A stretch of DNA of 64,000 nucleotides from the NCBI GenBank assembly GCA_964498285.1, contig CAZCGN010000001.1, positions 175,916 through 239,915 of the forward strand, given 5' to 3'. The first letter of the stretch is position 1. Every line of letters begins with the position of its first letter. The stretch is from an uncultured Methanosarcinales archaeon. GTDB lineage: Archaea > Nanobdellota > Nanobdellia > Woesearchaeales > GW2011-AR9. The position numbers and the translations under genes were made by a program. Under the pieces are notes generated by a model. That model searched no databases, was not told where the DNA came from, and saw only the letters and a program-made list of their open reading frames with translations. Shown piece after piece: positions 1 through 64,000 of this stretch.

Positions 1-2316
1 TCAGGCAAATCTTCTATCTTACTTGCGCTCGAGTTCGGTCTTTTTGGCGCTCTTAGGTCTGATTTAAGCGCAGATGCTCTTTTACGCAAAGGCACTATGA
101 CTGGCTCAGTTGAGCTTTCCTGCGAAATTGAGGGCAAAGAAATTATTCTATTTCGGCCACTCAAAAAAAACACGAATGGCATCAAACAAATGCCTGGACA
201 CATTGTTGTAAATGGCGCAAAAAAAGAGTTAACAGCGCTTGAAATGAAAGCAGAGATTATTGGCCATCTCAAATACCCTAAAGAGTTTATCACAAAATCA
301 AAAAATTATGTATTTAGATACACTGTATATTGCCCGCAAGAAGAGATGAAACGAATCTTGCAGGAGTCACCACAAGAAAGGTTAAACATTTTACGCAAAA
401 TCTTCAACATTGATAAATACAAAACGATCCGCGATAACTTACAGAATTATCTTAAGCAATATAGAAAAGATCTTCTAGTCCTTGAAACTAAAATTGAACC
501 ACTTGAAGGGTTGAAAAAGAACGTTCTTGAAATTGAGCAAAGAATAGATGCAACAGAAAAAGAACTTACCATAAAATTTGTAGAAAAACAAGCAATTGAA
601 AAGAAAGTTAACCTCTCTTACAAGATCTTTGAAAATGAACAGCGAGAACAAGCGTACTCTAAAGAGGTTCACCAAAAATCTGAGCAACTTATACAACTGA
701 ATAAAGAAATAAGAATATTACTCTCAAAAAAGCAAGAAAGAGCAAACCTTGCAAAATCAAAACTACAAGAGATACTTGTTGACAGCTCCCTTACAAAAGA
801 AAAAATTGAAGAAGAGTTAGCATCTCTTAGAGAAAAAAAGGTTGAATGGCTCAAAAAGCAATCTGAAGCGAAAACAAAGCTTGCTGCTCTGCAAGAAAGA
901 ATTTCTATACTTCATAAAGAAATTTCTCAAAAAGAGGATGTTGAAAATGAACATAATACTCTTGTAGAAAAACAGAAAGAACTCCAGAAGAATATTGCTC
1001 ACAAAAGTATTCTTCTGCAGGAAAAAGAGAATCTTACAAAAGAGATCTCAAAGTTAGACAGGGACTTATCTGAGAAAAATGCTTTATCCAAGAATGCTCA
1101 AACTATTTTAAAGGGCATTTCATCGCTTGAGAACTGCCCAACCTGCTTACAAATTGTAGGAAATGAACATAAAGAAGGTGTGTGTAGAAAAGAAGAGGAG
1201 AAGATCGAGAATCTTACTTGCGAAATTGAAATCATACAAGTTTCTAAGAATAATACAAATCACGAGCTTAAACATATTCTTGAAAGAATTGAGAAAATTG
1301 AGTTAGAAGAAAGGAAACAACATGAAGTTATTGCAAGACTTTCTACTCTTCAAGAAAAACTTTCATCGTTTGATCTCAAATCTCAAGAGATGAGAGAAAA
1401 CGTACAAAAAAACAACGAAATTATGGCTCAAATTAAGATTCTGAATCAAGATGGAGAAACAACAATTCCACGAATTGAGCAAAGAATTGAAACTCTTCAA
1501 GATTTCATGATCAAACTTGCACAGAAAAAAGAGTTAGAACTTTCGTATGAGAGATCTGTTACAGAGATTGAGGAGTTGAAATTGCGAGAAGAAAGGTATT
1601 GTGAGCGATTAGAAACAGTTCAAAAAATACTCTCTCTTTTTGAGAATAATACCTCCTATATCCTCAAGGCAAAAGAGATGCTTTCAGCCTCTCAAGAAAA
1701 AGAAAAAAGCCTCCTCTCAGAACACTCTGCACTCCTCTCAACACATAAGCATATTAAAGCTAGATTTGAAGAACTATCTCAAGAAGTGAAACGATTAGAG
1801 CTTCTTGCATCCACACTTCTTCAAAAACGCGAATTATATCGCTGGCTCAATTCTTTTTTCATGAAGCTTACCTACACTATTGAAAAAGAAGTTCTCTTAC
1901 GTATCTACCATAGGTTCAATGATCTTTTTACAGAATGGTTCGCATTATTGATGGATGAGAGTGGCATCTCATCAAGACTAGATGATGCATTCACTCCAGT
2001 AATTGAACAAAATGGTCATGAGATTGATTTTGCGCATTTGAGTGGAGGTGAGAGAACCGCAGTCTCTTTAGCGTATCGTTTGGCACTCAACAAAGTTATT
2101 AATGATGTGGTTCACACGATTACAACAAAGAATGTGTTGATATTAGATGAGCCAACAGACGGATTTTCATCTGAACAACTAGATAAAGTTCGAGATGTGT
2201 TGGATCGGTTGAATTTAGGACAGATTCTGATTGTCTCGCATGAAACTAAAATTGAAAGTTTTGTTGAAAATATTATTCGAGTAGAAAAAGTTGATCATGT
2301 GAGCAGAGTGTTTTAA
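1..2316 (+). CDS. rad50: Rad50/SbcC-family DNA double-strand break repair ATPase (5' end truncated by window edge)
   Basis: Frame 1 is open from nt 1 and encodes SGKSSILLALEFGLFGAL (Walker A GKSS) ahead of the first Met at 97. Long coiled-coil with a central CPTC zinc-hook (nt ~1133-1144). C-terminal signature LSGGERTAVSLAYRLAL followed by Walker B/D-loop LILDEPTDGFS. Confidence 0.8.
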   Translation, partial: SGKSSILLALEFGLFGALRSDLSADALLRKGTMTGSVELSCEIEGKEIILFRPLKKNTNGIKQMPGHIVVNGAKKELTALEMKAEIIGHLKYPKEFITKSKNYVFRYTVYCPQEEMKRILQESPQERLNILRKIFNIDKYKTIRDNLQNYLKQYRKDLLVLETKIEPLEGLKKNVLEIEQRIDATEKELTIKFVEKQAIEKKVNLSYKIFENEQREQAYSKEVHQKSEQLIQLNKEIRILLSKKQERANLAKSKLQEILVDSSLTKEKIEEELASLREKKVEWLKKQSEAKTKLAALQERISILHKEISQKEDVENEHNTLVEKQKELQKNIAHKSILLQEKENLTKEISKLDRDLSEKNALSKNAQTILKGISSLENCPTCLQIVGNEHKEGVCRKEEEKIENLTCEIEIIQVSKNNTNHELKHILERIEKIELEERKQHEVIARLSTLQEKLSSFDLKSQEMRENVQKNNEIMAQIKILNQDGETTIPRIEQRIETLQDFMIKLAQKKELELSYERSVTEIEELKLREERYCERLETVQKILSLFENNTSYILKAKEMLSASQEKEKSLLSEHSALLSTHKHIKARFEELSQEVKRLELLASTLLQKRELYRWLNSFFMKLTYTIEKEVLLRIYHRFNDLFTEWFALLMDESGISSRLDDAFTPVIEQNGHEIDFAHLSGGERTAVSLAYRLALNKVINDVVHTITTKNVLILDEPTDGFSSEQLDKVRDVLDRLNLGQILIVSHETKIESFVENIIRVEKVDHVSRVF

Positions 2317-2318
2317 GA

Positions 2319-3143
2319 TTACTTCACAACAGCCTTCAATGAAGCGATCCCTACTTCTAACTGTTTATCTGTTGGCTCTTTTGTTGTGATTTTTTGAAGC
2401 CACAAACCAGGAGCAATAAGTGCCTTTACAACAGTATTATTTTGAAACTTCCCACTCAATTTGATTAGTTCATACCCTATCCCTGCAATAACAGGAAGTA
2501 AGAGTAATCTTCCAATTAACTTTGCCCACAATCCTCCAGGGATTAGAGAGAAAATAAAAATCGAGAGAAGAAGTACTAAAAAGAGAAATGAAGTCCCGCA
2601 TCGTGGATGGAACCGTGAGAACTTTCGTACATTCTTAACTGTAAGTTTTTGTTTTGCTTCATAACAATAGATCGTTTTATGTTCTGCTCCGTGATACGCA
2701 AATAATGTTTTGACATCTTGCATAAACGAGATTGCAAACAAATACCCTAAGAAAAGTATTACTCTAAATACGCCGTCCAATGCATCAAACCAGAACCCTT
2801 CTGAATGAATCGCTCGTGCTGAGAAAAAAGGAATTATCACAAAAAGAAGGATTGCAAAAAGAAATGATCCACCTATTGTTAGAACAATTTCTTTTTTTGA
2901 AAGTTTTTCTTCTTCACCTAATTGCTGATTAGAACTCCAGGTGAGTGCTCTCACTCCATCGTAGAGGGTATATGCAAGCCCCACAACTCCCCGAACAAAA
3001 GGGAAATCGAAAAACTTTGGAAACTTAGTACTTTGATCTTTTTTTATTTTGATTTTACCGTTTGGAAGCCGTACGGCTACTGCGAACTTCTTTTTGTTAC
3101 GCATCATAACGCCTTCAATAACTGCTTGTCCCCCAACGTCCAT
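2319..3143 (-). CDS. DUF1385 family membrane-associated protein
   Basis: GGQAVIEGVMMR N-terminus, HGAEHK and HPRCGTSF motifs and two hydrophobic segments are typical of DUF1385 (YqhQ-like). Confidence 0.55.
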   Translation of the reverse strand: MDVGGQAVIEGVMMRNKKKFAVAVRLPNGKIKIKKDQSTKFPKFFDFPFVRGVVGLAYTLYDGVRALTWSSNQQLGEEEKLSKKEIVLTIGGSFLFAILLFVIIPFFSARAIHSEGFWFDALDGVFRVILFLGYLFAISFMQDVKTLFAYHGAEHKTIYCYEAKQKLTVKNVRKFSRFHPRCGTSFLFLVLLLSIFIFSLIPGGLWAKLIGRLLLLPVIAGIGYELIKLSGKFQNNTVVKALIAPGLWLQKITTKEPTDKQLEVGIASLKAVVK

Positions 3144-3185
3144 AAAAATGAGGGGAGCTTAAGAATTTATAAAGGTTTGTTAGAA

Positions 3186-4595
3186 TTACTCTGCCAGCAT
3201 GGTTTGAAAAGTTGCAATATCACAAAGGGCACCAGTTGTATTATATGCTGCTCGTGCCACTTTCAGCCTACCATGCTGTTGAATTGCCCTCCCAACTACT
3301 TGTCGCCCGATTTCATAACCAGCTCCATACATTGGACCAACTAAGGGATGTGCAGCCCAACCCCACACCTTTGTAGGCAAAGCGCCAGTTAAAGCATACA
3401 TTTCTTCACAATCTCTCTTTATTGCTTCCTCTCCAATCCCTTTAACTTGATGAAGAACAGGCCCATCATGTTTTCCTGCATCTAGTAGATCCTCCATCGC
3501 ATATTGAATTTTAATATCAATTGGTTCAACATCAAAAAGTGTAGCTATTACTGTGTATGCTTCTTCCCGAGTATCAAAAAGGAGATCTAATGCATTCTGT
3601 GCAACACCCTCCCATAGGGTCACTTGCGGACTACACATTGTTGGCATACTTGCTTCAACGCCCAGGCCCGATGCAAGATCTGTTGCAACAGCATGAAAGT
3701 AATGTCCTGGCATGATCTCATGTAAGCAGAGTGAAACCAAAGAGAGAAGTGTCATTTCATATTCGGTGTTATATTCAAAAAGAGCTCGTAAAGCCGGTCT
3801 TCCATTCTCTTTAGCTCCACCAAAATATGCCTGAGAGCCAGTAACATGCGGTTTCCCTTCAAATGTATGCATCTCAAAATTAAACCCGTCAAAAGGAACT
3901 TCCTCAAGCTTTCCCCAAGGGTGAATTGAAGCAAGCTGCACGTTCATTGGAACAATTAATCTTTCAAGAGCAAGTGGTGTGACTTTATTCAAAATTCTTC
4001 GAATTTCAGTAGGGATTTGAGCGGATTCAAGTTTTCCATGCTCGCTATTCCATGCTGTTGCTCTATCAACAAGATAACCTTTTTCAAAACCTCTCATTTT
4101 AAGGAGAGCCGCAAGTCTTTCTCTTCGTAAATGTAACTGAGTGTTACCTAATATTGGACGCATAGTTCCCGCAGCGTATCTTTCCATGAATTCAGGCATT
4201 TCAACATCTGAAACACCTGCTAATGATAAGCCAGTATTTAATGCAACCTCTAAACTAATTGCTAGATTTTGTATAAAGAGAGACCTGTGCCAAGGAAGGC
4301 CTCTTGTTTGACCAATTATTCTTGAAGGAAGCTCTCGCAAAGAATACTTTTGAACAAAAGCAGCAACATCTTGATCTCTTCCTTCTCCTTTCAAACGAGT
4401 AACTCCTCCTACTTCCATTAATTCTGCAGCAAAGTTATCTTCATAAACAGGCGGTGTTTCAAGATCCTCATCAGACCAAGGTTCTGCGATAAAATGTGCC
4501 CCGCCACTTGGATGACGAAAGTCTCCCCCGTGAAGAAGATCTGTACCTACAATAAGAGCTCCCAAATCTTCTTCCCAAGTCTGTTCAAATGGCAT
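3186..4595 (-). CDS. DUF885-family putative metallopeptidase
   Basis: 469 aa containing HEIMPGHYFH, resembling the DUF885 HExxPGHH zinc-binding motif. No canonical M32 HEGGH motif is present. Confidence 0.45.
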   Translation of the reverse strand: MPFEQTWEEDLGALIVGTDLLHGGDFRHPSGGAHFIAEPWSDEDLETPPVYEDNFAAELMEVGGVTRLKGEGRDQDVAAFVQKYSLRELPSRIIGQTRGLPWHRSLFIQNLAISLEVALNTGLSLAGVSDVEMPEFMERYAAGTMRPILGNTQLHLRRERLAALLKMRGFEKGYLVDRATAWNSEHGKLESAQIPTEIRRILNKVTPLALERLIVPMNVQLASIHPWGKLEEVPFDGFNFEMHTFEGKPHVTGSQAYFGGAKENGRPALRALFEYNTEYEMTLLSLVSLCLHEIMPGHYFHAVATDLASGLGVEASMPTMCSPQVTLWEGVAQNALDLLFDTREEAYTVIATLFDVEPIDIKIQYAMEDLLDAGKHDGPVLHQVKGIGEEAIKRDCEEMYALTGALPTKVWGWAAHPLVGPMYGAGYEIGRQVVGRAIQQHGRLKVARAAYNTTGALCDIATFQTMLAE

Positions 4596-4641
4596 TAGGA
4601 GTTCTTGAAACTTACTGTTTTAAAAGAATTACTATGATTAA

Positions 4642-7134
4642 TCACATAAACCCCACCAAACCCTTCTGCGCGCCTTTGCCCAATAACTCATCTTCATCCA
4701 CTCCAAACACATCAAAAATTGCTTGAATGGCTGGAAGAACTTGGTGTGTAAGATAGTACTGTGCATCATACTCGCCTTCCTGTATGTCAATTGGAATTTG
4801 AGCACGTTCACGAATGATACCTTTGCCCTTTCCCACAACATACGAGATTATCGTTCCTGCCCCAACTCTGTATCCTGCTTCCTGCATTTTCTGTGCAACT
4901 TTAACATGAGGACCAATTGCTTTGTATTTAGAAAGGTCACGCGTTAATTTAGTTTTAATAATCAACTTTTCTTTTGCAATCCTACCAGACAGTAACTTTT
5001 TAATCATTTTCTGAACATACACTATTGCTTCATCCTTCTTATCAGATAACACAAGGTCAAGAACTTTTGTTTGGATTTCTTTTCCAATTTCTGACCAGTT
5101 ACGTCTCACCGCTGCAAACCCAGTTACTTTTAGATTTCCCTTTGCATCCATTAAGGCATACTTCTTTTTAGCGCCCTTAGTCGTTCCTTTAATTGCAACA
5201 AACAGCGCGCGAGGAAAATAGCCTTCATATTCAAGCTCCATAAGGCCAGGAAGTGTCTTATTGATTTTCTTCATGAAATTCAGAGCATCTTTCTCTTTTT
5301 TTTCTCCTAATACAAAGAACACACTATCAGTATCGCCATATAACACTTCAAATTTTTCTTTTTTTGCTTTTGCAATAGTTTGCTTGATGTAATTACGTGC
5401 ATACGCCGTTGTGGACGCTGCACTTTCAAACGAGTACCATCGTGCACCATAGAACGCCAAATATCCATAAAATGAATTTGCTAAGATCTTAAACGCGTAA
5501 CTTCGCGCTTCTAAATAGTCAGTCTTCTTCCCCTTCTTTTTATGTTCTTTAATTTCTTGCTTAATCTTTGATCGTTTGGTAATAATATCGGCTAAGATTT
5601 CTGGTAAGAAGGCTGGCGTATCCGAAAACCAATATTGCTTTCGTTCTGGAACAGATATCTTCTTCCCGCCAGTAGCTTTAAATGATTCGGGACTCAAATT
5701 ATGAGAACTTATAATTGTTGGGTACAATGATCTAAAATCAAACACAACTACATCTTTGTACAATCCTGGTTTTGGTGAGTAGACAAACGCTCCTTGAATA
5801 CTTTCATTCATTCGTTCTCGAATTTCATCATCATCAGGCTTGTTTGGAGCAAGAACAGTACGCTCTATTGCACGTCTCAGAATATAACTCTCAACTAATC
5901 GTGAAAAACGCATACGTGACACATCGAATGCTGGAAGGCCAACGGTTTTTGTAAACTCAATTATATCAAATAACAGTAATGTACATAGATCAAATGTAAG
6001 ATGAGCATCCTCCAAGTTATACTTACAAAAATCTTCCAATTTCGCAGCATTATTTGAATCCCAAGATGGTGCAAGTTCTTCAAGATTCACAACATGCTTT
6101 TTGGAGCCCAATAATTCATGTGCTACATTATCAAGTTTGAAGCTATCTGTCTTTAGGTTTTGCCCAAAAATGTAACGAACAAATTTGAACACATCTAAAT
6201 GCAATGTGCCAACTATTTTTGTTTCAGCAGGACGCCCACCTTGACGTTTACGTGCAAAAAGGTTTTCGCCTCGCACGCCAAGGTCTAATTTGACATCAAG
6301 CAAACGTGCACGCGTACTAATATAGGGGAAATCAAACCCATCTGTGAAATAGCCAGTAATGATATCTGGAGAGAGTTTTTTCACAAATGTAACAAATGCC
6401 TCAAGCATTTCCTTTTCTGTTGTAAACTGTTCAATATATGTTTGTGCATGTTTAAATTTTTTCCAAGTAAACACCTTACGATAGGTTTTTGATCTTTTTT
6501 TCCCATACAACCCAATCATCAAAATTGGATTTTTCTCAGGATTAATCTCTCGTTTTTTTGCATACGTTTCAATATCAACTGCAAGAATGTTGTATCTTCC
6601 TGAATCATTAACATCTTTTTGAGTCAGTTTACTTGCTTGAAACACAGGGATTCTAAGATGGGCATCTTCTGTGAACTCGCCTTGAGCTTCAATAAGAGTC
6701 ATTGGCGTTATTTGCAGATCACGCAAGTATCTGTGAACAAAAAGAATATCTCTTTCATAACACGTAACACCCCAACTTTCAATTTCTTTAGCAAGGGCAG
6801 GAACCGCCTTAGGATAATTTGCAGAAATCTTGTAGAATTCTTGTGATTTTCCAAGCAATTCCTTTGTAACCTTTCCAAACGAAAGAACTTTAGCTTTATA
6901 GCTTTTTGTTGAAACTTCAAGGCCTTTAAGTTTTTCTTCAAACTTTGATTTTGCAACACCCTTAGTTGTTGCATAAAAAATGGGGACATGTTCATGAACT
7001 ACACAAATCTTTTTTCCGTTCGTATCACGACCATATGAATATACATACGTGTGAAGGTTGCCATTTGAATCTTCTTCTACTTTATATTCAAAATCATAGG
7101 GGTAAAATAAGAGCCGCGTCATACGAGGTTTCAA
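4642..7134 (-). CDS. polB: Family B DNA polymerase
   Basis: 830 aa. Exo I motif in ILAVDIETYA, pol motif A DFRSLYPTIISSHNLSPE and motif C VLYGDTDSVFF. Motifs are contiguous and length is normal, so no intein. Confidence 0.9.
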   Translation of the reverse strand: MKPRMTRLLFYPYDFEYKVEEDSNGNLHTYVYSYGRDTNGKKICVVHEHVPIFYATTKGVAKSKFEEKLKGLEVSTKSYKAKVLSFGKVTKELLGKSQEFYKISANYPKAVPALAKEIESWGVTCYERDILFVHRYLRDLQITPMTLIEAQGEFTEDAHLRIPVFQASKLTQKDVNDSGRYNILAVDIETYAKKREINPEKNPILMIGLYGKKRSKTYRKVFTWKKFKHAQTYIEQFTTEKEMLEAFVTFVKKLSPDIITGYFTDGFDFPYISTRARLLDVKLDLGVRGENLFARKRQGGRPAETKIVGTLHLDVFKFVRYIFGQNLKTDSFKLDNVAHELLGSKKHVVNLEELAPSWDSNNAAKLEDFCKYNLEDAHLTFDLCTLLLFDIIEFTKTVGLPAFDVSRMRFSRLVESYILRRAIERTVLAPNKPDDDEIRERMNESIQGAFVYSPKPGLYKDVVVFDFRSLYPTIISSHNLSPESFKATGGKKISVPERKQYWFSDTPAFLPEILADIITKRSKIKQEIKEHKKKGKKTDYLEARSYAFKILANSFYGYLAFYGARWYSFESAASTTAYARNYIKQTIAKAKKEKFEVLYGDTDSVFFVLGEKKEKDALNFMKKINKTLPGLMELEYEGYFPRALFVAIKGTTKGAKKKYALMDAKGNLKVTGFAAVRRNWSEIGKEIQTKVLDLVLSDKKDEAIVYVQKMIKKLLSGRIAKEKLIIKTKLTRDLSKYKAIGPHVKVAQKMQEAGYRVGAGTIISYVVGKGKGIIRERAQIPIDIQEGEYDAQYYLTHQVLPAIQAIFDVFGVDEDELLGKGAQKGLVGFM

Positions 7135-7180
7135 GAATTGTGGATATATAAAGGTTGTGTGGAGTTGTCAAGTGGGTATA

Positions 7181-7714
7181 TTACGGCCTTCGCCTCAATG
7201 ACTTAATCAAATAATTATCATCTTCATCTTTTTCCATGACAACTTCGCTTTCTTCACCATCAACTTCTACGACTTCTTTTTCTTCTTCCTCAACATTTAA
7301 CCCTTCAGTATTTGCAGTTATCTGGATAAATGCATCTTCCATTGTCGGTTCATCAAGTTCTTGTGGTGCCCACTCTAATGTAAGTCCATCATTTTCCTTT
7401 CGAGGGACTACATGCATAGAAAAGTGAGGAATACTTTGCCCTGCAGCTAACCCATTTTGTACAAATACATTTGTTCCAGTAGCTCCAAGGCCATCAAACA
7501 CAGACATTCCAATTTTGTTTACGATATCTGTCATTTTAACAAGCAATGTATGTGGAATCATCTCTAAGATAGTATGATGTTCTTTTGGGATGATGGTAAT
7601 CTGCCCATCGTTGAACGCCATATACGAGACAAATGCAACCACTTCTTTGTCTTGATAGATAATTTGGGCAGGCTCTCTTCCTGCTACAATATCACAATAG
7701 TCGCATGTTGCCAT
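7181..7714 (-). CDS. HIT-family (histidine triad) protein with acidic C-terminal tail
   Basis: CDYCDIVAG N-terminal motif and histidine triad PHFSMHVVPR. C-terminus EEEEKEVVEVDGEESEVVMEKDEDD. Confidence 0.7.
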   Translation of the reverse strand: MATCDYCDIVAGREPAQIIYQDKEVVAFVSYMAFNDGQITIIPKEHHTILEMIPHTLLVKMTDIVNKIGMSVFDGLGATGTNVFVQNGLAAGQSIPHFSMHVVPRKENDGLTLEWAPQELDEPTMEDAFIQITANTEGLNVEEEEKEVVEVDGEESEVVMEKDEDDNYLIKSLRRRP

Positions 7715-8481
7715 TATTTGAATAAATTTGCAATGTCATCTAAACTTGCATCAACCTCATCTTCGTTTTCATCTTGCTCAGGTTCTTCATCATCTGTTTC
7801 GTCGTCTGATTCGTCAGTATCATCTTCTACTTCATCATCCCCTTCAATATCAGCATCTTCTCCTAACTCGCTAGATTCATCTTCAGGTTCTTCTATTTCT
7901 TCTTCAGGCTCATCTTCCTCTACTTCTGGTTCTTCTTCTACAGCGCGAGGAAGCGTTTGTTGTGTTTCAATTCCCATAAGCCCCTTGAAATGATTCTGAA
8001 CTTTTGTAAGAACTTGTTTTTGAACTTCTAAATTAACACCTTTCTCTTCAAGTTGGAACAAGCCATCAGCATCTTTTCGAGGGATGAGATGTATCATAAA
8101 ATGTGGCGCCCTCTGTCCTGCTGCAAGACCATTTGCTATGAAAATATTCGTACCACCTGCTCGAAGACTTTTGAGCAGAATTTTAGAAAGAACTTTTGTT
8201 GTAACAAATAATTTCTCAAGTGTAGGGTCCGGTATTTGTGGCATAATACTAAAGTGCTCTTTAGGAATGATTAAACAATGCCCCTTAGTTGCGGGTCTAA
8301 TATCTAAGACAACAAGGCACGTTTCATCTTCATAGACTTTTTTAGAAGGAACTTTGCCATCAATTATTTGGCAGAAAATACATTGTTGCCGTTGAAGTTG
8401 CGCAATCTCCTCTGGAGACATATTTTTGAGCTTTTCTTCAAGCTCTTTACGCTGCTCTGGCGTTAGTTGTGAAGGATCCAT
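7714..8481 (-). CDS. HIT-family protein paralogue with long polyacidic tail
   Basis: CIFCQIIDGKVP and APHFMIHLIPRK histidine triad. About 75-aa Glu/Asp-rich C-terminal tail. Start overlaps the stop of the downstream HIT gene by 1 nt. Confidence 0.7.
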   Translation of the reverse strand: MDPSQLTPEQRKELEEKLKNMSPEEIAQLQRQQCIFCQIIDGKVPSKKVYEDETCLVVLDIRPATKGHCLIIPKEHFSIMPQIPDPTLEKLFVTTKVLSKILLKSLRAGGTNIFIANGLAAGQRAPHFMIHLIPRKDADGLFQLEEKGVNLEVQKQVLTKVQNHFKGLMGIETQQTLPRAVEEEPEVEEDEPEEEIEEPEDESSELGEDADIEGDDEVEDDTDESDDETDDEEPEQDENEDEVDASLDDIANLFK

Positions 8482-8534
8482 CTATAGAAAAAAAGAGATG
8501 AAAAGAGAATATAAATGTTTGTGAGAATGCATTC

Positions 8535-9140
8535 CTATATTCTGTATTCTATACCATCGGGCTGAACACTGGTTAACCTAGGAGATCTTTCAGACACATA
8601 TCCTGATTCTGGAGAGGCTGTTTCTAATCTAGGAAGTCCCCTAACGAAAGAAACTGGAAGTTCGGGTTTTCCTCCTGCTTTATAGACTACACCATTAGAA
8701 ACTAAACTATCTAACTCCGGACCATATTCTTCATCTCTTCCAGTATTTAGAAAGATAGTAGAGTCGGGACAGATTTCATTAATTCTTCTTGCTAGAGTTA
8801 GTCCTGAACCGGGATCATAATTATCTAAATCTACGTCACAAAGAACATATTCTGGTCGAAAGCCATCTTTTATTGCTTTGAGAGCATCGGCTGAATTTTC
8901 TCTAAATACGACTCCGTAACCCTTAGCCTTTGCAAGACCAATAACTACTTTGACAGCATCAGGCATATCATCAATTACCAAAACCGTTCCTTTTAAGATT
9001 CCATATTGTTCGTCTGCCTTCGGAGCAATCATAGCTGGGTCATCATCGAGAGTTTGCACTATAGGATCGTCGCCAAAGGCATACCCTGCTGGTCTTAAAT
9101 CTCCAAATGTTTGATTTCCGTCTGAATCCATTGTAATCAC
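8535..9140 (-). CDS. Response-regulator receiver (CheY-like) domain protein
   Basis: VLVIDDMPDAVKV...EYVLCDVDLDN pattern gives an acidic pocket plus a phospho-acceptor Asp. No output domain is recognised and no histidine kinase lies nearby. Confidence 0.45.
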   Translation of the reverse strand: MITMDSDGNQTFGDLRPAGYAFGDDPIVQTLDDDPAMIAPKADEQYGILKGTVLVIDDMPDAVKVVIGLAKAKGYGVVFRENSADALKAIKDGFRPEYVLCDVDLDNYDPGSGLTLARRINEICPDSTIFLNTGRDEEYGPELDSLVSNGVVYKAGGKPELPVSFVRGLPRLETASPESGYVSERSPRLTSVQPDGIEYRI

Positions 9141-9227
9141 TAATTGGTGGTAAGCATATGCTTAATATATTACTAGAATTTGGTCTATTTAAAAAGCTTT
9201 CGGTTATTTCAGCCCATGAGCCTAAAT

Positions 9228-10055
9228 TCACTCTTCTAAGAATTTTTGCACGTTCTTAAAGTGCATTTTTACAAATTGTTTATACGGCAGCTTCCGCCCC
9301 TTAAGCTCATCAAGTGCCCATTTCACATGAGTAGAGCCCTTAGGTACTGCAAATGTTGCTTGCCTTGAAAGAAAGTTAATTTGTTCAAGAGCAGCGGCTC
9401 GAGCCAAGATTGATGCTGCTGCCACCTCAACAAACTTCTGCTCAGCCTTCGTTTCGCGAATATCACCCACACTACAACCAGGGTACTTATCTACTGCATG
9501 AACGCCTGGTTTAAGGTACTTTGCAGCTTTTTTGTGTAATTTGTTAAGAAGCTGCGTTACACCTTTCTCTTTATTATACTTAATTGGAGGTAGACTTATA
9601 ATTTGACACTCCGCTACTTTTTTTACTTCTTGTGCCATCCGCAGTATCTCTTTATCAGCAAGTGCCTTGCTATCTGCAACGCCAATATCAAGAAGTTTTG
9701 TTCGAATCTCATCATTTGCTTTAACAGCAGCAACTACAAGCCCACCAAACGTATCGCCCTTGAGGGATTCGTCTGAACCAATTACCCATCCACGCTCTTT
9801 TCTAAACGTGATTGGTGTAACTTTTGTTCCTATACCAAAACTATGCAACTGAGCTGAGGTTTTATCAATAGCTCCCGAATCTCCTTGTAGAAGTAGTTTC
9901 CCGGAGTTATAGAGAATCATGAGTACTCGTTTTTTAATTCCCTTAAAGAAACGAGCCTTTTCGTGTACCGTTCGAATTTCAAGTGTTTTGAATTTATGCT
10001 TAGAGCAAAACCGCGCAAGATCTTCTACATCAACCTCTGTAAAGACTACCATCAA
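9228..10055 (-). CDS. RNase HIII-like ribonuclease H (RNase H2 superfamily) with N-terminal extension
   Basis: IGSDESLKGDTFGGLVVAAV matches the RNase HIII catalytic motif GSDEVGKGDYFGPLVVAA rather than the RNase HII DEAGRGP motif. A downstream ADSK motif is present, and the ~80-aa N-terminal domain is consistent with the HIII TBP-like domain. Confidence 0.5.
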   Translation of the reverse strand: MMVVFTEVDVEDLARFCSKHKFKTLEIRTVHEKARFFKGIKKRVLMILYNSGKLLLQGDSGAIDKTSAQLHSFGIGTKVTPITFRKERGWVIGSDESLKGDTFGGLVVAAVKANDEIRTKLLDIGVADSKALADKEILRMAQEVKKVAECQIISLPPIKYNKEKGVTQLLNKLHKKAAKYLKPGVHAVDKYPGCSVGDIRETKAEQKFVEVAAASILARAAALEQINFLSRQATFAVPKGSTHVKWALDELKGRKLPYKQFVKMHFKNVQKFLEE

Positions 10056-10099
10056 GAAGAAACTAGAATTCTAAGGAATTTAAATGTTTTGGGTAAAGA

Positions 10100-10492
10100 C
10101 TAAAGCAATTCTCCTATCGCTGCAACAAATTTTCGAGTGGCATTCATTTGCAAAGGATGACCATATACTGTTGAATCTATATGTGCATCATAACAGGTCC
10201 CTGACATTGGAAGACCATAGCCCACAATTCTTGCTCCAGCATATTTTGCTCGTAACACCCCCCACACATTAAACGTTGTTGGGTTGAGAACTAAAGAAAA
10301 AGGACCCGGAACATCTCGAAGCTGAGCTTCAAGTAGAGGAGTGATTTCATCTATCCTACCACTCTGCGCAGCAAGAACTTGTACCCCAAAACGAGCATCG
10401 CTTGTTGAAAGAACTTGCTCAATTCCTGCAGTAAGAAGCGCTGCTGCAGTATCTCCTTTCTGACGAACAATAAGAACGTTAGGTAATGGCAT
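10100..10492 (-). CDS. Hypothetical protein (GC-richer than neighbours)
   Basis: 130-aa ORF between the two RNase H genes on the same strand. No motif recognised. Confidence 0.3.
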   Translation of the reverse strand: MPLPNVLIVRQKGDTAAALLTAGIEQVLSTSDARFGVQVLAAQSGRIDEITPLLEAQLRDVPGPFSLVLNPTTFNVWGVLRAKYAGARIVGYGLPMSGTCYDAHIDSTVYGHPLQMNATRKFVAAIGELL

Positions 10493-10504
10493 TTCAAAGA
10501 GAAA

Positions 10505-11185
10505 TTATTGATCCTGTTTTAAAAAGTCTCCCATCGTTTTTTGCTTACCTTTCTCAACAGCGTTCTTGTAGCTTTGCCACTCGCACCGAAAGATATGTTT
10601 GAACGTTGCATAATGTTCATTCAAAAAGTTCTGTGTTCGAACATCACTCATATATCCTGAACCAAAATCATGCCCAACTTCTTTTTTGATATGGTCAATT
10701 GCGCGATCACGTATCACTTTTGCAATGATTGATGCTGCAGCAACCACAAAATGGCGCGCATCTGCCTTATGTTCCATAACAACTCTTGTTGAAGAACGAA
10801 CACCATCAGAAAGTCTACTTACAAAATAGTGTTTATAATTTTCAAGATTAATACTTGGACAATCAACAATAACTGTATCAGGATTAAGTTCACTTATCAT
10901 GCGTGCTGAAGTTTCAGCTTCAAGCCAGTTAAGATTCAAATTATTATCGCGCAAAGCATGGTCAATTGCATCTGCCTCAATTACTTCTACTCGAAAATCC
11001 TCAACTATTTCGTGGATCCTATCAAACATCTCTTCACGCGCTTCTCGAGAAAGTAGCTTACTATCTTTCACGCCAAGCCATTCTAACTGTTTATCTTGCT
11101 CTGGTGTTGCAACTAGTGCTACCATTACGAGTGGACCAATGACGCAACCCCGACCAGCTTCATCAATTCCTGCTTTAAGACCCAT
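10505..11185 (-). CDS. rnhB: Ribonuclease HII
   Basis: GIDEAGRGCVIGPLVMVAL catalytic motif and GVKDSKLLS. 226 aa, typical for archaeal RNase HII. Confidence 0.85.
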   Translation of the reverse strand: MGLKAGIDEAGRGCVIGPLVMVALVATPEQDKQLEWLGVKDSKLLSREAREEMFDRIHEIVEDFRVEVIEADAIDHALRDNNLNLNWLEAETSARMISELNPDTVIVDCPSINLENYKHYFVSRLSDGVRSSTRVVMEHKADARHFVVAAASIIAKVIRDRAIDHIKKEVGHDFGSGYMSDVRTQNFLNEHYATFKHIFRCEWQSYKNAVEKGKQKTMGDFLKQDQ

Positions 11186-11231
11186 TTTAATCTATGAGAT
11201 AACTAAATATAAATAATTTGTTAAAGAAAAA

Positions 11232-11516
11232 CTACAACCCAAACGCATTTGTGAACTCACGCATTCGCCTAAATTCAGCTAAAAATCCAAGACCTTTATC
11301 AGTTATATGTACTATCTTTGAAGAACTCTTTTTTGTTTTAACTTCTTCAATATGTATCATCTCTTTTGCGAGCAACTCCTCGACATACGAGTTCAACAAC
11401 TTATGTGAAAGGTTTGATTTGTACATGAGGTGCGTGGGCTTAATTTTTCCTCCCTTATTTTGAATTGCAACAAGGATGTCAAAAATAAGTTCCAATCGTG
11501 ATCTACGTCCTGCCAT
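11232..11516 (-). CDS. Small winged-helix DNA-binding protein (putative transcription regulator)
   Basis: 94 aa. ELIFDILVAIQNKGGKIKPTHLMYKSNLS pattern matches archaeal winged-HTH regulators. Confidence 0.4.
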   Translation of the reverse strand: MAGRRSRLELIFDILVAIQNKGGKIKPTHLMYKSNLSHKLLNSYVEELLAKEMIHIEEVKTKKSSSKIVHITDKGLGFLAEFRRMREFTNAFGL

Positions 11517-11519
11517 AAT

Positions 11520-12230
11520 TTACCTTTTTGTTGTTACCAATCTATACACGTACAATATAAGTAGGAATCCTAACAGTAAGAAGGCTTCTCCAAAAAAGTA
11601 GAAGACATCACTTACAAAAAGGAATGTGAAAAAGAGTTGTGCTAAAAGCAAGAACATGAATGCAATCATAACAAGGTATGAATTACTATTTCTATCACTG
11701 TTAAGATAGTTCTTATAATAGTTAAGCACAATAAGTGAAATTAACACAGTCATTGTTAAGGGAAAGACAAAATACTTGAACGTTGCAAGTACTGCAATTA
11801 ATCCCACAAGATACACAAATAAACCAATTTGTGCAAGCTCATGAAATCTATGAAGACGCGCACGCGACTTTTGTGACACCAAAAAAAGCAGTAGAAAGGC
11901 ACCTAGAAAGCTTGCCATCTCTAAGAAGAACCCTCCCCTATAAAAGAGGTCCATGATCGATACTCGAGATTGTGTTACTGGAAGTAAAACTTGATGTGCC
12001 GTTTCACGAAGTGGATGAAAATATAATACTCCAAACGTGATAAGTTTGAAAACAAACGCGCAACTTATCAAGACAAATGCAAAAGAGAAATACTTAAATT
12101 TGTTTTCGGAACTTATCTTGTATACTCGCCAACTGTATCCGGCAATGAGCAATGCTATTACAAGCGCTACAGCATCAAAAATCAAATCAAGTCCGTTGAA
12201 CCAGCTAGGGGTTGTAAACAATGCAAACAT
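11520..12230 (-). CDS. Polytopic membrane protein
   Basis: 236 aa with about 7 hydrophobic helices. No motif recognised. Confidence 0.4.
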   Translation of the reverse strand: MFALFTTPSWFNGLDLIFDAVALVIALLIAGYSWRVYKISSENKFKYFSFAFVLISCAFVFKLITFGVLYFHPLRETAHQVLLPVTQSRVSIMDLFYRGGFFLEMASFLGAFLLLFLVSQKSRARLHRFHELAQIGLFVYLVGLIAVLATFKYFVFPLTMTVLISLIVLNYYKNYLNSDRNSNSYLVMIAFMFLLLAQLFFTFLFVSDVFYFFGEAFLLLGFLLILYVYRLVTTKR

Positions 12231-12496
12231 ATAATTCCACCAATATTTCTTATTTAGTACTACTTAATAGTCGTTTCTAATAAAGCTTTCGATTTCTGCT
12301 TTAAAAAACTTATGTTTTAGACGCCCAGACACTTATACTAGAGAATACATTCAAAGTCATTAATAAAAAAAATGAATTTTAGATGTTTTGAGGTGAATAA
12401 AAATGAAATCAAAAGAATTAGTTCGTTTTGTAGAAAGTTTAAGCACCCAAGATATTGTGTATCTATTGTATGCAAGAGGAATAAAGACATAAAAGT

Positions 12497-14701
12497 TTAT
12501 TCGAGTGGCACTCCGCTCCATAACGTCCAATCTTCAGAAGGAGTGTATGGTTGGAATGAAAAGTACGGTGGTGCTGTTTGTCCAAAATGATTATACTGTA
12601 CTTGCCCCCAGCGTGTGCTCTCGCCACGTGCGCTTCCAAACGAGCCGGTTGTGCCATACACTGGTGAATCGAATAATCTCCAGGTTTTCATAACCGAATG
12701 AAACCCTCCAAGGTCTGTTGTAAAATCTGCCCCAGGTTCAACAATTAAATCCCCATCATATCCTTCTTCTTTTAAGATTCGAATCATTGCTTTAATTGGT
12801 GCATTTCCTTCACCAGGTGCAAGATGCTCATCTTGATATCCATAATTATCATCTAAATGAACGTGCCCGATCATATCTTCCTTAGCAAGCTTTTTGAGCA
12901 TATCATCACTCCACTGATCAAACGCTTTATGGTTCTCTTCAATGGTTGCTTTAGGATCCCCTTTCCAATATTTTCGCCACATGTTAAAATGGCCCGTATC
13001 AAACGTTATTTTGATCGTATCTTTTGCAAGTTTTCGCGCCTTTTCAACATGCATTCCTCTTTCTTTTTTAAGAACCTCAACCATTTTCTCTCGAGAACCT
13101 TTAATGATTTTAATAATTTCATCTGGATGCGCACCGTACGCTTCAGGAAACAAGTTTTCAAGACCCAAAAACAAGTCTCGCTTAAGTTCACCTTTTTTAC
13201 GTAACTCCTCGTTCTTATCGTGCGCGTACACAGCAGCTCGCGCGTACGAATCATAACTTTCTCGAAGAGCGTATGTCTCAGCGCTTTCAACATGTTTCAT
13301 TGTCTCAACACTTTCCTGAGCCTGTGCCCACTGTGAGGCTGAAGCTTCTTGTGATTGCCGTAATCCTCGTTTAAGAATATCTAACTGGTTTTTGAGAATT
13401 TCATGAGGAAATTTTGCATCGGGAGGTACTAGCCCTGCAAAATCACGATCAACAACTTTTTTGAGTTTCCACTTCTCTTCCTCATCTGTTTCAGCATAAA
13501 TTTGTGTATAGAGTTTGAGTGCTTTTTCTAGCTTTTCTTTCTGCTTAAGTTCATTTTTGAAATCCCGAGTGTACTGTAGAGCCCATCCACGTGCATTCCC
13601 TGCATTCGTTTCTAACGTGTTTAAGATATATGCTTCTTCTGCTCTAACACGTACCTGTTCTTGATCTACTGCCCGACCTTTATCCCTATCATAAAACCGG
13701 TACCATTTACTCTCTTTCCACACTTTCTCACTTGCATTCTTGTTTTTTCGCCAAAATGCCTTTGCTTGATCAGTTAGTTCATCAGCTTCTGTCACTAAAT
13801 CTTTCCACTCCATTTGATGAATCTCAAACTCTCCACCTTCATCGCCAATTTTAGCATTAAACTTTGGAACACGAACTGAAGGATCGATCTTATTTCCCCA
13901 ATAATCTACATAGTCACCCTGATGAACAGTTACTCCATTCTCATCAACATACCAACTTTTTCCCCTACTCTTTTCCATTCCAAGTTCCCACATATCTTCA
14001 TTCTTTTTCTCGAACCGGTTCCACACAGGCCGTGCAACTGATCTTCCTTTTCGCGCTTCAGCAACAAGCCCACCAGTTCTGGTATCAACCACCCTATAAC
14101 TTGCCCTCTCTTCTTCTCCTCTGAACGATTCAAATTTATCTTTCCATTTACCGTCGGTGTTCCATGTTGAATCACTAATTGGCCTATGAAACTCACCAGT
14201 ATGTACTACTACAGGACCACCCCTTCCAACATCAGCTGCAAATTCAATTGCACGCTGGATTTCTTGCATGGAATTCGCTTTTGATTCACGAGAAAAGTTT
14301 CCTTGTCTATCTTGACCTGCAAGACCAAAGACCCCAACAGAAGTGTGCGTTGTAAAATCCATCCTATTTGCAAGGGCTGCTTCACGAAGTGCCTGACGTT
14401 GCTTTTTACCATACATCCCTGCAGTATGACCCTGGCCACCACCCTTACCCATCCCCATAAAGCCAAGTTCTAATTTTTTTGCTCCTGACCGCATTTTAGC
14501 TAAGATTGCAGGAACGTTAGGTACTGGCCCAAGACCAAAACTCATCCCAAAATCGCCAGTAGAAAGTCCTACGCTTCCGGTGTTATGAGAATGGTTATGA
14601 GAAGAATGATCGTGCGTGTCTGATGGCGCTTCAATTGTAGAGTTTGGAGCATACTCTCTATCCATTGCATGAAAATAATTGCCACCACCTGTTTCTACCA
14701 T
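12497..14701 (-). CDS. Xylose-isomerase-like TIM-barrel (AP endonuclease 2 / sugar-phosphate isomerase) protein with very large internal insertion
   Basis: The N-terminal region (KKLELGFMGMG...AADVGRGGPVVVHTGE) and C-terminal region (GHVHLDDNYGYQDEHLAPGEGNAPIKAMIRILKEEGYDGDLIVEP) look like the two halves of a xylose-isomerase-like barrel. They are separated by a ~430-aa K/E/W-rich insertion. His-rich N-terminus HDHSSHNHSHN. Confidence 0.5.
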   Translation of the reverse strand: MVETGGGNYFHAMDREYAPNSTIEAPSDTHDHSSHNHSHNTGSVGLSTGDFGMSFGLGPVPNVPAILAKMRSGAKKLELGFMGMGKGGGQGHTAGMYGKKQRQALREAALANRMDFTTHTSVGVFGLAGQDRQGNFSRESKANSMQEIQRAIEFAADVGRGGPVVVHTGEFHRPISDSTWNTDGKWKDKFESFRGEEERASYRVVDTRTGGLVAEARKGRSVARPVWNRFEKKNEDMWELGMEKSRGKSWYVDENGVTVHQGDYVDYWGNKIDPSVRVPKFNAKIGDEGGEFEIHQMEWKDLVTEADELTDQAKAFWRKNKNASEKVWKESKWYRFYDRDKGRAVDQEQVRVRAEEAYILNTLETNAGNARGWALQYTRDFKNELKQKEKLEKALKLYTQIYAETDEEEKWKLKKVVDRDFAGLVPPDAKFPHEILKNQLDILKRGLRQSQEASASQWAQAQESVETMKHVESAETYALRESYDSYARAAVYAHDKNEELRKKGELKRDLFLGLENLFPEAYGAHPDEIIKIIKGSREKMVEVLKKERGMHVEKARKLAKDTIKITFDTGHFNMWRKYWKGDPKATIEENHKAFDQWSDDMLKKLAKEDMIGHVHLDDNYGYQDEHLAPGEGNAPIKAMIRILKEEGYDGDLIVEPGADFTTDLGGFHSVMKTWRLFDSPVYGTTGSFGSARGESTRWGQVQYNHFGQTAPPYFSFQPYTPSEDWTLWSGVPLE

Positions 14702-14784
14702 TCTAACTTTACGCTTCTTTACTATTTTAGAAGTAATTTAGGTTATATAATTGTTTTGTGTGGTAGCAAACATTCCATGCAGTT

Positions 14785-15678
14785 TTACGCTTCTGTAAAA
14801 AATTCATTTTCTAAAAAGTTTATTGCTTCTGATACTCTTGTTTCTAAACCTGCAACATAATCGTGCCAAGGAACATGAACCGGATCTTCTTCCGTTTGGA
14901 GGTGAGTTGCCAAAAAATCGACATGCCCGCCCCCTACAATCACAGCCTTCTTCCCTTCAAGTTCAGAACTATATGATTTAAGACTTGGTAAGATATACTC
15001 AACATCACGCGCTCTTCGAAGAAATGACCCAAAAGCCCTTCCAACTAAAAGGACTCTTTCTACAAAATCATCTGGAAAAACTCGATCTAACTCACCTATT
15101 GCTAGAGTTACTGTTTCTACCAAGTGGTCGACATCTAACCCAAAATATCCCGAACAGAGATCACTCTTATTCTTCCAATGTCTCCTAATATTCCTCTCAA
15201 AATCAGCAAAGCTTCCTGTATGAAGCGTGTGGAAAGATCTAAAAATATCATATGAGAAAAAAGCATCTGATTCTACTCCCAACCTAGTTGCAAGCACAGG
15301 CAAATTTGTCCTTTCTTCAAGATAATAAACTGTCCCAGTATAAAGCCTTCGAGCTTCCGCCTCAAAATTTCTTCGATGTTCGTCATTTATTGCAACGACT
15401 GTAGCTGAACCTTCCATAAGAAGGTGATCAGAAGACCTAATTTCTCTTCTAAACCGATAATATCTTTGAGAACTTCGTTTGAATTTCGCTTGATGATCCA
15501 CTCCTATTAAAAGAACATCATCTACTCCAACATATCTTGGAAGAGTATTGCCTCGCAGTTTTCTTCTAGTTTGTCCCACACAAGTGCGAAACCAACTGTT
15601 TTTTATAAGAATGTTCCCAACAAACAAAAATTTATAAATTTGCAAAAACCTTGCCCTCTTATGAGTAAAGAACGCCAT
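14785..15678 (-). CDS. Hypothetical protein (start uncertain; overlaps divergent NUDIX gene)
   Basis: 297-aa ORF with no confident motif. Confidence 0.3.
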   Translation of the reverse strand: MAFFTHKRARFLQIYKFLFVGNILIKNSWFRTCVGQTRRKLRGNTLPRYVGVDDVLLIGVDHQAKFKRSSQRYYRFRREIRSSDHLLMEGSATVVAINDEHRRNFEAEARRLYTGTVYYLEERTNLPVLATRLGVESDAFFSYDIFRSFHTLHTGSFADFERNIRRHWKNKSDLCSGYFGLDVDHLVETVTLAIGELDRVFPDDFVERVLLVGRAFGSFLRRARDVEYILPSLKSYSSELEGKKAVIVGGGHVDFLATHLQTEEDPVHVPWHDYVAGLETRVSEAINFLENEFFTEA

Positions 15679-16104
15679 AAAAATGTTCCTGCATGTAACC
15701 TCTTGTTAATTCAGGACAATAAAGTTCTTCTTTTACGACGCGCAAATACTAACCATGAACTTGGAAATTATAGTATGGCAGGAGGGCATGTTGAAAAACA
15801 AGAAACCTTTGTTCAAGCAATGATTCGTGAGGCTAAAGAAGAAGTTGGGATTGATATTCTACCACAAGACCTGCGTATTGTCCACCTTATGCATCGTGGT
15901 TTGAAGCAGAACGACTTCGAGTATGTTAACATCTTTTTTACTGCTACTAAATGGACCGGTAAGATTGTGAATGCCGAACCACATAAATGTGACGATCTTT
16001 CGTGGTTTGACTTAGATAAACTCCCGAACAATACTGTTTCATACATTAGGCAAGCAATAAAGAATGTAAAAGAAAACAGATTATACAGTGAACACGGTTG
16101 GTGA
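15661..16104 (+). CDS. NUDIX hydrolase
   Basis: Nudix box GGHVEKQETFVQAMIREAKEEVGI. The ORF-track start at 15571 would overlap the divergent gene by 108 nt. The internal Met at 15661 (MSKERH) is the more plausible start. Confidence 0.7.
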   Translation: MSKERHKNVPACNLLLIQDNKVLLLRRANTNHELGNYSMAGGHVEKQETFVQAMIREAKEEVGIDILPQDLRIVHLMHRGLKQNDFEYVNIFFTATKWTGKIVNAEPHKCDDLSWFDLDKLPNNTVSYIRQAIKNVKENRLYSEHGW

Positions 16105-16105
16105 A

Positions 16106-16801
16106 CTAATTCTTATCATACCAGTTACTCATATCTTTTTTACCAGGGCTATTTCCATGATACATAATATCTAAACTTTTAGCAATTGCTTGTGATGCAG
16201 ATGCTGCGGATGCAGCTTCTTTTGTCATAGAATAATCGCCTACATCAGCATCTTCAACCTTCTTTTCAATTGCTGAACTAAGCTGCATGAGGCGCTGTTG
16301 TTGTGTTTGAGAGATGTACCCACTCTCTTTTGCAGTATCATACACTTGAACTATTTCTTGATACAAATTTTGCATTGGAACTTGCGAGAGTTCCATGATA
16401 TACGCCGTTTTAAGTGGATCGAATCCAGGATCTATTGCGCCAGGCGGAATCTCAACATCACGAAGACTTTCTTCTAAATCTTCCTCTTTCTTTGTAGATC
16501 CACGGCGCTCTTCTTGCTCACCCAGCTTCTTATCAATCGCTTTTTTCCAGGTACTTGCATCTTCCCCGCGCTGCGCTTTAACAATGATCTTTCCTTCCTC
16601 ACTTAATGTAGAAGTATCGCGCGTTGCAACCTGAGGGATTGGCACTTTATCTTCCCAAGCTTGTTTATCTTTTATCTCATCTTCAGCTTCATGCATAAGG
16701 GCTTCTGCCTCTTGTATCTCCTTTTCACGCTCTTTTTTGAGTTTCTTCAATCGTGTAAGACGTTCTTCTGCCGTGAGATTTTCTACTTCTTCTTTGACCA
16801 T
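16106..16801 (-). CDS. Hypothetical highly charged protein
   Basis: 231 aa with a K/E-rich N-terminal coiled coil. Co-directional with the next gene. Confidence 0.3.
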   Translation of the reverse strand: MVKEEVENLTAEERLTRLKKLKKEREKEIQEAEALMHEAEDEIKDKQAWEDKVPIPQVATRDTSTLSEEGKIIVKAQRGEDASTWKKAIDKKLGEQEERRGSTKKEEDLEESLRDVEIPPGAIDPGFDPLKTAYIMELSQVPMQNLYQEIVQVYDTAKESGYISQTQQQRLMQLSSAIEKKVEDADVGDYSMTKEAASAASASQAIAKSLDIMYHGNSPGKKDMSNWYDKN

Positions 16802-16866
16802 AAATTATAATAGAACACAGAACTATAAAAACCTTGAGACTATAAAACACATACTAAATCAAATAA

Positions 16867-18384
16867 TTACCACGTAATCATTCGATGAGCCTTTTTGAAC
16901 GTATGATATACCTGGAACGCTACAAACCCATGAAATTTGAGGGCATTTCCTTGCTTTTTTGGTTGGTATGCTTTAGCTGAAGAGGCCGCCGCTGCACCTT
17001 TCTTTTCAGGAGGGAGAAAATCACCAAACATTTTTCTAAATATACTTTGGTTTGTTTTGCTTTTCGGCGTTTTCTTCTCTTCACCTTTATCTTCTGCTGC
17101 AGCTTTTTTTGCTTGATCTAAGTACTTTTTAAGATCTCCACCAAGAGCATCCATCGATTCTTGGATTGAACCAGAAATATCACCAATGAGCGCGAACACT
17201 TCTTTCTCCTTCAGTTTCTTATAACTCATCACTTGTTCATAGTTCCAATCATAAAGACGTATTTCCATGTCCATCTTTCCAACATGAACAGGCCCGCGCT
17301 GATATCCTTCTTGTACAAATTTCATGTGAGGCCTAGTCCTATAATTAAATGTTACAAGAACACATGTTTGTGAACCCGGATTGTACCCCAAAAACTCAAC
17401 ATCCATCATTGCTCCTTCAAATGATGACACAAGGTCGGCTGAGTCTTGGTGCTTTCCTTTCATACTCAAACGTTGCGCAGTTTTAAGATATGGTTTAATC
17501 CATGTAATATACATCTGGATAATTTCATAATGCTGGTTAAGATAATTGAGCATGAATTCTTTTCGTGTCTCATGTTCTTGATGTGTTCTCTGTTTCCACA
17601 TGGAAAAATGATTCAAATGTCTTTTAAGCACTCTGAGAACCGCATCGTTAAATCCTTTCAAGTTATCTACATACGTTTCAAGTTCGTTTTCTCGTAGTGG
17701 AGGAGTATCAAAAAATAGGTCTGGTAACGTTACAAACTCTAGCTCTCGGGCCATTCCATAGACTGAAGCTGGAGACTTTCCTCCACCTTGCACAAGATCA
17801 ATGAAAATCCCTTTAAGTGTGATTTCATCTTTCTTTCGTCGCTGTTCAATTGGCTTACTAACTTCAGCCTTAGATTTACGATAGTACGCTAACCTCTCAT
17901 CTAGGATTCGCAGTTCACGAATCATTTGAAAGAGTTCTTTGACCATCTTTCCAATTGTTGCAAGATACTGGCCAACTTTATCTTGCTGTATCCCCAATCG
18001 TTGTTGAGTCACGCCAAAAAACGCTGAATTTTCTGAAGCTGAAAAACTATCTTCTAGCTTATCAACTATTGGGAAAAACATACGAAGCGTGTCAAGAACC
18101 CAAAAATAAGGTTCCTCAATACTCAAGTCTGGTACTTGGTACGAAATTCTGTGTTTAAGAAGAGGTGCTGGAAAATCTACTTCAATAAAACTGTATCGTT
18201 GATGTTCTGCCCATTCTTGATGTACTTTTTTGAGCAGTTCCCTATACCTTTTTGGATCTTTAAGCTGTGCTACTCCATTCTCATCATATTTGTAATATTC
18301 ATAGAATGTATCGGTTGCTTTTCCACCTTTGTACATCCCCTTAACAAATCCATGCTCTGCAAGCAGCCTCTTATAATCTACCAT
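16867..18384 (-). CDS. Hypothetical protein
   Basis: 505 aa with no recognisable motif. Lys/Ala-rich C-terminal tail. Confidence 0.3.
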   Translation of the reverse strand: MVDYKRLLAEHGFVKGMYKGGKATDTFYEYYKYDENGVAQLKDPKRYRELLKKVHQEWAEHQRYSFIEVDFPAPLLKHRISYQVPDLSIEEPYFWVLDTLRMFFPIVDKLEDSFSASENSAFFGVTQQRLGIQQDKVGQYLATIGKMVKELFQMIRELRILDERLAYYRKSKAEVSKPIEQRRKKDEITLKGIFIDLVQGGGKSPASVYGMARELEFVTLPDLFFDTPPLRENELETYVDNLKGFNDAVLRVLKRHLNHFSMWKQRTHQEHETRKEFMLNYLNQHYEIIQMYITWIKPYLKTAQRLSMKGKHQDSADLVSSFEGAMMDVEFLGYNPGSQTCVLVTFNYRTRPHMKFVQEGYQRGPVHVGKMDMEIRLYDWNYEQVMSYKKLKEKEVFALIGDISGSIQESMDALGGDLKKYLDQAKKAAAEDKGEEKKTPKSKTNQSIFRKMFGDFLPPEKKGAAAASSAKAYQPKKQGNALKFHGFVAFQVYHTFKKAHRMITW

Positions 18385-18437
18385 TCTCTTATCTCTACTT
18401 TAGAAATAGTCTTTCTATCCTTAATTAAGTTTTCTCT

Positions 18438-19073
18438 TTATAGTTTTGGTGTGCAAGTAAAAAACCATAGATCAGACTCATCACATCGTGTTACATCAAA
18501 TCCTGAATTTTTAAATATCTTACACCACTCTTTTTGGGTATGGTTACTCTTCTCATGCCGTTTATGCCGAGAATTTACACCCTTTGCACTTAAGATTGCA
18601 ACAAATGTTCCTCTCTCTTGTAGGATTCTCTTCACTTCAGTTAGAAAAGAGGGGATTTTTTCAAGATAATTGAGAAGAAATACAGCAGTAATTGAAGTAA
18701 ATTCATTTTCTTTGAAAGGAAGATGTTTTTCAAGATCACCAACTACTTTTTCCATTGCATTCGCATTCTTATCTAGCATTTTTGCTGAACAATCAAACGC
18801 GATAGATGGGACATAACTATGCGCTCCTGCACCAAGGTCAAGGTTTGTTCCTTTTGGAAGCATTTCTCTTAGTTTTTCAGTGATACATCTTCGTTTAGCT
18901 TCATCAATTTTTGTATGCCATAAATAACTCTCGGCACTCCAAAACGCTTCTTTTTTTTCCGGCAAGCCTTCTGCCCATGGAATCTTCCTCGAAAGTTGCA
19001 TGAGTGAATCTTCTACTTTTTCTCCAAGACTTTGCTTGATTAATAATTTGAAAAATTCTGCTTCTGTATCCAT
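18438..19073 (-). CDS. Class I SAM-dependent methyltransferase
   Basis: Motif I TNLDLGAGAHSY and Rossmann-like secondary pattern. Confidence 0.6.
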   Translation of the reverse strand: MDTEAEFFKLLIKQSLGEKVEDSLMQLSRKIPWAEGLPEKKEAFWSAESYLWHTKIDEAKRRCITEKLREMLPKGTNLDLGAGAHSYVPSIAFDCSAKMLDKNANAMEKVVGDLEKHLPFKENEFTSITAVFLLNYLEKIPSFLTEVKRILQERGTFVAILSAKGVNSRHKRHEKSNHTQKEWCKIFKNSGFDVTRCDESDLWFFTCTPKL

Positions 19074-19131
19074 GTATAGTACTAAAAGGGCAAAAAGTTA
19101 TAAAAGGCTTTAGATGATTCTCTTTCTATGT

Positions 19132-19343
19132 GGGCTTGTGGTCTAGTGGCTACATATCAATAGAGATATGCCATAAATGATACCGCCTCGACATACACGA
19201 TCGTGTTCGATATGGCGGGGATCCCCGGTTCGAGCGCAATTCAATCAAAAACGCCGGGCGTTTTTGGTGTGCCAGAAAAATCTTTGTTTTTCTGAGCACT
19301 TTCGCCAACTGGCTGATTGAATCCGAAAATCCGGGCAGGCCCA
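19132..19343 (+). tRNA. Putative intron-containing tRNA gene (T-loop intron ~95 nt plus additional 5' intron(s)); anticodon not resolved
   Basis: 5' end GGGCTTG-TG-GTCT-AGTGGCTA is a canonical acceptor, D-stem and D-loop start. The 3' end CAGGCCC-A (19336-19343) pairs with GGGCTTG (one G:U). T-stem CCCGG (19224-28) pairs CCGGG (19331-35). Joining TTCGA (19229-33) to AT (19329-30) gives a canonical TTCGAAT loop, implying an intron at 19234-19328 closed by the 9-bp helix ATTCAATCA / TGATTGAAT. Anticodon stem candidate CCGCC (19183-87) / GGCGG (19214-18) leaves a 5-nt variable loop GGATC. The D-arm 3' strand and the anticodon loop need further intron(s). Confidence 0.35.
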
Positions 19344-19357
19344 TTATATTCACAAAG

Positions 19358-19828
19358 ATGGAACAACAAGAACAGCCAATTTACAAACTTGCAAAGAAAA
19401 AATCGCGCATGCTTATCCCTCACTTTTTCATGCTCGTGATTCTCTCCCTAATCTTTTATTTGGGAATACTTCTTAACCTCTCACTACTCAAATTGAAAGG
19501 AAGTACAGAAAGCACTGCAAAAACATATGTTCTTCTCATAATCTTTCTTCTTATCTTCTTAGGAATGATTCTTAAGTTTGCTAAATCAAAACAAACATAC
19601 AAGTTTTTCAGGCACAAAATCCTAATAGGGGGAAAAAAGAGTGTTTTGTTTATCAACATAAGTGAACTTGCAAAAAAGCGAGGAGTGTTGGATAAAATGT
19701 TTGGTACATATACCCTTGTTTTAACACACGATGCTAAGCTCGAGTTTATTCCACTATCGATTGACATGGAAAGTTATGTGAACCAGCTTGTCCAGTACAA
19801 TAAGGACCAAGCAACACAAGTGTATTGA
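19358..19828 (+). CDS. Small membrane protein (two TM helices followed by a PH-like soluble domain, DUF304-like)
   Basis: Two hydrophobic helices near the N-terminus, then a ~90-aa soluble domain. Confidence 0.3.
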   Translation: MEQQEQPIYKLAKKKSRMLIPHFFMLVILSLIFYLGILLNLSLLKLKGSTESTAKTYVLLIIFLLIFLGMILKFAKSKQTYKFFRHKILIGGKKSVLFINISELAKKRGVLDKMFGTYTLVLTHDAKLEFIPLSIDMESYVNQLVQYNKDQATQVY

Positions 19829-19831
19829 AAG

Positions 19832-21364
19832 TCACATCCCAATTCCGACAAACTCTGTTTCAACAGAATTAGATGGTCTTTCTTCCTTCCTTTTCTTCAC
19901 AAACTCAGAAAATAATGGAATCTTTAATGGCACTGCAAACCGAGTAAAGGTGGAGGTAAGCAAAGCTTCACCCTTATCCAAACTTGCAATGGTTCTGCTA
20001 TCAGAACTTAGATCCTGCGCAGCACTCTCGATAACTGCTGTGCGTTCTGAGGACATTTCCATCCCCAAAATGATTTTTGTGTTCATATTTGCTAGGATAT
20101 TTTTTGGAATCTCGGAAGGAAGTTGCGTGATTGCAACTAATCCTATTTGAAATTTACGTCCTTCACGTGCGATCGTATCAAACACATTTGTTCCTTGCTC
20201 TAACACTTTTTTACCCAAAACACGTGGCGCTTCTTCAAGAACAATACTGATAACCGGTTTCTGAGACAAAACTCCTTGCTTTTTATAATAACGATACTTC
20301 TTGAGTGCTTCGGTTGCAATCATAGAACCAATCATCACTTCCAAGGCTCCCGCAAAATAGCTAGTATCAACAATAACAGTTTTTCCTTGTTCTAATTCAC
20401 GACAAATGTCATTAATTGTGTTCTCTCCGGCATGCATATCAAATATTCCTTGTGTTGTAAGCTGTCCATTTTGCAACTCAAGTTGCAACAACGAAATTAA
20501 TTTCCGTTTGACAACAGCGATCGTATCTTCATGGAACCTGATCCCTTCAATTCTTCGTTCTGCAATAAGTGATTCAATCCAGTTTGTTCCAAAGATTTTG
20601 TGGTACACATGTAAACACTGGCGCTGCGGATCTGAAAGTGTAATTGCACCAGAAAAATATTCTGGTTTGAGCGTATGCAAATGAATTTTGAGTGTTCGTG
20701 CGCCTGGTGGAGGTGACGCTGGTGTGTAATACACAACATTGCTCCTTGAAGGATGGTCTTTAAGGCCTAAACCAGTTCTTCCGTAATACTCATCATGTGG
20801 GTCTAAAACAAGCATACCCACATATTCTTTGTCCAAAGAATCCCACAAAATTGTTGACATTAAATTTGATTTTCCTTTCCCAGTTGATGCTGGAATAAGA
20901 ACATGATGAGAAAATACTTCTCGTCCAGGTAGATATATGTCAAAGTCAAGTACTTGTGAGCCTGACCGAAGATTCCCTGTATACAACGGATTCTGAGGTG
21001 TTGTAATAAATGAACAGTCTTCTTTTGTAAGAGCCCTAACATGTGAAAAAAAGGTTGGCAACTTTTTACACGTTGCACTTTTTTTACCCAACGTAAGGAT
21101 TGGTTTTAAGTATGCTAAAGAATAATTACGTAATTTCTGATCAACTATTGAAAAAGAGGTATCTTCTTCTAAATTTAGGCCAGAGACCATTTCAAGATTT
21201 TGCTGACTTATTTGCGATGCGTACACCAAATCAAATACTTGTAGAAGAACTTTTTGTTCTTGCTCTTCGATCACAAGAAGTTCACCCAACTCAACGTATT
21301 CATCTGATTTCACACGCACTATAATTTTGCTAAAATCTCCACCAATAACCTGCCCCTTAATCAT
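19832..21364 (-). CDS. HerA/DUF87-family P-loop ATPase
   Basis: HAS-barrel-like N-terminus ([15 protein letters not shown]), Walker [23 protein letters not shown] (the DUF87 DPHGEY motif), [15 protein letters not shown] and NTKIILGM. No NurA-like gene adjacent. Confidence 0.7.
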
Positions 21365-21514
21365 AGGATTTGAGGTAGGTTAAGACCTTTTAAGCATTGT
21401 GGGGCCTTGGTAAACAAACGAGAAATCTAGGGATTTCTGCTCATTCTTTGCTAGTAAAGATAGCAAAGAATAAAACAACAATATTTATAAAGAGATGAGC
21501 AAAATAAGACTATT

Positions 21515-21769
21515 ATGGAAGCAATTGTAATGCACTTTAGGCAAGGACGCCACCATGTAAACCCACACCAGATGATTCTAAAAGTAGCTGATACTGCTGA
21601 GGCTGCTCAAAAGGTTGTTGGAAAAAAAGTTGTATGGAAGTCTCCTTCCGGAAAAGAGATTACAGGAGAGATTTCAGCTCTCCACGGCAGGAAAGGTAAT
21701 GTTCGAGCAATATTTGCAGAGAAAGGACTTCCGGGCCAAGCATTAGGTCAGAAAGTAAAAATTCTATAA
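21515..21769 (+). CDS. rpl35ae: Ribosomal protein L35Ae (eL33)
   Basis: 84 aa. HFRQGRHHVNPHQMILKV...GKKVVWKSPSGKEITGEISALHGRKGNVRAIFAEKGLPGQALG matches the archaeal L35Ae pattern. Confidence 0.7.
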   Translation: MEAIVMHFRQGRHHVNPHQMILKVADTAEAAQKVVGKKVVWKSPSGKEITGEISALHGRKGNVRAIFAEKGLPGQALGQKVKIL

Positions 21770-22435
21770 TTATTCAGAACTTCCAGCACCGCTTTTAATA
21801 AACTTCTCAATTTTTGTTGTAAGAGCACCGCAATTGCCAGTAATTTCAGTAATGATTGGCTTAAGTTCAGCAACACGTGCTTCCCACGCATCTGGTGCCA
21901 TATCAGCAGCAGGTAATTTTCCTTTAAGTTCGAGTGTTTTTTCTAAGATCACTTGAGTATGAGTATACAAATCTGCCATTAAATCTCTTTCAGCACCCTT
22001 CACATGTAAATGAGCAAGATGAACTCTTCTATACGCACGCTTCAAATCAGCTTCCATCTTCTCAACCTTCTTTTTTGCCTCTTCAAGCGGCTCTTCCCCC
22101 TTCTCTCGAAGCAAAATTTCGTACACTTCATCAGCACCATGGTGAACATAGAGTAACCATCCACGCACTCTGTCAATCAAATTGTGGCGTTTATGGTGTG
22201 CTGCTTGCTTTTCTGCTTTTTCTTGACCTTCTTTTACTTTGCCTGTCACAAACTCGCGAAGTTCTTTGTTTTTTTCTTCATCTTCTGGCGTTTCCTTCCC
22301 AAACACCATAAAGAATTTCACAATATACCATACAATCATAATAGCTACAAGAAACAGAGCATAGTCAATAAAATCAAGAACACTTCTTCCAACAATAGTG
22401 CTAATGACAACCATTCTAGACAACTCCCCCGCCAA
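21770..22435 (-). CDS. N-terminally membrane-anchored coiled-coil protein
   Basis: One TM helix then a K/E-rich coiled coil. Overlaps the upstream gene by 20 nt, suggesting an operon. Confidence 0.35.
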   Translation of the reverse strand: MAGELSRMVVISTIVGRSVLDFIDYALFLVAIMIVWYIVKFFMVFGKETPEDEEKNKELREFVTGKVKEGQEKAEKQAAHHKRHNLIDRVRGWLLYVHHGADEVYEILLREKGEEPLEEAKKKVEKMEADLKRAYRRVHLAHLHVKGAERDLMADLYTHTQVILEKTLELKGKLPAADMAPDAWEARVAELKPIITEITGNCGALTTKIEKFIKSGAGSSE

Positions 22436-22997
22436 GAACTGCTACATGGTATCGCATAACAGTGAGCACCCAGAAAAGTACAAGAACAATAACAAGCTTA
22501 AGAGAAACTGACATAATGTCTTCTGGTTTAGATTTTCCATCTTTATCTTTTCCAGGCAACTGGAAGAGTAAAAGGGCAACTGCAACAACTGGTCCACCAA
22601 CAAGAAGTAACCCGAATATTGTTGCCATGCCAGCACCTGTTGCGAGCAAGACTTGGTTTGGCAAATATACAGCAGAGATTGTTGCAATGATTGCTGCAAT
22701 AATCATTCCTTGACTTTTTGACAAGAATCCTAAAGGTCCAGACTTCTTTTTGCTATTAAACCCAAACGAACTTGTAACTGCAAAAAGTAATGTGAAGATC
22801 AGTGTCCAAATCAGAACTCGTGTGAATCCTACAATTACACTTCCGTGCGAAAACCCAAGAAAACTGAGGTTTCCCATTCCTACAATAGTATCAAACACAC
22901 TTGCCATGGTTGATGAAAGATCAGCAAATGCAAGAGGCATGCTTAGAAATGTAAGCAAAGCAAACAGTGTACTTTTAAGAATACCACCTCTTTTCAT
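22416..22997 (-). CDS. Membrane module protein, paralogue family A
   Basis: Signal/TM then FTRVLIWTLIFTLLF and IIAAIIATISAVYLPNQVLLATGAGMATIFGLLLV. Homologous to the N-terminal regions of 23843-25279 and 32308-34377. Confidence 0.4.
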   Translation of the reverse strand: MKRGGILKSTLFALLTFLSMPLAFADLSSTMASVFDTIVGMGNLSFLGFSHGSVIVGFTRVLIWTLIFTLLFAVTSSFGFNSKKKSGPLGFLSKSQGMIIAAIIATISAVYLPNQVLLATGAGMATIFGLLLVGGPVVAVALLLFQLPGKDKDGKSKPEDIMSVSLKLVIVLVLFWVLTVMRYHVAVLGGGVV

Positions 22998-23050
22998 ACA
23001 CCAAAGTAAGAAGTTATCGTTTATAAGGTTTCTGGGTGGAGTTAGAAATT

Positions 23051-23785
23051 CTAAAGAAGTTTTTGAATGCCTGCACAGATTGCTTGTAAATCCCCAACTA
23101 CAGTGTGCTGTTTTCCTAATAGTTCATCTGCAATACCAGAAAGCTGGTCTAAAGAATTTACATTGCTAAGAAGACCTCGAGCATGTTCCAAATTAAACTC
23201 CTTCTTATCTCCAGTATGTGACTCTTCTAACAAAAGCCCTTCGGAAAGTGCTTGATGATATTCATTAAACACAGAGTATAACCCTCTTAATTCATCTTTC
23301 GTTTCTTTGTGAAGCCGAGCTATTTCATTTTCAAGCGCCTTAATTTCAGTCATTTGGGTCTTTGTATCAGGATGTATTGAAAGCCCTTTAATGACTCCTT
23401 TAATAAACCGCTGATGCCGGAACCTTGTCCGTTCAGCTTCTTCCCATAAATTAAGGATTCTTTCTACATCATCCATCATTTCACTTACGTGGCTCTTAAC
23501 TGATAGAAAATCTCCTCGTTTTGGTGGTGGTGAACGACTAGGTTCTAAGAGTCGTTGTATTAGGCTTATTGTTGCATGAACATCATGCCTCAAGGTCTTG
23601 ATTTCCTTGAATTCAGCATTCTCAGGTATAAACTCTCTTAATGCTGATTTAAAGGCCCTTTTTGATGGAACTCGCACGTCAATAAATCTCCTTCTATGCT
23701 GCTTAGTAAACGGGATCCATCCCTTATACCATGAAAGATTAGAATTTCTTGCAGGTTTTTGTTTAAGTACTCGCTTAAGGCCCAT
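23051..23785 (-). CDS. Soluble protein homologous to the C-terminal domain of 23843-25279
   Basis: Shares IPFTK[QE]HR[RT]RF and the following helical region (KHQRF/KHQRK ... KALENEIARLHKE / LEVLEGQILSYHK). Confidence 0.4.
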   Translation of the reverse strand: MGLKRVLKQKPARNSNLSWYKGWIPFTKQHRRRFIDVRVPSKRAFKSALREFIPENAEFKEIKTLRHDVHATISLIQRLLEPSRSPPPKRGDFLSVKSHVSEMMDDVERILNLWEEAERTRFRHQRFIKGVIKGLSIHPDTKTQMTEIKALENEIARLHKETKDELRGLYSVFNEYHQALSEGLLLEESHTGDKKEFNLEHARGLLSNVNSLDQLSGIADELLGKQHTVVGDLQAICAGIQKLL

Positions 23786-23842
23786 GCACTAAAGTAATGA
23801 ATCTGCATTTATAAGTTTTATGCCAGGTCAAACTGGAGAAGA

Positions 23843-25279
23843 TTAGCGAAGAAGTGGTTTAACTCGAGAAGCGACATCCCTTAAGTCAGTTATTACCTTT
23901 TCTTGGTGGTCAATCATTGCCTCAACAAGGTCAAGGGCAGGATCAAAATCGTGCGCACCCACTGTTCCTTTTGCGTGATCGGGATCAAATGGTTCTACTT
24001 GCGCGTTATCAAGTGCATGGGCCAAAGCTATAAGTTCACTTGCAAGTGCTTGTGCAGAAACATAAGTATCCTTATGATATGATAAAATTTGGCCCTCAAG
24101 CACTTCAAGATCTCGAGCTTGTGTTTGATGGTCTGAATACTTCCGTAGGTTTTTAATCACTTTTCGAATTTTACGTTGATGTTTAAACGTGGTTCGTTTT
24201 ACCTTTCGGTACTTTTGCATAACAGTATTTAGCTGATCTTCAGCATCAGTTAATTCTATTCGCAACTTTTTGAGTTGGCTTAATACATTATGTTCAGGAG
24301 TAGTATCTGGGAGAGCTTCAAAATTATCTTTTGTATGCTCAAGAAGAGCCATCTTTGCCCCAAGCTCTTTCATTTCACGTAGCTCCGCTGTTTCAGGATC
24401 ATACTGTGCCATTGCTGAATCAAATGCATCTCTGGCAGGAAGCATAAACCGTGTTCTATGCTCTTTTGTGAACGGAATTGCTCCTTTTTCCTTAACAGAC
24501 TGAAATGCCTCACCAGCATCCAAACCAGTAACATCAGCAGCCTTACCACCTATTCCACTAATTACGCTCCAAATCAGAAAAATCCATGCAATCACAATTG
24601 CAATGTCTAAAAGACCACTGAGTGGTGCAAAAGCTGCAGCCAAGGGTGACGCTGCAAACAAGCCTCCAGGTGTCCCTGGTGTTATGGAAAAACCACCGAA
24701 AAAAGGAACCATCTTCAAAACCGCAGGTGTTCCTGGCGAAACTAATCCCACTAGATGAGCTTTCATTTGATGCATCATCCAAATAAGAAGCGCCATAAGA
24801 CCAACACGTAAAAGTGGTTGTCCTTTCATTGCCATGTACAAAAAGACACATAAACCGATCGGAAGCCCTAAGAGTACAACTCCTGTGACAAGCGCATAAC
24901 TTGTTGCTGCTGCTATTAAAACGGTAGATGGAATAAAAATCGTTGTCATAGCAGCAATTGCAAACGCAATCACCATTGCAGCGTTATTTCCTGCCTTAAT
25001 AAATTGGGCAGCTCTGTAAAGTAACGTAAAAAGAACAACGAACACAAGGAACCTAACAAGACCTTCCAAAGGATCTGCTGAAGTATTGATCCCAATATGC
25101 CTCATAAAATCAAGCGTGATTATGTGTTGAAAATGATACCAAATAAGTGTACCACTTGTTGGTTTTGGATGAGATGCCAATACTACTTGGGAGAAGAGTG
25201 TGAAAAGTGTTGTTAAAAACCCAAACTGTAAAAATCTTCTAGCTCTCAATAGTACACCTCTATACCCTACGAGAACCAA
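23843..25279 (-). CDS. Fusion of membrane module A with the conserved soluble domain
   Basis: N-terminal ~250 aa hydrophobic and paralogous to 22416-22997 (LVRFLVFVVLFTLLY; AMVIAFAIAAMTTIFIPSTVLIAAATSYALVTGVVLL). C-terminal ~230 aa paralogous to 23051-23785. Confidence 0.45.
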   Translation of the reverse strand: MVLVGYRGVLLRARRFLQFGFLTTLFTLFSQVVLASHPKPTSGTLIWYHFQHIITLDFMRHIGINTSADPLEGLVRFLVFVVLFTLLYRAAQFIKAGNNAAMVIAFAIAAMTTIFIPSTVLIAAATSYALVTGVVLLGLPIGLCVFLYMAMKGQPLLRVGLMALLIWMMHQMKAHLVGLVSPGTPAVLKMVPFFGGFSITPGTPGGLFAASPLAAAFAPLSGLLDIAIVIAWIFLIWSVISGIGGKAADVTGLDAGEAFQSVKEKGAIPFTKEHRTRFMLPARDAFDSAMAQYDPETAELREMKELGAKMALLEHTKDNFEALPDTTPEHNVLSQLKKLRIELTDAEDQLNTVMQKYRKVKRTTFKHQRKIRKVIKNLRKYSDHQTQARDLEVLEGQILSYHKDTYVSAQALASELIALAHALDNAQVEPFDPDHAKGTVGAHDFDPALDLVEAMIDHQEKVITDLRDVASRVKPLLR

Positions 25280-25345
25280 AAGTAGATATATAAACCTTTC
25301 TCATTACCAAAATCTATTCGAAAAGGTTTATATACTATCCAGAGT

Positions 25346-26473
25346 ATGCTATGCAATAGATATCTTCAACTAAACCTTACTAAAATGGAAAGCGAAAAAA
25401 GTTATTTTCACCTATACACACCGCTCATCTTTTTCTTGATCTTGGTTGTTGCGGCGTACTTTATACTCAAACCATTTTTTCTTCCACTGTTCCTAGCAGG
25501 ACTTTTAGCATACACCCTCTATCCAATTTACAAAAAATTGCTTACAAGAATTAAGAGTAAAACCATTAGCTCTCTTGCTCTTACGGTAAGTGTCTTTGTT
25601 ATCATTGTGCTTCCTGCAGGATACTTTGCCAATATTATTGTGCGCCAATCATACTTCATCTACATTATAATTAAACAACGTCTCGCGACAGGAATCTTTC
25701 AGGAATGTGCTTCGCCAATCTGTAATTCTCTCACTGAATTTTTGCAAGGCCCAGAGATCACTTCATATATCACTTCGGCCTCAAACAGCATCACACAATA
25801 CTTCATTCAAAAAGGATCGACTCTTATTTTTAGTATTCCTACACTTATCCTAAACTTGTTCATCTTTTTATTCGTCCTGTACTATCTCTTGCGTGATGGA
25901 GAAAATCTGATCCACAGAGTTGGATATTATCTAAGTGTACAGAAAAAAACGTATGCAATAATTATAAGCCGCCTTAAAGAAGTGACGCATGGAATTGTCT
26001 ATGGCTATTTGCTTGTTGCACTTATGCAGGGTGTCTTAGGCGGGCTCGGATTTTTTCTTGTTGGTCTTCCATCCCCTGTATTTTGGGGAGTAATCATGGC
26101 GTTTTTAGCTCTGTTCCCATTTGTAGGAACGGGCGTAGTATGGGGGCCTGCCGGAATCATTCTTATCGTAAACGGACTCTCACAAGATAGTACGTTCATT
26201 GTTGTGAAAGGGATTGCGCTTTTGATATATGGCGCGCTTATTGTAAGCAGTTTAGATAACCTTGTTAGACCAAAAGTTGTGAGTGGTAAAGCTAAAATTC
26301 ATCCAGTCATTATTTTATTAGGTATTTTTGGCGGACTGTTTGTATTCGGTCCTTTTGGAGTAATTATTGGACCTATGATTCTCTCACTGATTGCTATTAT
26401 TATTGAAGCATACTTGGGAAAAGAACCAACGAAAAGCCAGATCAAAAAAGTGTTACATGCAAAACCAAAATAG
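25346..26473 (+). CDS. AI-2E family transporter (PerM/UPF0118-type permease)
   Basis: 375 aa with 8 TM helices and the typical AI-2E architecture. Confidence 0.65.
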   Translation: MLCNRYLQLNLTKMESEKSYFHLYTPLIFFLILVVAAYFILKPFFLPLFLAGLLAYTLYPIYKKLLTRIKSKTISSLALTVSVFVIIVLPAGYFANIIVRQSYFIYIIIKQRLATGIFQECASPICNSLTEFLQGPEITSYITSASNSITQYFIQKGSTLIFSIPTLILNLFIFLFVLYYLLRDGENLIHRVGYYLSVQKKTYAIIISRLKEVTHGIVYGYLLVALMQGVLGGLGFFLVGLPSPVFWGVIMAFLALFPFVGTGVVWGPAGIILIVNGLSQDSTFIVVKGIALLIYGALIVSSLDNLVRPKVVSGKAKIHPVIILLGIFGGLFVFGPFGVIIGPMILSLIAIIIEAYLGKEPTKSQIKKVLHAKPK

Positions 26474-27415
26474 ATGAAACATACAACAACTGTAACGCTT
26501 ATACTTCTCATTATTTTTGTTATTGCACAGTATGCTGGACTTGCAGTAACTAATGAGTACATCGACACACAGCAAACACAAGAGCAAGGAGAAGTTGTGT
26601 TCTCAGATCTTCCAATTGGTGAAAGGCCTGATCTAAATGAGAGGACATCGTATATCTCTATTATCTTAGCAATTCTAATAGGAACTGGCATATTGCTACT
26701 GTTAATCAAATTCAAAGCATTTCGAGTATGGAAAGCGTGGTTCTTTTTGGCTGTTGTCATTACAACAATTGTTACGTTAGGTGCATTTTTGAACACTATT
26801 CTTGCAATAGTCCTTGCGTTTCTCCTTGCAGCATGGAAATTATTCAAACCGAATCCAATCATCCATAACCTAACTGAAATTTTTATCTACGCTGGTCTTG
26901 CTGCAATATTTGTACCTGTTCTTAACCTTACTTCCATCCTCATTTTACTTCTCCTTATTTCAATATATGACATGTATGCTGTGTGGAAATCTAAACATAT
27001 GATCAAGCTTGCAAAAGCGCAAGCAAAAGCAAAAGTGTTTGCTGGCCTTATGATCCCATACACACTCAAAGGCTTTAGTAAAAATCAAGAATTGGTTGGC
27101 GCAAAAAAGAAGAAGAAGAAGAAGAAGAAGAAGAAAAGTAACAAAAAAACTACAAAGAAAACAAAGAGAACAAAAAATCTTGGTCGCATGGCAATCCTCG
27201 GTGGTGGTGATATTGGGTTCCCGCTTCTGTTTGCAGGCGTAATACTCAAAACATACGGAATGATGCCTGCATTAATTATTCCGCTTTTTTCTACCGCAGG
27301 CCTTGCTGGCCTTTTCTACTTCGGAAAAAAAGATAGATTTTATCCTGCAATGCCATATCTTTCTGCTGCATGCCTCATTGGATTCGGGTTTGTATGGGTA
27401 ATTGGTCTTTTGTAA
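26474..27415 (+). CDS. Presenilin / signal-peptide-peptidase homologue (A22 intramembrane aspartyl protease)
   Basis: YD motif (ISIYDMYAVW), GxGD motif (ILGGGDIGFPLLF) and PAL motif (MPALIIPLF) in the correct order within TM helices. Poly-Lys cytoplasmic loop between them. Start codon directly abuts the AI-2E stop. Confidence 0.7.
   Translation: MKHTTTVTLILLIIFVIAQYAGLAVTNEYIDTQQTQEQGEVVFSDLPIGERPDLNERTSYISIILAILIGTGILLLLIKFKAFRVWKAWFFLAVVITTIVTLGAFLNTILAIVLAFLLAAWKLFKPNPIIHNLTEIFIYAGLAAIFVPVLNLTSILILLLLISIYDMYAVWKSKHMIKLAKAQAKAKVFAGLMIPYTLKGFSKNQELVGAKKKKKKKKKKKSNKKTTKKTKRTKNLGRMAILGGGDIGFPLLFAGVILKTYGMMPALIIPLFSTAGLAGLFYFGKKDRFYPAMPYLSAACLIGFGFVWVIGLL
27107..27133 (+). repeat. (AAG)9 microsatellite encoding poly-lysine inside the presenilin homologue
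   Basis: Nine perfect in-frame AAG units within a longer purine run (27103-27138). Confidence 0.85.
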
Positions 27416-27462
27416 GTAAGAAACAGAATAATTTTAAAATCTACCTCACTTCAACCTGAATT

Positions 27463-27861
27463 ATGGGCGTTTTTATCAGTGTTGGACCAAACAGAGTTGT
27501 TCCCACACAAGATTTTCTGAAGAATGATACGATATTATTTATTCTAACCTGCTACAGAGATAACACACTTGATAAACTTCCACCACCTCCAATTGTGCGC
27601 GAAGATCCTGTAACAAAACAGCTCGTTGCAATCGATGGACATAATTTGCTTGCAGTGAATACATCACTGGAAAAAGATACAAAAGTGTATATTGCAACAT
27701 CGCAAAATGATTTTCTTGAAGGAAATAGTAAGGCTATCAAAGAACGTAACCAAGATTTGCTTGAAAAATTTGAACAAGTTCTTCAAACTGTAAACAAGAA
27801 AAATACATTCAAATCTCTTTTCAAAAAACATTCTTTAGGTAAAAGAACAAAACAGAACTAA
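27463..27861 (+). CDS. Hypothetical protein
   Basis: 132-aa ORF with no motif. Confidence 0.3.
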   Translation: MGVFISVGPNRVVPTQDFLKNDTILFILTCYRDNTLDKLPPPPIVREDPVTKQLVAIDGHNLLAVNTSLEKDTKVYIATSQNDFLEGNSKAIKERNQDLLEKFEQVLQTVNKKNTFKSLFKKHSLGKRTKQN

Positions 27862-28664
27862 TCATATCCTCGAATTGGAGAATGAGTTATGTTATATCCT
27901 TCCGGTGCAAGGACTAATCCATCTTTTGCTGCAATGGTCTGAACGCCCGTTACACGCTGAATCATTCGTGCTTCGTTTATAGGATCGGCCCTGAGCATGT
28001 CCATTCCAAAATGTGTAAGAATTGCAACTTTTGGTCGAACTTTAGAAATAATTTGAAGCGCTGAGTCTGAATCCAAATTAAGATCCTTACCATTTTTTGC
28101 AGAATATGGAACATTAAGAATTAATATATCCGTTCCTGAGAGTTGTTCACAAAGTTCATCAGAATATGCTGTATCTCCAGTATACCCTACGACAAATTTT
28201 GGACAAAAGAGTTTAAATCCAAGTGCAGTTGGGTCGGTATGTTTCGCAGCAAGCGTATGAATTTCTACTAATTCAACCCCAACTTTCTGGTTTTTCTCCA
28301 GAACAAGCATCTTTTCAAGAAACTTTTGATGATACCGCGTGAGGAACGGGTGCTCATCTCCTTGTGAGTGTACGACCGATTTAGGTGCGATCAGAACCCC
28401 ACGGCTCTCAAGGCCAGAATAACTCATAGCTTCAATTACCATGTTTAGATCATTACAGTGATTTAGATGCTTGTGGGAAACTAACACTGCAGTATTATGC
28501 CTCAAATTCACTCCATACTTTACTGCTTGACTAAGCGCGCCAGGCCCAGGATCAAGATGGAACTGCAAATCTTCAACTTGAATAATAATTCCGCCTGATG
28601 CTCGAAGTCCACGGCTTACAACGGTTGAACTACCTGCTGTTCCTAAGAAAACGATACGTGCCAT
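27858..28664 (-). CDS. MBL-fold metallo-hydrolase
   Basis: VLVSHKHLNHCNDL (HxHxDH-like) and additional His/Asp ligands downstream. 268 aa. Confidence 0.55.
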   Translation of the reverse strand: MARIVFLGTAGSSTVVSRGLRASGGIIIQVEDLQFHLDPGPGALSQAVKYGVNLRHNTAVLVSHKHLNHCNDLNMVIEAMSYSGLESRGVLIAPKSVVHSQGDEHPFLTRYHQKFLEKMLVLEKNQKVGVELVEIHTLAAKHTDPTALGFKLFCPKFVVGYTGDTAYSDELCEQLSGTDILILNVPYSAKNGKDLNLDSDSALQIISKVRPKVAILTHFGMDMLRADPINEARMIQRVTGVQTIAAKDGLVLAPEGYNITHSPIRGYD

Positions 28665-28815
28665 CTAAGAATAAATTATTCAAAATTCGATTATAAATAT
28701 TATTGTAGTGGGATAAGAGTATTGGAGGGGCGAGATCTAGGAGAGATATCTGAGAATTTACCTAATCACTCTACCCCAGATATGTTTATATACGCAAAAT
28801 GAGCCAAATGTATGT

Positions 28816-30435
28816 ATGACAAACCCAATGCAGCCGATATTTATCTTGCCTGAAGAGACAAAACAAAGTACAGGTAAATCAGCGCAGCAAAATAATATTG
28901 CAGCAGCATATGCTACAGCACAAGCTGTGCGCACAACGCTCGGTCCAAAAGGCATGGATAAGATGATTGTAACAAGTTCTGGTGAGACCATCATCACAAA
29001 TGACGGAGTTACAATTCTTAGAGAAATGAACATTGAACATCCTGCTGCAAAAATGCTTGTTGATGTTGCAAAAAACCAAGAACAAAATGTGGGAGATGGC
29101 ACAACTTCAGCAGTGATTCTTTCAGGAGAACTCCTCAAACAAGCTGAAAGCCTTCTGGATCTAAACATTCATCCAACAATGATTGCAAAAGGGTACCATC
29201 TTGCTGCACGCGAGGCACGCCACAATTTAAACATGATGGCAAGAGACATCTCAATTACAAATACTTCTCTTCTCAAGCAAATTGCGCTCACCGCAATGAC
29301 TGGAAAAGGTGCTGAGACCCATAAAGAGTTTTTAGCAGAGCTCGTAACAAAAGCAGTCACAACAATTGCTGTGCGAAAAGAGGGCGACACATACTCTGTC
29401 GAACTAGAAAATCTTAAACTTGAAAGTTGCGAACAAGAATCCGTAACAAAAAGCAAACTGGTACGAGGAATTGTTCTTGACAAGGAAAGAGTACACCCAC
29501 AAATGCCAACAATCTTGAAAAATCCTCAGATTGCACTTCTTAACACGCCACTTGAAATCCGCAACACAGAAATTGATGCAAAAATTCAAATCACAAGCCC
29601 GGATCAACTCACCTCTTTTCTTGAACAAGAAGAGCGAATGCTTCGATCCATGGTGGAACACATCAAGCAAAGTGGTGCAACTGTTGTAATTTCACAGAAA
29701 GGGATTGATGAGATCGCGCAACATTTTTTAGCAAGTTCCGGGATTCTTGCGGTGCGCAGAGTACGGAAAAGTGATATGGAAAAACTTAGCAAAGCAACTG
29801 GCGCTACAATCCTTAATTCATATAAAGATTTGAGCGCGCAACATTTGGGCTCAGCTGGACTAGTTGAAGAACGAAAACATAAAGATGAGAGTATGCTCTA
29901 TATCGAAGAGTGTCCTAATCCCAAAGCAATTACGTTACTTGTATGTGGGCCAACCGAGCATATCACTTCAGAAATTACCCGGTCTTGTGAAGATGCAATT
30001 GGTGATGTTGCAGCAACACTTCGGTGCGGCAAGGTTGTTGCAGGAGCTGGCGCAACAGAAATCTTGCTTGCAAAAGAACTGCAAAACTATGCACAAAAAT
30101 TGCATGGAAGAGAACAACTTGCAGTTAAGGCCTTTTCACAGGCGCTTGAAGTTATTCCAAGAACACTTGCAGAAAACGCCGGGATCGATCCTATAAATGT
30201 ATTAACCTCACTTAAGGCTTCACACTTAGAGTGGCCAGGAATCGATGTCTTTACTGGATCCATTATGAATGCATGGGATAAAGGGGTTATTGAACCACTA
30301 ACTATCAAAACACAAGCACTTGAAAATGCTGCACAAGTAGCGCAACTTTTGCTTAGAATTGATGATGTGATTGTAAGTGCGCAACACACACAAACAAATC
30401 CTCAGATGCCTCCGCCAGGCTCAATGATGCAATAG
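28816..30435 (+). CDS. ths: Thermosome subunit (group II chaperonin)
   Basis: [21 protein letters not shown] and ATP-binding motifs. 539 aa with C-terminal MMQ tail. Confidence 0.9.
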
Positions 30436-30645
30436 AGAGATTTGTTTCTTTTCATCAAAAGATTTTTATAGAATTCGTGGTTTCAGATACCTATGTCACA
30501 AGCTAGTAGAGTAAACGGAGATGATTGTATTCATCATCGAAGACCGACTTCTTACTAGCTTGAGCACTTCTCAAAACCAGGTTCTTTCTGCAGTTTCAAA
30601 AATGAAATTTTTGGAAGGTCTTAGAAATTTTAGGGATTTCCAAAA

Positions 30646-30658
30646 CCTTTTTAAAACA
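30646..30658 (+). promoter_or_regulatory. Putative archaeal TATA box for tRNA-His
   Basis: TTTTTAAAA centred about 30 nt upstream of the tRNA 5' end. Confidence 0.35.
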
Positions 30659-30682
30659 CCTAGCTGTAGAAGGTGCTATCTT

Positions 30683-30758
30683 GGCGACCGTCGTACAACG
30701 GTTAGTATACGAGACTGTGGATCTCGTGACGGGGGTTCAACTCCCCCCGGTCGCCCCA
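30683..30758 (+). tRNA. tRNA-His (anticodon GTG) with genomically encoded G-1 and 3' CCA
   Basis: Acceptor GCGACCG/CGGTCGC. D-arm GTAC-AACGGTTA-GTAT. Anticodon arm CGAGA-CTGTGGA-TCTCG with GTG at 34-36. T-arm GGGGG-TTCAACT-CCCCC. Discriminator C73 pairs with an extra G at -1 (30683). CCA at 30756-58. Confidence 0.85.
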
Positions 30759-30854
30759 TTTATTTCTTACGTATTTTACTGCATAGTTAGTTCTTCAGTA
30801 AAAACATAACAACAAGATATATAAACAAAAAAAGCTTAGGAGAAACTAACAAAA

Positions 30855-32147
30855 ATGGCACAGAAATTAAAAGTACAATCAGCAAAAGGTGTACGAGATA
30901 TCACTCCACAAACTAAAATACTCAAAAACCGAGTCGTTGCGACCCTACAAGAAGTCTTCGAACTCTATGGTTTTGCTCCACTAGAAAGTGCTCTTCTGCA
31001 ACGCTACGCAACCCTTTCTGCAAAATTTGCTGCAGGGGAAGAAAGTGATGCACTCAAAGAGATATTCAAACTAAGTGACCAAGGAAAGCGCAAGCTTGCA
31101 CTGAGGTTTGATTTAACAGTACCACTTGCAGCGTTCGTTGCGCAGAATCCCACAATGAAAATGCCGTTCAAACGCTATGAAGTTGGAAGAGTGTTTCGGG
31201 ATGGACCAATCAAGCTTGGAAGATACAGAGAATTTACACAGATGGATATTGATACGGTAGGAACCTCCAGTATGCTTGCTGATGCTGAAATTCTTGCTAT
31301 GACACAATCAGTATTTGATAAACTCAAATTTAATATTATCATCAAAGTAAATAATCGAAAACTTCTCAGCGGTATTCTAGAACAATGCTCGATCGATAAA
31401 AAAGAAGAAGCAATTATCTCTATTGATAAGCTCGATAAGATTGGCAAAAAAGGTGTTACACAAGAGCTCAAAGAGAAAGGGTACACACAAAAACAGGTTG
31501 ATCAGGTATTTACGCTCGTAAAAGAAGGCATAACTCTTAAAGAGCTCACAAAGAAGGTGACTGATCCGGAAGGTATTGAAGGTCTTAAGGAACTTGAAGA
31601 ACTGTTTGGATACCTTAAGAATATGGGTATTAAAAAGGCACAGTTTGATGTATCTTTAGCACGTGGTCTTGCATATTATACTGGAACAGCGTTTGAAGTA
31701 TTTTTCAAAAGCAAAAAGCCAATTTCATCATCTCTTGCAGGGGGCGGGAGATACGATAAAATGGTTGGAGATTTTGTAGGTGGAGGAAGAACCATTCCTG
31801 CCGTAGGTATATCGTTTGGCGTAGCACCCATTATGGATGCTATAAAAATCCAAGAGAAGAAGCAAGCCAAGACTCCTGCAAAAGTGTATGTTATTCCAAT
31901 CAACACAACGGTTGAGTCATTAAAAATTGCACAAGAGTTACGTGAAGGAAAAATTCCAACTAGTTTTGCTATGGGCAAGAAAGGTGTTTCTAAGAACTTG
32001 GAGTATGCAAGTAGTTTAGGAATTGAATATGTTGCAATCATTGGCGAAAAAGAACTGAGTAAAAAGAAAGTTCTTCTGCGTAACATGCTTGATGGAAACG
32101 AAGAATTGCTAAGTTGCGCGCAAGTAATTAAGAAACTGGGAAAATGA
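30855..32147 (+). CDS. hisS: Histidyl-tRNA synthetase
   Basis: Class II motifs (ALRFDLTVPLA, FRDGPIKLGRYREFTQMD, GGGRYDKMV) and C-terminal anticodon-binding domain. 430 aa. Confidence 0.9.
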   Translation: MAQKLKVQSAKGVRDITPQTKILKNRVVATLQEVFELYGFAPLESALLQRYATLSAKFAAGEESDALKEIFKLSDQGKRKLALRFDLTVPLAAFVAQNPTMKMPFKRYEVGRVFRDGPIKLGRYREFTQMDIDTVGTSSMLADAEILAMTQSVFDKLKFNIIIKVNNRKLLSGILEQCSIDKKEEAIISIDKLDKIGKKGVTQELKEKGYTQKQVDQVFTLVKEGITLKELTKKVTDPEGIEGLKELEELFGYLKNMGIKKAQFDVSLARGLAYYTGTAFEVFFKSKKPISSSLAGGGRYDKMVGDFVGGGRTIPAVGISFGVAPIMDAIKIQEKKQAKTPAKVYVIPINTTVESLKIAQELREGKIPTSFAMGKKGVSKNLEYASSLGIEYVAIIGEKELSKKKVLLRNMLDGNEELLSCAQVIKKLGK

Positions 32148-32311
32148 ACGAGAAAGCTGTTAAGATTTTAGGAAGCCTTGTAATGATTATTGTACTTCTT
32201 AATTTGGTACTGTTTGCGTTACGAAAGATTAATCAAACTATTTTTTGGGGCGTTATTATTTTCGGTGCTGTGTTTGCATATGTTGTTCTGCCAAGGTTGA
32301 AGAAGAGTTAA
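32144..32311 (+). CDS. Possible 55-aa two-helix membrane protein overlapping hisS stop
   Basis: ATGA overlap with the hisS stop. Translation MNEKAVKILGSLVMIIVLLNLVLFALRKINQTIFWGVIIFGAVFAYVVLPRLKKS. Below the ORF-track size cut-off. Confidence 0.25.
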   Translation: MNEKAVKILGSLVMIIVLLNLVLFALRKINQTIFWGVIIFGAVFAYVVLPRLKKS

Positions 32312-34377
32312 AGAATTTTGACAGCTTGTTCTCCTCGTTTCGGCCTTCCATCTTTGTCTTGTACTTGAGCATGAACTGCAACCCAACCCTTAGGCAAGTC
32401 TTCCATTTTTAGTTTAAACCCCTTTAAGGTTATCCTTCCTGTACTTTGAGAAGTGCTTCTCTTTTGCTTTGGGTTAGCAAATACTTGTTCCCCATTCGGC
32501 TTAACATAATACGCGATTACTTTGTATGGTGGGTTTGGTGTTTCATACCGGAAAGAAACCCTAACTGTCACAACATCATTAAGATACACATCGGTTTTAT
32601 CGAATCCAACATCTACATTATAATCAATTTTTCGCCCAGGTGGATTAGGGGGGACTGGAGGGTCTGGTGGCGGAACAGGCGGATCCGGTTGAGGCCCGGG
32701 ACCACCGCCACCTTCTGCTTTGGCCTTAGCTTTTGCTTCCAATTGAGCTATATTAGCTAACATAATTTCAATCTTCTCAAGATTCTCAAAGAGATGTATT
32801 GCAGGAGGGTTAATTATGATAGTTCTTTCTTCTTCTCTTTTAAGTTCGCGAACTAAATCCATTAAGAGTTCTAATCGCATCCGTAAGTCTTGAACTGAAA
32901 TTTCTTTTGCGCACTCTAACTTGAGAACGTCCACACTCGTCTTCAGATCTTTTAGTGTCCCATGAGTCGCTGCAAAGCCTTCATTAACATACCTTCTTAT
33001 TTCATCTATTCTTCTCGCTTCCGCCTCTAGTTCTGCTAAGATTTTCCTTGTTTGAGCTTCAGCTTCAGCCCGAAGTGCTCTTGTCTGAGCTTCAATCTCG
33101 GAACTGACATGCGTTTTAACATCCAAACTAGATCTTCTTGCCTCCTCAGCAAGTCTTTGTTCAGCTTCTCGTATTTCCTTTTTGATATCCCTTTCTGCAC
33201 CCTCAAGTCTTTCAATAAGAAGATTAAAACCTTGATCAAACCTTCTTCTAATTCTTCTACGTGTTTCTTCTGCAAGCTCGACAGCTACTCTTCGAACTTC
33301 TCTGATTTCATCTCTGTTAAGAATTATTTCTCTTCTATTCTCCAGGGTTGTTTCATTATTACGGTCAACTTTTGCTTCAATGTCATTAAGCTGTCCTGCA
33401 AGTGGTCCGATCCGACTGGTAAACTCACCTTCTAAATCTTCAAAACGTAGTGCTAATGCTGCGATCGCTTCAAGAATTTCATTTAATTGCTCATCATTTG
33501 GAGGTGGAACTGGTGGATTAGGAGGTACTGGGGGGTTAGGGGGAACAGGAGGATTGGGTGGCACTGGCGGATTAGGAGGTACAGGGGGGTTTGGAGGTAC
33601 TGGTGGAACCGGTGGATTAGGGGGGACAGGTGGATCGGGACCTGGCGGTGGAGGATTGGGCCTTGGTGGTAGAGGGCCTGGAGGATTCGGGTTTTTTCTT
33701 CTATCTTGCCTGAATCTCTCTACTAAGTCTGCAATTGCAGCAGGATCTAACCCATCTGAGCTGCCACCACAAGTGAGCAAACGAATCAAATAGTAAATGA
33801 GTAACAAAGTGGCAATCAAAACCTGCCACTCAATAAAATCATCAACTGCAGAAAAGACAGCGCCAGGATTGACCAACTGCGTTAAATGAAACTGCATGGC
33901 AGCAACGACCCATAAAAAAATCAAAGCGATCAAAGATTTCAAAGCATACATGGGGCAACTTGTCCCCATAGCATTCAATAAAAAGACCAAACCAACCAAA
34001 GGAAGAGCAACAAGAGCTAAACCAACAACAGTTGCAAAACCAGCACCTGCAGCTAGCAACACAGGAACTGGCAAGAAAATTGCAGAAATGGTAGCTATTA
34101 TACCAGTTATGATCAAACGCTGGTTACGAGAAAAAATGTTACTAAGCAAGCGAGATACACCAAACAAAATAGCGAACACTAAAAGCCAAACCAAAAGGCG
34201 AGTGAATGCGTCCAAAGAACTAGTACCAACACCCAAATAACTCAAACCAGCAACATATAAAATCCTACTCCAAACATTCTGTAAAGTCTGAGTCAAAGTG
34301 GCACCATGGACTAGAGGAAAGGAAAGGAGAATACCAACTAGCCACACACCTCTTACAATACGTTTCATGCTAACCAA
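32308..34377 (-). CDS. Large membrane/surface protein: membrane module A + proline-rich repeats + coiled coil + C-terminal beta-rich domain
   Basis: N-terminus paralogous to 22416-22997 (FTRLLVWLLVFAILF; IITGIIATISAIFLPVPVLLAAGAGFATVVGLALV). (PNPPVP)n array, long charged coiled coil, second Pro-rich stretch, then ~110-aa beta-sandwich-like domain. Confidence 0.5.
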   Translation of the reverse strand: MVSMKRIVRGVWLVGILLSFPLVHGATLTQTLQNVWSRILYVAGLSYLGVGTSSLDAFTRLLVWLLVFAILFGVSRLLSNIFSRNQRLIITGIIATISAIFLPVPVLLAAGAGFATVVGLALVALPLVGLVFLLNAMGTSCPMYALKSLIALIFLWVVAAMQFHLTQLVNPGAVFSAVDDFIEWQVLIATLLLIYYLIRLLTCGGSSDGLDPAAIADLVERFRQDRRKNPNPPGPLPPRPNPPPPGPDPPVPPNPPVPPVPPNPPVPPNPPVPPNPPVPPNPPVPPNPPVPPPNDEQLNEILEAIAALALRFEDLEGEFTSRIGPLAGQLNDIEAKVDRNNETTLENRREIILNRDEIREVRRVAVELAEETRRRIRRRFDQGFNLLIERLEGAERDIKKEIREAEQRLAEEARRSSLDVKTHVSSEIEAQTRALRAEAEAQTRKILAELEAEARRIDEIRRYVNEGFAATHGTLKDLKTSVDVLKLECAKEISVQDLRMRLELLMDLVRELKREEERTIIINPPAIHLFENLEKIEIMLANIAQLEAKAKAKAEGGGGPGPQPDPPVPPPDPPVPPNPPGRKIDYNVDVGFDKTDVYLNDVVTVRVSFRYETPNPPYKVIAYYVKPNGEQVFANPKQKRSTSQSTGRITLKGFKLKMEDLPKGWVAVHAQVQDKDGRPKRGEQAVKIL
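33500..33695 (-). repeat. Imperfect 18-nt tandem repeats encoding (PNPPVP)n
   Basis: GGNGGNACNGGNGGATTAGG-type units repeated about 9 times on the + strand. Confidence 0.6.
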
Positions 34378-34454
34378 ACTAAAGAATTAGAGTATATAAA
34401 GATTTACGTATACTTAACGCCTAAAAATACATCATTTTCAAACAAGAAATAGCC

Positions 34455-35369
34455 TTACCAACTATCATCTTCGTGACGAGTATACACTTCAGTCTTATCT
34501 CCGACAACCATTGAATGCTCAAATTGGGCAATACGCTTACTTGAAACATCAACAAGAGGAGGGTAAGAAGTGATTATTTTTGAGCGTAACAACTCACGCA
34601 ATCCTAATTTTGCGGTCCCCGAACCAAACTTGCGCGTAAGCCAACGTGTCGTAAAGGGCAATCCATTCAAGCTTTTAACATATTCCAATATTTTTTTTGC
34701 GTGGGGCGTGCGAACTCCCCTATCTGCACTCTGCATAAAGATGGTTGCTGGCTGTTTTTCTTTGACAAGCCCATGACCCGATGTTATGAACGGCTCGATT
34801 GCAATTTGCCATCCTGCTTGCAGTTCAGTTTTATCTTTACTATTAAATGTAGGAATAGAAACACCACCATGTACCTTGTATTGATCTATAGTATGGCCTG
34901 AAAGATTCTTAATTGTTGTAAACCCTAACGCTTCTGCTTCGCTTAACTGCGCTTCTCCTAATTCCCAAAGCTGGCACCCCGGCTTCACAAGCTTAATTGC
35001 GGAGCGTAAAGCATTTTTGGATGCTTTGATCAAATCAGAATATTCAGTTGATTTCCCAACTTCTACTGTCTGAGCATTATCAGCAATCCATCCGTCAAGA
35101 TGAACGCCAATATCAATTTTAATAACATCACCTTCATGACTCATGCCAGTATCATCATCTTGTGGACAAAAATGTGCCGCTGCATCGTTCACTGCCATTT
35201 GCGCCCAGGCAACTTGCCCACCTAACTGTTGAATTCTCTCCTCACAAAAATCCATTACTGACAAAAACGAAGCGCCAGGAACTTTCAGTTTTGCAGCACC
35301 TTCCCTGCGAACTTGTGCTGCAACTTTTCCTGCCTTTCGTATTTTTTGAAGAGTTTCTGCATCAATCAT
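34455..35369 (-). CDS. map: Methionine aminopeptidase, type 2 (archaeal)
   Basis: M24 pita-bread fold with metal ligands (DIGVHLDGWIADNAQT, HGGVSIPTF, IAIEPF). 304 aa. Confidence 0.85.
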   Translation of the reverse strand: MIDAETLQKIRKAGKVAAQVRREGAAKLKVPGASFLSVMDFCEERIQQLGGQVAWAQMAVNDAAAHFCPQDDDTGMSHEGDVIKIDIGVHLDGWIADNAQTVEVGKSTEYSDLIKASKNALRSAIKLVKPGCQLWELGEAQLSEAEALGFTTIKNLSGHTIDQYKVHGGVSIPTFNSKDKTELQAGWQIAIEPFITSGHGLVKEKQPATIFMQSADRGVRTPHAKKILEYVKSLNGLPFTTRWLTRKFGSGTAKLGLRELLRSKIITSYPPLVDVSSKRIAQFEHSMVVGDKTEVYTRHEDDSW

Positions 35370-35441
35370 AGAATGAAAAGAGCAAAAAGAATGTTATAAA
35401 TGTTTGGATGATAGAAAGGAGGGATACCATTTTCAGAAAGT

Positions 35442-36122
35442 CTAAAGTTGTTCTATAAGTTCTAAAGTGATTTCATCAAAACCATGAACTATCTTGTCTG
35501 CAAATTCTAAATCACTAGTAGAATTTCTCCCATTCAAAATCCCTATGACCTTCATTCCTGCGCGTGTTGCTGCAAGAACACCTGAACTAGAATCTTCAAT
35601 GACAACACATTCTTCTGGTGAAACATCAAGCATCTTTGCTGTTTTAAGATATATGTCCGGATGTGGCTTTCCGTTCTTAATAGCTTCTCCGGCATGAATT
35701 ATTTGAAAATATTTTTTTAGATCTATTGTTCTGAGAATACTATCTACCCCCATAAAAGAAGAACTAGAAGCAAGGCCCAAGGTATAATTCTGAGTATACA
35801 AGAATTCAATTAATCTACAGGATCCAGATATGGCTGATACCTTCCCTTGAACGATTGAACCAACTAGATTTGCTTTGCGTCGAATCAGAGCATCCGAATC
35901 AGCCTGTACATTGAAATCCTGCAATACTAATGCTGTCGAAAGAGATCCATGTTTGCCACAAATCCGCGAGTAGTAATATTTCTCATCGATCTCTATTCCT
36001 AATTCACTATACGCTAGGATCCATGCTTTGCAATGAAATGGTTCAGAATCAACAAGAACACCATCCATATCGAATATTATTGTTTTTTTTGCGCCCATCT
36101 TTTGCCTTATTTCATCCCCCAC
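35442..36122 (-). CDS. HAD-IA family hydrolase / beta-phosphoglucomutase-like
   Basis: Motif I IIFDMDGVLVDSEP, with motif II/III spacing typical of the beta-PGM subfamily. Confidence 0.65.
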   Translation of the reverse strand: MGDEIRQKMGAKKTIIFDMDGVLVDSEPFHCKAWILAYSELGIEIDEKYYYSRICGKHGSLSTALVLQDFNVQADSDALIRRKANLVGSIVQGKVSAISGSCRLIEFLYTQNYTLGLASSSSFMGVDSILRTIDLKKYFQIIHAGEAIKNGKPHPDIYLKTAKMLDVSPEECVVIEDSSSGVLAATRAGMKVIGILNGRNSTSDLEFADKIVHGFDEITLELIEQL

Positions 36123-37261
36123 TAATTTTTTATGGGCAGATCTACCGTTTCAAGAACATGTCCTTTCGAAGAAACGTTATACGGAATTAATTTGAAGTGA
36201 GGAGTTAGTCTACTTCGTAGAGCAATAAGATCTTCTGGGTTCGCTGCATACACCATGACTGATCCGCCGCCGCCGCCCAAAGGAAAACAAACTGCGTTAT
36301 AGTTTTGACATTCTTCGTAGATTTTCCACGCAGCAGAGCTCATATAATCATTACATAATTGTGTACGAATCTTTCTATACTCTTCAATTGGTTCAGAAAG
36401 TGCTGTCCAATTCTTAGTTCGAATAGCTTCACGATACTTGTATGCTAAAATTGGTTTTTTGCTATGAAGAAGGAATCCTGCCTTACGTTGAAGTTCTTCA
36501 CGCCATTTTACGTTAACATCACTACTATGCCGCTGAATACAAAAGTATACGTCCATCCTTTTTTCGAGCTCAGCATAATCAGAAGGAGAAAGTAATTCCA
36601 TGCGAGTCGATGAACCATAAAAATTCTCTTCTCCAGGAATTCCAAAAGGATGCCAGATATAATCTCTTATGCCACCATACATGACACAACTCTGTTCTTG
36701 CGTTCCTGTAAGACTTATTCCAAAATCTTGTTCCATCATTGAGGCCATACCAATTAGTTGAGTTTTAGAAAATGGTCTCCCACTTAGCTCATTAGCAAGA
36801 AGACACACGCCAGTTGTTACCGCTGCACTTCCCCCAAGACCCGCAGATTTGAGGGCTGGATGCTTATTTTGAATAGTAAACTTCACGCCATCTAAATCAA
36901 ACACTTTCATTATTCTTAGTAACCAGTTTTCTTTAATAGGAGGAATAAGATCCTTATCAAAGGTATAACAAAAACCATAATCTACCGATTCCACACACAA
37001 CTTCCCACGCTCAATTGGTTGAGCAAAAATTTCAATCCCTACATCAATACAAATTCCAACTGTTCGAGGGAGGTTACGTGACCAGAAAGCACACTCCTCA
37101 CCCTCTTGAGTAGGCGATTTCCCAGATATACTTGAAAAGGTTTGCTGCCAAAGTCTAAGATCTAAGCTTGAACCGGGACCGTCTATGCGCAAAAAAACTG
37201 TAAGTTTTCGACGCTTTCCGGAAAGTTCCAATTCTTGTAGAATATCATGAGCATCCATCAA
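36122..37261 (-). CDS. GHMP-family sugar kinase
   Basis: GHMP motif KSAGLGGSAAVTTGVCLL and C-terminal glycine-rich PLGGGGGSVMVY. Stop overlaps the HAD start. Confidence 0.65.
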   Translation of the reverse strand: MMDAHDILQELELSGKRRKLTVFLRIDGPGSSLDLRLWQQTFSSISGKSPTQEGEECAFWSRNLPRTVGICIDVGIEIFAQPIERGKLCVESVDYGFCYTFDKDLIPPIKENWLLRIMKVFDLDGVKFTIQNKHPALKSAGLGGSAAVTTGVCLLANELSGRPFSKTQLIGMASMMEQDFGISLTGTQEQSCVMYGGIRDYIWHPFGIPGEENFYGSSTRMELLSPSDYAELEKRMDVYFCIQRHSSDVNVKWREELQRKAGFLLHSKKPILAYKYREAIRTKNWTALSEPIEEYRKIRTQLCNDYMSSAAWKIYEECQNYNAVCFPLGGGGGSVMVYAANPEDLIALRSRLTPHFKLIPYNVSSKGHVLETVDLPIKN

Positions 37262-37311
37262 GAGATCGGAGTACTGTTTGTTTTTAAACTATTATGAAAA
37301 ACTGATCGCAA

Positions 37312-37323
37312 TCTTTATAAATG
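37312..37323 (+). promoter_or_regulatory. Putative TATA box for 5S rRNA
   Basis: CTTTATAAATGG about 25 nt upstream of the 5S 5' end. Confidence 0.35.
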
Positions 37324-37341
37324 GGTGAAAAAGTTGCAATA

Positions 37342-37455
37342 CCGGACGGTCATAGGGATGTGGTTCACCTGTTCCCATTTCGAACACAGAAGTTAAACAC
37401 GTTTCCGTATTGCCTGGTACTATACTTATGTATGGGAAGAGTGGTAAGCTGTCCT
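37342..37455 (+). rRNA. rrf: 5S ribosomal RNA (stand-alone gene)
   Basis: GGACGGTCATAGGGATGTGGTTCACCTGTTCCCATTTCGAACACAGAAGTTAAACACG...TATGGGAAGAGTGGTAAGCTGTCC. Conserved CCCAUxxCGAACACxGAAGUUAA core. 5' GGACGGU pairs with 3' GCUGUCC. Followed by a T6 archaeal terminator. Confidence 0.75.
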
Positions 37456-37530
37456 TTTTTCTTACTTAACTTTCCATAAGGTTTTTAACTGTATCCTCAA
37501 GTATCTAGTAGCTTATTGAGGTGAAGTTAC

Positions 37531-38277
37531 GTGAAATGTATTATTCCTTGTGCTGGTTACGCGACAAGACTCTATCCTTTAACAAAAGATAGACCAAAAG
37601 CTCTTCTGGATGTGCAAGGAAAACCCATATTAAATCATATCATTGCAAAGATTCAACAAATTGATGAGATTGATGAGATTTTTATTGTAAGTAATGAAAG
37701 ATTCTATAAACACTTTGATAGTTGGCTTAAAACAATTGACTGTTCAATACCAATCAGACTTATTAATGACCATACGAACTCTAACGAAGATAGACTTGGT
37801 CAAATTGGAGACATTAATCTCGCGCTCAAAGAGATGAGTGAGCCCACAGACATGCTTTTTATTTCAGGGGATAACCTCTTCAACTTTTCACTCAAAAAGC
37901 TGCATACATTTTTCAAAGAAAACAACGAATTCACTAATGGATTATACGATACAAAATCCTTTGAAGTTGCCCGAAACCTAGGTGTTGCAACTATGGATAC
38001 AAGTGGCAAGATTATTTCGTTCGAAGAAAAGCCGCAAAACCCAAAATCGACCCTCGTTTCATTAGGGATTTATTTTTTGCCCAAAAAACATTTTCACCTG
38101 ATGCAAAAATATCTTGCTTTAGGAAATAAGCCAGACAAAATTGGATATTTTCTAGTATGGCTTCTAGAAAATTATTGTTTATATGGCTTTGCCTATGAAG
38201 AAAAATGGTTTGATATTGGTTGGCAAGCGTCACTTGAGGAAGCGAGACAAGAGTTTGTTTGGAAGGATGAAAAATGA
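37531..38277 (+). CDS. Sugar-1-phosphate nucleotidyltransferase
   Basis: N-terminal MKCIIPCAGYATRLYPLTKDRPKALL (G-x-G-T-R-L motif), GT-A-like NTP_transferase fold. 248 aa. Confidence 0.75.
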   Translation: MKCIIPCAGYATRLYPLTKDRPKALLDVQGKPILNHIIAKIQQIDEIDEIFIVSNERFYKHFDSWLKTIDCSIPIRLINDHTNSNEDRLGQIGDINLALKEMSEPTDMLFISGDNLFNFSLKKLHTFFKENNEFTNGLYDTKSFEVARNLGVATMDTSGKIISFEEKPQNPKSTLVSLGIYFLPKKHFHLMQKYLALGNKPDKIGYFLVWLLENYCLYGFAYEEKWFDIGWQASLEEARQEFVWKDEK

Positions 38278-39479
38278 AACTCAAAGAATTTGAAGCAAAG
38301 AAACTTATCCAAGAAGTTGGGATTCCGACAAGTAAAGGGATTCTCATTACTGCAGAAGATGAAGTGCCAACAATCGCTGGGCCAACAATTGCCAAAGTTC
38401 AAACCATTGCAAATGGGCGGGGAAAGGCTGGCGGCATAAAAGTTATTGAAACATCGAAAGATGCTCAAGAATTTGCACGCAATTTTCTAGGAACAAAATT
38501 TTTAGGTGAGAAAATCGCTGAAATTCTCTTTGATCAGAAAGTTGATATAGCACAAGAATTCTATTTAGGTCTTCTTTTTGATACAACAAAACGCATGCCA
38601 GTGTTGGTTTTCTCTACACAAGGTGGAGTTGACATTGAAACACTAAGTAAAGAGTCTCCTGAAAAGATTCTTACACTTGAGATTGATTATCTTCAGGAAA
38701 TTACTCCTGCCCAAGCAGGTCTTGTAACACAGAGTTTGGAAATTGAAGAAAATGCAAAAAAGCAGCTACAAGATATTTTTACAAAACTCTTTACAGCATT
38801 CAAACGATTTGATTGTAAGATGATTGAGGTTAATCCACTTGTTCTCACGCCAAGCAATGATCTCATTGCTGTTGATTGTGTCGCTGTGCTTGACGATGAT
38901 GCAAAATATCGAAGGGAGATTGAATTTCCTGAGCGAACCGATACCCGTAAGGCAACAGACAGGGAAATAAGAGCACATCAAATTGATAAGGATGATCACA
39001 GAGGCGTTGCAGGAAAAACATACCTTGACCTTGATGGAGATATTGCGATCTTAACAAGTGGGGGTGGCGCTTCTATGACTCTTATGGACGCACTAGTAGA
39101 ATGTGGGGGTAAACCAGCAAACTTTACAGAGTATAGTGGAAACCCACCAATGGAAAAGGTTGAAAAGCTCACACAAATTGTGCTAGAAAAAGAAAATCTT
39201 TCTGGCCTTTTAATTGGAGGTGTTATTGCTAATTTTACTGATATTGCTGCAACTTTGCAAGGCGTTGTAAACATTTTGAAAGTAGTTAAGCCAACATATC
39301 CTATTGTTATTCGGCGTGCTGGACCGAATGATGATGAAGCAAAAAAAATGCTCGAAGAAGCCAGACAAGATTTTGGATTAAACATCCATTATTTTGATGA
39401 AAAAGTCCCACTTACAAAAGCTGCAAAGATCATGGTAGAACTATCAAACAAGTATAAAACAGAAAAAGGTGTGATGTGA
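38274..39479 (+). CDS. ATP-grasp subunit of citryl-CoA/succinyl-CoA synthetase type (SucC/CcsA/AclB-like)
   Basis: MKLKEFEAKKLIQEVGIPTSKG N-terminus like SucC, ATP-grasp region and C-terminal CoA-ligase domain. Overlaps the next gene by 4 nt. Confidence 0.6.
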   Translation: MKLKEFEAKKLIQEVGIPTSKGILITAEDEVPTIAGPTIAKVQTIANGRGKAGGIKVIETSKDAQEFARNFLGTKFLGEKIAEILFDQKVDIAQEFYLGLLFDTTKRMPVLVFSTQGGVDIETLSKESPEKILTLEIDYLQEITPAQAGLVTQSLEIEENAKKQLQDIFTKLFTAFKRFDCKMIEVNPLVLTPSNDLIAVDCVAVLDDDAKYRREIEFPERTDTRKATDREIRAHQIDKDDHRGVAGKTYLDLDGDIAILTSGGGASMTLMDALVECGGKPANFTEYSGNPPMEKVEKLTQIVLEKENLSGLLIGGVIANFTDIAATLQGVVNILKVVKPTYPIVIRRAGPNDDEAKKMLEEARQDFGLNIHYFDEKVPLTKAAKIMVELSNKYKTEKGVM

Positions 39480-40402
39480 TGAGCATACTCATAGATGAAC
39501 GGACTACTTTCCTAATTCAAGGGATTACTGGAAAACAAGGTGCTAGGGCGTGCTCAGAGATGCTCAAAGCTGGATCAAAAGTTGTGTGCGGCGTCACACC
39601 AAAAAAAGGTGGGCAAGAAGTTGAAGGAGTACCTGTCTTTAACTCTATTCAAGAAGCACTTGATTCTGGTCACACACCAACATGTAGTGTCATACTTGTG
39701 CCACCAAGATTTGCAAAAGGTGCAATTAAAGAAGCAATTACCGCATCAATTCCACTCATTAATGTCGTAACCGAAAATATCCCCATTCATGATATGGCAG
39801 AATGTTTTGCACTTGCAAAAAAGCAAGGGATTAGAATAGTTGGCCCCACCTCGGCAGGCATTTATTCTGTAGGAAAGTCAAAGTGCGGCCCAATTGCTTC
39901 AGGCAAATCAAAAATCGCATTTAGCAAAGGAACAATTGGCGTTATTTCTCGTAGTGGAGGAATGTCTTCTGAAACATCGTTAGTACTTAGTCAAGCGAGA
40001 CTCGGTCAATCAACTGTTGTAAGTTGCGGGAGTGACGTCCTTATGGGAGAAGCGTTTAGGGAACTTGTTCCACTCTTCGAAGAAGATTCCAAAACGCAAG
40101 GCATTGCTATTTTTGGGGAGATTGGAGGAACATCTGAAGAAGATCTTGCGGCATACTTAATACAACGTAAAAAGGAAGGCAAACCATTTACAAAACCAAT
40201 TGTAGCATTCATTTCAGGAACATTTGCTGAAAACCTAGGGATTCAAAATGTCTCGTTGGGACACGCTGGCGCCATTATCGAAGGAAATAAGGGAACACGA
40301 GAAAACAAAGTAAAAACTTTAAAAGAGGCAGGCGTTATTATTGCTCAAGTGCATCATGAAGTAGGTAACCTTATGAGAAAAGCGCTTGAAGAAGAGAGAT
40401 AG
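39476..40402 (+). CDS. CoA-binding/phosphohistidine subunit (SucD/CcsB-like)
   Basis: FLIQGITGKQGARACSEMLKAGSKVVCGVTPKKGG matches the SucD N-terminus. Active-site loop SLGHAGAIIEGNKGT. Confidence 0.65.
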   Translation: MMSILIDERTTFLIQGITGKQGARACSEMLKAGSKVVCGVTPKKGGQEVEGVPVFNSIQEALDSGHTPTCSVILVPPRFAKGAIKEAITASIPLINVVTENIPIHDMAECFALAKKQGIRIVGPTSAGIYSVGKSKCGPIASGKSKIAFSKGTIGVISRSGGMSSETSLVLSQARLGQSTVVSCGSDVLMGEAFRELVPLFEEDSKTQGIAIFGEIGGTSEEDLAAYLIQRKKEGKPFTKPIVAFISGTFAENLGIQNVSLGHAGAIIEGNKGTRENKVKTLKEAGVIIAQVHHEVGNLMRKALEEER

Positions 40403-40411
40403 CAATTAAAA

Positions 40412-41137
40412 ATGGAATATAAAACAAGAATCTCAAAATTACAAGAAGAACATACAATTAGAGGAGAAAAACTTTCCACGCTTGTGCAAAAAAATTCCTT
40501 TTCATACAATATTTTCTTTTTAGTTCTAGGAAGAAAGCCATCTGAAGCTGAAGCAACATTATTTGATAAGATGCTCAGTTGCGTGATTGACCATGGCATG
40601 GGTACAACTTCTTCTCAAACCGCAAGGTTCATAGCATCAGGTGGGAACGAGGTTAATGTTGCTGTTGGTGGCGCTCTTTTAAGTATTGGTGATTACCATG
40701 GTGGAGCTATTAAAAATGCAATGTCACAGTTCTATGCGTGGGAAAAATCGCAAAATGTCCAAGAACTTGTTGAGGAGATGATCACGCACAAGAAAACACT
40801 TTTTGGATTTGGTCATAAACACTATAAGAAAGGAGATCCGAGAGTTGCTGCACTTAAGGAAGAAATGAAACGTTTAGGATTTGAATCACGTTTTAGTAAA
40901 TATCTTGACATAGTTGAGGCAGCATTTGTAAAAGTAAAAGGAAGAGCAATTCTTGCAAATATCGATGGAATGATTGCTGCGCTCCTATGTGATTTTGGAG
41001 CTGATCCCAAACTTGGCAAAGGTTTTTTCCTTATTGGAAGAACTCCTGGACTTGTCGCACAGACAATTGAAGAACTCACGCATGAAAAGCCCGTTCGAAG
41101 AGTCCCTGAAGGCCAAATAGAGTACACTGAAGAGTAA
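40412..41137 (+). CDS. Short citrate-synthase-like protein (citryl-CoA lyase-type)
   Basis: 241 aa with citrate synthase C-terminal catalytic region (GGALLSIGDYHGGA, FGFGHKHYKKGDPRV) but lacking the N-terminal half of full-length citrate synthase. Confidence 0.5.
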   Translation: MEYKTRISKLQEEHTIRGEKLSTLVQKNSFSYNIFFLVLGRKPSEAEATLFDKMLSCVIDHGMGTTSSQTARFIASGGNEVNVAVGGALLSIGDYHGGAIKNAMSQFYAWEKSQNVQELVEEMITHKKTLFGFGHKHYKKGDPRVAALKEEMKRLGFESRFSKYLDIVEAAFVKVKGRAILANIDGMIAALLCDFGADPKLGKGFFLIGRTPGLVAQTIEELTHEKPVRRVPEGQIEYTEE

Positions 41138-41143
41138 TTGAGC

Positions 41144-41704
41144 TCATTTTGGTTTAATCCCTCGTTCTCTTAAACGATCTCGTAATCTTTGTCTTGCACG
41201 AAAAAGTCGATTCATAGCAGTCCCTTTTGGAATTGCTAAATGCTCTTGGATTTCTGAGTATGTTAAACCATCATAATGCCTAAGCCTAATTATCTGAGCG
41301 TGCGCAGGCGAAATTGTATCGAGCGCTTCTTCAATTCCTTCTCTAATTTGTCTAGCCCAAACTGGATCTGAATCATAACTAGGAGTTACCCAATTCTCGT
41401 CGAAACTAACTCTTCTTCCAACCAGATCTCTTCTTTTCTTTCTAGACCAATAATCTCTCACAACATTAACAGTAACCACCGTTGCCCAAGCCTTAAACGG
41501 CTTATCAGGATGATACGTATGTATGCCTCTAGTTATTCGCAGTAATGCTTCTTGTAAAAGATCCTCAGCAGTTGCTTCATCCCCCCTCAATAATTTCAAG
41601 ACCAACATATATGCCGATGGTTGGTACGAACGAAGAAGAGAATCTAAAGCTGAACTATCTCCTGCTACTGCTAACCTACCAAGATCTACTTCATCACAAC
41701 CCAT
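41144..41704 (-). CDS. ECF-type sigma-70 family RNA polymerase sigma factor (bacterial-type)
   Basis: Region 2 (EDLLQEALLRITRGIHTYHPDKPFKAWATVVTVNVVRDYWSRKKRR) and region 4 (LDTISPAHAQIIRLRHYDGLTYSEIQEHLAIPKGTAMNRLFRARQRLR). Confidence 0.7.
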   Translation of the reverse strand: MGCDEVDLGRLAVAGDSSALDSLLRSYQPSAYMLVLKLLRGDEATAEDLLQEALLRITRGIHTYHPDKPFKAWATVVTVNVVRDYWSRKKRRDLVGRRVSFDENWVTPSYDSDPVWARQIREGIEEALDTISPAHAQIIRLRHYDGLTYSEIQEHLAIPKGTAMNRLFRARQRLRDRLRERGIKPK

Positions 41705-41816
41705 CCCTTTCTCAATTTAAGACATTTATAAAAGTGTTTTGACATCTTTAAGCTAAAATTGCATCTTGTTTCTCACTTCCACAATCTTTTTAAGCCAAAC
41801 TTTACGATAAAATCTC

Positions 41817-43118
41817 ATGAAAATTAGTCTTTTTGGAACAGGTTATGTTGGCCTTGTGACTGGAGCATGTTTAGCAAACCTTGGTCACCAAGTTCTTTGT
41901 TGTGATGTTGACGAGCAGAAAGTTACTCTACTTAAAGAGAACAAAATTCCATTCTATGAACCAGGCCTTAAAGATCTTGTCGAAAGAGGACAAAAAACAG
42001 GCCGCCTTATGTTCACAACAGAAAATAAAAAGGCAGTGGAATTCGCACAAGTCATCTTTAATTGTGTAGGAACCCCAGCTAACGAAGATGGTTCGGCTGA
42101 TTTACAGTATATTTTCTCAGTAGTTGAGACAGTTGCACAAAATGCCACACTTCCAACTATTCTTATCAACAAAAGTACTGTTCCACCTGGAACTGCAAGA
42201 CGTTGTCAAGAAAAAATATTGTTGACCAATAATCAAAGTTTAGTGAGAGTTGTCTCAAACCCAGAATTTCTTAAAGAAGGAAGTGCCGTACATGATTTTA
42301 CACATCCTGACAAGATTGTTGTTGGTGCAAAGGATGCAATCGCATATGAAATTCTTCACAAGGTCTATTTTGGATTAGAAAGACCCTACATGAAAATTCT
42401 TGAAACGAGCTGGGAGACTTCAGAGATGATAAAATATGCAAATAATGCGTTTCTCTCAACTAAGATCAGTTTCATCAATGAAATTGCAAACATAAGTGAT
42501 GTTGTTGGAGCAGACATAAAAGTGATTTCACAAGCCCTTGGAAAGGACTACCGAATCAGCCCTAAATTCCTTAATGCAGGTATTGGCTACGCTGGAAGTT
42601 GCTTTCCTAAAGATGTCCAAGCATTAGCATCTGTTGCACAAACTAAAGGATACACTGCAAAATTGCTTAAAGAAGTGCACGAACTTAACGAAAGGCAAAA
42701 ACGGCTACTTCTGGGAAAAATTTCTTTGCGTTTTCCAGATCTTACTGGAAAAACGATCTCTCTTTTAGGTCTTTCATTCAAACCAAAAACAAGTGACATC
42801 AGATCCTCAGCCTCTCTTATTCTTATCAAAGAATTGCTCGAAAAAGGAGCAAATATTAGAGTGCACGATCCTGTTGCTAATAATGAAGTTGAAAAAATCT
42901 TTGGAAAACAAGTGACATACTGTTCATCTCCAATAGAGTGCGCAAAGGAAAGCTCAGCTCTTGTACTTGTGACAGAGTGGGACGAATTCCGTAACGTTGA
43001 TTTTAACCAGATTGGAAGTGTAATGAGAAAGAGAGTACTGTTTGATGGAAGAAATATTTACGATCCAGCAACACTTAAGTCATTAGGTTTTGAGTATGTA
43101 GGTATTGGAAGACAATGA
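41817..43118 (+). CDS. ugd: UDP-glucose/nucleotide-sugar 6-dehydrogenase
   Basis: MKISLFGTGYVGLVTGACLA Rossmann N-terminus and catalytic Cys region GYAGSCFPKD. 433 aa. Confidence 0.8.
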   Translation: MKISLFGTGYVGLVTGACLANLGHQVLCCDVDEQKVTLLKENKIPFYEPGLKDLVERGQKTGRLMFTTENKKAVEFAQVIFNCVGTPANEDGSADLQYIFSVVETVAQNATLPTILINKSTVPPGTARRCQEKILLTNNQSLVRVVSNPEFLKEGSAVHDFTHPDKIVVGAKDAIAYEILHKVYFGLERPYMKILETSWETSEMIKYANNAFLSTKISFINEIANISDVVGADIKVISQALGKDYRISPKFLNAGIGYAGSCFPKDVQALASVAQTKGYTAKLLKEVHELNERQKRLLLGKISLRFPDLTGKTISLLGLSFKPKTSDIRSSASLILIKELLEKGANIRVHDPVANNEVEKIFGKQVTYCSSPIECAKESSALVLVTEWDEFRNVDFNQIGSVMRKRVLFDGRNIYDPATLKSLGFEYVGIGRQ

Positions 43119-43984
43119 AAAAACCAAAAGTCTCTATTGTAATTATTTTTGATAAAATTAGGAAAGAAAAACTATTGCGCCTTCTTAACTCCTTTGCAAA
43201 ACAGATAGACCAGTATGAGACAGAAATTCTCTTTATGCACGAATCAGATACACACAAAAACTTCCCTCCCCTCCCAGTAGATGTCAGATACATTATAATT
43301 CCAAAAAATAAAGGCATCCCATTTAATAGGAATAAAGGTATTGAACATGCACAAGGAGACATTATTGTTTTCATTGATGATGATTGTTGGGTCCAACACA
43401 CCTGGCTCTCATCTCTAATTGAGCCATTACAAAAAGATGAAACAATTCTTGCAGTTACAAGCGGAACAAAAATACCTAAATCAAACCTTGTGGGGGACTG
43501 CATTTCTGCTCTGGGCTTTCCAGGAGGTGGCTCTTTAGGTTTTACAAAGGTGTGGAAAGTTTCTGGAAAAGGTTTTACAAACCATCTTGCTGTTGGAAAT
43601 TGTGCCTTACGAAGAGAATTATTTAAGAAAGTTGGCAAGTTTGATGAAACTATGAAATCCGGCGCTGAGGATGCTGAACTTTCTTTTAGAATGGAGCAAG
43701 CTAACATTCCAATCAAGTTTGCAAGTGGCGCATATGCATTTCATGAAGCCCGAACAACCCTCTCTTCCTTTATTAAGTGGCAACTACGCAGGGGGAAGGC
43801 AAACTATCAGTTTAAACAAAAAATAGGAAAAGTAGGTGGGTTCATTAAGCTACGATTGTGGTCTGCCAAAAACATTTTTTTGCAGAATATGTTTAATTGG
43901 AGATTGCCACTCATTTTTTCCTTCTTGATCCTTAGCTTTGTACTTCAACAAGTTGGATATTTCCTAGAGAAGCGAAGACACTAA
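43115..43984 (+). CDS. Family 2 glycosyltransferase
   Basis: VSIVIIFDK N-terminus, DDDC (DxD) motif and C-terminal TM helix. Overlaps ugd by 4 nt. Confidence 0.7.
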   Translation: MKKPKVSIVIIFDKIRKEKLLRLLNSFAKQIDQYETEILFMHESDTHKNFPPLPVDVRYIIIPKNKGIPFNRNKGIEHAQGDIIVFIDDDCWVQHTWLSSLIEPLQKDETILAVTSGTKIPKSNLVGDCISALGFPGGGSLGFTKVWKVSGKGFTNHLAVGNCALRRELFKKVGKFDETMKSGAEDAELSFRMEQANIPIKFASGAYAFHEARTTLSSFIKWQLRRGKANYQFKQKIGKVGGFIKLRLWSAKNIFLQNMFNWRLPLIFSFLILSFVLQQVGYFLEKRRH

Positions 43985-44280
43985 CAATGAGGAAGTTATG
44001 CTTAAGAGATAAGATTGTAGACTTTGTTTATACTGGAGCATAAAGGTTTGCAACAGAAACACTTTCTCCTGCGATATACGAGAGAAGAAATAACAGGAGT
44101 AATATCACTAATGGAGTTATCCACCATGCTTTTCGTACCTTAAGAAAATTCCAGGCCTTTTTTAGAAAAGAGGGATTTGAGTTTTCTGCTGCTGACATGG
44201 GAGAAAAGGAAAGTGAAAATTATTTAAATCTTTCTTTTAAACAGATAGCTTTTTAAAGAAGATCTCCCGTTGTCTAATTC

Positions 44281-44517
44281 ATGGATAAGGTAGATTTCAT
44301 AGAGTTTTGTGCGGAATTTTGGCAAATAGATAGGTCTGAGATCAGAGATGAAATGCAGCTTGATGATACAAATTTACCAAATAACAGCTCAATTAGATTC
44401 TACCAGTTCATAGCCATGCTCGAAGCCAAATTTGGTCTTCATGTACAAAACATCAACTCAATATCGACTTTTGGGGATTTGTACTTAGATCTTACAAAAT
44501 CCAGAGAACATTTATAA
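44281..44517 (+). CDS. Small carrier-protein-like protein (possible acyl/peptidyl carrier)
   Basis: 78 aa, four-helix-bundle-like pattern with a candidate Ser in NNSSIRFYQFIAMLE. Immediately upstream of acpS. Confidence 0.35.
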   Translation: MDKVDFIEFCAEFWQIDRSEIRDEMQLDDTNLPNNSSIRFYQFIAMLEAKFGLHVQNINSISTFGDLYLDLTKSREHL

Positions 44518-44541
44518 TTCTTTGTAAGTTTTGGGAACTCA

Positions 44542-44874
44542 ATGGTCCAAGGCATAGGAGTGGATATAGAAGAGATTGCACGTTTTAAAGAATCATATAA
44601 AGATGAACATTTTATCAACTTAGTTTTTACCCCTCGTGAAATTGCGTACTGTCAGAAGAAGAAAGAACCGTATATTAGTTTTGCAGGAAAATTTTGTGCC
44701 AAAGAAGCCGTAATTAAAGCAAGCAGCAAACCCCTTAGTGTTAAACAAATAGAGATTATAAATGAAAAAGATGGACAACCCACTGTCTTTATTAACGGGA
44801 TTAAAGAACCCTTCATTTCCTGTAGTATTTCGCACACAAAAGATAACGCCATAGCCTTTGTCATTATGAAATAA
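44542..44874 (+). CDS. acpS: Holo-ACP synthase (4'-phosphopantetheinyl transferase, AcpS type)
   Basis: GIGVDIEEIARF, FTPREIAYC, AGKFCAKEAVIKA and ISHTKDNAIAFV match AcpS signature blocks. 110 aa. Confidence 0.75.
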   Translation: MVQGIGVDIEEIARFKESYKDEHFINLVFTPREIAYCQKKKEPYISFAGKFCAKEAVIKASSKPLSVKQIEIINEKDGQPTVFINGIKEPFISCSISHTKDNAIAFVIMK

Positions 44875-44876
44875 AA

Positions 44877-45506
44877 ATGGAAGAGACGATTAGCAAGAAA
44901 CATAATTATTCCCAAGGTACCACCAGTTCTATTACAGTTCAGATTAAAAGTAGTAATATCCAAAAGGTAATTGAAAAGTTTAGAGAAGAAGAAAAACTGA
45001 ACATTAGTCCTGGAGATATAATTACCCATGCTGCTGGTCAGGCTTTACTAGATTTTCCTGAGTTTAATTCATCCTTTGCTAAGAAAGGAGAGCCATATCC
45101 TGATGTAAACATAGGCTATGCCATTAACCTTGGGCACGGACCAAAAACAGTTGTCATAAAAAGTGTTGCAAACAAATCTATTATTGAAGTTGCAAGTGAA
45201 GTTAAAAAATTGGCAGTAAAATATATTCGAAAAGAACTCTCAGAGGAAGATATGAATGGAGGGACTTTTTCTATATCGAACCTGTCTTCATTTGGAGTCC
45301 ACACAATGAACACCCCTACATTTGAGGATCAGTCCGCGTTACTTTCAATAAATTCAGAATATGACTCTATTGAATTCATTAAAGAAAGACCAATTCCAAT
45401 AAAACTATTTAACCTCTCACTCTCTTTTGATTTCCGTGTAGCAAACTGCCAACAAGCAGCTCAATTTTTAAAAAAAATTAAACATTTGCTTGAGAAATGT
45501 GACTAA
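44877..45506 (+). CDS. CAT / 2-oxoacid-dehydrogenase-E2-like acyltransferase fold protein
   Basis: C-terminal LSLSFDFRVANCQQAAQFL resembles the E2 DHRxxDG catalytic block, with Phe in place of the catalytic His. Confidence 0.35.
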   Translation: MEETISKKHNYSQGTTSSITVQIKSSNIQKVIEKFREEEKLNISPGDIITHAAGQALLDFPEFNSSFAKKGEPYPDVNIGYAINLGHGPKTVVIKSVANKSIIEVASEVKKLAVKYIRKELSEEDMNGGTFSISNLSSFGVHTMNTPTFEDQSALLSINSEYDSIEFIKERPIPIKLFNLSLSFDFRVANCQQAAQFLKKIKHLLEKCD

Positions 45507-45946
45507 CTTTTCAATTCCATAGTTTTATCTTCGAGAACGGTTACTTTGGCATTTCCATCAACAACAACTTCACCATTACAAATGATTTCTGTTTCCATAA
45601 TAATAACTCTTACACTATCAATCTTATCTTTAACTTTTCCCCGTATTAAAAGGGTAGAATTCGGATAGACTGGTTTTTTGAAATTTAGCTGTTGTGTTAA
45701 ACAAAGACATTTCTCACCTGGGCAAAGCATTCCAAAAAGAGTTGAAAAGTAGCTTGAAAGATGCAATCCGTGTGCAATAATTCCGTTAAACTGGGTCTTT
45801 TTGGCAAATGCTTCATCACAATGAAGGGGTTGCTTATTTCCCGTCAAAGAAATAAAATCATCAATACTCTCTTTTGTAAGAAGCTGAGTAAACTCAAACA
45901 CAGAACCAATTTTAATTTCCTCATAACTAAAACAGTTTGCATCCAT
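45503..45946 (-). CDS. MaoC-like hot-dog fold dehydratase
   Basis: 147 aa. Hot-dog core with GKVKDKIDSVRVIIMETEIICNGEVVVDG pattern. Confidence 0.55.
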   Translation of the reverse strand: MDANCFSYEEIKIGSVFEFTQLLTKESIDDFISLTGNKQPLHCDEAFAKKTQFNGIIAHGLHLSSYFSTLFGMLCPGEKCLCLTQQLNFKKPVYPNSTLLIRGKVKDKIDSVRVIIMETEIICNGEVVVDGNAKVTVLEDKTMELKS

Positions 45947-45949
45947 CTT

Positions 45950-46438
45950 TTATGTATTTTCACCTAAAGCCCCATGTTTTTTGAGAGCTTCTTTGATTTG
46001 GCCATATGTTCTAAGTTGCATAACTTCCTGTGTTGTAAACCTAACATTGAATGCTTTTTCTAAATCAGAAAAGAGCATCATACCTGCAAATGAATCATTT
46101 GATGTGAGCAAATCGCTGTTCAGACCTGCTTTAAGATCCTTTGTATCGATATTAAGATTTTTTTGAAGTATCTCCTGAAGTTTCTCTTCAGGAGTTTCCT
46201 TTTTCAACACTATCTGCTTACTTTGAAGAATTGTAATAATTTGTTCAACGTTGTTGAGTCGTAATATCTCTTCTTCTCTAAACGTAATGAGAAAAGATTT
46301 TTCAAGTTCAGCAATGATCTTAAAGTGGGCAAGAGAATCCCATCCTTCAACATTAAGCATTGAAGAATCAAGAGTGATTTTTGCTTGATCCAGACCTAAT
46401 GCTTGAGCCACAACTTCTTTAACTTTCTCATCAATCAT
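45950..46438 (-). CDS. Tandem (didomain) acyl carrier protein
   Basis: First domain has canonical LNVEGWDSLAHFKIIAELEKSF (DSL phosphopantetheine site). Second domain has TSNDSFAGMMLFSDLEKAF. Confidence 0.55.
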   Translation of the reverse strand: MIDEKVKEVVAQALGLDQAKITLDSSMLNVEGWDSLAHFKIIAELEKSFLITFREEEILRLNNVEQIITILQSKQIVLKKETPEEKLQEILQKNLNIDTKDLKAGLNSDLLTSNDSFAGMMLFSDLEKAFNVRFTTQEVMQLRTYGQIKEALKKHGALGENT

Positions 46439-46468
46439 TTTTTGCTCCCTCTAGCCAAATGGAGTTAT

Positions 46469-49276
46469 TTACTTTATATATTTGTCTGTATAATATGCTC
46501 GCAATTTTCGATAGAGTATCTTTTTTGTCGGCCCTTTGGGGATATTATCTAAATCTTCAAGTGTATTAATTATGATTATTTCTTTTGGTTGCTTGTATCC
46601 TGCAAGCTTTCCTGACAAAAAATCTATTAACTCTTCTTTTGTTGTAGAGCCATTTTCATGCAGCTTCACAAAAGCGCAAACTTCTTCTCCAAGTAGAGGG
46701 TGAGGAATCCCAATCACTGCGCATTCAGAAACACTATTATGTTTGAACAAAACATTCTCAACCTCACTTGGATAAATGTTCTCTCCCCCCTTAATGATCA
46801 AGAAATCTTTACGTGTCTTAAAGTAGATATAACCATCTTCATCTTTGTATCCAAAATCTCCACTACGAAACCAGCCATCTCTAAAATTCTGTTTGTTCTT
46901 CTCTTCAAGGTCAAAATATTCGTTCACAACATTCAAGCCGCGAATACAAATCTCTCCTTCTTGATGAGGTTGGAGTTCACAATCATTTTCATCACGTATA
47001 GTAATTCTATTAATAGGAAATTCTCTTCCAACTGATCCTTCTTTCCGCTTTTCTTTTGGATAATTGTTAAAACAAGCAAACGATGTTGTTTCTGTAAGAC
47101 CATAGCCTTCAAAAATTGGAACACTGAATCTTTCTTCAAATTTTCGTTGCACTTCTCTTGTAAGTACTTGCCCCCCACAGATTATCCCCCGCATTGATGT
47201 GTCTTTCCGCTCAATTGGCATACTAAGTAATATTGATAAAATTGAGGGCATAACACTTGTCCAGTTAACATTGTACTTATCAACAACAGACCAAAATGCA
47301 AGTAAGCTTGCCTTTCCTTGGATAATTACTGTTGACCCACCTGAATAAAGAGGTGTGAGAAGAGTTATCACCTGCCCATTGTTGTGAAATAACGGAAGAA
47401 TACAAAGTGTTCTTGTGGTTTTAGTAAAATGAAACCACTCAGAGATCACTTTGGCATCAGAAAGAAGGTTAAGATGAGTTAGCACTGCTCCTTTAGGATT
47501 TCCAGTGGTACCCGAAGTATAAATAATAACTGCTTCATCAGTAAGGTTTACCTTTGGAAAAGTGGATCTCACCTCCAAGATAGAATCATCCAAATCCCTC
47601 TCTTTAAGATTGCGAATCTCTGTTGCAGGACAAATCTCGACTTCTGATGAGACTTGACCTTTCAGTTCCTCAATTTTGGTTTTCAGTGATGAATCATAGA
47701 AAACTGTCTTGGATCTTGATTGGGTGATAATATAAGCCATTTCAGGCGCAGAAAGAGCTGGGTTAATTGGAACAACAGTTATGCCTAAGCGCAAAGCTGC
47801 AAAGTAAAGTAAAACAAATTCAGGAGAGTTTGGAATTATCAGGTTTATTCGCTCACCTTTGGAAACCTTTTTCTCTAAAAGATAATTTGCAACTTTTAGC
47901 AACATGTAATCAAACTCTTGATATGAAAATGATTCATTCATTCCTGGGAAAAAGGCAAAGGTTTTGTCTGGATCTTCTTGCACTTTTGCAGAAAATAGTT
48001 CATACACATTGTTATACTCAATTGGAAATGGCTCTCCTAACTTTTGGTGATCAAAAAGTTGCTCATCTTCCACAAGTATTGATGCTTCTTGTAGGGCAGG
48101 TTTTTCTAAGTATTGTTCTACAACATCCATTATATCTTGTAGAGTAGTCATCTTTAGAGAATCTCGAAACTTTATCTCGATACCAAACTTTTTTTCTACT
48201 GCAGAGAGGAGTTGAATATGTTTTAAAGAGTCCCACTCAAGATATTTTTCCATTGAGATATTCTCTTCATCTAATGAAAGATTGAGTACTTGCTCAAACA
48301 CTTCCTTAAGCCCTTCTCTAATTAAACTGTTAACCGAACTTTGTTTTGTGTTTGTATTAAAATGGCCTATAATATTTTGTGCCGCAAGTTGTGCCATATT
48401 ATGCCTGCATTCCTTTGTTGCAGTTCCAATGTGAGGAATTACAATACAATTCGGAAGATTACAAATAGGATGATTACCAGAAATTGGCTCAGGATCTGTA
48501 ACATCTAAACATGCCCCACGAACTTGCCCACTTTTTAAGGCAGCATAAAGATGATCAGTGTTTACGACTCCTCCACGAGCCATGTTAAGAAGGATAGGTT
48601 TTCTCGCCATTTTATTAAATGCAATTTGATCAATCAAGCCTTTTGTTTCTTCAGATAAAGGAACGTGTAAAGAAATATAATCTGAATGCGCAAGTAAGTA
48701 GTCCAGATCAACTTGTTTTACAGGAGGATCTTCTGAATCTACTTTTGAACGGTTGTGATATATTACATTAAGATCAAACCCCCGAGCTCGCTGGGCGACA
48801 GCTTTCCCTATTTTTCCAAAACCAATTATCCCAAAAGTCTTTCCACTCAACTCTTCTCCTAAGAACAGTTCTGGATCCCATGATTTCCAATTATCACTCC
48901 TGACAAATTCCTGTGCCAAAGATACTTGCCGTATTAGTTGCAAGAGAAGAGCAAAAGTCATATCCGCAGTGCTATTAGTTACAACGTTCGGCGTGTTATA
49001 AATAAAGATCCCTCTCTTTTTTGCATATTCCAAATCAATGTTGTCAAGACCTACTGCAAAATTTGAGATTACTTGAAGGTTGTTTTTAAGATCAAGAATC
49101 TCGGGAGTAAACTTTTCAGTAACTGAAGAGAGAATGCCATCATAACTGGAGACAACTTCTTTAAGTTTTTCTACAGAAAGAGGAGCATTATCATAACTTT
49201 CGTCCACGTGAAAATGTGCAGAGAGAATCTCTCTTGCAACCTTAGGCAACCTTCTTGTGATAAATATCTTTTTCAT
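46469..49276 (-). CDS. Tridomain enzyme: D-isomer 2-hydroxyacid dehydrogenase - carrier protein - AMP-binding adenylation domain
   Basis: The N-terminal ~310 aa form a D-isomer 2-hydroxyacid dehydrogenase domain (NAD-binding GKTFGIIGFGKIGKAV, catalytic His/Glu/Arg pattern). The middle ~70 aa are a carrier domain (EKYLEWDSLKHIQLLSAVEKKFG). The C-terminal ~530 aa are an adenylation domain (IIYTSGTTGNPKGAVLTH, YGLTETT, YFKTRKDFLIIKGGENIYPSEVE). 935 aa. Confidence 0.7.
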   Translation of the reverse strand: MKKIFITRRLPKVAREILSAHFHVDESYDNAPLSVEKLKEVVSSYDGILSSVTEKFTPEILDLKNNLQVISNFAVGLDNIDLEYAKKRGIFIYNTPNVVTNSTADMTFALLLQLIRQVSLAQEFVRSDNWKSWDPELFLGEELSGKTFGIIGFGKIGKAVAQRARGFDLNVIYHNRSKVDSEDPPVKQVDLDYLLAHSDYISLHVPLSEETKGLIDQIAFNKMARKPILLNMARGGVVNTDHLYAALKSGQVRGACLDVTDPEPISGNHPICNLPNCIVIPHIGTATKECRHNMAQLAAQNIIGHFNTNTKQSSVNSLIREGLKEVFEQVLNLSLDEENISMEKYLEWDSLKHIQLLSAVEKKFGIEIKFRDSLKMTTLQDIMDVVEQYLEKPALQEASILVEDEQLFDHQKLGEPFPIEYNNVYELFSAKVQEDPDKTFAFFPGMNESFSYQEFDYMLLKVANYLLEKKVSKGERINLIIPNSPEFVLLYFAALRLGITVVPINPALSAPEMAYIITQSRSKTVFYDSSLKTKIEELKGQVSSEVEICPATEIRNLKERDLDDSILEVRSTFPKVNLTDEAVIIYTSGTTGNPKGAVLTHLNLLSDAKVISEWFHFTKTTRTLCILPLFHNNGQVITLLTPLYSGGSTVIIQGKASLLAFWSVVDKYNVNWTSVMPSILSILLSMPIERKDTSMRGIICGGQVLTREVQRKFEERFSVPIFEGYGLTETTSFACFNNYPKEKRKEGSVGREFPINRITIRDENDCELQPHQEGEICIRGLNVVNEYFDLEEKNKQNFRDGWFRSGDFGYKDEDGYIYFKTRKDFLIIKGGENIYPSEVENVLFKHNSVSECAVIGIPHPLLGEEVCAFVKLHENGSTTKEELIDFLSGKLAGYKQPKEIIIINTLEDLDNIPKGPTKKILYRKLRAYYTDKYIK

Positions 49277-49303
49277 ATTTTTATATGCATTAGTCCTTCT
49301 TGT

Positions 49304-50611
49304 TTAGAGATCATTTGTGTAGTTAACTTCTGAAGATCTCTCCATTGAGGAAGTATTTGGAAGCGTTTCTTTTTTTCTTCTCAAATATTCGCCGACTTTC
49401 TTCATCCCTTGTTCTATAACTTCCAAATTATTGACTAATGGTCCAAAAGACACTCGTACTGCACCTGATAGAGTCCTACCAAAACCCCAACCTGGTACAA
49501 AAAGAACTGCAGATTCCTTAAGCACTTCTTCAACAAATTTTGCCCCATCATCACCAACTTTAATACAAGTATATAAACCACCTTTAGGTGTGAGTGCTGG
49601 AAGACCGATATATTCTTTGATTGCTTTAACTGTATGTTCGCCTGCTCGCCTATATTGTTCACTAATTTGTTTTGTATACGATCTTAAAGTGTTATTTTCT
49701 ATTGCATCGTTGAGATACTTTGTTAAAGCCATCTGATGAAGATTGTCGGGACAAAGAATGGATGACCCTTGAATTGATTCTAATGCGTGAACAATTTCAC
49801 TACTTGCCTCAATCCATCCTAACCGTCTTCCAAGACTTCTGCTCCACTTGGAGTTTGAATGAATTGTTAAGAAATGATCATCTGGTTTCCAGGAAAAGTA
49901 TTCTGGAAGATTTTCATCAAAGACCATATCCTTATACGCAAAATCAACAATGAGAAAACTTCCAACCTCCTTTACTGCTCTGAGGGCTGATGCAACAAAA
50001 TCATCTGACAAGACTTGTGAGGTTGGATTATCAGGCGAGACTAATAACACTACTTTTGGTCGTTCCTGAAGAATAAAATCATAAAACTCTTGGCATCGTC
50101 GATCCGCAACGTACTCCCATCGCTCAGTATCAATAACAGGAAAGCGTACAACTTCAACGTCTAAAGCAGTCGTTACCTGCGAAGGAAGATTACAATAACT
50201 TGGATCAAGAAGCGCCACTTTATCACCAGGGTTTAACAATACTTGCATAAGGTTAAAGGTAAGTTGAGTTGAACTCGCACCAATTGCTATATGCTGTGGC
50301 TCAAGCCCCAGGGTGCCATACAAATGGCTTTCATACCGAATAATGGCCTTTTTGCACTCAGGACTTCCAAGCGTTGCAGAATAACCACCGGACATGTGAA
50401 AACTTGCCTCATTTGAAACTATTTCTTGGTATGCTTTTTGTAATAATGATGGAGCTTTGTGATTAACCCACCCCCCGGCAAATGAGATAACTTCTGATGC
50501 TTCAACCCCTATTTTTTTAAAGTACGCTGGATCTGCATAGTCCATAATTTGCCTAATTGGAGAGATTGTTCTCCGAAAACTAAGTGATTTATCTGATAAC
50601 ATTGGTTTCAT
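49304..50611 (-). CDS. Class I/II PLP-dependent aminotransferase
   Basis: SNSKWSRSLGRRLGW (PLP-lysine region) and fold-type-I spacing. 435 aa. Confidence 0.7.
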   Translation of the reverse strand: MKPMLSDKSLSFRRTISPIRQIMDYADPAYFKKIGVEASEVISFAGGWVNHKAPSLLQKAYQEIVSNEASFHMSGGYSATLGSPECKKAIIRYESHLYGTLGLEPQHIAIGASSTQLTFNLMQVLLNPGDKVALLDPSYCNLPSQVTTALDVEVVRFPVIDTERWEYVADRRCQEFYDFILQERPKVVLLVSPDNPTSQVLSDDFVASALRAVKEVGSFLIVDFAYKDMVFDENLPEYFSWKPDDHFLTIHSNSKWSRSLGRRLGWIEASSEIVHALESIQGSSILCPDNLHQMALTKYLNDAIENNTLRSYTKQISEQYRRAGEHTVKAIKEYIGLPALTPKGGLYTCIKVGDDGAKFVEEVLKESAVLFVPGWGFGRTLSGAVRVSFGPLVNNLEVIEQGMKKVGEYLRRKKETLPNTSSMERSSEVNYTNDL

Positions 50612-50649
50612 TCTAGTATACCTCTTGTCGTGATTATTTTGTGATCATT

Positions 50650-51402
50650 TTATACGACCATCCCCCCGTCAATAACGAGAACCTGGCCTGTAACATAGCT
50701 TGACATTGCAGTTGCTAAGAACAGTGCACCTTTTGCAATCTCTTCTGGTTTTGCAATTCTTCGTAGTGAAGTTCTACTAACAAGTTTTTCCACGCGAGCC
50801 TTATCTAACGCATCTAGCATGTCTGTTTGAGTCAATCCTGGTGCTAGAGCATTTACTCGTATGCCCACCTCTCCCAACTCTTTTGCCGCAGCTTTTGTAA
50901 GCCCTATTACTCCTGCTTTACTTGAACAATACGGGGTTTGGCCCGCGTTTCCATAAATCCCAACCGAAGAAGTAACATTTATGATCCTGCCTCCATTTGG
51001 ATTGCTCATCATAAGTTTAGTTGCTTCATGCAAACAGTTATATGTTCCTTTTAAGTTAACATTCAAAATAGCATCCCAATCCTGCTCCTCTGTTTTTACA
51101 ATAAGATTATCTTTTAAGATTCCCGCATTATTAACAAGAACATCTATTTTGCCAAATTTTTCTTTGATCGTACGAAACATTTCAGCAACTTCATAAGAAT
51201 TACTTACATCTGCCTTAACCAAAAGCACTGTTGCTCCAATTTGTATGATCTCTTCTGCGGTTCTTTGTGCCTCAATATGATTCTTCAAATAATTTACTAT
51301 AACCATAGCTCCTTGCTTTGCAAACTCTAAAGCTATCGCTCGTCCAATTCCCCGACTTGCCCCAGTTACTAGGGCCACTTCCCCACGCATAAGGTCGATC
51401 AT
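50650..51402 (-). CDS. fabG: SDR-family 3-oxoacyl-(ACP) reductase (FabG-like)
   Basis: TGASRGIGRAIA, NNAG, and the YCSSKAG catalytic tetrad region. Confidence 0.8.
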   Translation of the reverse strand: MIDLMRGEVALVTGASRGIGRAIALEFAKQGAMVIVNYLKNHIEAQRTAEEIIQIGATVLLVKADVSNSYEVAEMFRTIKEKFGKIDVLVNNAGILKDNLIVKTEEQDWDAILNVNLKGTYNCLHEATKLMMSNPNGGRIINVTSSVGIYGNAGQTPYCSSKAGVIGLTKAAAKELGEVGIRVNALAPGLTQTDMLDALDKARVEKLVSRTSLRRIAKPEEIAKGALFLATAMSSYVTGQVLVIDGGMVV

Positions 51403-51491
51403 TTATAAACCTCTTCTGGTTGCATCAGGAGTATAAATAGATTATGGTCTTAGGGAACAGCAATCATCATGGGGGAAATCTACGAGGAGAA

Positions 51492-52415
51492 TTAGGGAGA
51501 CTTATGCTTGAGAATGCATGCATAATTTATTGGGGTTTTTTTATCTTCGGGTTTCTTTGCTGAAAATACATTTAAAACAAGTTCTTTTTCAATATCAAAA
51601 AATTCTTCAAGCATGTCCCGTACCTCTTGAGCTGATTTGAAAAGATAAATATGGTCTATTGCAGCAGCCCAAACTGCAGTTGTAAGGAAAAGTGTACCGC
51701 CCTTTTTAAGAAGCCCTTTGAGCTTTTTGAGAAGTGCTTTTGGATCTTCGAGATGTTCAAGTAATTCTCCACAAACTACCTTATCATATTGGCCTTCACT
51801 AGGAATATCAAAAATATTCTCTTTATGAATCATAGCCTTAATTCCATTATACTCTAAGACCTTTTTGCTAAACGTAACAGAGCTTGCACTAATATCATAT
51901 CCTTCAGCAACCCATTGTGGATTAGATCTCATAAACTCCGAAATAAACACTCCTGAGCCCACTGGAACCTCAATTATCTTGCCATTAGGAGAAAAAGGAG
52001 CTGAAAATTCCTTTAGAAAAAAAAGGAGCATCTTGTGATGGTTTATCCATAATGCCTGTGAAAGAAGAAGACCATTAAGATACCTTGTTTCCATAACTAA
52101 AGGATTATCATATACCTTTTCTTGGGCTTGTGAATAAGAGGAAAAAAGATATTTCCCCGTTTTTTCAAGTTCAATTTGCAATCGCAAAAACTCCATAGAA
52201 TATTCAATAAAATCTTTGATTGCTTTCGTGTACCTCTCCAAACTTTGGTTACAAAGAGCAAACATAGTTTGACACATCTTCTCGCCAAGCTCTCTGTCAT
52301 ATTTTGGATCAAGCAGTTTATCAGGAATACTCCTTGTTACAGGAGACTGCTTGAGTTGATCAAGAGTGTATGCAAATAGATCATCTGGTTTTGTATCGCC
52401 CATTGTTTCATTCAA
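51492..52415 (-). CDS. Class I SAM-dependent methyltransferase
   Basis: Motif I IIEVPVGSGVF and post-I acidic residue. 307 aa. Confidence 0.6.
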   Translation of the reverse strand: MNETMGDTKPDDLFAYTLDQLKQSPVTRSIPDKLLDPKYDRELGEKMCQTMFALCNQSLERYTKAIKDFIEYSMEFLRLQIELEKTGKYLFSSYSQAQEKVYDNPLVMETRYLNGLLLSQALWINHHKMLLFFLKEFSAPFSPNGKIIEVPVGSGVFISEFMRSNPQWVAEGYDISASSVTFSKKVLEYNGIKAMIHKENIFDIPSEGQYDKVVCGELLEHLEDPKALLKKLKGLLKKGGTLFLTTAVWAAAIDHIYLFKSAQEVRDMLEEFFDIEKELVLNVFSAKKPEDKKTPINYACILKHKSP

Positions 52416-53520
52416 TTAGATATTCTTCTTTTATTAATTCTCCCAACAAAGCTGCATAAACTTGATTCCCGTCAGCATTAAAATGACCATCAAAATTCCA
52501 ATGCATTTGAGTCGCTCGAGGGTGCTCTATTAAATCTTGAGTTGGATCAAAAAAATCAAGTCCTAAACGTTGTGTAATAATCGTATAGATTTCCTGAGCT
52601 ATCCTTGGGTTAAGATTTGCTTCATCCAAGTTATAACTCTCACTGATCACATCCAATCGTTCAGGATTTATTTGGTATGGTGGTGGAAGAAAAAGTACCA
52701 GAAGAGGGATATCTTGAGCTTGGGCTGATTTTTTCATCTCTGCAAGATTTTGGTATGTGCTATGGATACTATCTTGTATTGCAGGTGTGTTTCTTCCCTG
52801 CAGGAGAGCAAGATCAAAAGCATTAGAATTCCTCCCATGCCTATTAATTCCTAAGGTAGTAATTAATGTATGGCCAAGTGGCGTTGTTTTTGCTTTCCAA
52901 TAGAGGTGATTTATAAACTTGGAGTTCTCGTATACCCAAAGAGTAAAGGATTTTCTTTGTTGGGTACTACTTCTTTTATCAAATAGATTTGTTGCATACA
53001 AATTGCCGAGTCCTACTTCTACAACAATTAAATCAGGATTATATTTTGGTGCATACTCCTGGAGAATATAATTCATTTCACCAAGTCCACTACCCCCAAG
53101 GCCCAAATTTATAACTTCAACTCCTCCCATGGAAGATTCAAGAATACTAGGATATGTTTGTTCAAGATCAACCGTGTTGCCAAATACTGAAGATGACCCA
53201 ATTATTGCAATTCTATAAACTCCCTCTTCCTTTTGCAGGCTATGAAAGTCACGAAAACCTAAATGGTTTGTATTAATTGTGTATGAAAATTCTGAGGTGG
53301 ATTTTGTAAAGTTCGTCAAATTCACATAAACATTCTTCTTCAGTTCAGGAACAAATTGAGCATTTTCTTTTGGCCAAAGTCCTGGTGCCACTTCATCACT
53401 TTTAAATACGCGTACTCCTGCTTCCCCTGCTGCTAGACAAAGTAAGAGGACAACAAACAAAACAAGAAAGTTTATTCCTAAGTTGCGTAACTTTTTTTGA
53501 GTGTTCTTTGAAGGAGACAT
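52408..53520 (-). CDS. Membrane-anchored SGNH-hydrolase-like protein (AlgX/AlgJ/DltD-like O-acyltransferase candidate)
   Basis: N-terminal TM helix, then IAIIGSSSVFGN and GLGGSGLGE blocks consistent with an SGNH fold. Confidence 0.4.
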   Translation of the reverse strand: MSPSKNTQKKLRNLGINFLVLFVVLLLCLAAGEAGVRVFKSDEVAPGLWPKENAQFVPELKKNVYVNLTNFTKSTSEFSYTINTNHLGFRDFHSLQKEEGVYRIAIIGSSSVFGNTVDLEQTYPSILESSMGGVEVINLGLGGSGLGEMNYILQEYAPKYNPDLIVVEVGLGNLYATNLFDKRSSTQQRKSFTLWVYENSKFINHLYWKAKTTPLGHTLITTLGINRHGRNSNAFDLALLQGRNTPAIQDSIHSTYQNLAEMKKSAQAQDIPLLVLFLPPPYQINPERLDVISESYNLDEANLNPRIAQEIYTIITQRLGLDFFDPTQDLIEHPRATQMHWNFDGHFNADGNQVYAALLGELIKEEYLIE

Positions 53521-53649
53521 TTGCTTGAAATTTTCGAAGTATGTAGATATATAAAGATTTAGGAACGGTGAATTTGTTAACTTCCCAGGTAGCTATTTAC
53601 TACTCCCAAAAGCTAAATATTTTTAAACACTCAACTTGCTTAAAACCTC

Positions 53650-54630
53650 ATGGGGGAGAAAAAGTTCTATCTTCTAGTACCAATCATAGCATTAGTTATA
53701 AGCACCATCATATATGTCTCCTTTGCAAGTTCTTTTAATAGTCTTGGGCCAGAAAGTTCCAGGTTTCAGACCATACTACACGAATATGATACACTTCCTG
53801 CCGAAAGCCTCTTATTTTTGGGAGATAGTCAAATCCAAGATGGAATTGATTGTAATTTAATAGACCAAATAGTTGAAGAAAAATGTTTCAACTTTGGATT
53901 AGCAGGCTTGGTACCGGTCCAATTAGCTCTTCAAAAAGAGTTGATTATCTCAAGTAGTCCAAAGACAGTTGTTATTGGAACTTCCGCTGCATTCTATGAT
54001 GAATCTATGAATAAAAATGATGATCTATTTATGGTTATGAGCCAGTTCAAAAAAATCTCATATGATGCATTTCTTCTAACAAAGGTTACCGAACAAGAAA
54101 AAAAACTCTTAACAATGAACATCTTTCAAAGGTCTCTTTATAAGCGAAAATTCATTCTCCCTTTCTATACATCACTCTTTAAGCAAGTGTTCTTCTCGCA
54201 AGAAGTATACCCAAACATAATCAACAATTTTAAAAATCCACATTTCTTTATTCACCAACAACCTATTGAGACATTAATCTCGAAACTTGAAGATCCAAAC
54301 ATCACACAAATTTTTGAAATTGAAAAATCTCAGAAACGAGAACGAGAAGCGTTTCATTATCTCATTGCAGAGATGAAAAAAGAAGGAATCCACGTTGTCG
54401 TGATCCATATGCCAACGCACCCTTTAGTTTGGCAAACTGTTCCCTCTTCATCGCAGGAAACATTTCAGCAATATCTTGAAGAGCTCTCAGATGTCCTCAA
54501 CTTTACGTTAATAAACACTCAAGAAGATTTTCTCCCAGAACATTTTACAGATCTAACTCACCTTAACAGGGCTGGTTCAGAACATTTATCCAAAAAAATT
54601 GTAGAAGGTGAGTATAATATTATTCAATAG
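53650..54630 (+). CDS. DltD-like membrane-anchored SGNH-fold protein
   Basis: N-terminal TM anchor and LFLGDSQIQDGID (GDS block). Size and topology as DltD/AlgJ. Overlaps the MBOAT start by 23 nt. Confidence 0.5.
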   Translation: MGEKKFYLLVPIIALVISTIIYVSFASSFNSLGPESSRFQTILHEYDTLPAESLLFLGDSQIQDGIDCNLIDQIVEEKCFNFGLAGLVPVQLALQKELIISSSPKTVVIGTSAAFYDESMNKNDDLFMVMSQFKKISYDAFLLTKVTEQEKKLLTMNIFQRSLYKRKFILPFYTSLFKQVFFSQEVYPNIINNFKNPHFFIHQQPIETLISKLEDPNITQIFEIEKSQKREREAFHYLIAEMKKEGIHVVVIHMPTHPLVWQTVPSSSQETFQQYLEELSDVLNFTLINTQEDFLPEHFTDLTHLNRAGSEHLSKKIVEGEYNIIQ

Positions 54631-56068
54631 TCTTGCTTTTCTCTATTTTGGACTTGTTATTCTCCTCTTTTTACTCATTGTTCAACATAAAAAATGGCAG
54701 TATCTTTTCTTACTTGCTGCAAGCTATTTTTTTTATGCATATTCTAGCGGATACTTGTTTCTGTTGTTACTCTTCTCATCAGTCTTAGATTTTTACTGTG
54801 GGAGATCTATTTCTAACTCGACAAAAAAAAGAACACGTAACCTGTTTCTTACGTTAAGTTTAGTGGGGAATATTGGTGTTCTTGCATTTTTCAAGTATAC
54901 TGATTTTGCTATAACAACAGTAAATAGTGTTGCGGGATTTTTTGGATATTCAACTTCAATTCCTCTCTTGCATCTTGTTCTACCAATTGGAATTTCCTTT
55001 TTCACATTTCAAACAATGAGTTATACTCTTGATATTTATATGAACAAACTTAAACCAACTTCTTCCTTCCTCAATTTTGCCCTCTACGTTTCCTTTTTCC
55101 CTCAACTCGTTGCAGGACCAATTGTACGAGCAGCAGATTTCCTTCCACAGCTTAGTAAGAAAATTGTTGTAACAAAGGAAAATTTCATGCAGGGACTTAC
55201 CCTCGTTATGTGGGGCCTTGTTAAAAAAATCGTTATTGCAGATAATATTGCACTTTTCGTAAATTCTTTTTATGCTGATCCTACAGCGATCCCTGGAAGT
55301 CTTCCCATTATCCTTGCTGCAATCGCTTTTACAATCCAAGTATATTGTGATTTTTCAGGATACTCCGATATTGCAATCGGACTTGCACGCATAATGGGCT
55401 TTCATTTTAATTTAAACTTTGATAAACCGTTCTTCTCACAATCTATTGCTGAATTTTGGAAAAGATGGCACATCTCCCTTTCAACATGGTTTAGGGACTA
55501 TCTTTTTACTCCGATTATGGGAAAACGTTTCACACTCAAAAAACTGTATGCAAGTGTATTTTTCGTCTATTTAGTGAGTGGCCTTTGGCATGGAGCTGGA
55601 TGGAATTTTGTTGCATGGGGCGCTCTTCATGGCACATTTCTGGTTATTTCTATGGTAAGTAGTCAGTGGAGAAACAAGTTCAACAAAAAGATTGGACTCC
55701 TTAAAGTTCCCAAATTTCACAGAGTATTGCGTACTGCCTGGACTTTATATTTAGTTGTTTTCTCTCTTCTGCTCTTTAGATTGTATGATGCTCGTTTTAT
55801 TTGGTATGCTGCAAAGAAATTCCTCATTCTTGATTTTAGTGAATTTACATCGCAGGTCATACAAGTTGCATCAGCATATGAAACTTCACTATTAATTATG
55901 GGCATCTTTGTTATTATTCATACAATCACGTACTTCAAAAAAGATACAATTTCACACATTGCACAAAAGGGATATTTTGAGTGGACAATGTATCTTATAG
56001 GAATGATCTTACTTTTGTACTTCCTTGCTCCAAGCGAGTCCATACAGTTTATCTATTTCCAATTCTAA
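54608..56068 (+). CDS. MBOAT-family membrane-bound O-acyltransferase (DltB/AlgI-like)
   Basis: Polytopic, with conserved FWKRWHISLSTWFRDYLFTPI block (catalytic His) and upstream QTMSYTLDIY region typical of DltB/AlgI. Confidence 0.8.
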   Translation: MSIILFNSLAFLYFGLVILLFLLIVQHKKWQYLFLLAASYFFYAYSSGYLFLLLLFSSVLDFYCGRSISNSTKKRTRNLFLTLSLVGNIGVLAFFKYTDFAITTVNSVAGFFGYSTSIPLLHLVLPIGISFFTFQTMSYTLDIYMNKLKPTSSFLNFALYVSFFPQLVAGPIVRAADFLPQLSKKIVVTKENFMQGLTLVMWGLVKKIVIADNIALFVNSFYADPTAIPGSLPIILAAIAFTIQVYCDFSGYSDIAIGLARIMGFHFNLNFDKPFFSQSIAEFWKRWHISLSTWFRDYLFTPIMGKRFTLKKLYASVFFVYLVSGLWHGAGWNFVAWGALHGTFLVISMVSSQWRNKFNKKIGLLKVPKFHRVLRTAWTLYLVVFSLLLFRLYDARFIWYAAKKFLILDFSEFTSQVIQVASAYETSLLIMGIFVIIHTITYFKKDTISHIAQKGYFEWTMYLIGMILLLYFLAPSESIQFIYFQF

Positions 56069-56118
56069 GATTCGATCTTTAACAATCTTTTTAAGGTGTC
56101 CATCTCAAGGAATTTTCT

Positions 56119-56865
56119 ATGAGTTCAAAGACCAGAAAAGATCTCTCAAATCTTACCAACAAGCAACTTCGTGCGAAGGGACGTAAAAAATGTTGGAGTG
56201 TATCACAAAAATTCTGGCTTGAAGTGTCCCTTTTCATTGCAGCGCCTCTTGCACGCACCCGTATTACACCTAACATTATCTCAATTTCGTGGATTTTCGT
56301 GCAACTAATCGCCGCGGCATTATTTATATTCGGCAGTTATTCGCTCAACCTTATTGCTATTATTCTCTTCAACTTTGTTGCCTACATTGGAGACCACCTT
56401 GATGGCAACGTTGCACGCATGAAAGAACAGTATAGTAACCTTGGCCCATACTTAGAACAACTTGCAATCTTTTTTGGAACACCCCTTATATTCCTTGGCC
56501 TTGCATTTGGGAACTTCTCACAGAATGCAAATGCAACATTTTTAGTGCTAAGTCTTCTGGGTGTACTCTTTTGGTTGTTTGAAAAGCTTATTCGAATTAA
56601 CCCGGTTTGGTTTAATGAGGAAAAACAAAAAGAGTTAGTATCAATTTATCGAAAAAAAGTCTCGTTTCGAACACAAAAGGGTTGGAAAAAATATTTCATT
56701 GAGTTTACCAGAAGAGGACAACCATTTAATTTACTCTTCTTTTTAGTGCTCTTTAATTTTGCGCAAGCGGCAGCTCTTATTTACTCCGGACTCTTTGCTG
56801 CAGAATTCGTGCGAAAGCTGACTGCAACTGTACTTAACCTCAAGAAATCAGACGCACATGGCTAA
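56119..56865 (+). CDS. CDP-alcohol phosphatidyltransferase family protein
   Basis: YIGDHLDGNVARMK contains D-G-x2-A-R of the CDP-OH_P_transf signature. Multiple TM helices. Confidence 0.6.
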   Translation: MSSKTRKDLSNLTNKQLRAKGRKKCWSVSQKFWLEVSLFIAAPLARTRITPNIISISWIFVQLIAAALFIFGSYSLNLIAIILFNFVAYIGDHLDGNVARMKEQYSNLGPYLEQLAIFFGTPLIFLGLAFGNFSQNANATFLVLSLLGVLFWLFEKLIRINPVWFNEEKQKELVSIYRKKVSFRTQKGWKKYFIEFTRRGQPFNLLFFLVLFNFAQAAALIYSGLFAAEFVRKLTATVLNLKKSDAHG

Positions 56866-58321
56866 AAAGAAAATAACCGTAAGCAAGGAATCAGCAAGCG
56901 CAGGTGTTGTATACCTCATCTTTTCACAACTCTCGCTTATTCTCTCAAACTATGGAATTCATATTGGTCTTGCCCACTTTGTGGGTGAAGCAACCTATGG
57001 TCTCTTTGGTGTTCTGATGTCTCTTTATCTTATCAACAGAGCACTTTTGAATACTGGACTTCCACGAGCAGTCTCGAAATTTGTAGCTGAGGGGAGATAC
57101 AGGTTTGAAGAAGTATTCTACACTTCACGAAAACTCCAGTATGCTCTAAGTTTCCTTTTTGCAGGAGCATACATTCTCTTTGCAAAACAAATTGCTTCCT
57201 TACTAAAAGATCCCACACTTACACCATACATAGTATACCTTGGATTTATAGTAATACCTCTCTCATTACTCGCGCTCTATAGCAGTGGATTTCTCAATGG
57301 TCTTAGACTATTCCGTAAGCAAGCAATTGTAAAGATTATATATCCCTTACTTCGCGTTTTGTTCACGCTTATATTTGTTCTGCTGGGGTTTAATTTGTAT
57401 GGTGTGCTTACTGGATATCTTTGTGGGATAGTCGGAGGCCTTTTTCTTGCCAAATTGTTCCTTCCACTCAGAAAAGTTGAAAAACCAAAAAAAAACGTGT
57501 TTACATCCTCAAAAGTGCTCAGCTTTTCTCTCTATATATCAGCAGCCTCACTTATTCTAACACTTCTTCGAAATGTGAATGTACTTTTTATCAAATCTAT
57601 GCTTGAAGATAATATTGCAACCGCCCTTTTTACAGCAGCTTCCACTATCGCAAATGTGCCACTAGTGGTATTTGGAGCTCTTCCCTTCGTGCTTCTCCCA
57701 TCCATTTCCAAAAGTATTGCAAAAAAAAACGTTGCAGCAACCAAAAAGTATATTCAAGAATCCCTTCGTTATCTCTTACTTTTATTACTTCCAATTGTTG
57801 TGCTCATTACAGCTACAGCACCTGAAATCCTTACTCTTCTCTACCCTTCAACTTATATTGCTGCTGCTTCTACTTTGAGTATTTTAGCTATCGCATCAAT
57901 TTTTTTAGCATTTTTAACAACTCTTTCATCAATCCTTGTTGGTGCAGGTAAAGCAAAAGAGCAGCTAATGTTTGTTGGTGTTGGCTTAATCATATTGGTA
58001 GGGGCAAACTTCTTTCTTGTTCCACTCTATGGAATTATTGGTGCTGCCCTCTCCTTACTTATCTCATCTTTTATTGCTGTAAGTCTTGCATATCTGTATA
58101 TTTACAAAAAATTTGGAGCAACTATATCGCTTCTTTCTACTGTGCGGATCTTTACCGCATGTGCAGGCATATTCTTCATCGTGTGGAATTGGCATAACTC
58201 AGGCTTCCAGTTAATTTTAGAATATGCTCTTTTAGGAGGCCTATACTTTCTTCTCCTCTTTTTTCTCAAAGAGATTGGAATTACAGAGTGGAAGCTGGTT
58301 AAAAAAGTTGTCAAAAGATGA
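56858..58321 (+). CDS. MOP-superfamily polysaccharide/oligosaccharide flippase (Wzx/MATE-like)
   Basis: 487 aa with about 14 TM helices, polysaccharide-biosynthesis-protein-like topology. Overlaps the previous gene. Confidence 0.65.
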   Translation: MAKKKITVSKESASAGVVYLIFSQLSLILSNYGIHIGLAHFVGEATYGLFGVLMSLYLINRALLNTGLPRAVSKFVAEGRYRFEEVFYTSRKLQYALSFLFAGAYILFAKQIASLLKDPTLTPYIVYLGFIVIPLSLLALYSSGFLNGLRLFRKQAIVKIIYPLLRVLFTLIFVLLGFNLYGVLTGYLCGIVGGLFLAKLFLPLRKVEKPKKNVFTSSKVLSFSLYISAASLILTLLRNVNVLFIKSMLEDNIATALFTAASTIANVPLVVFGALPFVLLPSISKSIAKKNVAATKKYIQESLRYLLLLLLPIVVLITATAPEILTLLYPSTYIAAASTLSILAIASIFLAFLTTLSSILVGAGKAKEQLMFVGVGLIILVGANFFLVPLYGIIGAALSLLISSFIAVSLAYLYIYKKFGATISLLSTVRIFTACAGIFFIVWNWHNSGFQLILEYALLGGLYFLLLFFLKEIGITEWKLVKKVVKR

Positions 58322-58368
58322 AAATTTTTGCATAACTCTTTTAAACCACTTTTAAGGAACAAAAAAAC

Positions 58369-59295
58369 GTGGCACGTGCAAGCAACATTGATTTTCTTAT
58401 CCCATTTGTCGTAGATCCAGCAATTTTAGACTGGGATGAAGCTAGATCATCTGGAACAGATCTTACAAGACGAGTGATTGATCTTTTTGGGCAAATTCAA
58501 GATGATCCTTCTGCTATTGGACCAAAGACACTTCGAAAAAAAGTTAGAGATCTTGTATTCCATGATGAATCACAAATAGGACGCAAGCTTCAACGTTTAA
58601 CTCATTTCTTTCATGTTGGTTCCATTAACAGACAACTCACAACAGCTCTTAGTGCACTGCACCCGGAACTTGATCTTCCAACACCACAAGCAGCGTATAC
58701 TTCTGGAGTTGTGCATGATATCAGTACTGTTTATTGTAGACGAGGTGGGAAATTCCTGGGTTTTGAAAAAGAACTTCCTCTTCTTCACCATGCAAGACAT
58801 TTGGGAGTTCCTGATCTTGCAGATGCAGCTGTACACAATGCATATCCTGATGTTTTGAATATGATCAGAGATAGAGAAGGCTTTGCACAAGCAGAGATGT
58901 ATGCTGCATGGCAAGAAGCATTGCAGGAAGAAGGTGGTTTGCATAATTATGACAGAATCATGCTCGAATATGCTGATCTTCTAGAAGGAAAGGGGAAGGC
59001 AGGTTTGATTACGCTTACTCTTGCAGATTGTCTTGATGTTACATCGGGTGGTAAAACCATAATTGATCTTGATGATCTTCAAACACCATTTGAAATCAGA
59101 CTAGGAGACATTCAAAGAAGAAACTATGATGCAAAAATAGAAGCAGGAGATACACCCACTCCTCATGGAATTGCCCTTGCAGAAAGAGGTGGACGAGAGA
59201 GAATTGAAGGGTACCTTGCTATGGTTGATGATTTATTACATGGGCGAAACCTTGAGCTCTATAACAAAGATGTGCACCCTGGTTTGTGGAAGTAG
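58369..59295 (+). CDS. Hypothetical protein, possibly HD-domain-like; GC-richer than surroundings
   Basis: His/Asp clusters (THFFHVG, VVHDIS, LLHHARHLG) hint at an HD-type metal site. Confidence 0.25.
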   Translation: MARASNIDFLIPFVVDPAILDWDEARSSGTDLTRRVIDLFGQIQDDPSAIGPKTLRKKVRDLVFHDESQIGRKLQRLTHFFHVGSINRQLTTALSALHPELDLPTPQAAYTSGVVHDISTVYCRRGGKFLGFEKELPLLHHARHLGVPDLADAAVHNAYPDVLNMIRDREGFAQAEMYAAWQEALQEEGGLHNYDRIMLEYADLLEGKGKAGLITLTLADCLDVTSGGKTIIDLDDLQTPFEIRLGDIQRRNYDAKIEAGDTPTPHGIALAERGGRERIEGYLAMVDDLLHGRNLELYNKDVHPGLWK

Positions 59296-59384
59296 TTTTT
59301 TCTTCTCTAAATTCCATATCTGAAAATAGGTCAAGATCATAATTTCTGAAAGTTTATAAACGGGAAAACTGGCGCAAATGGTTA

Positions 59385-60749
59385 ATGGATGAACAAAAAA
59401 TGTTTGGCACAGCGCCGAATCACACAAACCAAGAGGTACCTAAGATGAAAACTGTATACGTTCCAATGGCAGCAGACTTGCTGCATGATGGTCACATGAA
59501 TATTCTTAACATTGCAGAAAAACTAGGCGAAGTTACTGTTGGCCTTTTAACTGACAGTGCAATTGCTAACTACAAACGCCTTCCAGTATTAAGCTTTGAA
59601 CAACGTAAAAAAGTAATTCGGAACATTAAAGGTGTGAGTAGAGTATATGCACAAGAAGACGATGATTATATTCAAGCAATCAAGGAATTAAAACCAGACT
59701 ATTTTGTACATGGAGATGATTGGAAAACAGGTGTGCAGGCAAACAAGCGAAAACGAGTACTTGAAACTATGCAAGAATGGGGCGGACAAGTTATAGAACC
59801 GTCATATACACGTGGCATTTCCACAACACAAATGGTCTCAAAAGTTAAAAATCGTGGGATCACACCACACATGAGGCGAAACATGCTTCGTAGACTTTTG
59901 GATGCAAAAAGAATTGTTCGAATTCTTGAAGCTCATAATGGTTTAACTGGCCTTATTGTTGAAAAAACAGCAGTCCAAGTTGAGGATTCAACGAGGACAT
60001 TTGATGGGATGTGGCTTAGTAGCTTAACCCACTCAACCTCAAAGGGAAAACCAGATATTGAATATGTCGATATTACTGCAACAGGACACACGTTAAGCGA
60101 GATTTTTAGTGTAACAACAAAACCAATGATTGTTGATGCCGACACTGGCGGCTTGGTAGAACATTTCAGGTTTACTGTACGGGCCCTTGAAAGTTTAGGA
60201 GTTTCAGCTGCAATCATTGAAGATAAAGTTGGACCTAAACGTAACTCTCTTTTTGGAACAGATGTGAAACAGACACAGGATACTATTGAGAACTTTTCTC
60301 GTAAAATCTCTGAGGGGAAAAAAGCGCAACTCTCCAATGATTTTATGATCATTGCACGCATTGAAAGTCTTATTCTCAAGCAAGGTCTTGAGGATGCTCT
60401 TAGACGAGCAAAAGCATATATTGAGGCTGGTGCAGATGCTATTATGATTCATAGTAAAGTAGAATCACCAAATGAAATCTTAGAGTTCTGTGAAGAATTT
60501 AAACAGTTTGAAACAAAAGTTCCGCTCATTGCCGTCCCAAGTTCATACTCAACTATTACTGAAAAAGAGCTTATTAAAGCTGGTGTGAACATTGTAATCT
60601 ATGCAAACCATCTTCTGCGCAGTGCGTATCCTGCCATGGTTAAAACTGCTGAATCCATCTTACAGAACGAAAGATGCCACGAGGCAAGTGGTGCCCACTG
60701 TATGCCAATTAAACAAATTCTTACTTTGATTCCTAATGGTGAAGATTAA
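59385..60749 (+). CDS. Bifunctional cytidylyltransferase / phosphoenolpyruvate phosphomutase (Fom1-like architecture)
   Basis: N-terminal MAADLLHDGHMNIL (HxGH cytidylyltransferase motif). C-terminal PEP mutase/ICL superfamily domain with AAIIEDKVGPKRNSLFG (EDK..K.NS motif) and GADAIMIHS. Confidence 0.75.
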   Translation: MDEQKMFGTAPNHTNQEVPKMKTVYVPMAADLLHDGHMNILNIAEKLGEVTVGLLTDSAIANYKRLPVLSFEQRKKVIRNIKGVSRVYAQEDDDYIQAIKELKPDYFVHGDDWKTGVQANKRKRVLETMQEWGGQVIEPSYTRGISTTQMVSKVKNRGITPHMRRNMLRRLLDAKRIVRILEAHNGLTGLIVEKTAVQVEDSTRTFDGMWLSSLTHSTSKGKPDIEYVDITATGHTLSEIFSVTTKPMIVDADTGGLVEHFRFTVRALESLGVSAAIIEDKVGPKRNSLFGTDVKQTQDTIENFSRKISEGKKAQLSNDFMIIARIESLILKQGLEDALRRAKAYIEAGADAIMIHSKVESPNEILEFCEEFKQFETKVPLIAVPSSYSTITEKELIKAGVNIVIYANHLLRSAYPAMVKTAESILQNERCHEASGAHCMPIKQILTLIPNGED

Positions 60750-60859
60750 AGCTATAACAATGGAAGCATACACAAAGTTTAAGTCATTGAAAGGAAACAT
60801 ACAAAAAAGGAGATCGGATTTGATACAGTCCAAGATTATGAAAATAGTATCGAGGTGGA

Positions 60860-61816
60860 ATGATGAAAAATAAAATTGTTGTAGTACTAATACTTCTTTT
60901 ACTTTTTGTTGCCGGATGTGCAAAAGAGACACCTAATGCAAGCGGAATAGACCAAACTCTAATTCAGGTCGGAAAAGATACAGATACTTCTGGATTTGGA
61001 GAAATTAAAAAAATTAAGATGGGGCTGATCCCTGCAGACGATGCTGCTGAAATGCTACAAAATTATGAACCAATAAAGGAATATTTATCTGAAAGTTTAG
61101 GAATTGAAGTTGAAATTCAAGTCACATCAGACTACACTGCAGCAATAGAGGCCATGAGAGCAAAACACATAGATATGGCCTGGTTTGGACCTTTTTCGTA
61201 TATTATTGCTGCAAACATTGCAGATGCTCAAGCAATAGTAAATGGAGTAAAGGCAAGCACAGATAGTGCAACATATAAATCAATTATTGTAACTAACAAA
61301 GACAGTGGAATAGAAACTATCGAAGATTTAAAAGATAAAAGTTTTGCTTTTGTAGACCCTGCCTCAACATCAGGGAATTTAATCCCAAGAAAAATGCTAA
61401 TTGAAAACAATATTGATCCAGAGGAGGACTTTAGTAACAGTTATTATGCAGGAAATCATAATGCAGTGATGTACGCTGTTGCAAATGGGAAAGTAGATGC
61501 AGGTGCAACAGGTGACAATGTATATGATAGAATGATTGAAGCAGGAGAGATAGATCCTGAAGCAAATATTGTTATCTATGAATCAGAGCCAATACCTGGT
61601 TCACCCATTGTAGTTAGAAAAGACCTCCCAGCAAACTTAAAACAAGCTATCCAAGATGCACTGGTGAACATGGATCAACAAACGATTCATAAAGTTGATG
61701 GATGGGGCGGAATAATAAGATATCAAGTTGTAAGGGATAGTGATTATGACGTTATTCGCGATACAGCCAGAATATTGGGGATGGAAGTTGACAGTGCTGA
61801 GGCAGCTTCCACATAA
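60860..61816 (+). CDS. phnD: Phosphonate/phosphite ABC transporter substrate-binding protein (PhnD-like lipoprotein)
   Basis: Lipobox LLLFVAGCAKE. PhnD-like blocks KMGLIPADDAAEM...HIDMAWFGPFSYIIA. Confidence 0.65.
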   Translation: MMKNKIVVVLILLLLFVAGCAKETPNASGIDQTLIQVGKDTDTSGFGEIKKIKMGLIPADDAAEMLQNYEPIKEYLSESLGIEVEIQVTSDYTAAIEAMRAKHIDMAWFGPFSYIIAANIADAQAIVNGVKASTDSATYKSIIVTNKDSGIETIEDLKDKSFAFVDPASTSGNLIPRKMLIENNIDPEEDFSNSYYAGNHNAVMYAVANGKVDAGATGDNVYDRMIEAGEIDPEANIVIYESEPIPGSPIVVRKDLPANLKQAIQDALVNMDQQTIHKVDGWGGIIRYQVVRDSDYDVIRDTARILGMEVDSAEAAST

Positions 61817-61874
61817 ACATTTTTAAAATTTTTATTTTTTATATGTAAAATACGTAGATAAAAGAGAAAACAAA

Positions 61875-62648
61875 ATGTTAAAAATTAAAGAATTATCACA
61901 CAGCTATGCAAATCAAAATGAAAAATCTCTTAATAACATAAATATAACTGTAGATCCTGGAGAGAGTGTTGTGATAATTGGTTCAAGTGGTTCTGGCAAA
62001 TCTACTCTTCTGAAATGTATTAATAGATTAGTAGAACCTTCTGAAGGAAATATCATTATTAATGAAGAAGATATATTAAACTCAAAACATAAAGATGTAG
62101 AACGAATAAGGGGCAAAGTTGCCATGATTTTTCAAAATTTTGGGCTTATTGAAAGATCGACAGTTCTTACAAATGTGCTAAATGGTAGGCTCAGACATAA
62201 TGGTGCAGTTAGTACGATATTTGGTAAATTTTCAAATAAAGACTATGAAATTGCACACAAAAATATTGAATTAGTAGGATTGAATAAATTCATCCACAAA
62301 CGAGTTGCAGATTTGAGTGGGGGTCAAAAACAAAGAGTTGCTATTGCCAGAGCTTTATGTCAAGAGCCCGAGATTATACTTGCTGATGAACCTGTTTCAA
62401 GCCTAGATCCTAAATTGATGAAAGAAATAATGGATCTTTTAACAGAGATTTGCAAATCAAAAAACTTAACATTAATTACTTCTTTACATTTCTTGGATTT
62501 TGCAAAAAAATATGCTACGAGAATAATTGGAATAAAAGAAGGGTCTATTATATTTGATGGGGAGCCAGAGAACTTAACTGAAAAAGATATTGTTGATATT
62601 TATGGTAAAACAAAAGATTGTTTTGATCTTGGGAAAATAGGTTTCTAA
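61875..62648 (+). CDS. phnC: Phosphonate ABC transporter ATP-binding protein (PhnC-like)
   Basis: Walker A GSSGSGKST, signature LSGGQKQRVAIARAL, Walker B ILADEP. Confidence 0.75.
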   Translation: MLKIKELSHSYANQNEKSLNNINITVDPGESVVIIGSSGSGKSTLLKCINRLVEPSEGNIIINEEDILNSKHKDVERIRGKVAMIFQNFGLIERSTVLTNVLNGRLRHNGAVSTIFGKFSNKDYEIAHKNIELVGLNKFIHKRVADLSGGQKQRVAIARALCQEPEIILADEPVSSLDPKLMKEIMDLLTEICKSKNLTLITSLHFLDFAKKYATRIIGIKEGSIIFDGEPENLTEKDIVDIYGKTKDCFDLGKIGF

Positions 62649-62650
62649 TC

Positions 62651-63451
62651 ATGAAAAGAAAACTTAGAATAGAACCCAAGAAAAACCATAAGAGGTTGAT
62701 AATTGGATTAATTATTGTATTAGTATATTTTTGGGCTATTAAGGGCACAGATACCAGTTTAGTTAATTTTTCAAAAGGTGTTCCATCCATGATTGACTTT
62801 ATTGTACGAATGTTTCCACCAGATTTTAGTAATATTCAGTTATATTTATACAAGACAGTTGAAACATTACAAATGGCAATTGTTGGTTCTACAATTGGAG
62901 CAATTATTGCTTTACCACTGTCATTCCTTGCGGCAAGAAATATTAATTCAAACAAGATAATATACCACAGTATTAGAAGCATTTTCGATACCTGTAGGGG
63001 GATAAATGAGATTGTTTGGGGATTAATATTTGTATCAATGGTTGGCCTCGGACCTTTCCCGGGCGTCCTTGCACTGGCAGCACACGTAACTGGAGCTCTT
63101 GGAAGATATTTCTCAGAAGCAATTGAAACGGTAGATACAGAGATTATTAGAGCTATTATGTCAACCGGCGCAAATAAAATACAAATGATTGTCAGAGGGA
63201 TTATACCTCAAGTAAAACCCTTATTCTTAAATTATTTATTATATTATTTAGAGAATAATTTTCGTGCTGCAACAGTTTTGGGTTTAGTTGGAGCAGGAGG
63301 CATAGGTATGGAATTGCTTACCTCCATGAGATTATTTAGGAGTAAAGAAGTGTTAACAATACTCATAATTATGGTGACAACAGTTATTGCCATAGATCGG
63401 CTAAGTGCGTATATACGGAAAAAACTCATCAAAGTTGAATCTATAGAATAA
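62651..63451 (+). CDS. phnE: Phosphonate ABC transporter permease (PhnE-like)
   Basis: 6-TM permease with an EAA-like loop. Start overlaps the phnC stop. Confidence 0.65.
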   Translation: MKRKLRIEPKKNHKRLIIGLIIVLVYFWAIKGTDTSLVNFSKGVPSMIDFIVRMFPPDFSNIQLYLYKTVETLQMAIVGSTIGAIIALPLSFLAARNINSNKIIYHSIRSIFDTCRGINEIVWGLIFVSMVGLGPFPGVLALAAHVTGALGRYFSEAIETVDTEIIRAIMSTGANKIQMIVRGIIPQVKPLFLNYLLYYLENNFRAATVLGLVGAGGIGMELLTSMRLFRSKEVLTILIIMVTTVIAIDRLSAYIRKKLIKVESIE

Positions 63452-63544
63452 GTTTTAATGAACGTTCATGTAATATAAAGATTTTTAAAAATACTAACAT
63501 AAAAACTATGTGTTTCTTGATGCAAGAGTTATACTTGTTAAGAA

Positions 63545-64000
63545 CTATCCTTCAAAAGGAAACGCTTCAGCAGTAATGCGAGGATCTGTTGTTTTTGCAA
63601 CTAATCTTTCATGAATTGAACGTGTTAGCCCAGGTAGTAGAACTCCTTGCCGTTCAGCAAGAACTGTCCATGCAGGACAGAGTGGATCTTCTCTTCTTCG
63701 ACTATAATTATGTGGATCATCATTTGCAACAATAAGACCTGTTTCAACATCAACTGCTGAATATGCTGAGCGAACAGCACAACCGCCGCGACAGAGATCT
63801 TCTGCATTAAGATCACAAACATTTGGCGCGCATACATAGGTTCCAATTCCTTCGGCAAAACGTCCCCTATATGCTGCAAGCTCAGGACTCCGCGCAAGTT
63901 TTGCGAGTGAAAAATCAGGATCATTCACGTTTCCAAAGGTGTATGCAGTGGTCTCTTCTCTTCCCGGTGACTCTGAGCATGCGGTAATATCTCCATTTGC
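63545..64000 (-). CDS. Cys-rich hypothetical protein, N-terminus probably beyond window end
   Basis: The listed ORF ends at 63928 but the frame appears to remain open to nt 64000. Cys-rich YVCAPNVCDLNAEDLCRGGCAV. Confidence 0.25.
   Translation of the reverse strand, partial: ANGDITACSESPGREETTAYTFGNVNDPDFSLAKLARSPELAAYRGRFAEGIGTYVCAPNVCDLNAEDLCRGGCAVRSAYSAVDVETGLIVANDDPHNYSRRREDPLCPAWTVLAERQGVLLPGLTRSIHERLVAKTTDPRITAEAFPFEG

Follow-up and report, generated by a model that had tools for sequence, protein, structure and literature searches.

The gene at 46469–49276 encodes a 935-residue protein in which a D-2-hydroxyacid dehydrogenase (DH), a phosphopantetheine carrier (ACP) and an adenylating ligase (A) follow one another in a single chain. 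We propose that it serves as the module which makes and loads the acid in a carrier-dependent acylation of a cell-surface glycan or polymer and that it arose by stepwise fusion, and we give this proposal as a whole about an even chance of being correct. It draws on the identities of the domains, their intact motifs, the history of the fusion, a conserved neighbourhood and a Dlt-like backbone, all of which are established here.

Features of the window (the whole 64,000-nucleotide stretch that was analysed), with coordinates counted from its first nucleotide:

41817–43984, plus: UDP-glucose dehydrogenase and GT2 glycosyltransferase (glycan section of the locus; Pfam)
44281–44517, plus: small ACP-like protein of 78 aa lacking a canonical DSL motif (weak NCBIfam ACP match, 8.4e-5)
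44542–44874, plus: AcpS-type phosphopantetheinyl transferase (Pfam ACPS 2e-18; TIGR00556 3.6e-22)
44877–45506, plus: E2-type (CAT-fold) acyltransferase homologue (Pfam 2.4e-35; PDB)
45503–45946, minus: MaoC/hot-dog protein, catalytic Asp replaced (TGNKQPLH) (Pfam 4.5e-17; motif comparison)
45950–46438, minus: tandem di-ACP, 162 aa, Ser35 and Ser116 (Pfam PP-binding 8e-15 in two stretches; DSL and DSF motifs)
46469–49276, minus: tridomain gene, DH-ACP-A fusion, 935 aa (open reading frame and translation; Pfam; fused orthologues at 62–67% identity)
46556–47992, minus: ANL adenylating ligase domain, residues 429–907, acyl-CoA-ligase class (Pfam, PDB, NCBIfam)
48125–48313, minus: carrier (PP-binding) domain, residues 322–384, Ser350 (Pfam; invariant WDSLK)
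48329–49276, minus: D-2-hydroxyacid dehydrogenase domain, residues 1–316, glyoxylate/hydroxypyruvate-reductase-like (Pfam, PDB matches, invariant residues)
49304–50611, minus: class I/II PLP aminotransferase (Pfam 1.2e-33)
50650–51402, minus: FabG-type SDR, 3-oxoacyl-ACP reductase-like (Pfam, NCBIfam)
51492–52415, minus: SAM-dependent methyltransferase, its N-terminal region unassigned (Pfam)
52408–53520, minus: second SGNH/GDSL-like protein, membrane-anchored, 370 aa (Pfam Lipase_GDSL_2 2.5e-7, slightly under the gathering score)
53650–54630, plus: DltD-like SGNH protein (LB356), membrane-anchored (GDS and DxxH motifs, AF2, Foldseek)
54608–56068, plus: MBOAT, DltB-like core and C-terminal extension, 486 aa (Pfam MBOAT 4.1e-26)
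56119–58321, plus: CDP-alcohol phosphatidyltransferase and Wzx/MurJ-type flippase (Pfam, NCBIfam)

The tridomain protein is genuine

Translation of the minus strand at 46469–49276 gives an uninterrupted frame of 935 codons that contains all of the motifs quoted in the first-pass annotation, namely GKTFGIIGFGKIGKAV (residues 145–160), LEWDSLKHIQLL (346–357), IIYTSGTTGNPKGAV (584–598) and GYGLTETT (724–731), with the catalytic motifs of all three domains intact. The assignment of minus strand is itself a correction to that annotation. Its description of the frame as 2-hydroxyacid dehydrogenase, carrier and ANL adenylation domains is borne out by the frame, the motifs and Pfam, which places 2-Hacid_dh (residues 4–316; 1.9e-27), 2-Hacid_dh_C (108–284; 9.5e-58), PP-binding (322–384; 1.4e-5), AMP-binding (429–788; 7.8e-85) and AMP-binding_C (838–907; 1.4e-16) along the protein. 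The middle segment scores 25.6 bits against the PP-binding profile, above the gathering score of 20.8. The domain order, however, is DH-T-A with the carrier preceding the ligase, and the term 'A-T didomain' was therefore wrong.

The genes are separate in most relatives, as might be expected if a frameshift or assembly error had joined them, but the very same protein has been recovered from independent assemblies (an NCBI contig of 780 kb and Logan assemblies), four more fused orthologues (62–67% identical) have their linkers intact and the fused forms make up a monophyletic clade, which excludes such an artefact with a probability of error that we consider negligible. Across the five fused orthologues there is no change in Ser350 (in WDSLK), in R234/E263/H282 of the DH triad or in the core motifs of the A domain. 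The fusion is a genuine protein occurring in a few tiny (DPANN) archaea, and the window carries archaeal marker genes (thermosome, family-B polymerase, Rad50 and HerA).

Properties of the three domains

The best PDB matches of the DH domain are GyaR 5aov (4e-72), 2dbq and then GRHPR 2gcg, and against the NCBIfam glyoxylate reductase family NF009714 it scores 300.4 bits, below the equivalog cut-off of 455. The Rossmann glycines G152, G154 and G157 (GxGxxG), R234, E263 and H282 are invariant across 28 cassette DHs, as are T285 and R291. GRHPR-type enzymes have an intersubunit Trp, contributed by the other subunit, and this is replaced by Ile or Leu in the cassette DH. The window DH carries an NRS motif that we take to be of the NADPH type, typical of NADPH-dependent reductases. 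As 9 of the 28 cassette DHs carry instead an Asp read as NAD-type, the cofactor motif does not fix the direction of the reaction.

The A domain has all of the core motifs, A3 (TSGTTGxPKG), A5 (GYGxTE), A8 and the A10 Lys, together with the C-terminal subdomain. Its best full-length PDB matches are oxalate-CoA ligase 5ie0 (7.5e-73), FadD13 and malonyl-CoA synthetase 4fuq, and the top 25 NCBIfam matches are acyl-CoA ligase families, the best being PRK06187. The A4 motif reads LPLFHNNG, corresponding to the LPLFH of acyl-CoA ligases, as opposed to the FDxS of amino-acid-activating enzymes. By that motif and by its NCBIfam matches the domain falls outside the amino-acid-adenylation class, whereas the DltA-type enzyme of a Woesearchaeota locus (L169), to which it is 23% identical, scores 390 bits with TIGR01733. 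Judged from these sequence relationships it is an acyl-CoA-ligase-type domain, nearest to ligases for small polar acids and diacids such as oxalate and malonate.

The carrier domain is 35% identical (2.6e-12) to a free-standing ACP situated between DH and A in Ancylomarina, and the N-terminal half of the di-ACP resembles the second of the ACPs in split cassettes (7e-12). The AcpS that had been placed at 44542–44874 is confirmed by both Pfam ACPS and TIGR00556, and the small ACP-like protein is kept in another locus, L004, at 54% identity. To our knowledge phosphopantetheinyl carriers and AcpS are rare in archaea, and a literature search on the subject found nothing specific.

A widespread cassette in surface-glycan loci

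In 24 related loci (mostly metagenome contigs, plus CPR bacteria and one Bacteroidota genome) DH, ACP and A each have a gene of their own, the three lying side by side in the order of the fusion, and three distinct DPANN-type loci have a two-gene form consisting of DH and an ACP-A fusion. In a neighbour-joining tree built from the A domains, the fused sequences make up a single clade that is sister to, and nested among, those of the two-gene loci, and the split forms enclose both. From this topology, three neighbouring genes fused stepwise in one DPANN lineage, first ACP with A and then DH. The split adjacent genes in 24 loci also constitute the strongest, 'Rosetta-stone' evidence that DH and ligase work on the same acid.

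Wherever the DH gene occurs in related loci the aminotransferase is immediately upstream of it (the two adjoin in 39 loci), an arrangement consistent with an amino acid being converted first to its 2-oxo acid and then to a D-2-hydroxy acid. The aminotransferase retains the Arg for the alpha-carboxylate and has 1397 homologues at E<=1e-40; close homologues (51–56% identity) that stand alone outside any cassette argue for free-acid substrates. However, aminotransferase, ACP and A are found without DH in at least 17 related loci, with A domains 53–59% identical to that of the window, which indicates that DH is dispensable or replaceable and makes a simple linear route through free acids a poorer fit. 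Such DH-less (type-2) loci commonly have canonical MaoC and FabG.

Both in the window and in some 40 related loci the cassette lies among genes for making surface glycans or polymers, and many of the loci have genes for nonulosonic acids or amino sugars. Among the 39 type-1 loci we find NeuB in 12, DegT and a 4,6-dehydratase in 14 each, NeuD/PglB-type acyltransferases in 11, AAC(3)-type acyltransferases in 9, AcpS in 19 and a FabG-type SDR in 21. A methylmalonyl-CoA-epimerase-like VOC protein adjoins A in 11 loci, suggesting a thioester with a C2 stereocentre. The aminotransferase-DH-ACP-ligase cassette is widespread and uncharacterised and, in our reading, horizontally mobile. Of the other window genes, the methyltransferase is present at 64% identity in L002, 58% in L004 and 52% in L169, and ATP-citrate-lyase-like genes are adjacent in both the window and L004. 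In the E2-like protein the catalytic His is absent (DFRVANC in place of DHRxxDG), and the motif is lost in all five orthologues.

A Dlt-like backbone

The sole NCBIfam match of the MBOAT is DltB (TIGR04091, 2.3e-48, full length yet below the cut-off), and its sole PDB matches are likewise DltB, both residues of the conserved His pair H289/H336 aligning to DltB in the 6BUG alignment. Its C-terminus, FIYFQF, conforms to the FxYxxF acyl-shuttle motif (defined in PMC12148441), which is therefore on the MBOAT itself and not in a separate DltX; an MBOAT ending in this motif with a partner SGNH protein is the PatA/PatB arrangement. The gene for the DltD-like SGNH protein overlaps the MBOAT start, and its product has an N-terminal hydrophobic stretch that we read as a transmembrane helix. 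An AF2 model of this protein (pLDDT 90.4) has DltD as its top eight Foldseek PDB matches, at moderate TM-scores of 0.43–0.50. The second SGNH/GDSL-like protein is kept in L004, L169 and L170.

The same backbone is present in L169, as is the UDP-glucose dehydrogenase/GT2 pair, with a DltA-type enzyme and a DltC-like ACP replacing the cassette. The MBOAT pair is syntenic with A, ACP and AcpS in the window, L004 and L169, and MBOATs abut the cassette in the unrelated loci L152, L155 and L160, although L170 and L171 have an MBOAT/DltD-like pair without a visible ligase. The ACPs, AcpS and ligase of the locus suggest that the donor for the MBOAT is a carrier protein rather than acyl-CoA.

Proposed function and alternatives

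We propose that the upstream aminotransferase would convert an amino acid to a 2-oxo acid, and that the DH domain would reduce this, probably with NADPH given the NRS motif, to a small polar D-2-hydroxy acid. The A domain would then adenylate the acid and thioesterify it onto the phosphopantetheine of Ser350, an arm presumably installed by the AcpS encoded 1.6 kb away. Candidate acids are D-glycerate (from serine), D-malate (from aspartate or oxaloacetate) and D-2-hydroxyglutarate, glycerate and malate being guesses. From the carrier the acyl group could be handed on directly or through the di-ACP or small ACP; in the window the MBOAT would take it up and relay it through the Tyr motif at its C-terminus to the DltD-like SGNH partner, from which it would reach an extracytoplasmic polymer, while in related loci the recipients may be sugar N-acyltransferases, soluble proteins of the AAC(3) or NeuD/PglB families. 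The first-pass suggestion that an acid is made and loaded in cis thus stands as regards the three domains, the carrier Ser and the action of DH and ligase on one acid, but not as regards its depsipeptide or NRPS-like logic. Counting against our proposal are the DH-less loci, the score of DH under the equivalog cut-off, its missing Trp and the acyl-CoA use reported for MBOATs with a fused FxYxxF; nor does the proposal assign a part to FabG, the methyltransferase, the di-ACP or the degenerate MaoC and E2-like proteins.

A broader possibility, which we put forward tentatively and would expect to be wrong more often than right, is that DPANN archaea have a carrier-fed MBOAT/SGNH acylation of the envelope, a hybrid of Dlt and PatAB with an interchangeable activation module, and that the cassette supplies hydroxyacyl groups across lineages. 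The module would be DltA/DltC-type in one Woesearchaeota genome and aminotransferase plus DH-ACP-ligase fusion in the window; the N-glyceroyl or other 2-hydroxyacyl substituents that nonulosonic acids and amino sugars carry in CPR bacteria, DPANN archaea and Bacteroidota would come from the cassette, an origin long sought.

The first alternative is that chemistry takes place on the carrier, with A loading Asp or Glu by its side-chain carboxyl as in butirosin BtrJ/BtrI. The aminotransferase would make the tethered 2-oxo form (which with Asp is also a 3-oxoacyl-ACP), DH and/or FabG would reduce it and the hot-dog protein would dehydrate it. DH is physically fused to ACP, the nearest solved relatives of A activate diacids, the aminotransferase keeps its alpha-carboxylate Arg, an oxaloacetate source (the ATP-citrate-lyase-like genes) is adjacent in the window and L004, and in type-2 loci, which often have canonical MaoC and FabG, the cassette does without DH. 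Moreover, FabG and MaoC without any ketosynthase make sense only if the acyl chain already bears a beta-oxygen. We nevertheless consider this route unlikely, as the aminotransferase homologues at 51–56% identity are ordinary stand-alone genes with no ACP context, the epimerase-like partner better suits a C1-linked 2-substituted acyl group, the window MaoC has lost its catalytic Asp, and DH and FabG would be redundant.

The cassette and the MBOAT might alternatively have separate functions, the cassette serving cytoplasmic sugar acylation through another transferase while the MBOAT O-acetylates a polymer from acetyl-CoA. Characterised MBOATs with a fused FxYxxF are reported to use acyl-CoA and not carrier proteins (PMC12148441); the window MBOAT may simply O-acetylate, and the ATP-citrate-lyase-like genes are an adjacent acetyl-CoA source. 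L002 has a fused tridomain gene together with an N-acyltransferase of the AAC(3) type but lacks an MBOAT, and the ligase-less pairs of L170 and L171 point the same way. The window, however, encodes no soluble N-acyltransferase whose active site is intact, and the synteny and abutment of MBOATs with the cassette described above speak against it; we judge a separation of functions distinctly unlikely.

Were the pathway to run in reverse, as a true Dlt analogue, DH would oxidise a hydroxy acid, the aminotransferase would make an amino acid such as Ser or Ala, and A would load it for aminoacylation of a surface polymer. The Dlt-like backbone, the DltA-type amino-acid-adenylating enzyme of the Woesearchaeota version and the Asp read as NAD-type in 9 of 28 cassette DHs are in keeping with this, as is the poverty in amino-acid biosynthesis generally attributed to DPANN and CPR organisms. 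Yet the A domain shares only 23% identity with the DltA-type enzyme, has LPLFH in place of the FDxS that binds the alpha-amino group and best matches acyl-, oxalate- and malonate-CoA ligases, and the NRS motif is taken as typical of NADPH reductases, so that we find this direction quite improbable.

Biosynthesis of a small molecule by NRPS-like or depsipeptide logic, prompted by the joining of carrier and adenylation domains to a 2-oxo/2-hydroxy acid oxidoreductase and in keeping with a carrier domain that has the conserved Ser of an NRPS module, is very improbable: Pfam finds no condensation (HHxxxDG), TE or R domain in the protein or its locus neighbours, the E2-like protein, the sole CAT-fold neighbour, lacks its His, A lies outside the amino-acid-adenylation class, and the context is glycan-related throughout about 40 loci.

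If our preferred proposal of acid-making and acid-loading for surface acylation is right, archaeal carriers and AcpS are here given to surface chemistry and not to fatty-acid synthesis. The fusion, as a natural Rosetta stone, ties 2-hydroxyacid dehydrogenase, carrier and ligase to one pathway, and gives a working hypothesis for a large unannotated cassette that CPR bacteria, DPANN archaea and Bacteroidota carry in their glycan loci. For the hydroxyacyl groups that decorate sialic-acid-like sugars in bacteria, such as the N-glyceroyl group of Tannerella pseudaminic acid, the literature gives the genetic origin as unknown (PMC6120980, PMC5378307), and the cassette is a concrete candidate source for them. 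The locus also suggests that fused-Tyr-shuttle MBOATs can take carrier-protein donors, which, if true, would widen the picture of MBOAT-SGNH acylation, and surface decoration is plausibly central to host attachment by ultrasmall episymbionts.

Comparison with known systems

The DH domain has GyaR of Pyrococcus and human GRHPR as its best solved homologues (E about 1e-72) and shares with them the Arg-Glu-His triad, the Ser/Thr after the His and R291, but differs in lying below the equivalog cut-off, in the replacement of Trp by Ile/Leu and in being fused to carrier and ligase.

Among whole systems the closest parallels are with surface acylation. As in Gram-positive D-alanylation (DltA, DltC, DltB, DltX and DltD), a phosphopantetheinyl carrier receives its acid from an ANL enzyme, with an AcpS in the locus and a DltB-matching MBOAT beside a DltD-like membrane-anchored SGNH protein, and the sister Woesearchaeota locus has a genuine DltA-type enzyme with a DltC-like carrier. 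In the window, by contrast, A is of the acyl-CoA-ligase type and not a D-alanine-activating DltA, the carrier is fused between dehydrogenase and ligase, the MBOAT holds FxYxxF itself as do PatA and AlgI rather than relying on a DltX microprotein, the acyl group is probably a hydroxy acid, and the host is an archaeon; we know of no archaea that make teichoic acids. PatA/PatB and AlgI/AlgJ/AlgX likewise have extra C-terminal MBOAT helices ending in FxYxxF and separate SGNH partners, but they use acetyl-CoA with no carrier or ligase, whereas the window has three ACP genes, AcpS and a ligase in synteny.

Flagellin-glycosylation islands (FGIs) offer a further parallel, Aeromonas FGI group II and Enterobacteriaceae FGIs having uncharacterised cassettes of ACP, AMP-ligase and FabG (PMC7874193, PMC4875605). 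They share with the window the combination of ACP, AMP-dependent ligase and 3-oxoacyl-ACP reductase in glycan or nonulosonic-acid loci with no ketosynthase, but carry LuxC/LuxE, which we do not find among the Pfam-annotated neighbours here, lack the aminotransferase and 2-hydroxyacid dehydrogenase pair, and none is reported fused. The rfbKLMNO tetronate genes in the O-antigen locus of Vibrio cholerae O1 belong with these cassettes of ACP, ligase and FabG. Depsipeptide NRPSs, FkbH and butirosin also resemble the cassette in handling a 2-oxo or hydroxy acid on a carrier. The cereulide and valinomycin NRPSs do so with A-KR-T modules in which an SDR-type KR reduces the tethered 2-ketoacyl group, with NRPS-type A and C domains; FkbH makes glyceryl-ACP from 1,3-bisphosphoglycerate with no ANL enzyme; and butirosin BtrI/J/K/H delivers an ACP-built acyl group to an amino-sugar nitrogen.

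A dehydrogenase, a carrier and a ligase in one protein

The minus-strand ORF at 46469-49276 is a single reading frame of 935 codons encoding three domains, as the first-pass annotation had stated, and the motifs quoted there are all found in its product. It represents a novel fused form of a widespread, uncharacterised cassette, probably for glycan acylation, that consists of aminotransferase, D-2-hydroxyacid dehydrogenase (DH), acyl carrier protein (ACP) and adenylating ligase.

Domains of the tridomain protein
Residues 4-316, D-isomer 2-hydroxyacid dehydrogenase (Pfam catalytic domain 1.9e-27, NAD domain 9.5e-58)
Residues 322-384, phosphopantetheine attachment domain (Pfam 1.4e-5, 25.6 bits against a gathering score of 20.8)
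Residues 429-907, complete ANL enzyme (Pfam AMP-binding 7.8e-85, AMP-binding_C 1.4e-16)

Both parts of the 'A-T didomain' described earlier are present, although not in that order, as the carrier precedes the ligase (DH-carrier-ligase). The fold assignments rest on sequence profiles because the AlphaFold2 model of the whole protein, built from a five-sequence alignment, was unusable (mean pLDDT 51, pTM 0.32).

The nearest solved relatives of the DH domain are the glyoxylate/hydroxypyruvate reductases Pyrococcus GyaR (5aov, 4e-72) and human GRHPR, and its score lies under the curated glyoxylate-reductase cut-off. The catalytic triad, T285 and R291 are invariant in 28 distinct cassette DHs, which have Ile or Leu at the site of the Trp supplied by the partner subunit in GRHPR-type enzymes. 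At the presumed coenzyme-selecting position, NRS, which we read as NADPH-type, is present in 17-18 of the 28 (window included) and Asp in 9. For the ligase the nearest solved relatives are oxalate-CoA ligase (7.5e-73), FadD13, malonyl-CoA synthetase and MenE, the top NCBIfam models are fatty-acyl-CoA ligases, and LPLFH stands where amino-acid-activating enzymes have FDxS. These relationships argue that it is an enzyme of the acyl-CoA/ACP-synthetase type and not an NRPS A domain, with a small polar acid as its probable substrate. The earlier idea that a substrate is made and loaded in cis is retained, but the accompanying NRPS or depsipeptide logic is not, given the predicted ligase type and a window cluster with no condensation domain or thioesterase (nor any ketosynthase).

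Origin of the fusion

The fusion is not an artefact, as an identical protein occurs in an NCBI assembly and in independent Logan assemblies. Four more full-length fused proteins have 62-67% identity; all fused proteins share an invariant carrier serine (WDSLK, Ser350), DH triad (R234/E263/H282) and set of ligase core motifs, and indels fall only within the two linkers. When the complete protein was used for an exhaustive search of representatives, giant multi-A-domain NRPSs dominated the output, which otherwise held only fragments and split forms.

Genome and metagenome scans seeded with the neighbouring aminotransferase yielded 96 loci. DH (~310 aa), ACP (~78 aa) and ligase (~520-550 aa) are separate genes in the same order in 24 of these, frequently with overlapping stop and start codons; named examples are Peregrinibacteria, Nomurabacteria, Kaiserbacteria and Magasanikbacteria (CPR) and Ancylomarina (Bacteroidota), the others being mostly metagenome contigs. 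A two-gene form, DH plus an ACP-ligase fusion, is seen in four loci (three distinct) that are labelled as Nanoarchaeia or (doubtfully) Methanosarcinales MAGs or lack a label. Complete fusion is confined to the window and the related loci L002 and L004, plus two short contigs known through protein search. Neighbour joining of the ligase domains places the fused forms in one clade, sister to and nested among the two-gene forms, which in turn lie inside the three-gene forms, a topology indicating that the genes were joined step by step within a single DPANN lineage. The embedded carrier is orthologous to the first free-standing ACP of the split cassettes, and the neighbouring di-ACP, in its N-terminal half, to the second. 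The same lineage has more gene fusions: the two-gene-form loci L005 (16446-17669), L007 (14071-15312) and L090 contain MaoC-AAC(3) N-acyltransferase fusions (407-413 aa) and a 989-aa DegT-NeuB fusion.

The gene cluster and its host

The minus-strand operon runs SGNH/GDSL protein, methyltransferase, FabG, aminotransferase, tridomain gene, tandem di-ACP and MaoC hot-dog protein. Convergent plus-strand genes encode a small ACP-like protein, AcpS, placed here by the first-pass annotation also, and a stand-alone homologue of E2-type catalytic domains. Divergent plus-strand genes encode a 326-aa membrane protein (overlapping the MBOAT start), an MBOAT, a CDP-alcohol phosphatidyltransferase and a flippase, and upstream of the cluster are UDP-glucose dehydrogenase, GT2 glycosyltransferase and ATP-citrate-lyase-like genes.

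Selected genes of the cluster
44542-44874, plus strand, AcpS
44877-45506, plus strand, E2-type acyltransferase homologue
45503-45946, minus strand, MaoC hot-dog protein
49304-50611, minus strand, class-I aminotransferase, in the operon of the tridomain gene
52408-53520, minus strand, SGNH/GDSL protein, heading that operon
54608-56068, plus strand, MBOAT

We assign catalysis to neither the E2-like nor the MaoC protein because catalytic residues are replaced. The catalytic His of DHRxxDG is missing in 5/5 E2-like orthologues, which rules out a canonical acyl-transfer catalyst, and Asn replaces the catalytic Asp of MaoC in the window and L002 only (MaoC proteins at other loci are canonical), making a working dehydratase doubtful here. 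Both degenerate proteins may be carrier-docking scaffolds. Action of the methyltransferase on the acyl group, in the manner of BioC, was set aside as the similarity is weak; because the methyltransferase is also found beside a DltA-type enzyme in the Woesearchaeota locus L169, we assign it no target.

The citrate-lyase-like set (38274-41137, plus strand) comprises three genes, resembling ATP-citrate lyase or citryl-CoA synthetase/lyase: a SucC-like protein with a citrate-binding domain, a SucD-like protein and a citrate-synthase C-terminal domain. It adjoins the acyl cluster in L004 also, and could supply acetyl-CoA and oxaloacetate locally. Between it and the UDP-glucose dehydrogenase gene lies a gene for a 186-aa ECF-type sigma-70 factor (41144-41704, minus strand; Sigma70_r2 3.7e-15, r4_2 1.1e-11), missing at that position in L004. 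The factor probably came from bacteria as a passenger in horizontal transfer, and no role for it in archaeal transcription is obvious. The nucleotidyltransferase and citrate-lyase genes are immediately preceded by a solitary 5S rRNA gene (37342-37457, plus strand), and tRNA-His (30684-30758, plus strand) lies beside the histidyl-tRNA synthetase gene.

Genes for a thermosome (717 bits), a family-B DNA polymerase, Rad50 and HerA mark the window, part of a 780-kb contig, as archaeal, and the nearest named relatives of the cluster genes are in Nanoarchaeota, Woesearchaeota and Pacearchaeota MAGs. A tblastn search of PLSDB plasmids with the aminotransferase gave zero matches at 1e-30. Two MAGs named 'uncultured Methanosarcinales archaeon' (L006, CAYJVI010000018.1; L007, CAZRZP010000002.1) have the DPANN-type two-gene cassette, in L007 with an E2-like gene as well, and their Methanosarcinales labels look doubtful.

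Glycan genes around related cassettes

Gene context was counted in the 39 loci in which the DH gene directly follows the aminotransferase gene, and the Ancylomarina cassette lies within a classical Wza/Wzc/Wzx capsule locus.

Genes accompanying the cassette (loci out of 39)
FabG, 21
AcpS, 19
DegT sugar aminotransferase, 14
4,6-dehydratase, 14
NeuB, 12
NeuD/PglB-type hexapeptide N-acyltransferase, 11
Methylmalonyl-CoA-epimerase-like VOC protein, 11
AAC(3)-type N-acyltransferase, 9
CMP-nonulosonate synthetase, 8
TylF-type O-methyltransferase, 8
DUF4910/DUF2172 'aminopeptidase-like' protein, 7

The pairing of an aminopeptidase-like protein with an N-acetyltransferase resembles Campylobacter Cj1295 and Cj1296/7 by description and gene order only; Cj1295 is genetically linked to 2,3-di-O-methylglyceroyl on pseudaminic acid (PMC3068675). 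The gene for N-glyceroyl on pseudaminic acid in Tannerella has been called elusive (PMC6120980, PMC5378307), and sets of ACP, ligase and FabG are known, uncharacterised, from flagellin-glycosylation islands (PMC7874193, PMC4875605).

Proposed route and candidate acids

In the best-supported reading, the aminotransferase would yield a 2-oxo acid, the DH domain would convert it to a D-2-hydroxy acid and the ligase domain would load this onto Ser350; the acyl group would then pass to a surface polymer, in the window by way of the MBOAT Tyr shuttle and a DltD-like protein (see below) and at other loci through soluble sugar N-acyltransferases. Such free-acid chemistry is supported because aminotransferase homologues of 51-56% identity stand alone as ordinary genes, twice beside a split transketolase. 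These two occur in different contexts (L110, 11374-13166; L113, 6757-8650, also with Tdh/Kbl-like genes and a racemase), and such neighbours could point to a substrate related to hydroxypyruvate or to serine/glycine.

D-glycerate from serine fits as the loaded acid because of the DH relatives and the O-methyltransferase and Cj1295-like associations, and because its beta-hydroxyl would offer FabG and MaoC a target. D-malate also fits, since the ligase relatives use diacids and citrate-lyase genes adjoin, and D-2-hydroxyglutarate is possible. A phosphonopyruvate-derived acid (phosphonolactate or phosphonoalanine) was considered because a PEP mutase without a visible decarboxylase partner lies 10 kb away, but is unlikely as a general function as other cassette loci have no PEP mutase within 10 kb. 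In that enzyme a cytidylyltransferase is fused to the PEP mutase (TIGR02320 1.7e-118), and genes for a phosphonate ABC transporter come next (59385-63451, plus strand); neither phosphonopyruvate decarboxylase nor AEP transaminase was found among the window ORFs scanned. The corresponding neighbourhood of L169 has a 963-aa fusion of cytidylyltransferase to a PEP-utilising (PPDK-like) enzyme (15656-18547, minus strand; PRK05849 858 bits).

There are three main caveats. Aminotransferase, ACP and ligase occur without DH in at least 17 loci, with ligases 53-59% identical to that of the window; all MBOATs with a fused shuttle motif known to date use acyl-CoA donors (PMC12148441); and the scheme gives no role to FabG, the methyltransferase, the additional ACPs or the two degenerate enzymes.

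A Dlt-like export and transfer backbone

Our literature searches turned up neither this cassette nor any archaeal Dlt-like system. The sole NCBIfam match of the MBOAT is DltB (2.3e-48, full length, under the cut-off), and its PDB matches are DltB structures only, with both conserved His residues aligned. The 326-aa protein has GDS and DxxH motifs and an N-terminal hydrophobic stretch that we read as a putative membrane anchor; the eight best PDB matches of its AlphaFold model (pLDDT 90.4) are DltD structures (E 2e-6 to 7e-5, TM 0.43-0.50), generic SGNH hydrolases ranking lower, and its taxon-named homologues are all DPANN.

L169, from a Woesearchaeota genome, shares this backbone, with an NTP-transferase, UDP-Glc dehydrogenase, GT2, AcpS, the methyltransferase (52% identical), a GDSL protein, a DltD-like protein, an MBOAT with C-terminal FFYFQF and a CDP-alcohol transferase. 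Where the window has its aminotransferase/tridomain/FabG block, L169 has a 514-aa enzyme of the amino-acid-adenylating type (TIGR01733 390 bits, above cut-off; DltA 6e-107), which is 23% identical to the window ligase, and an 85-aa DltC-like carrier. It therefore looks as if different activation modules can be combined with one conserved backbone for export and transfer. At L152, L155 and L160, three unrelated loci from metagenomes, an MBOAT again adjoins the cassette.

The window MBOAT differs from DltB in being ~60 residues longer, ending in QFIYFQF, which contains the FxYxxF 'acyl shuttle' motif. The DltX microprotein carries this motif in Dlt systems, and MBOATs of the PatA/AlgI type bear it themselves, fused C-terminally (PMC12148441). 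The window locus looks like an archaeal hybrid of the Dlt and PatAB acylation systems.

Follow-up and report, generated by a model that had tools for sequence, protein, structure and literature searches.

The methylphosphonate biosynthetic cluster of Nitrosopumilus maritimus was reportedly described by Metcalf in 2012. It is composed of ppm, ppd, pdh, and mpnS; among archaea, MPnS is listed for the Thaumarchaeota and Crenarchaeota only, and the neighborhoods of its genes suggest phosphonate esters (PMC9381506). Fom1 from Streptomyces wedmorensis, according to the account of Cho et al. 2017 given in PMC6697681, is a bifunctional cytidylyltransferase/PEP mutase. In the Pnt logic, that of the Lic phosphocholine pathway, the phosphonate is activated with CTP by a nucleotidyltransferase that is either fused to Ppm or found beside it, and is subsequently transferred to a surface acceptor (Rice et al. 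2019, PMC6697681). Fusions of the PF01467-Ppm type account for 23.6% of the RefSeq Ppm enzymes (Rice 2019, PMC6697681), and more than 8000 matches to the architecture were found in this analysis, such that it is not rare. A first-pass annotation of the DNA considered here had called the transfer and export of CMP-activated phosphonate head groups rare in archaea.

That DNA, referred to as the window, is 64,000 nucleotides in length. Its host is archaeal, as annotated initially, on the basis of a thermosome match of 717 bits (cut-off 450), a family-B DNA polymerase, a presenilin-type SPP, and HerA, and is probably a Woesearchaeales-like member of the DPANN with a small genome. We consider there to be a reasonable case that the region forms the core of a locus for envelope tailoring with phosphonates, of the 2-hydroxyethylphosphonate (HEP)/methylphosphonate type. 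Gene sets for making phosphonates and activating them with CMP for envelope decoration are already a well-known type, and the locus is an incomplete variant thereof. Its oddities are an MPnS gene just past the window edge, the missing Ppd and Fe-alcohol dehydrogenase (Fe-ADH), and a PhnDCE importer in their place. The features are as follows, with window-equivalent positions for the two genes outside the window.

53650-54630, plus strand: DltD-like protein, single-pass
54608-56068, plus strand: DltB-like MBOAT (PF03062, 92.5 bits)
56119-56865, plus strand: CDP-alcohol phosphotransferase-family integral-membrane protein, 248 residues, variant signature (PF01066, 35.1 bits, cut-off 22)
56858-58321, plus strand: Wzx/MOP-family flippase, 487 residues (Polysacc_synt, 65 bits; also Polysacc_synt_3, MatE, MurJ)
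58369-59295, plus strand: orphan HD-superfamily protein, 308 residues, soluble
59385-60749, plus strand: bifunctional Fom1-type cytidylyltransferase (CyTase, residues ~22-155) and PEP phosphomutase (Ppm, residues ~164-451), 454 residues
60860-61816, plus strand: PhnD-family extracytoplasmic lipoprotein solute-binding protein, 318 residues (TIGR03431, 278 bits, cut-off 261.1)
61875-62648, plus strand: PhnC ABC ATPase (TIGR02315, 314.6 bits, cut-off 266.1)
62651-63451, plus strand: PhnE ABC permease (TIGR01097, 294.6 bits, cut-off 216.7)
63545-64000, minus strand: 3' part of a radical-SAM/SPASM gene (518 residues) that runs past the window end
65106-65528 (L001 15707-16129, from its gene table), outside the window: HxlR regulator
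65593-66954 (L001 16194-17555), outside the window: methylphosphonate synthase (MPnS)

The seven ORFs from 56119 to 63451 are all real, were typed correctly, and lie on the plus strand at these coordinates; the public gene call for the fusion begins at 59400 rather than at 59385 as in the ORF list. The gaps between successive plus-strand genes from 53650 to 63451 are -23, 50, -8, 47, 89, 110, 58, and 2 bp. Four models, namely PEP_mutase, PhnD, PhnC, and PhnE, pass their NCBIfam equivalog cut-offs. The DltD-like and MBOAT genes, which lie upstream on the same strand, are possibly co-transcribed. They fall outside the conserved phosphonate gene set, since none of the relatives examined has a homologue of either close to the fusion, and the MBOAT reaches 165 bits against the DltB model TIGR04091, under its cut-off of 375.

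The fusion of an HxGH cytidylyltransferase to a PEP phosphomutase was recognized correctly at the outset. Pfam places PF01467 at residues 31-150 and PF13714 at residues 168-426 (E 2.7e-55). The HxGH motif reads HDGH (residues 34-37), and both the Ppm motif EDKVGPKRNS and the previously quoted peptide IIEDKVGPKRNSLFG are present. Judged by its score of 394.8 bits against TIGR02320 (cut-off 319.55), the C-terminal domain is a genuine Ppm, not an isocitrate or methylisocitrate lyase. The latter had been raised as a possible identity and was rejected, its score being just 111.8 bits as against the 394.8 bits for PEP_mutase. The closest PDB match to the N-terminal domain is the Fom1 CyTase (5X3D, E 5e-47, 54% identity), and the Ppm domain matches 5UNC (E 2.5e-45). 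Across 135 columns that are at least 97% conserved in 119 homologues, the protein departs at two, E79R and R270S. Arg 270 is not catalytic, because the solved Ppm and PPH have an alanine there. Purifying selection therefore appears to act on both domains.

The likeness to Fom1, proposed earlier, is thus borne out by the same two-domain order, the N-terminal identity, and the HxGH and EDKxxxxxNS motifs. The fusion gene here, however, lies among surface-glycan and membrane genes and MPnS rather than fosfomycin genes, and a B12 radical-SAM Fom3, FomD, and Fom4 are all lacking. A fosfomycin-like scheme, with transient cytidylylation, modification of the CMP-phosphonate by the radical-SAM enzyme, and hydrolysis by the HD protein as a FomD analogue, which would yield a free phosphonate metabolite instead of a surface conjugate, is given very little credence. 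The closeness of the CyTase domains would suit it, as would the radical-SAM gene that adjoins MPnS both here and in the related locus L003 (68% identity between the two proteins), and an HD-type phosphohydrolase could conceivably cleave a CMP-phosphonate. A domain search of the radical-SAM protein, though, revealed Radical_SAM and a weak SPASM domain but no B12-binding domain, and for these reasons it is not Fom3-like. Furthermore, its gene is absent from most relatives, in which the CDP-alcohol transferase, cytidylate kinase, and glycan genes recur instead, no Fom4/HppE-type epoxidase is present, and the cupin protein is MPnS.

The gene for this cupin protein lies 1.6 kb past the window end. 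Its product matches MPnS in PDB entry 6B9S with 558 bits (E 1e-166), as compared to 292 bits for HEPD, is 56% identical to the N. maritimus enzyme, and retains all equivalents of His 148, Gln 152, Phe 162, Ile 184, and His 190, which constitute the 2-His-1-Gln and Phe/Ile signature. Family and signature identify it as MPnS, and the corresponding activity would be expected. No report of an MPnS from DPANN was found in the literature searched. The enzyme requires O2, which, depending on the habitat, may count against the main reading. The locus resembles the N. maritimus cluster in its Ppm and MPnS and in the polysaccharide/ester-forming genes nearby. It differs in that neither ppd nor pdh occurs in 71 kb, the host is DPANN-like rather than a thaumarchaeon, and the tailoring set consists of a CDP-alcohol-type transferase and an HD-family protein, with a cytidylate kinase in relatives.

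In related DPANN MAGs the operon comprises CyTase-Ppm, MPnS, the HD-fold protein, Ppd, Fe-ADH, cytidylate kinase, and the CDP-alcohol-type transferase, and all four N. maritimus core genes are contiguous. The first five occur in that order in L008, L009, L011/L013, and L015, followed by the transferase, and in every case glycan genes (GT2, PMT_2, epimerases) surround them; the kinase adjoins the transferase in L013 and L015. The L010 sequence breaks off after Ppd. L003 contains the same gene set plus the radical-SAM gene, and its Ppd scores 500.8 bits with TIGR03297 (cut-off 312.5). L005 is a split cluster with the HD, fusion, and Fe-ADH genes and no Ppd within 10 kb. Because the relatives share this CyTase-Ppm/MPnS/Ppd/Fe-ADH operon, the chemistry is the canonical route from PEP through phosphonopyruvate (PnPy), phosphonoacetaldehyde (PnAA), and HEP to methylphosphonate (MPn), with CMP activation and no new chemistry.

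Canonical Ppd and Fe-ADH genes adjoin the fusion in most relatives examined. Here, when three Ppd and three Fe-ADH sequences of the relatives served as tblastn queries against the 64-kb window and the 7 kb downstream, no match was better than E 0.8, in keeping with the initial remark that no Ppd was visible, and the cytidylate kinase (Cmk) is also absent from these 71 kb. The gene order is scrambled with respect to six relatives. None of the best 120 Ppd homologues (at least 61% identity to that of L003) lies on the 780,040-bp contig bearing the locus, and therefore most of the genome probably lacks a Ppd acquired by vertical descent. Our tentative preference is that genes for Ppd and Fe-ADH lie elsewhere in the genome and that their products supply HEP, with PhnDCE serving in phosphorus scavenging or recapture.

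Besides completion elsewhere in the genome, the first-pass annotation had offered a non-canonical route via the genes at 46469-50611. Phosphonopyruvate would be converted to phosphonolactate by a D-2-hydroxyacid dehydrogenase domain or to phosphonoalanine by a class I/II aminotransferase, followed by adenylation and carrier-protein loading, after which the DltB-like MBOAT would esterify the product to a polymer at the surface. Such a route would explain the missing Ppd, its genes are adjacent, with the MBOAT and DltD-like genes on the same strand at short gaps, and VlpB-type reductases and PalB-type transaminases, recognized enzymes of the PnPy branch point, offer precedent (PMC8942020). We nevertheless regard it as improbable. 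None of its genes is near the fusion in any of nine related loci. The dehydrogenase domain scores as a glyoxylate reductase/PGDH, under cut-offs, the adenylating domain resembles those of fatty-acyl-CoA ligases, and the best match to the aminotransferase is GntC-like (150 bits, cut-off 415). In addition, MPnS uses HEP as its substrate, and therefore the decarboxylase route is needed.

The downstream PhnD, PhnC, and PhnE were also annotated correctly. As in E. coli PhnCDE, the subunits pass the Phn equivalog models and have the architecture of an importer: PhnE displays hydrophobic segments, and the PhnD signal peptide carries the lipobox VAGC. By family, then, PhnDCE is a binding-protein-dependent importer. 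The solved structures nearest to PhnD are PtxB (166 bits), HtxB (109 bits), and E. coli PhnD (98 bits). The phosphonate-oxygen ligands (Tyr, Tyr, Ser-Thr-Ser, and His) are conserved. PtxB and HtxB are binders of phosphite and hypophosphite (Bisson et al. 2017, PMC5700983). Although PhnD is nearer to PtxB overall, Ser 248 occupies the position of the strictly conserved phosphite-capping tyrosine (Tyr 208 in Te_PtxB), which argues against a binder of phosphate or phosphite only. Likewise, the residues that bind the AEP amine in E. coli, Asp 205 and Glu 177, are replaced by Ser 248 and Asn 220. Given these replacements, the predicted ligand is neither phosphite nor AEP, and the pocket, as read from three aligned positions, suggests import of a small neutral organophosphonate.

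It is possible, if doubtful, that import substitutes for both missing steps. Ppd, Fe-ADH, and Cmk would have been lost and PhnDCE gained, with PhnD capturing HEP (or MPn) from a host or neighbor for processing by MPnS and the CyTase, and Ppm either idle or running from PnPy to PEP, the direction it favors. The transporter genes sit between the fusion and the radical-SAM/MPnS genes, whereas L003 has no such insert and PhnDCE is absent from every relative's locus examined. The serine in place of the PtxB tyrosine and the asparagine and serine in place of the acidic pair would fit a neutral or hydroxylated alkylphosphonate, and a close Ppd orthologue is absent from the contig among the best 120 homologues. 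Reduced genomes and dependence on a host, typical of DPANN, also speak for salvage. On the other hand, the Ppm domain is intact, with its score and motif kept and neither of the two changes among the 135 conserved columns catalytic; free HEP is not, to our knowledge, an abundant environmental compound, and MPnS would be superfluous if MPn were imported.

Pfam matches support the initial placement of a CDP-alcohol transferase-family protein and a Wzx-like flippase upstream on the same strand. The former, with approximately five hydrophobic segments, is a putative CMP-phosphonate:acceptor phosphonyltransferase. Like its closest solved relative, AF2299 (E 5e-9), and the CDP-alcohol phosphotransferases of the archaetidylinositol-phosphate-synthase type, it is a multi-pass PF01066 protein with the DxxDGxxAR-x8-G half-signature. 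Its motif, however, reads DhlDGnvAR-x8-G-x3-E-x3-I, such that the third aspartate is a glutamate and the fourth, the catalytic base, an isoleucine; in the relatives' transferases a histidine is found there. The protein may thus be inactive or work differently. Every NCBIfam equivalog score is far under cut-off (45.8 versus 180), its counterparts in L008, L009, and L011 are 29% identical to it, and the donor would presumably be a CMP-phosphonate rather than a CDP-alcohol. The flippase has many hydrophobic segments, and L005 and L007 also encode similar flippases close to the fusion.

The link between transferase and fusion recurs in L003, L008, L009, L011/L013, L015, and L018, and the pairing of the transferase with cytidylate kinase in L013 and L015 is consistent with transfer of a phosphonyl head group and release of CMP. 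The earlier proposal of head-group transfer gains from this recurrence, but PhnDCE, being an importer, is no part of an export route. CTP activation by a Ppm-fused nucleotidyltransferase ahead of transfer to a cell-surface acceptor resembles the Pnt/Lic logic. Yet the characterized PntC is LicC-like (PF12804) and prefers AEP, whereas the activating domain here is PF01467, and the transferase, instead of being LicD-like, belongs with the CDP-alcohol phosphotransferases.

The altered transferase, the loss of three of the seven conserved operon genes, and the scrambled gene order would be in accord with a decaying or rewired remnant that no longer makes a phosphonate conjugate, PhnDCE being the cell's phosphorus uptake system and there by chance. 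Since DPANN and Patescibacteria are excepted from the spread of pstS and pnas across all major phyla (Boden et al., PMC11066067), a Phn-type transporter could be a general phosphorus importer. We view decay as unlikely, however: the retained genes are full-length and uninterrupted, and every signature residue is kept in the fusion and MPnS, as are all family-invariant residues in the HD protein.

The ORF encoding that HD protein went unmentioned in the first-pass annotation. It is probably a metal-dependent phosphohydrolase, and its uncharacterized family was found in this analysis only beside Ppm or Ppd.

In the favored scheme, the C-terminal domain of the 454-residue protein, by family membership, would convert PEP to phosphonopyruvate. 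Ppd and Fe-ADH, as in the relatives, would then yield phosphonoacetaldehyde and HEP, and MPnS would produce methylphosphonate. The Fom1-type domain would combine CTP with HEP or MPn to form a CMP-phosphonate, from which the CDP-alcohol-family membrane protein would transfer the phosphonyl group to an acceptor in the membrane, either a lipid or a lipid-linked glycan, releasing CMP, and the Wzx-type flippase would move the product to the outer face. The HD protein would be a conserved accessory enzyme, most likely, if speculatively, a phosphohydrolase acting on the CMP-phosphonate or a phosphorylated product. What is new here is the HD-superfamily family of ORF 58369-59295 and, as far as the literature searched shows, an MPnS in DPANN.

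Seven open reading frames, all oriented in the same direction, lie within positions 56119-63451 of the window. Searches against Pfam and NCBIfam agree with the gene types that the first-pass annotation had assigned to this interval. That annotation had passed over the reading frame at 58369-59295, for which neither database returned a family match and which is referred to here as the HD protein. The same locus read past the end of the window (L001) contains a gene for methylphosphonate synthase (MPnS).

Features of the phosphonate locus
56119-56865, + strand, CDP-alcohol phosphatidyltransferase-family protein (CDP-OH_P_transf; Pfam/NCBIfam)
56858-58321, + strand, Wzx/MOP flippase (Pfam/NCBIfam)
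58369-59295, + strand, HD protein (no match in Pfam or NCBIfam)
59385-60749, + strand, CTP_transf_like and PEP_mutase fusion, CyTase-Ppm (Pfam/NCBIfam)
60860-63451, + strand, PhnD, PhnC and PhnE (Pfam/NCBIfam)
65593-66954 (window-equivalent; L001 16194-17555), + strand, MPnS, 1.6 kb past base 64000

The genes are arranged in the order CDP-alcohol transferase, Wzx, HD protein, CyTase-Ppm, PhnD, PhnC, PhnE, a radical-SAM gene on the opposite strand, HxlR, and MPnS. Identical proteins are encoded on a 780,040-bp NCBI contig and in two independent Logan assemblies, SRR8146440 and SRR8146441.

The host is archaeal, given that genes for a thermosome (717 bits against a cut-off of 450), a family-B DNA polymerase, RNase HII, HerA, and a presenilin-type signal-peptide peptidase are found in the window. 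The closest homologues of the fusion protein, with amino acid sequence identities of 73-78%, belong to metagenome-assembled genomes (MAGs) of Woesearchaeota and Nanoarchaeota, and we infer that the host is probably a DPANN archaeon. An ECF-type sigma-70 factor (Sigma70_r2 and r4) at 41144-41704 on the minus strand is odd for an archaeon on an otherwise archaeal contig and may be a bacterial acquisition. Three successive genes at 38274-41137 (+ strand) resemble a split ATP-citrate lyase or citryl-CoA synthetase/lyase and encode, respectively, ATP-grasp_2 plus Citrate_bind, CoA_binding plus Ligase_CoA, and a citrate synthase C-terminal domain. Tandem duplications are found on the minus strand at 7181-8481 and 9228-11185, namely HIT-family genes (177 and 255 residues) and two RNase HII genes (275 and 226 residues), the latter separated by a reading frame of 130 residues.

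The C-terminal domain of the fusion protein scores 394.8 bits with the TIGR02320 PEP-mutase equivalog (cut-off 319.55), as compared to 111.8 with methylisocitrate lyase (PrpB) and 58.1 with carboxy-PEP mutase. It carries the Ppm-specific EDKxxxxxNS motif as EDKVGPKRNS, residues 279-288. The N-terminal domain (PF01467, 58.1 bits) displays the HxGH motif as HDGH, residues 34-37, and its best solved match is the Fom1 cytidylyltransferase (5X3D; E 4.8e-47, 54% identity over 134 residues). Given the equivalog score and the presence of both motifs, the possibility that the first-pass annotation had raised against its own proposal, a C-terminal domain of the lyase type, falls away. Judged by these features, the C-terminal domain qualifies as a genuine PEP mutase and the N-terminal domain a PF01467 cytidylyltransferase akin to that of Fom1, with cytidylylation of 2-hydroxyethylphosphonate (HEP) as its putative reaction. 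The fusion enzyme itself is ordinary: there are at least 8000 homologous proteins, and both domains occur in all of the 120 matches listed. Indeed, PF01467 is fused to 23.6% of RefSeq Ppm enzymes, and ∼60% are fused to some nucleotidyltransferase (Rice et al., PMC6697681).

Both domains of the fusion look functional, since only two of 135 columns that are at least 97% conserved among 119 homologues differ in the window protein and neither is catalytic. Residue 79, in the cytidylyltransferase domain, is Arg rather than the Glu found in 116 of the 119 homologues and in Fom1. Residue 270, in the Ppm domain, is Ser rather than the Arg found in all 119. Inactivation of Ppm by this second replacement was considered and dropped, since Ala occupies that position in the solved, more distant Ppm and PPH.

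Loci were retrieved around homologues of both the fusion and the HD protein. One same-direction gene set is common to L008, L009, L011/L013, and L015. It consists of CyTase-Ppm, a 455-residue "HTH" protein, an HD-family protein of ∼300 residues, phosphonopyruvate decarboxylase (Ppd), an iron-dependent alcohol dehydrogenase (Fe-ADH), and a cytidylate kinase (documented in L013 and L015), with a CDP-alcohol transferase downstream. GT2, PMT_2, and sugar-modifying genes surround it. Locus L010 holds the first four genes before its contig ends, and L003 has the same set with an inserted radical-SAM gene and a Ppd that passes TIGR03297 (500.8 bits, cut-off 312.5). A distant variant at L018 3622-12187 contains an HD-family protein, Ppd, CyTase-Ppm, and a CDP-alcohol transferase without MPnS, accompanied by two TauD-type dioxygenases, an NTP transferase, HxlR, an inositol monophosphatase-family gene, and methyltransferases; the head group made by this cluster is probably another phosphonate, a hydroxylated one.

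The 455-residue "HTH" protein of the relatives is methylphosphonate synthase. Pfam assigns the copy at the present locus nothing more than faint HTH_31/HTH_3 matches, and yet it aligns over its full length with the Nitrosopumilus maritimus MPnS (6B9S; E 1e-166, 558 bits, 56% identity) as against 292 bits and 38% identity with HEPD (6B9R). The iron ligands of MPnS are reportedly H148, Q152, and H190, and the pair Phe 162/Ile 184 is said, after Born et al. 2017, to distinguish MPnS from HEPD. Equivalents of all five residues are retained in this copy and in six of six DPANN copies, whereas the solved HEPD has Tyr/Gly at the Phe 162/Ile 184 pair; the signature is read from that reported meaning of the pair and from the contrast between the two solved sequences. 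The MPnS gene is conserved next to the fusion in the Nanoarchaeota/Woesearchaeota contigs L003, L008-L011, and L015. Because the shared operon includes MPnS, the conserved chemistry is predicted to be the canonical route from PEP through phosphonopyruvate (PnPy), phosphonoacetaldehyde (PnAA), and HEP to methylphosphonate (MPn), together with CMP activation, a CMP-releasing transfer, and CMP recycling.

Between PhnE and MPnS lies a radical-SAM/SPASM-like gene of 518 residues, which covers 63545-64000 of the window on the minus strand, runs on to L001 15702, and is 68% identical to the L003 radical-SAM gene located between MPnS and Ppd. A Fom3-like identity was ruled out, for the protein has a Radical_SAM core and a weak SPASM region without a B12-binding domain. 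In this respect the locus differs from the fosfomycin-type pathway, there being no B12-dependent radical-SAM methyltransferase. Directly downstream of MPnS, at L001 17582-21350 (window-equivalent ∼66981-70749), is a set of nonulosonic (sialic-like) acid genes, namely UDP-GlcNAc 2-epimerase, a CMP-sugar synthetase (CTP_transf_3), NeuB, and UDP-glucose dehydrogenase, which supports the view of the region as a surface-glycan island.

Three members of the relatives' operon are missing here: no match for Ppd, Fe-ADH, or cytidylate kinase in the window plus 7 kb downstream is better than E 0.4. With tblastn, nothing better than E 0.8 was found for Ppd in the window and L001, in keeping with the first-pass observation that no decarboxylase was visible, and nothing better than E 2.4 for a PhpC-type Fe-ADH (phosphonoacetaldehyde reductase). 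None of the best 120 homologues of the L003 Ppd, a list that ends at ∼61% identity, maps to the 780,040-bp contig. A vertically inherited Ppd would be in that list, as its expected identity is ∼75-85%. The list omits the Ppd of L007 itself, and what it rules out is a close orthologue; the genome may yet hold a more divergent Ppd or carry the gene on a different contig. Locus L005 (8948-14067) contains an HD-family protein, CyTase-Ppm, Fe-ADH, and Wzx with no Ppd within 10 kb, and the best 120 Ppd matches include no close Ppd from its 412,874-bp contig. It is a second Ppd-less arrangement and shows that split clusters occur. HEP may well be supplied by a Ppd and an Fe-ADH encoded elsewhere in the genome, an explanation to which we assign slightly less than even weight. 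That the locus is simply a remnant seems improbable.

The first-pass annotation had also suggested that PnPy might be used directly by the neighboring aminotransferase or dehydrogenase. These belong to a Dlt-like acyl-carrier module, on an archaeal contig, at 44542-56068. It encodes a PPTase, an E2/CAT-like acyltransferase, a MaoC dehydratase, a tandem ACP, a 935-residue D-2-hydroxyacid-dehydrogenase/PCP/adenylating protein, a class I/II aminotransferase, an SDR, a methyltransferase, an SGNH protein, a DltD-like single-pass protein, and a DltB-like MBOAT, the last two on the strand of the phosphonate genes and separated by tiny gaps. Its composition suggests a role in attaching a (hydroxy)acyl group to a surface polymer through an ester bond. 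A scan of metagenomes for the 935-residue protein yielded just one 1.2-kb contig without context. Direct use of PnPy by these genes is very unlikely, since the presence of MPnS favors the decarboxylase route and no gene of the module lies near the fusion in any relative.

Another possible source of HEP is import. PhnD, PhnC, and PhnE pass their equivalogs (278 against 261.1, 314.6 against 266.1, and 294.6 against 216.7 bits, respectively), and the transporter is an importer because PhnD bears a lipoprotein-type signal peptide (…FVAGC). By sequence, PhnD is closest to the PtxB phosphite binders (166 bits), followed by HtxB (109) and Escherichia coli PhnD (98). In the phosphite binders the capping tyrosine, Y208 in Te_PtxB, is strictly conserved and makes a P-H...pi contact (PMC5700983). 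Ser 248 occupies that position here, in a local motif, IPGSPIV, that resembles IPGDPIV of the E. coli protein. In the latter, D205 and E177 reportedly bind the amine of 2-AEP (Alicea 2011); they align with Ser 248 and Asn 220 of the present PhnD, in which the ligands of the phosphonate oxygens are kept. On the basis of these three aligned positions, the ligand is likely a small uncharged organophosphonate such as MPn or HEP. No PhnDCE transporter is found at the phosphonate locus of the relatives. Replacement of Ppd and Fe-ADH by import is a tentative alternative, and a rather doubtful one.

The HD protein, 308 residues long, belongs to a family with just 33 cluster representatives in 1.84 billion proteins. 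H79, H116-D117, H156, and D220 are invariant, and R244, R278, and Y282 nearly so. The AF2 model built from the alignment is confident (pLDDT 94.7), and a profile search pairs the H…HD motif with that of SAMHD1. With an H...HD...D metal-ligand motif and an HD fold, the protein falls within the HD-domain metal-dependent phosphohydrolase superfamily; it has no hydrophobic segment. Its five conserved ligands appear more consistent with a phosphohydrolase-type site than with the diiron oxygenase site of PhnZ, which has six. Members of the family down to 29% identity still adjoin Ppd or CyTase-Ppm. Since L018 has an HD-family protein with TauD-type oxygenases in place of MPnS, the family is tied to CyTase-Ppm/Ppd clusters and not to MPnS specifically. 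A role as a replacement for Ppd, prompted by L005, in which the HD gene is next to the fusion and Ppd is absent, was dropped, as the protein co-occurs with Ppd in L008-L012, L017, and L018. Candidate substrates are a phosphorylated transfer product or, if the protein acts like FomD, a cytidylyl-phosphonate.

The CDP-alcohol transferase, 248 residues in length, is polytopic with approximately five hydrophobic segments and scores 35.1 bits with PF01066 (cut-off 22); its best solved match is AF2299 (E 5e-9). The full CDP-alcohol signature, D-x2-D-G-x2-A-R-x8-G-x3-D-x3-D, is altered here to DHLDGNVAR-MKEQYSNL-G-PYL-E-QLA-I (DxxDGxxAR-x8-G-x3-E-x3-I), the third aspartate being replaced by Glu and the fourth, the proposed catalytic base, by Ile. 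The relatives' transferases have Asp or Glu at the third position and His at the fourth. The Ile, together with an identity of 29% to the relatives' enzymes, makes the activity of the transferase uncertain.

A mechanism for the locus can be outlined. The cytidylyltransferase domain would produce CMP-HEP or CMP-MPn, the membrane transferase would attach the phosphonyl group to a lipid or lipid-linked glycan, and the Wzx flippase would move the product outward. This scheme we consider reasonably probable. A more elaborate reading, speculative when taken as a whole, is that a reduced DPANN genome exchanged two committed steps, Ppd and the PnAA reductase, for an importer whose lipoprotein PhnD is adapted to a neutral alkyl- or hydroxyalkyl-phosphonate. 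HEP or MPn would be scavenged from the host or the environment, processed by the cell's own MPnS, activated with CMP, and transferred by an atypical enzyme lacking the fourth Asp, while a previously unrecognised HD-fold family specific to CyTase-Ppm clusters would act on the cytidylyl-phosphonate or a phosphorylated intermediate.

Characterised relatives are known for each of the core enzymes (Fom1, Ppm, MPnS, PhnCDE), and the locus follows the Pnt pathway in its logic. The differences from known systems are the occurrence of MPnS in DPANN-like archaea, the tailoring set of CDP-alcohol-type transferase, cytidylate kinase, and HD-family protein, and the lack of ppd and pdh in this genome, where an importer takes their place. 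Among archaea, MPnS is given just for Thaumarchaeota/Crenarchaeota, and MPn, the precursor of aerobic methane via C-P lyase, has few known producers, namely Nitrosopumilus-type archaea, SAR11, and a few other bacteria (PMC9381506). A search of the accessible literature found no link between DPANN archaea and MPnS or MPn synthesis. Several Nanoarchaeota/Woesearchaeota MAGs hold complete CyTase-Ppm/MPnS/Ppd/Fe-ADH operons with the MPnS signature, and the operon found here is partial. Concrete targets are the HD-fold orphan family, seen here just in phosphonate clusters, a CDP-alcohol-type transferase that likely uses CMP-phosphonates, and a PhnD variant with a pocket that hints at a new class of ligand. 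Ultrasmall DPANN archaea would join the candidate producers of MPn, non-marine habitats included, and the findings point to phosphonate-modified envelopes as a feature of the DPANN surface, the interface with their hosts.
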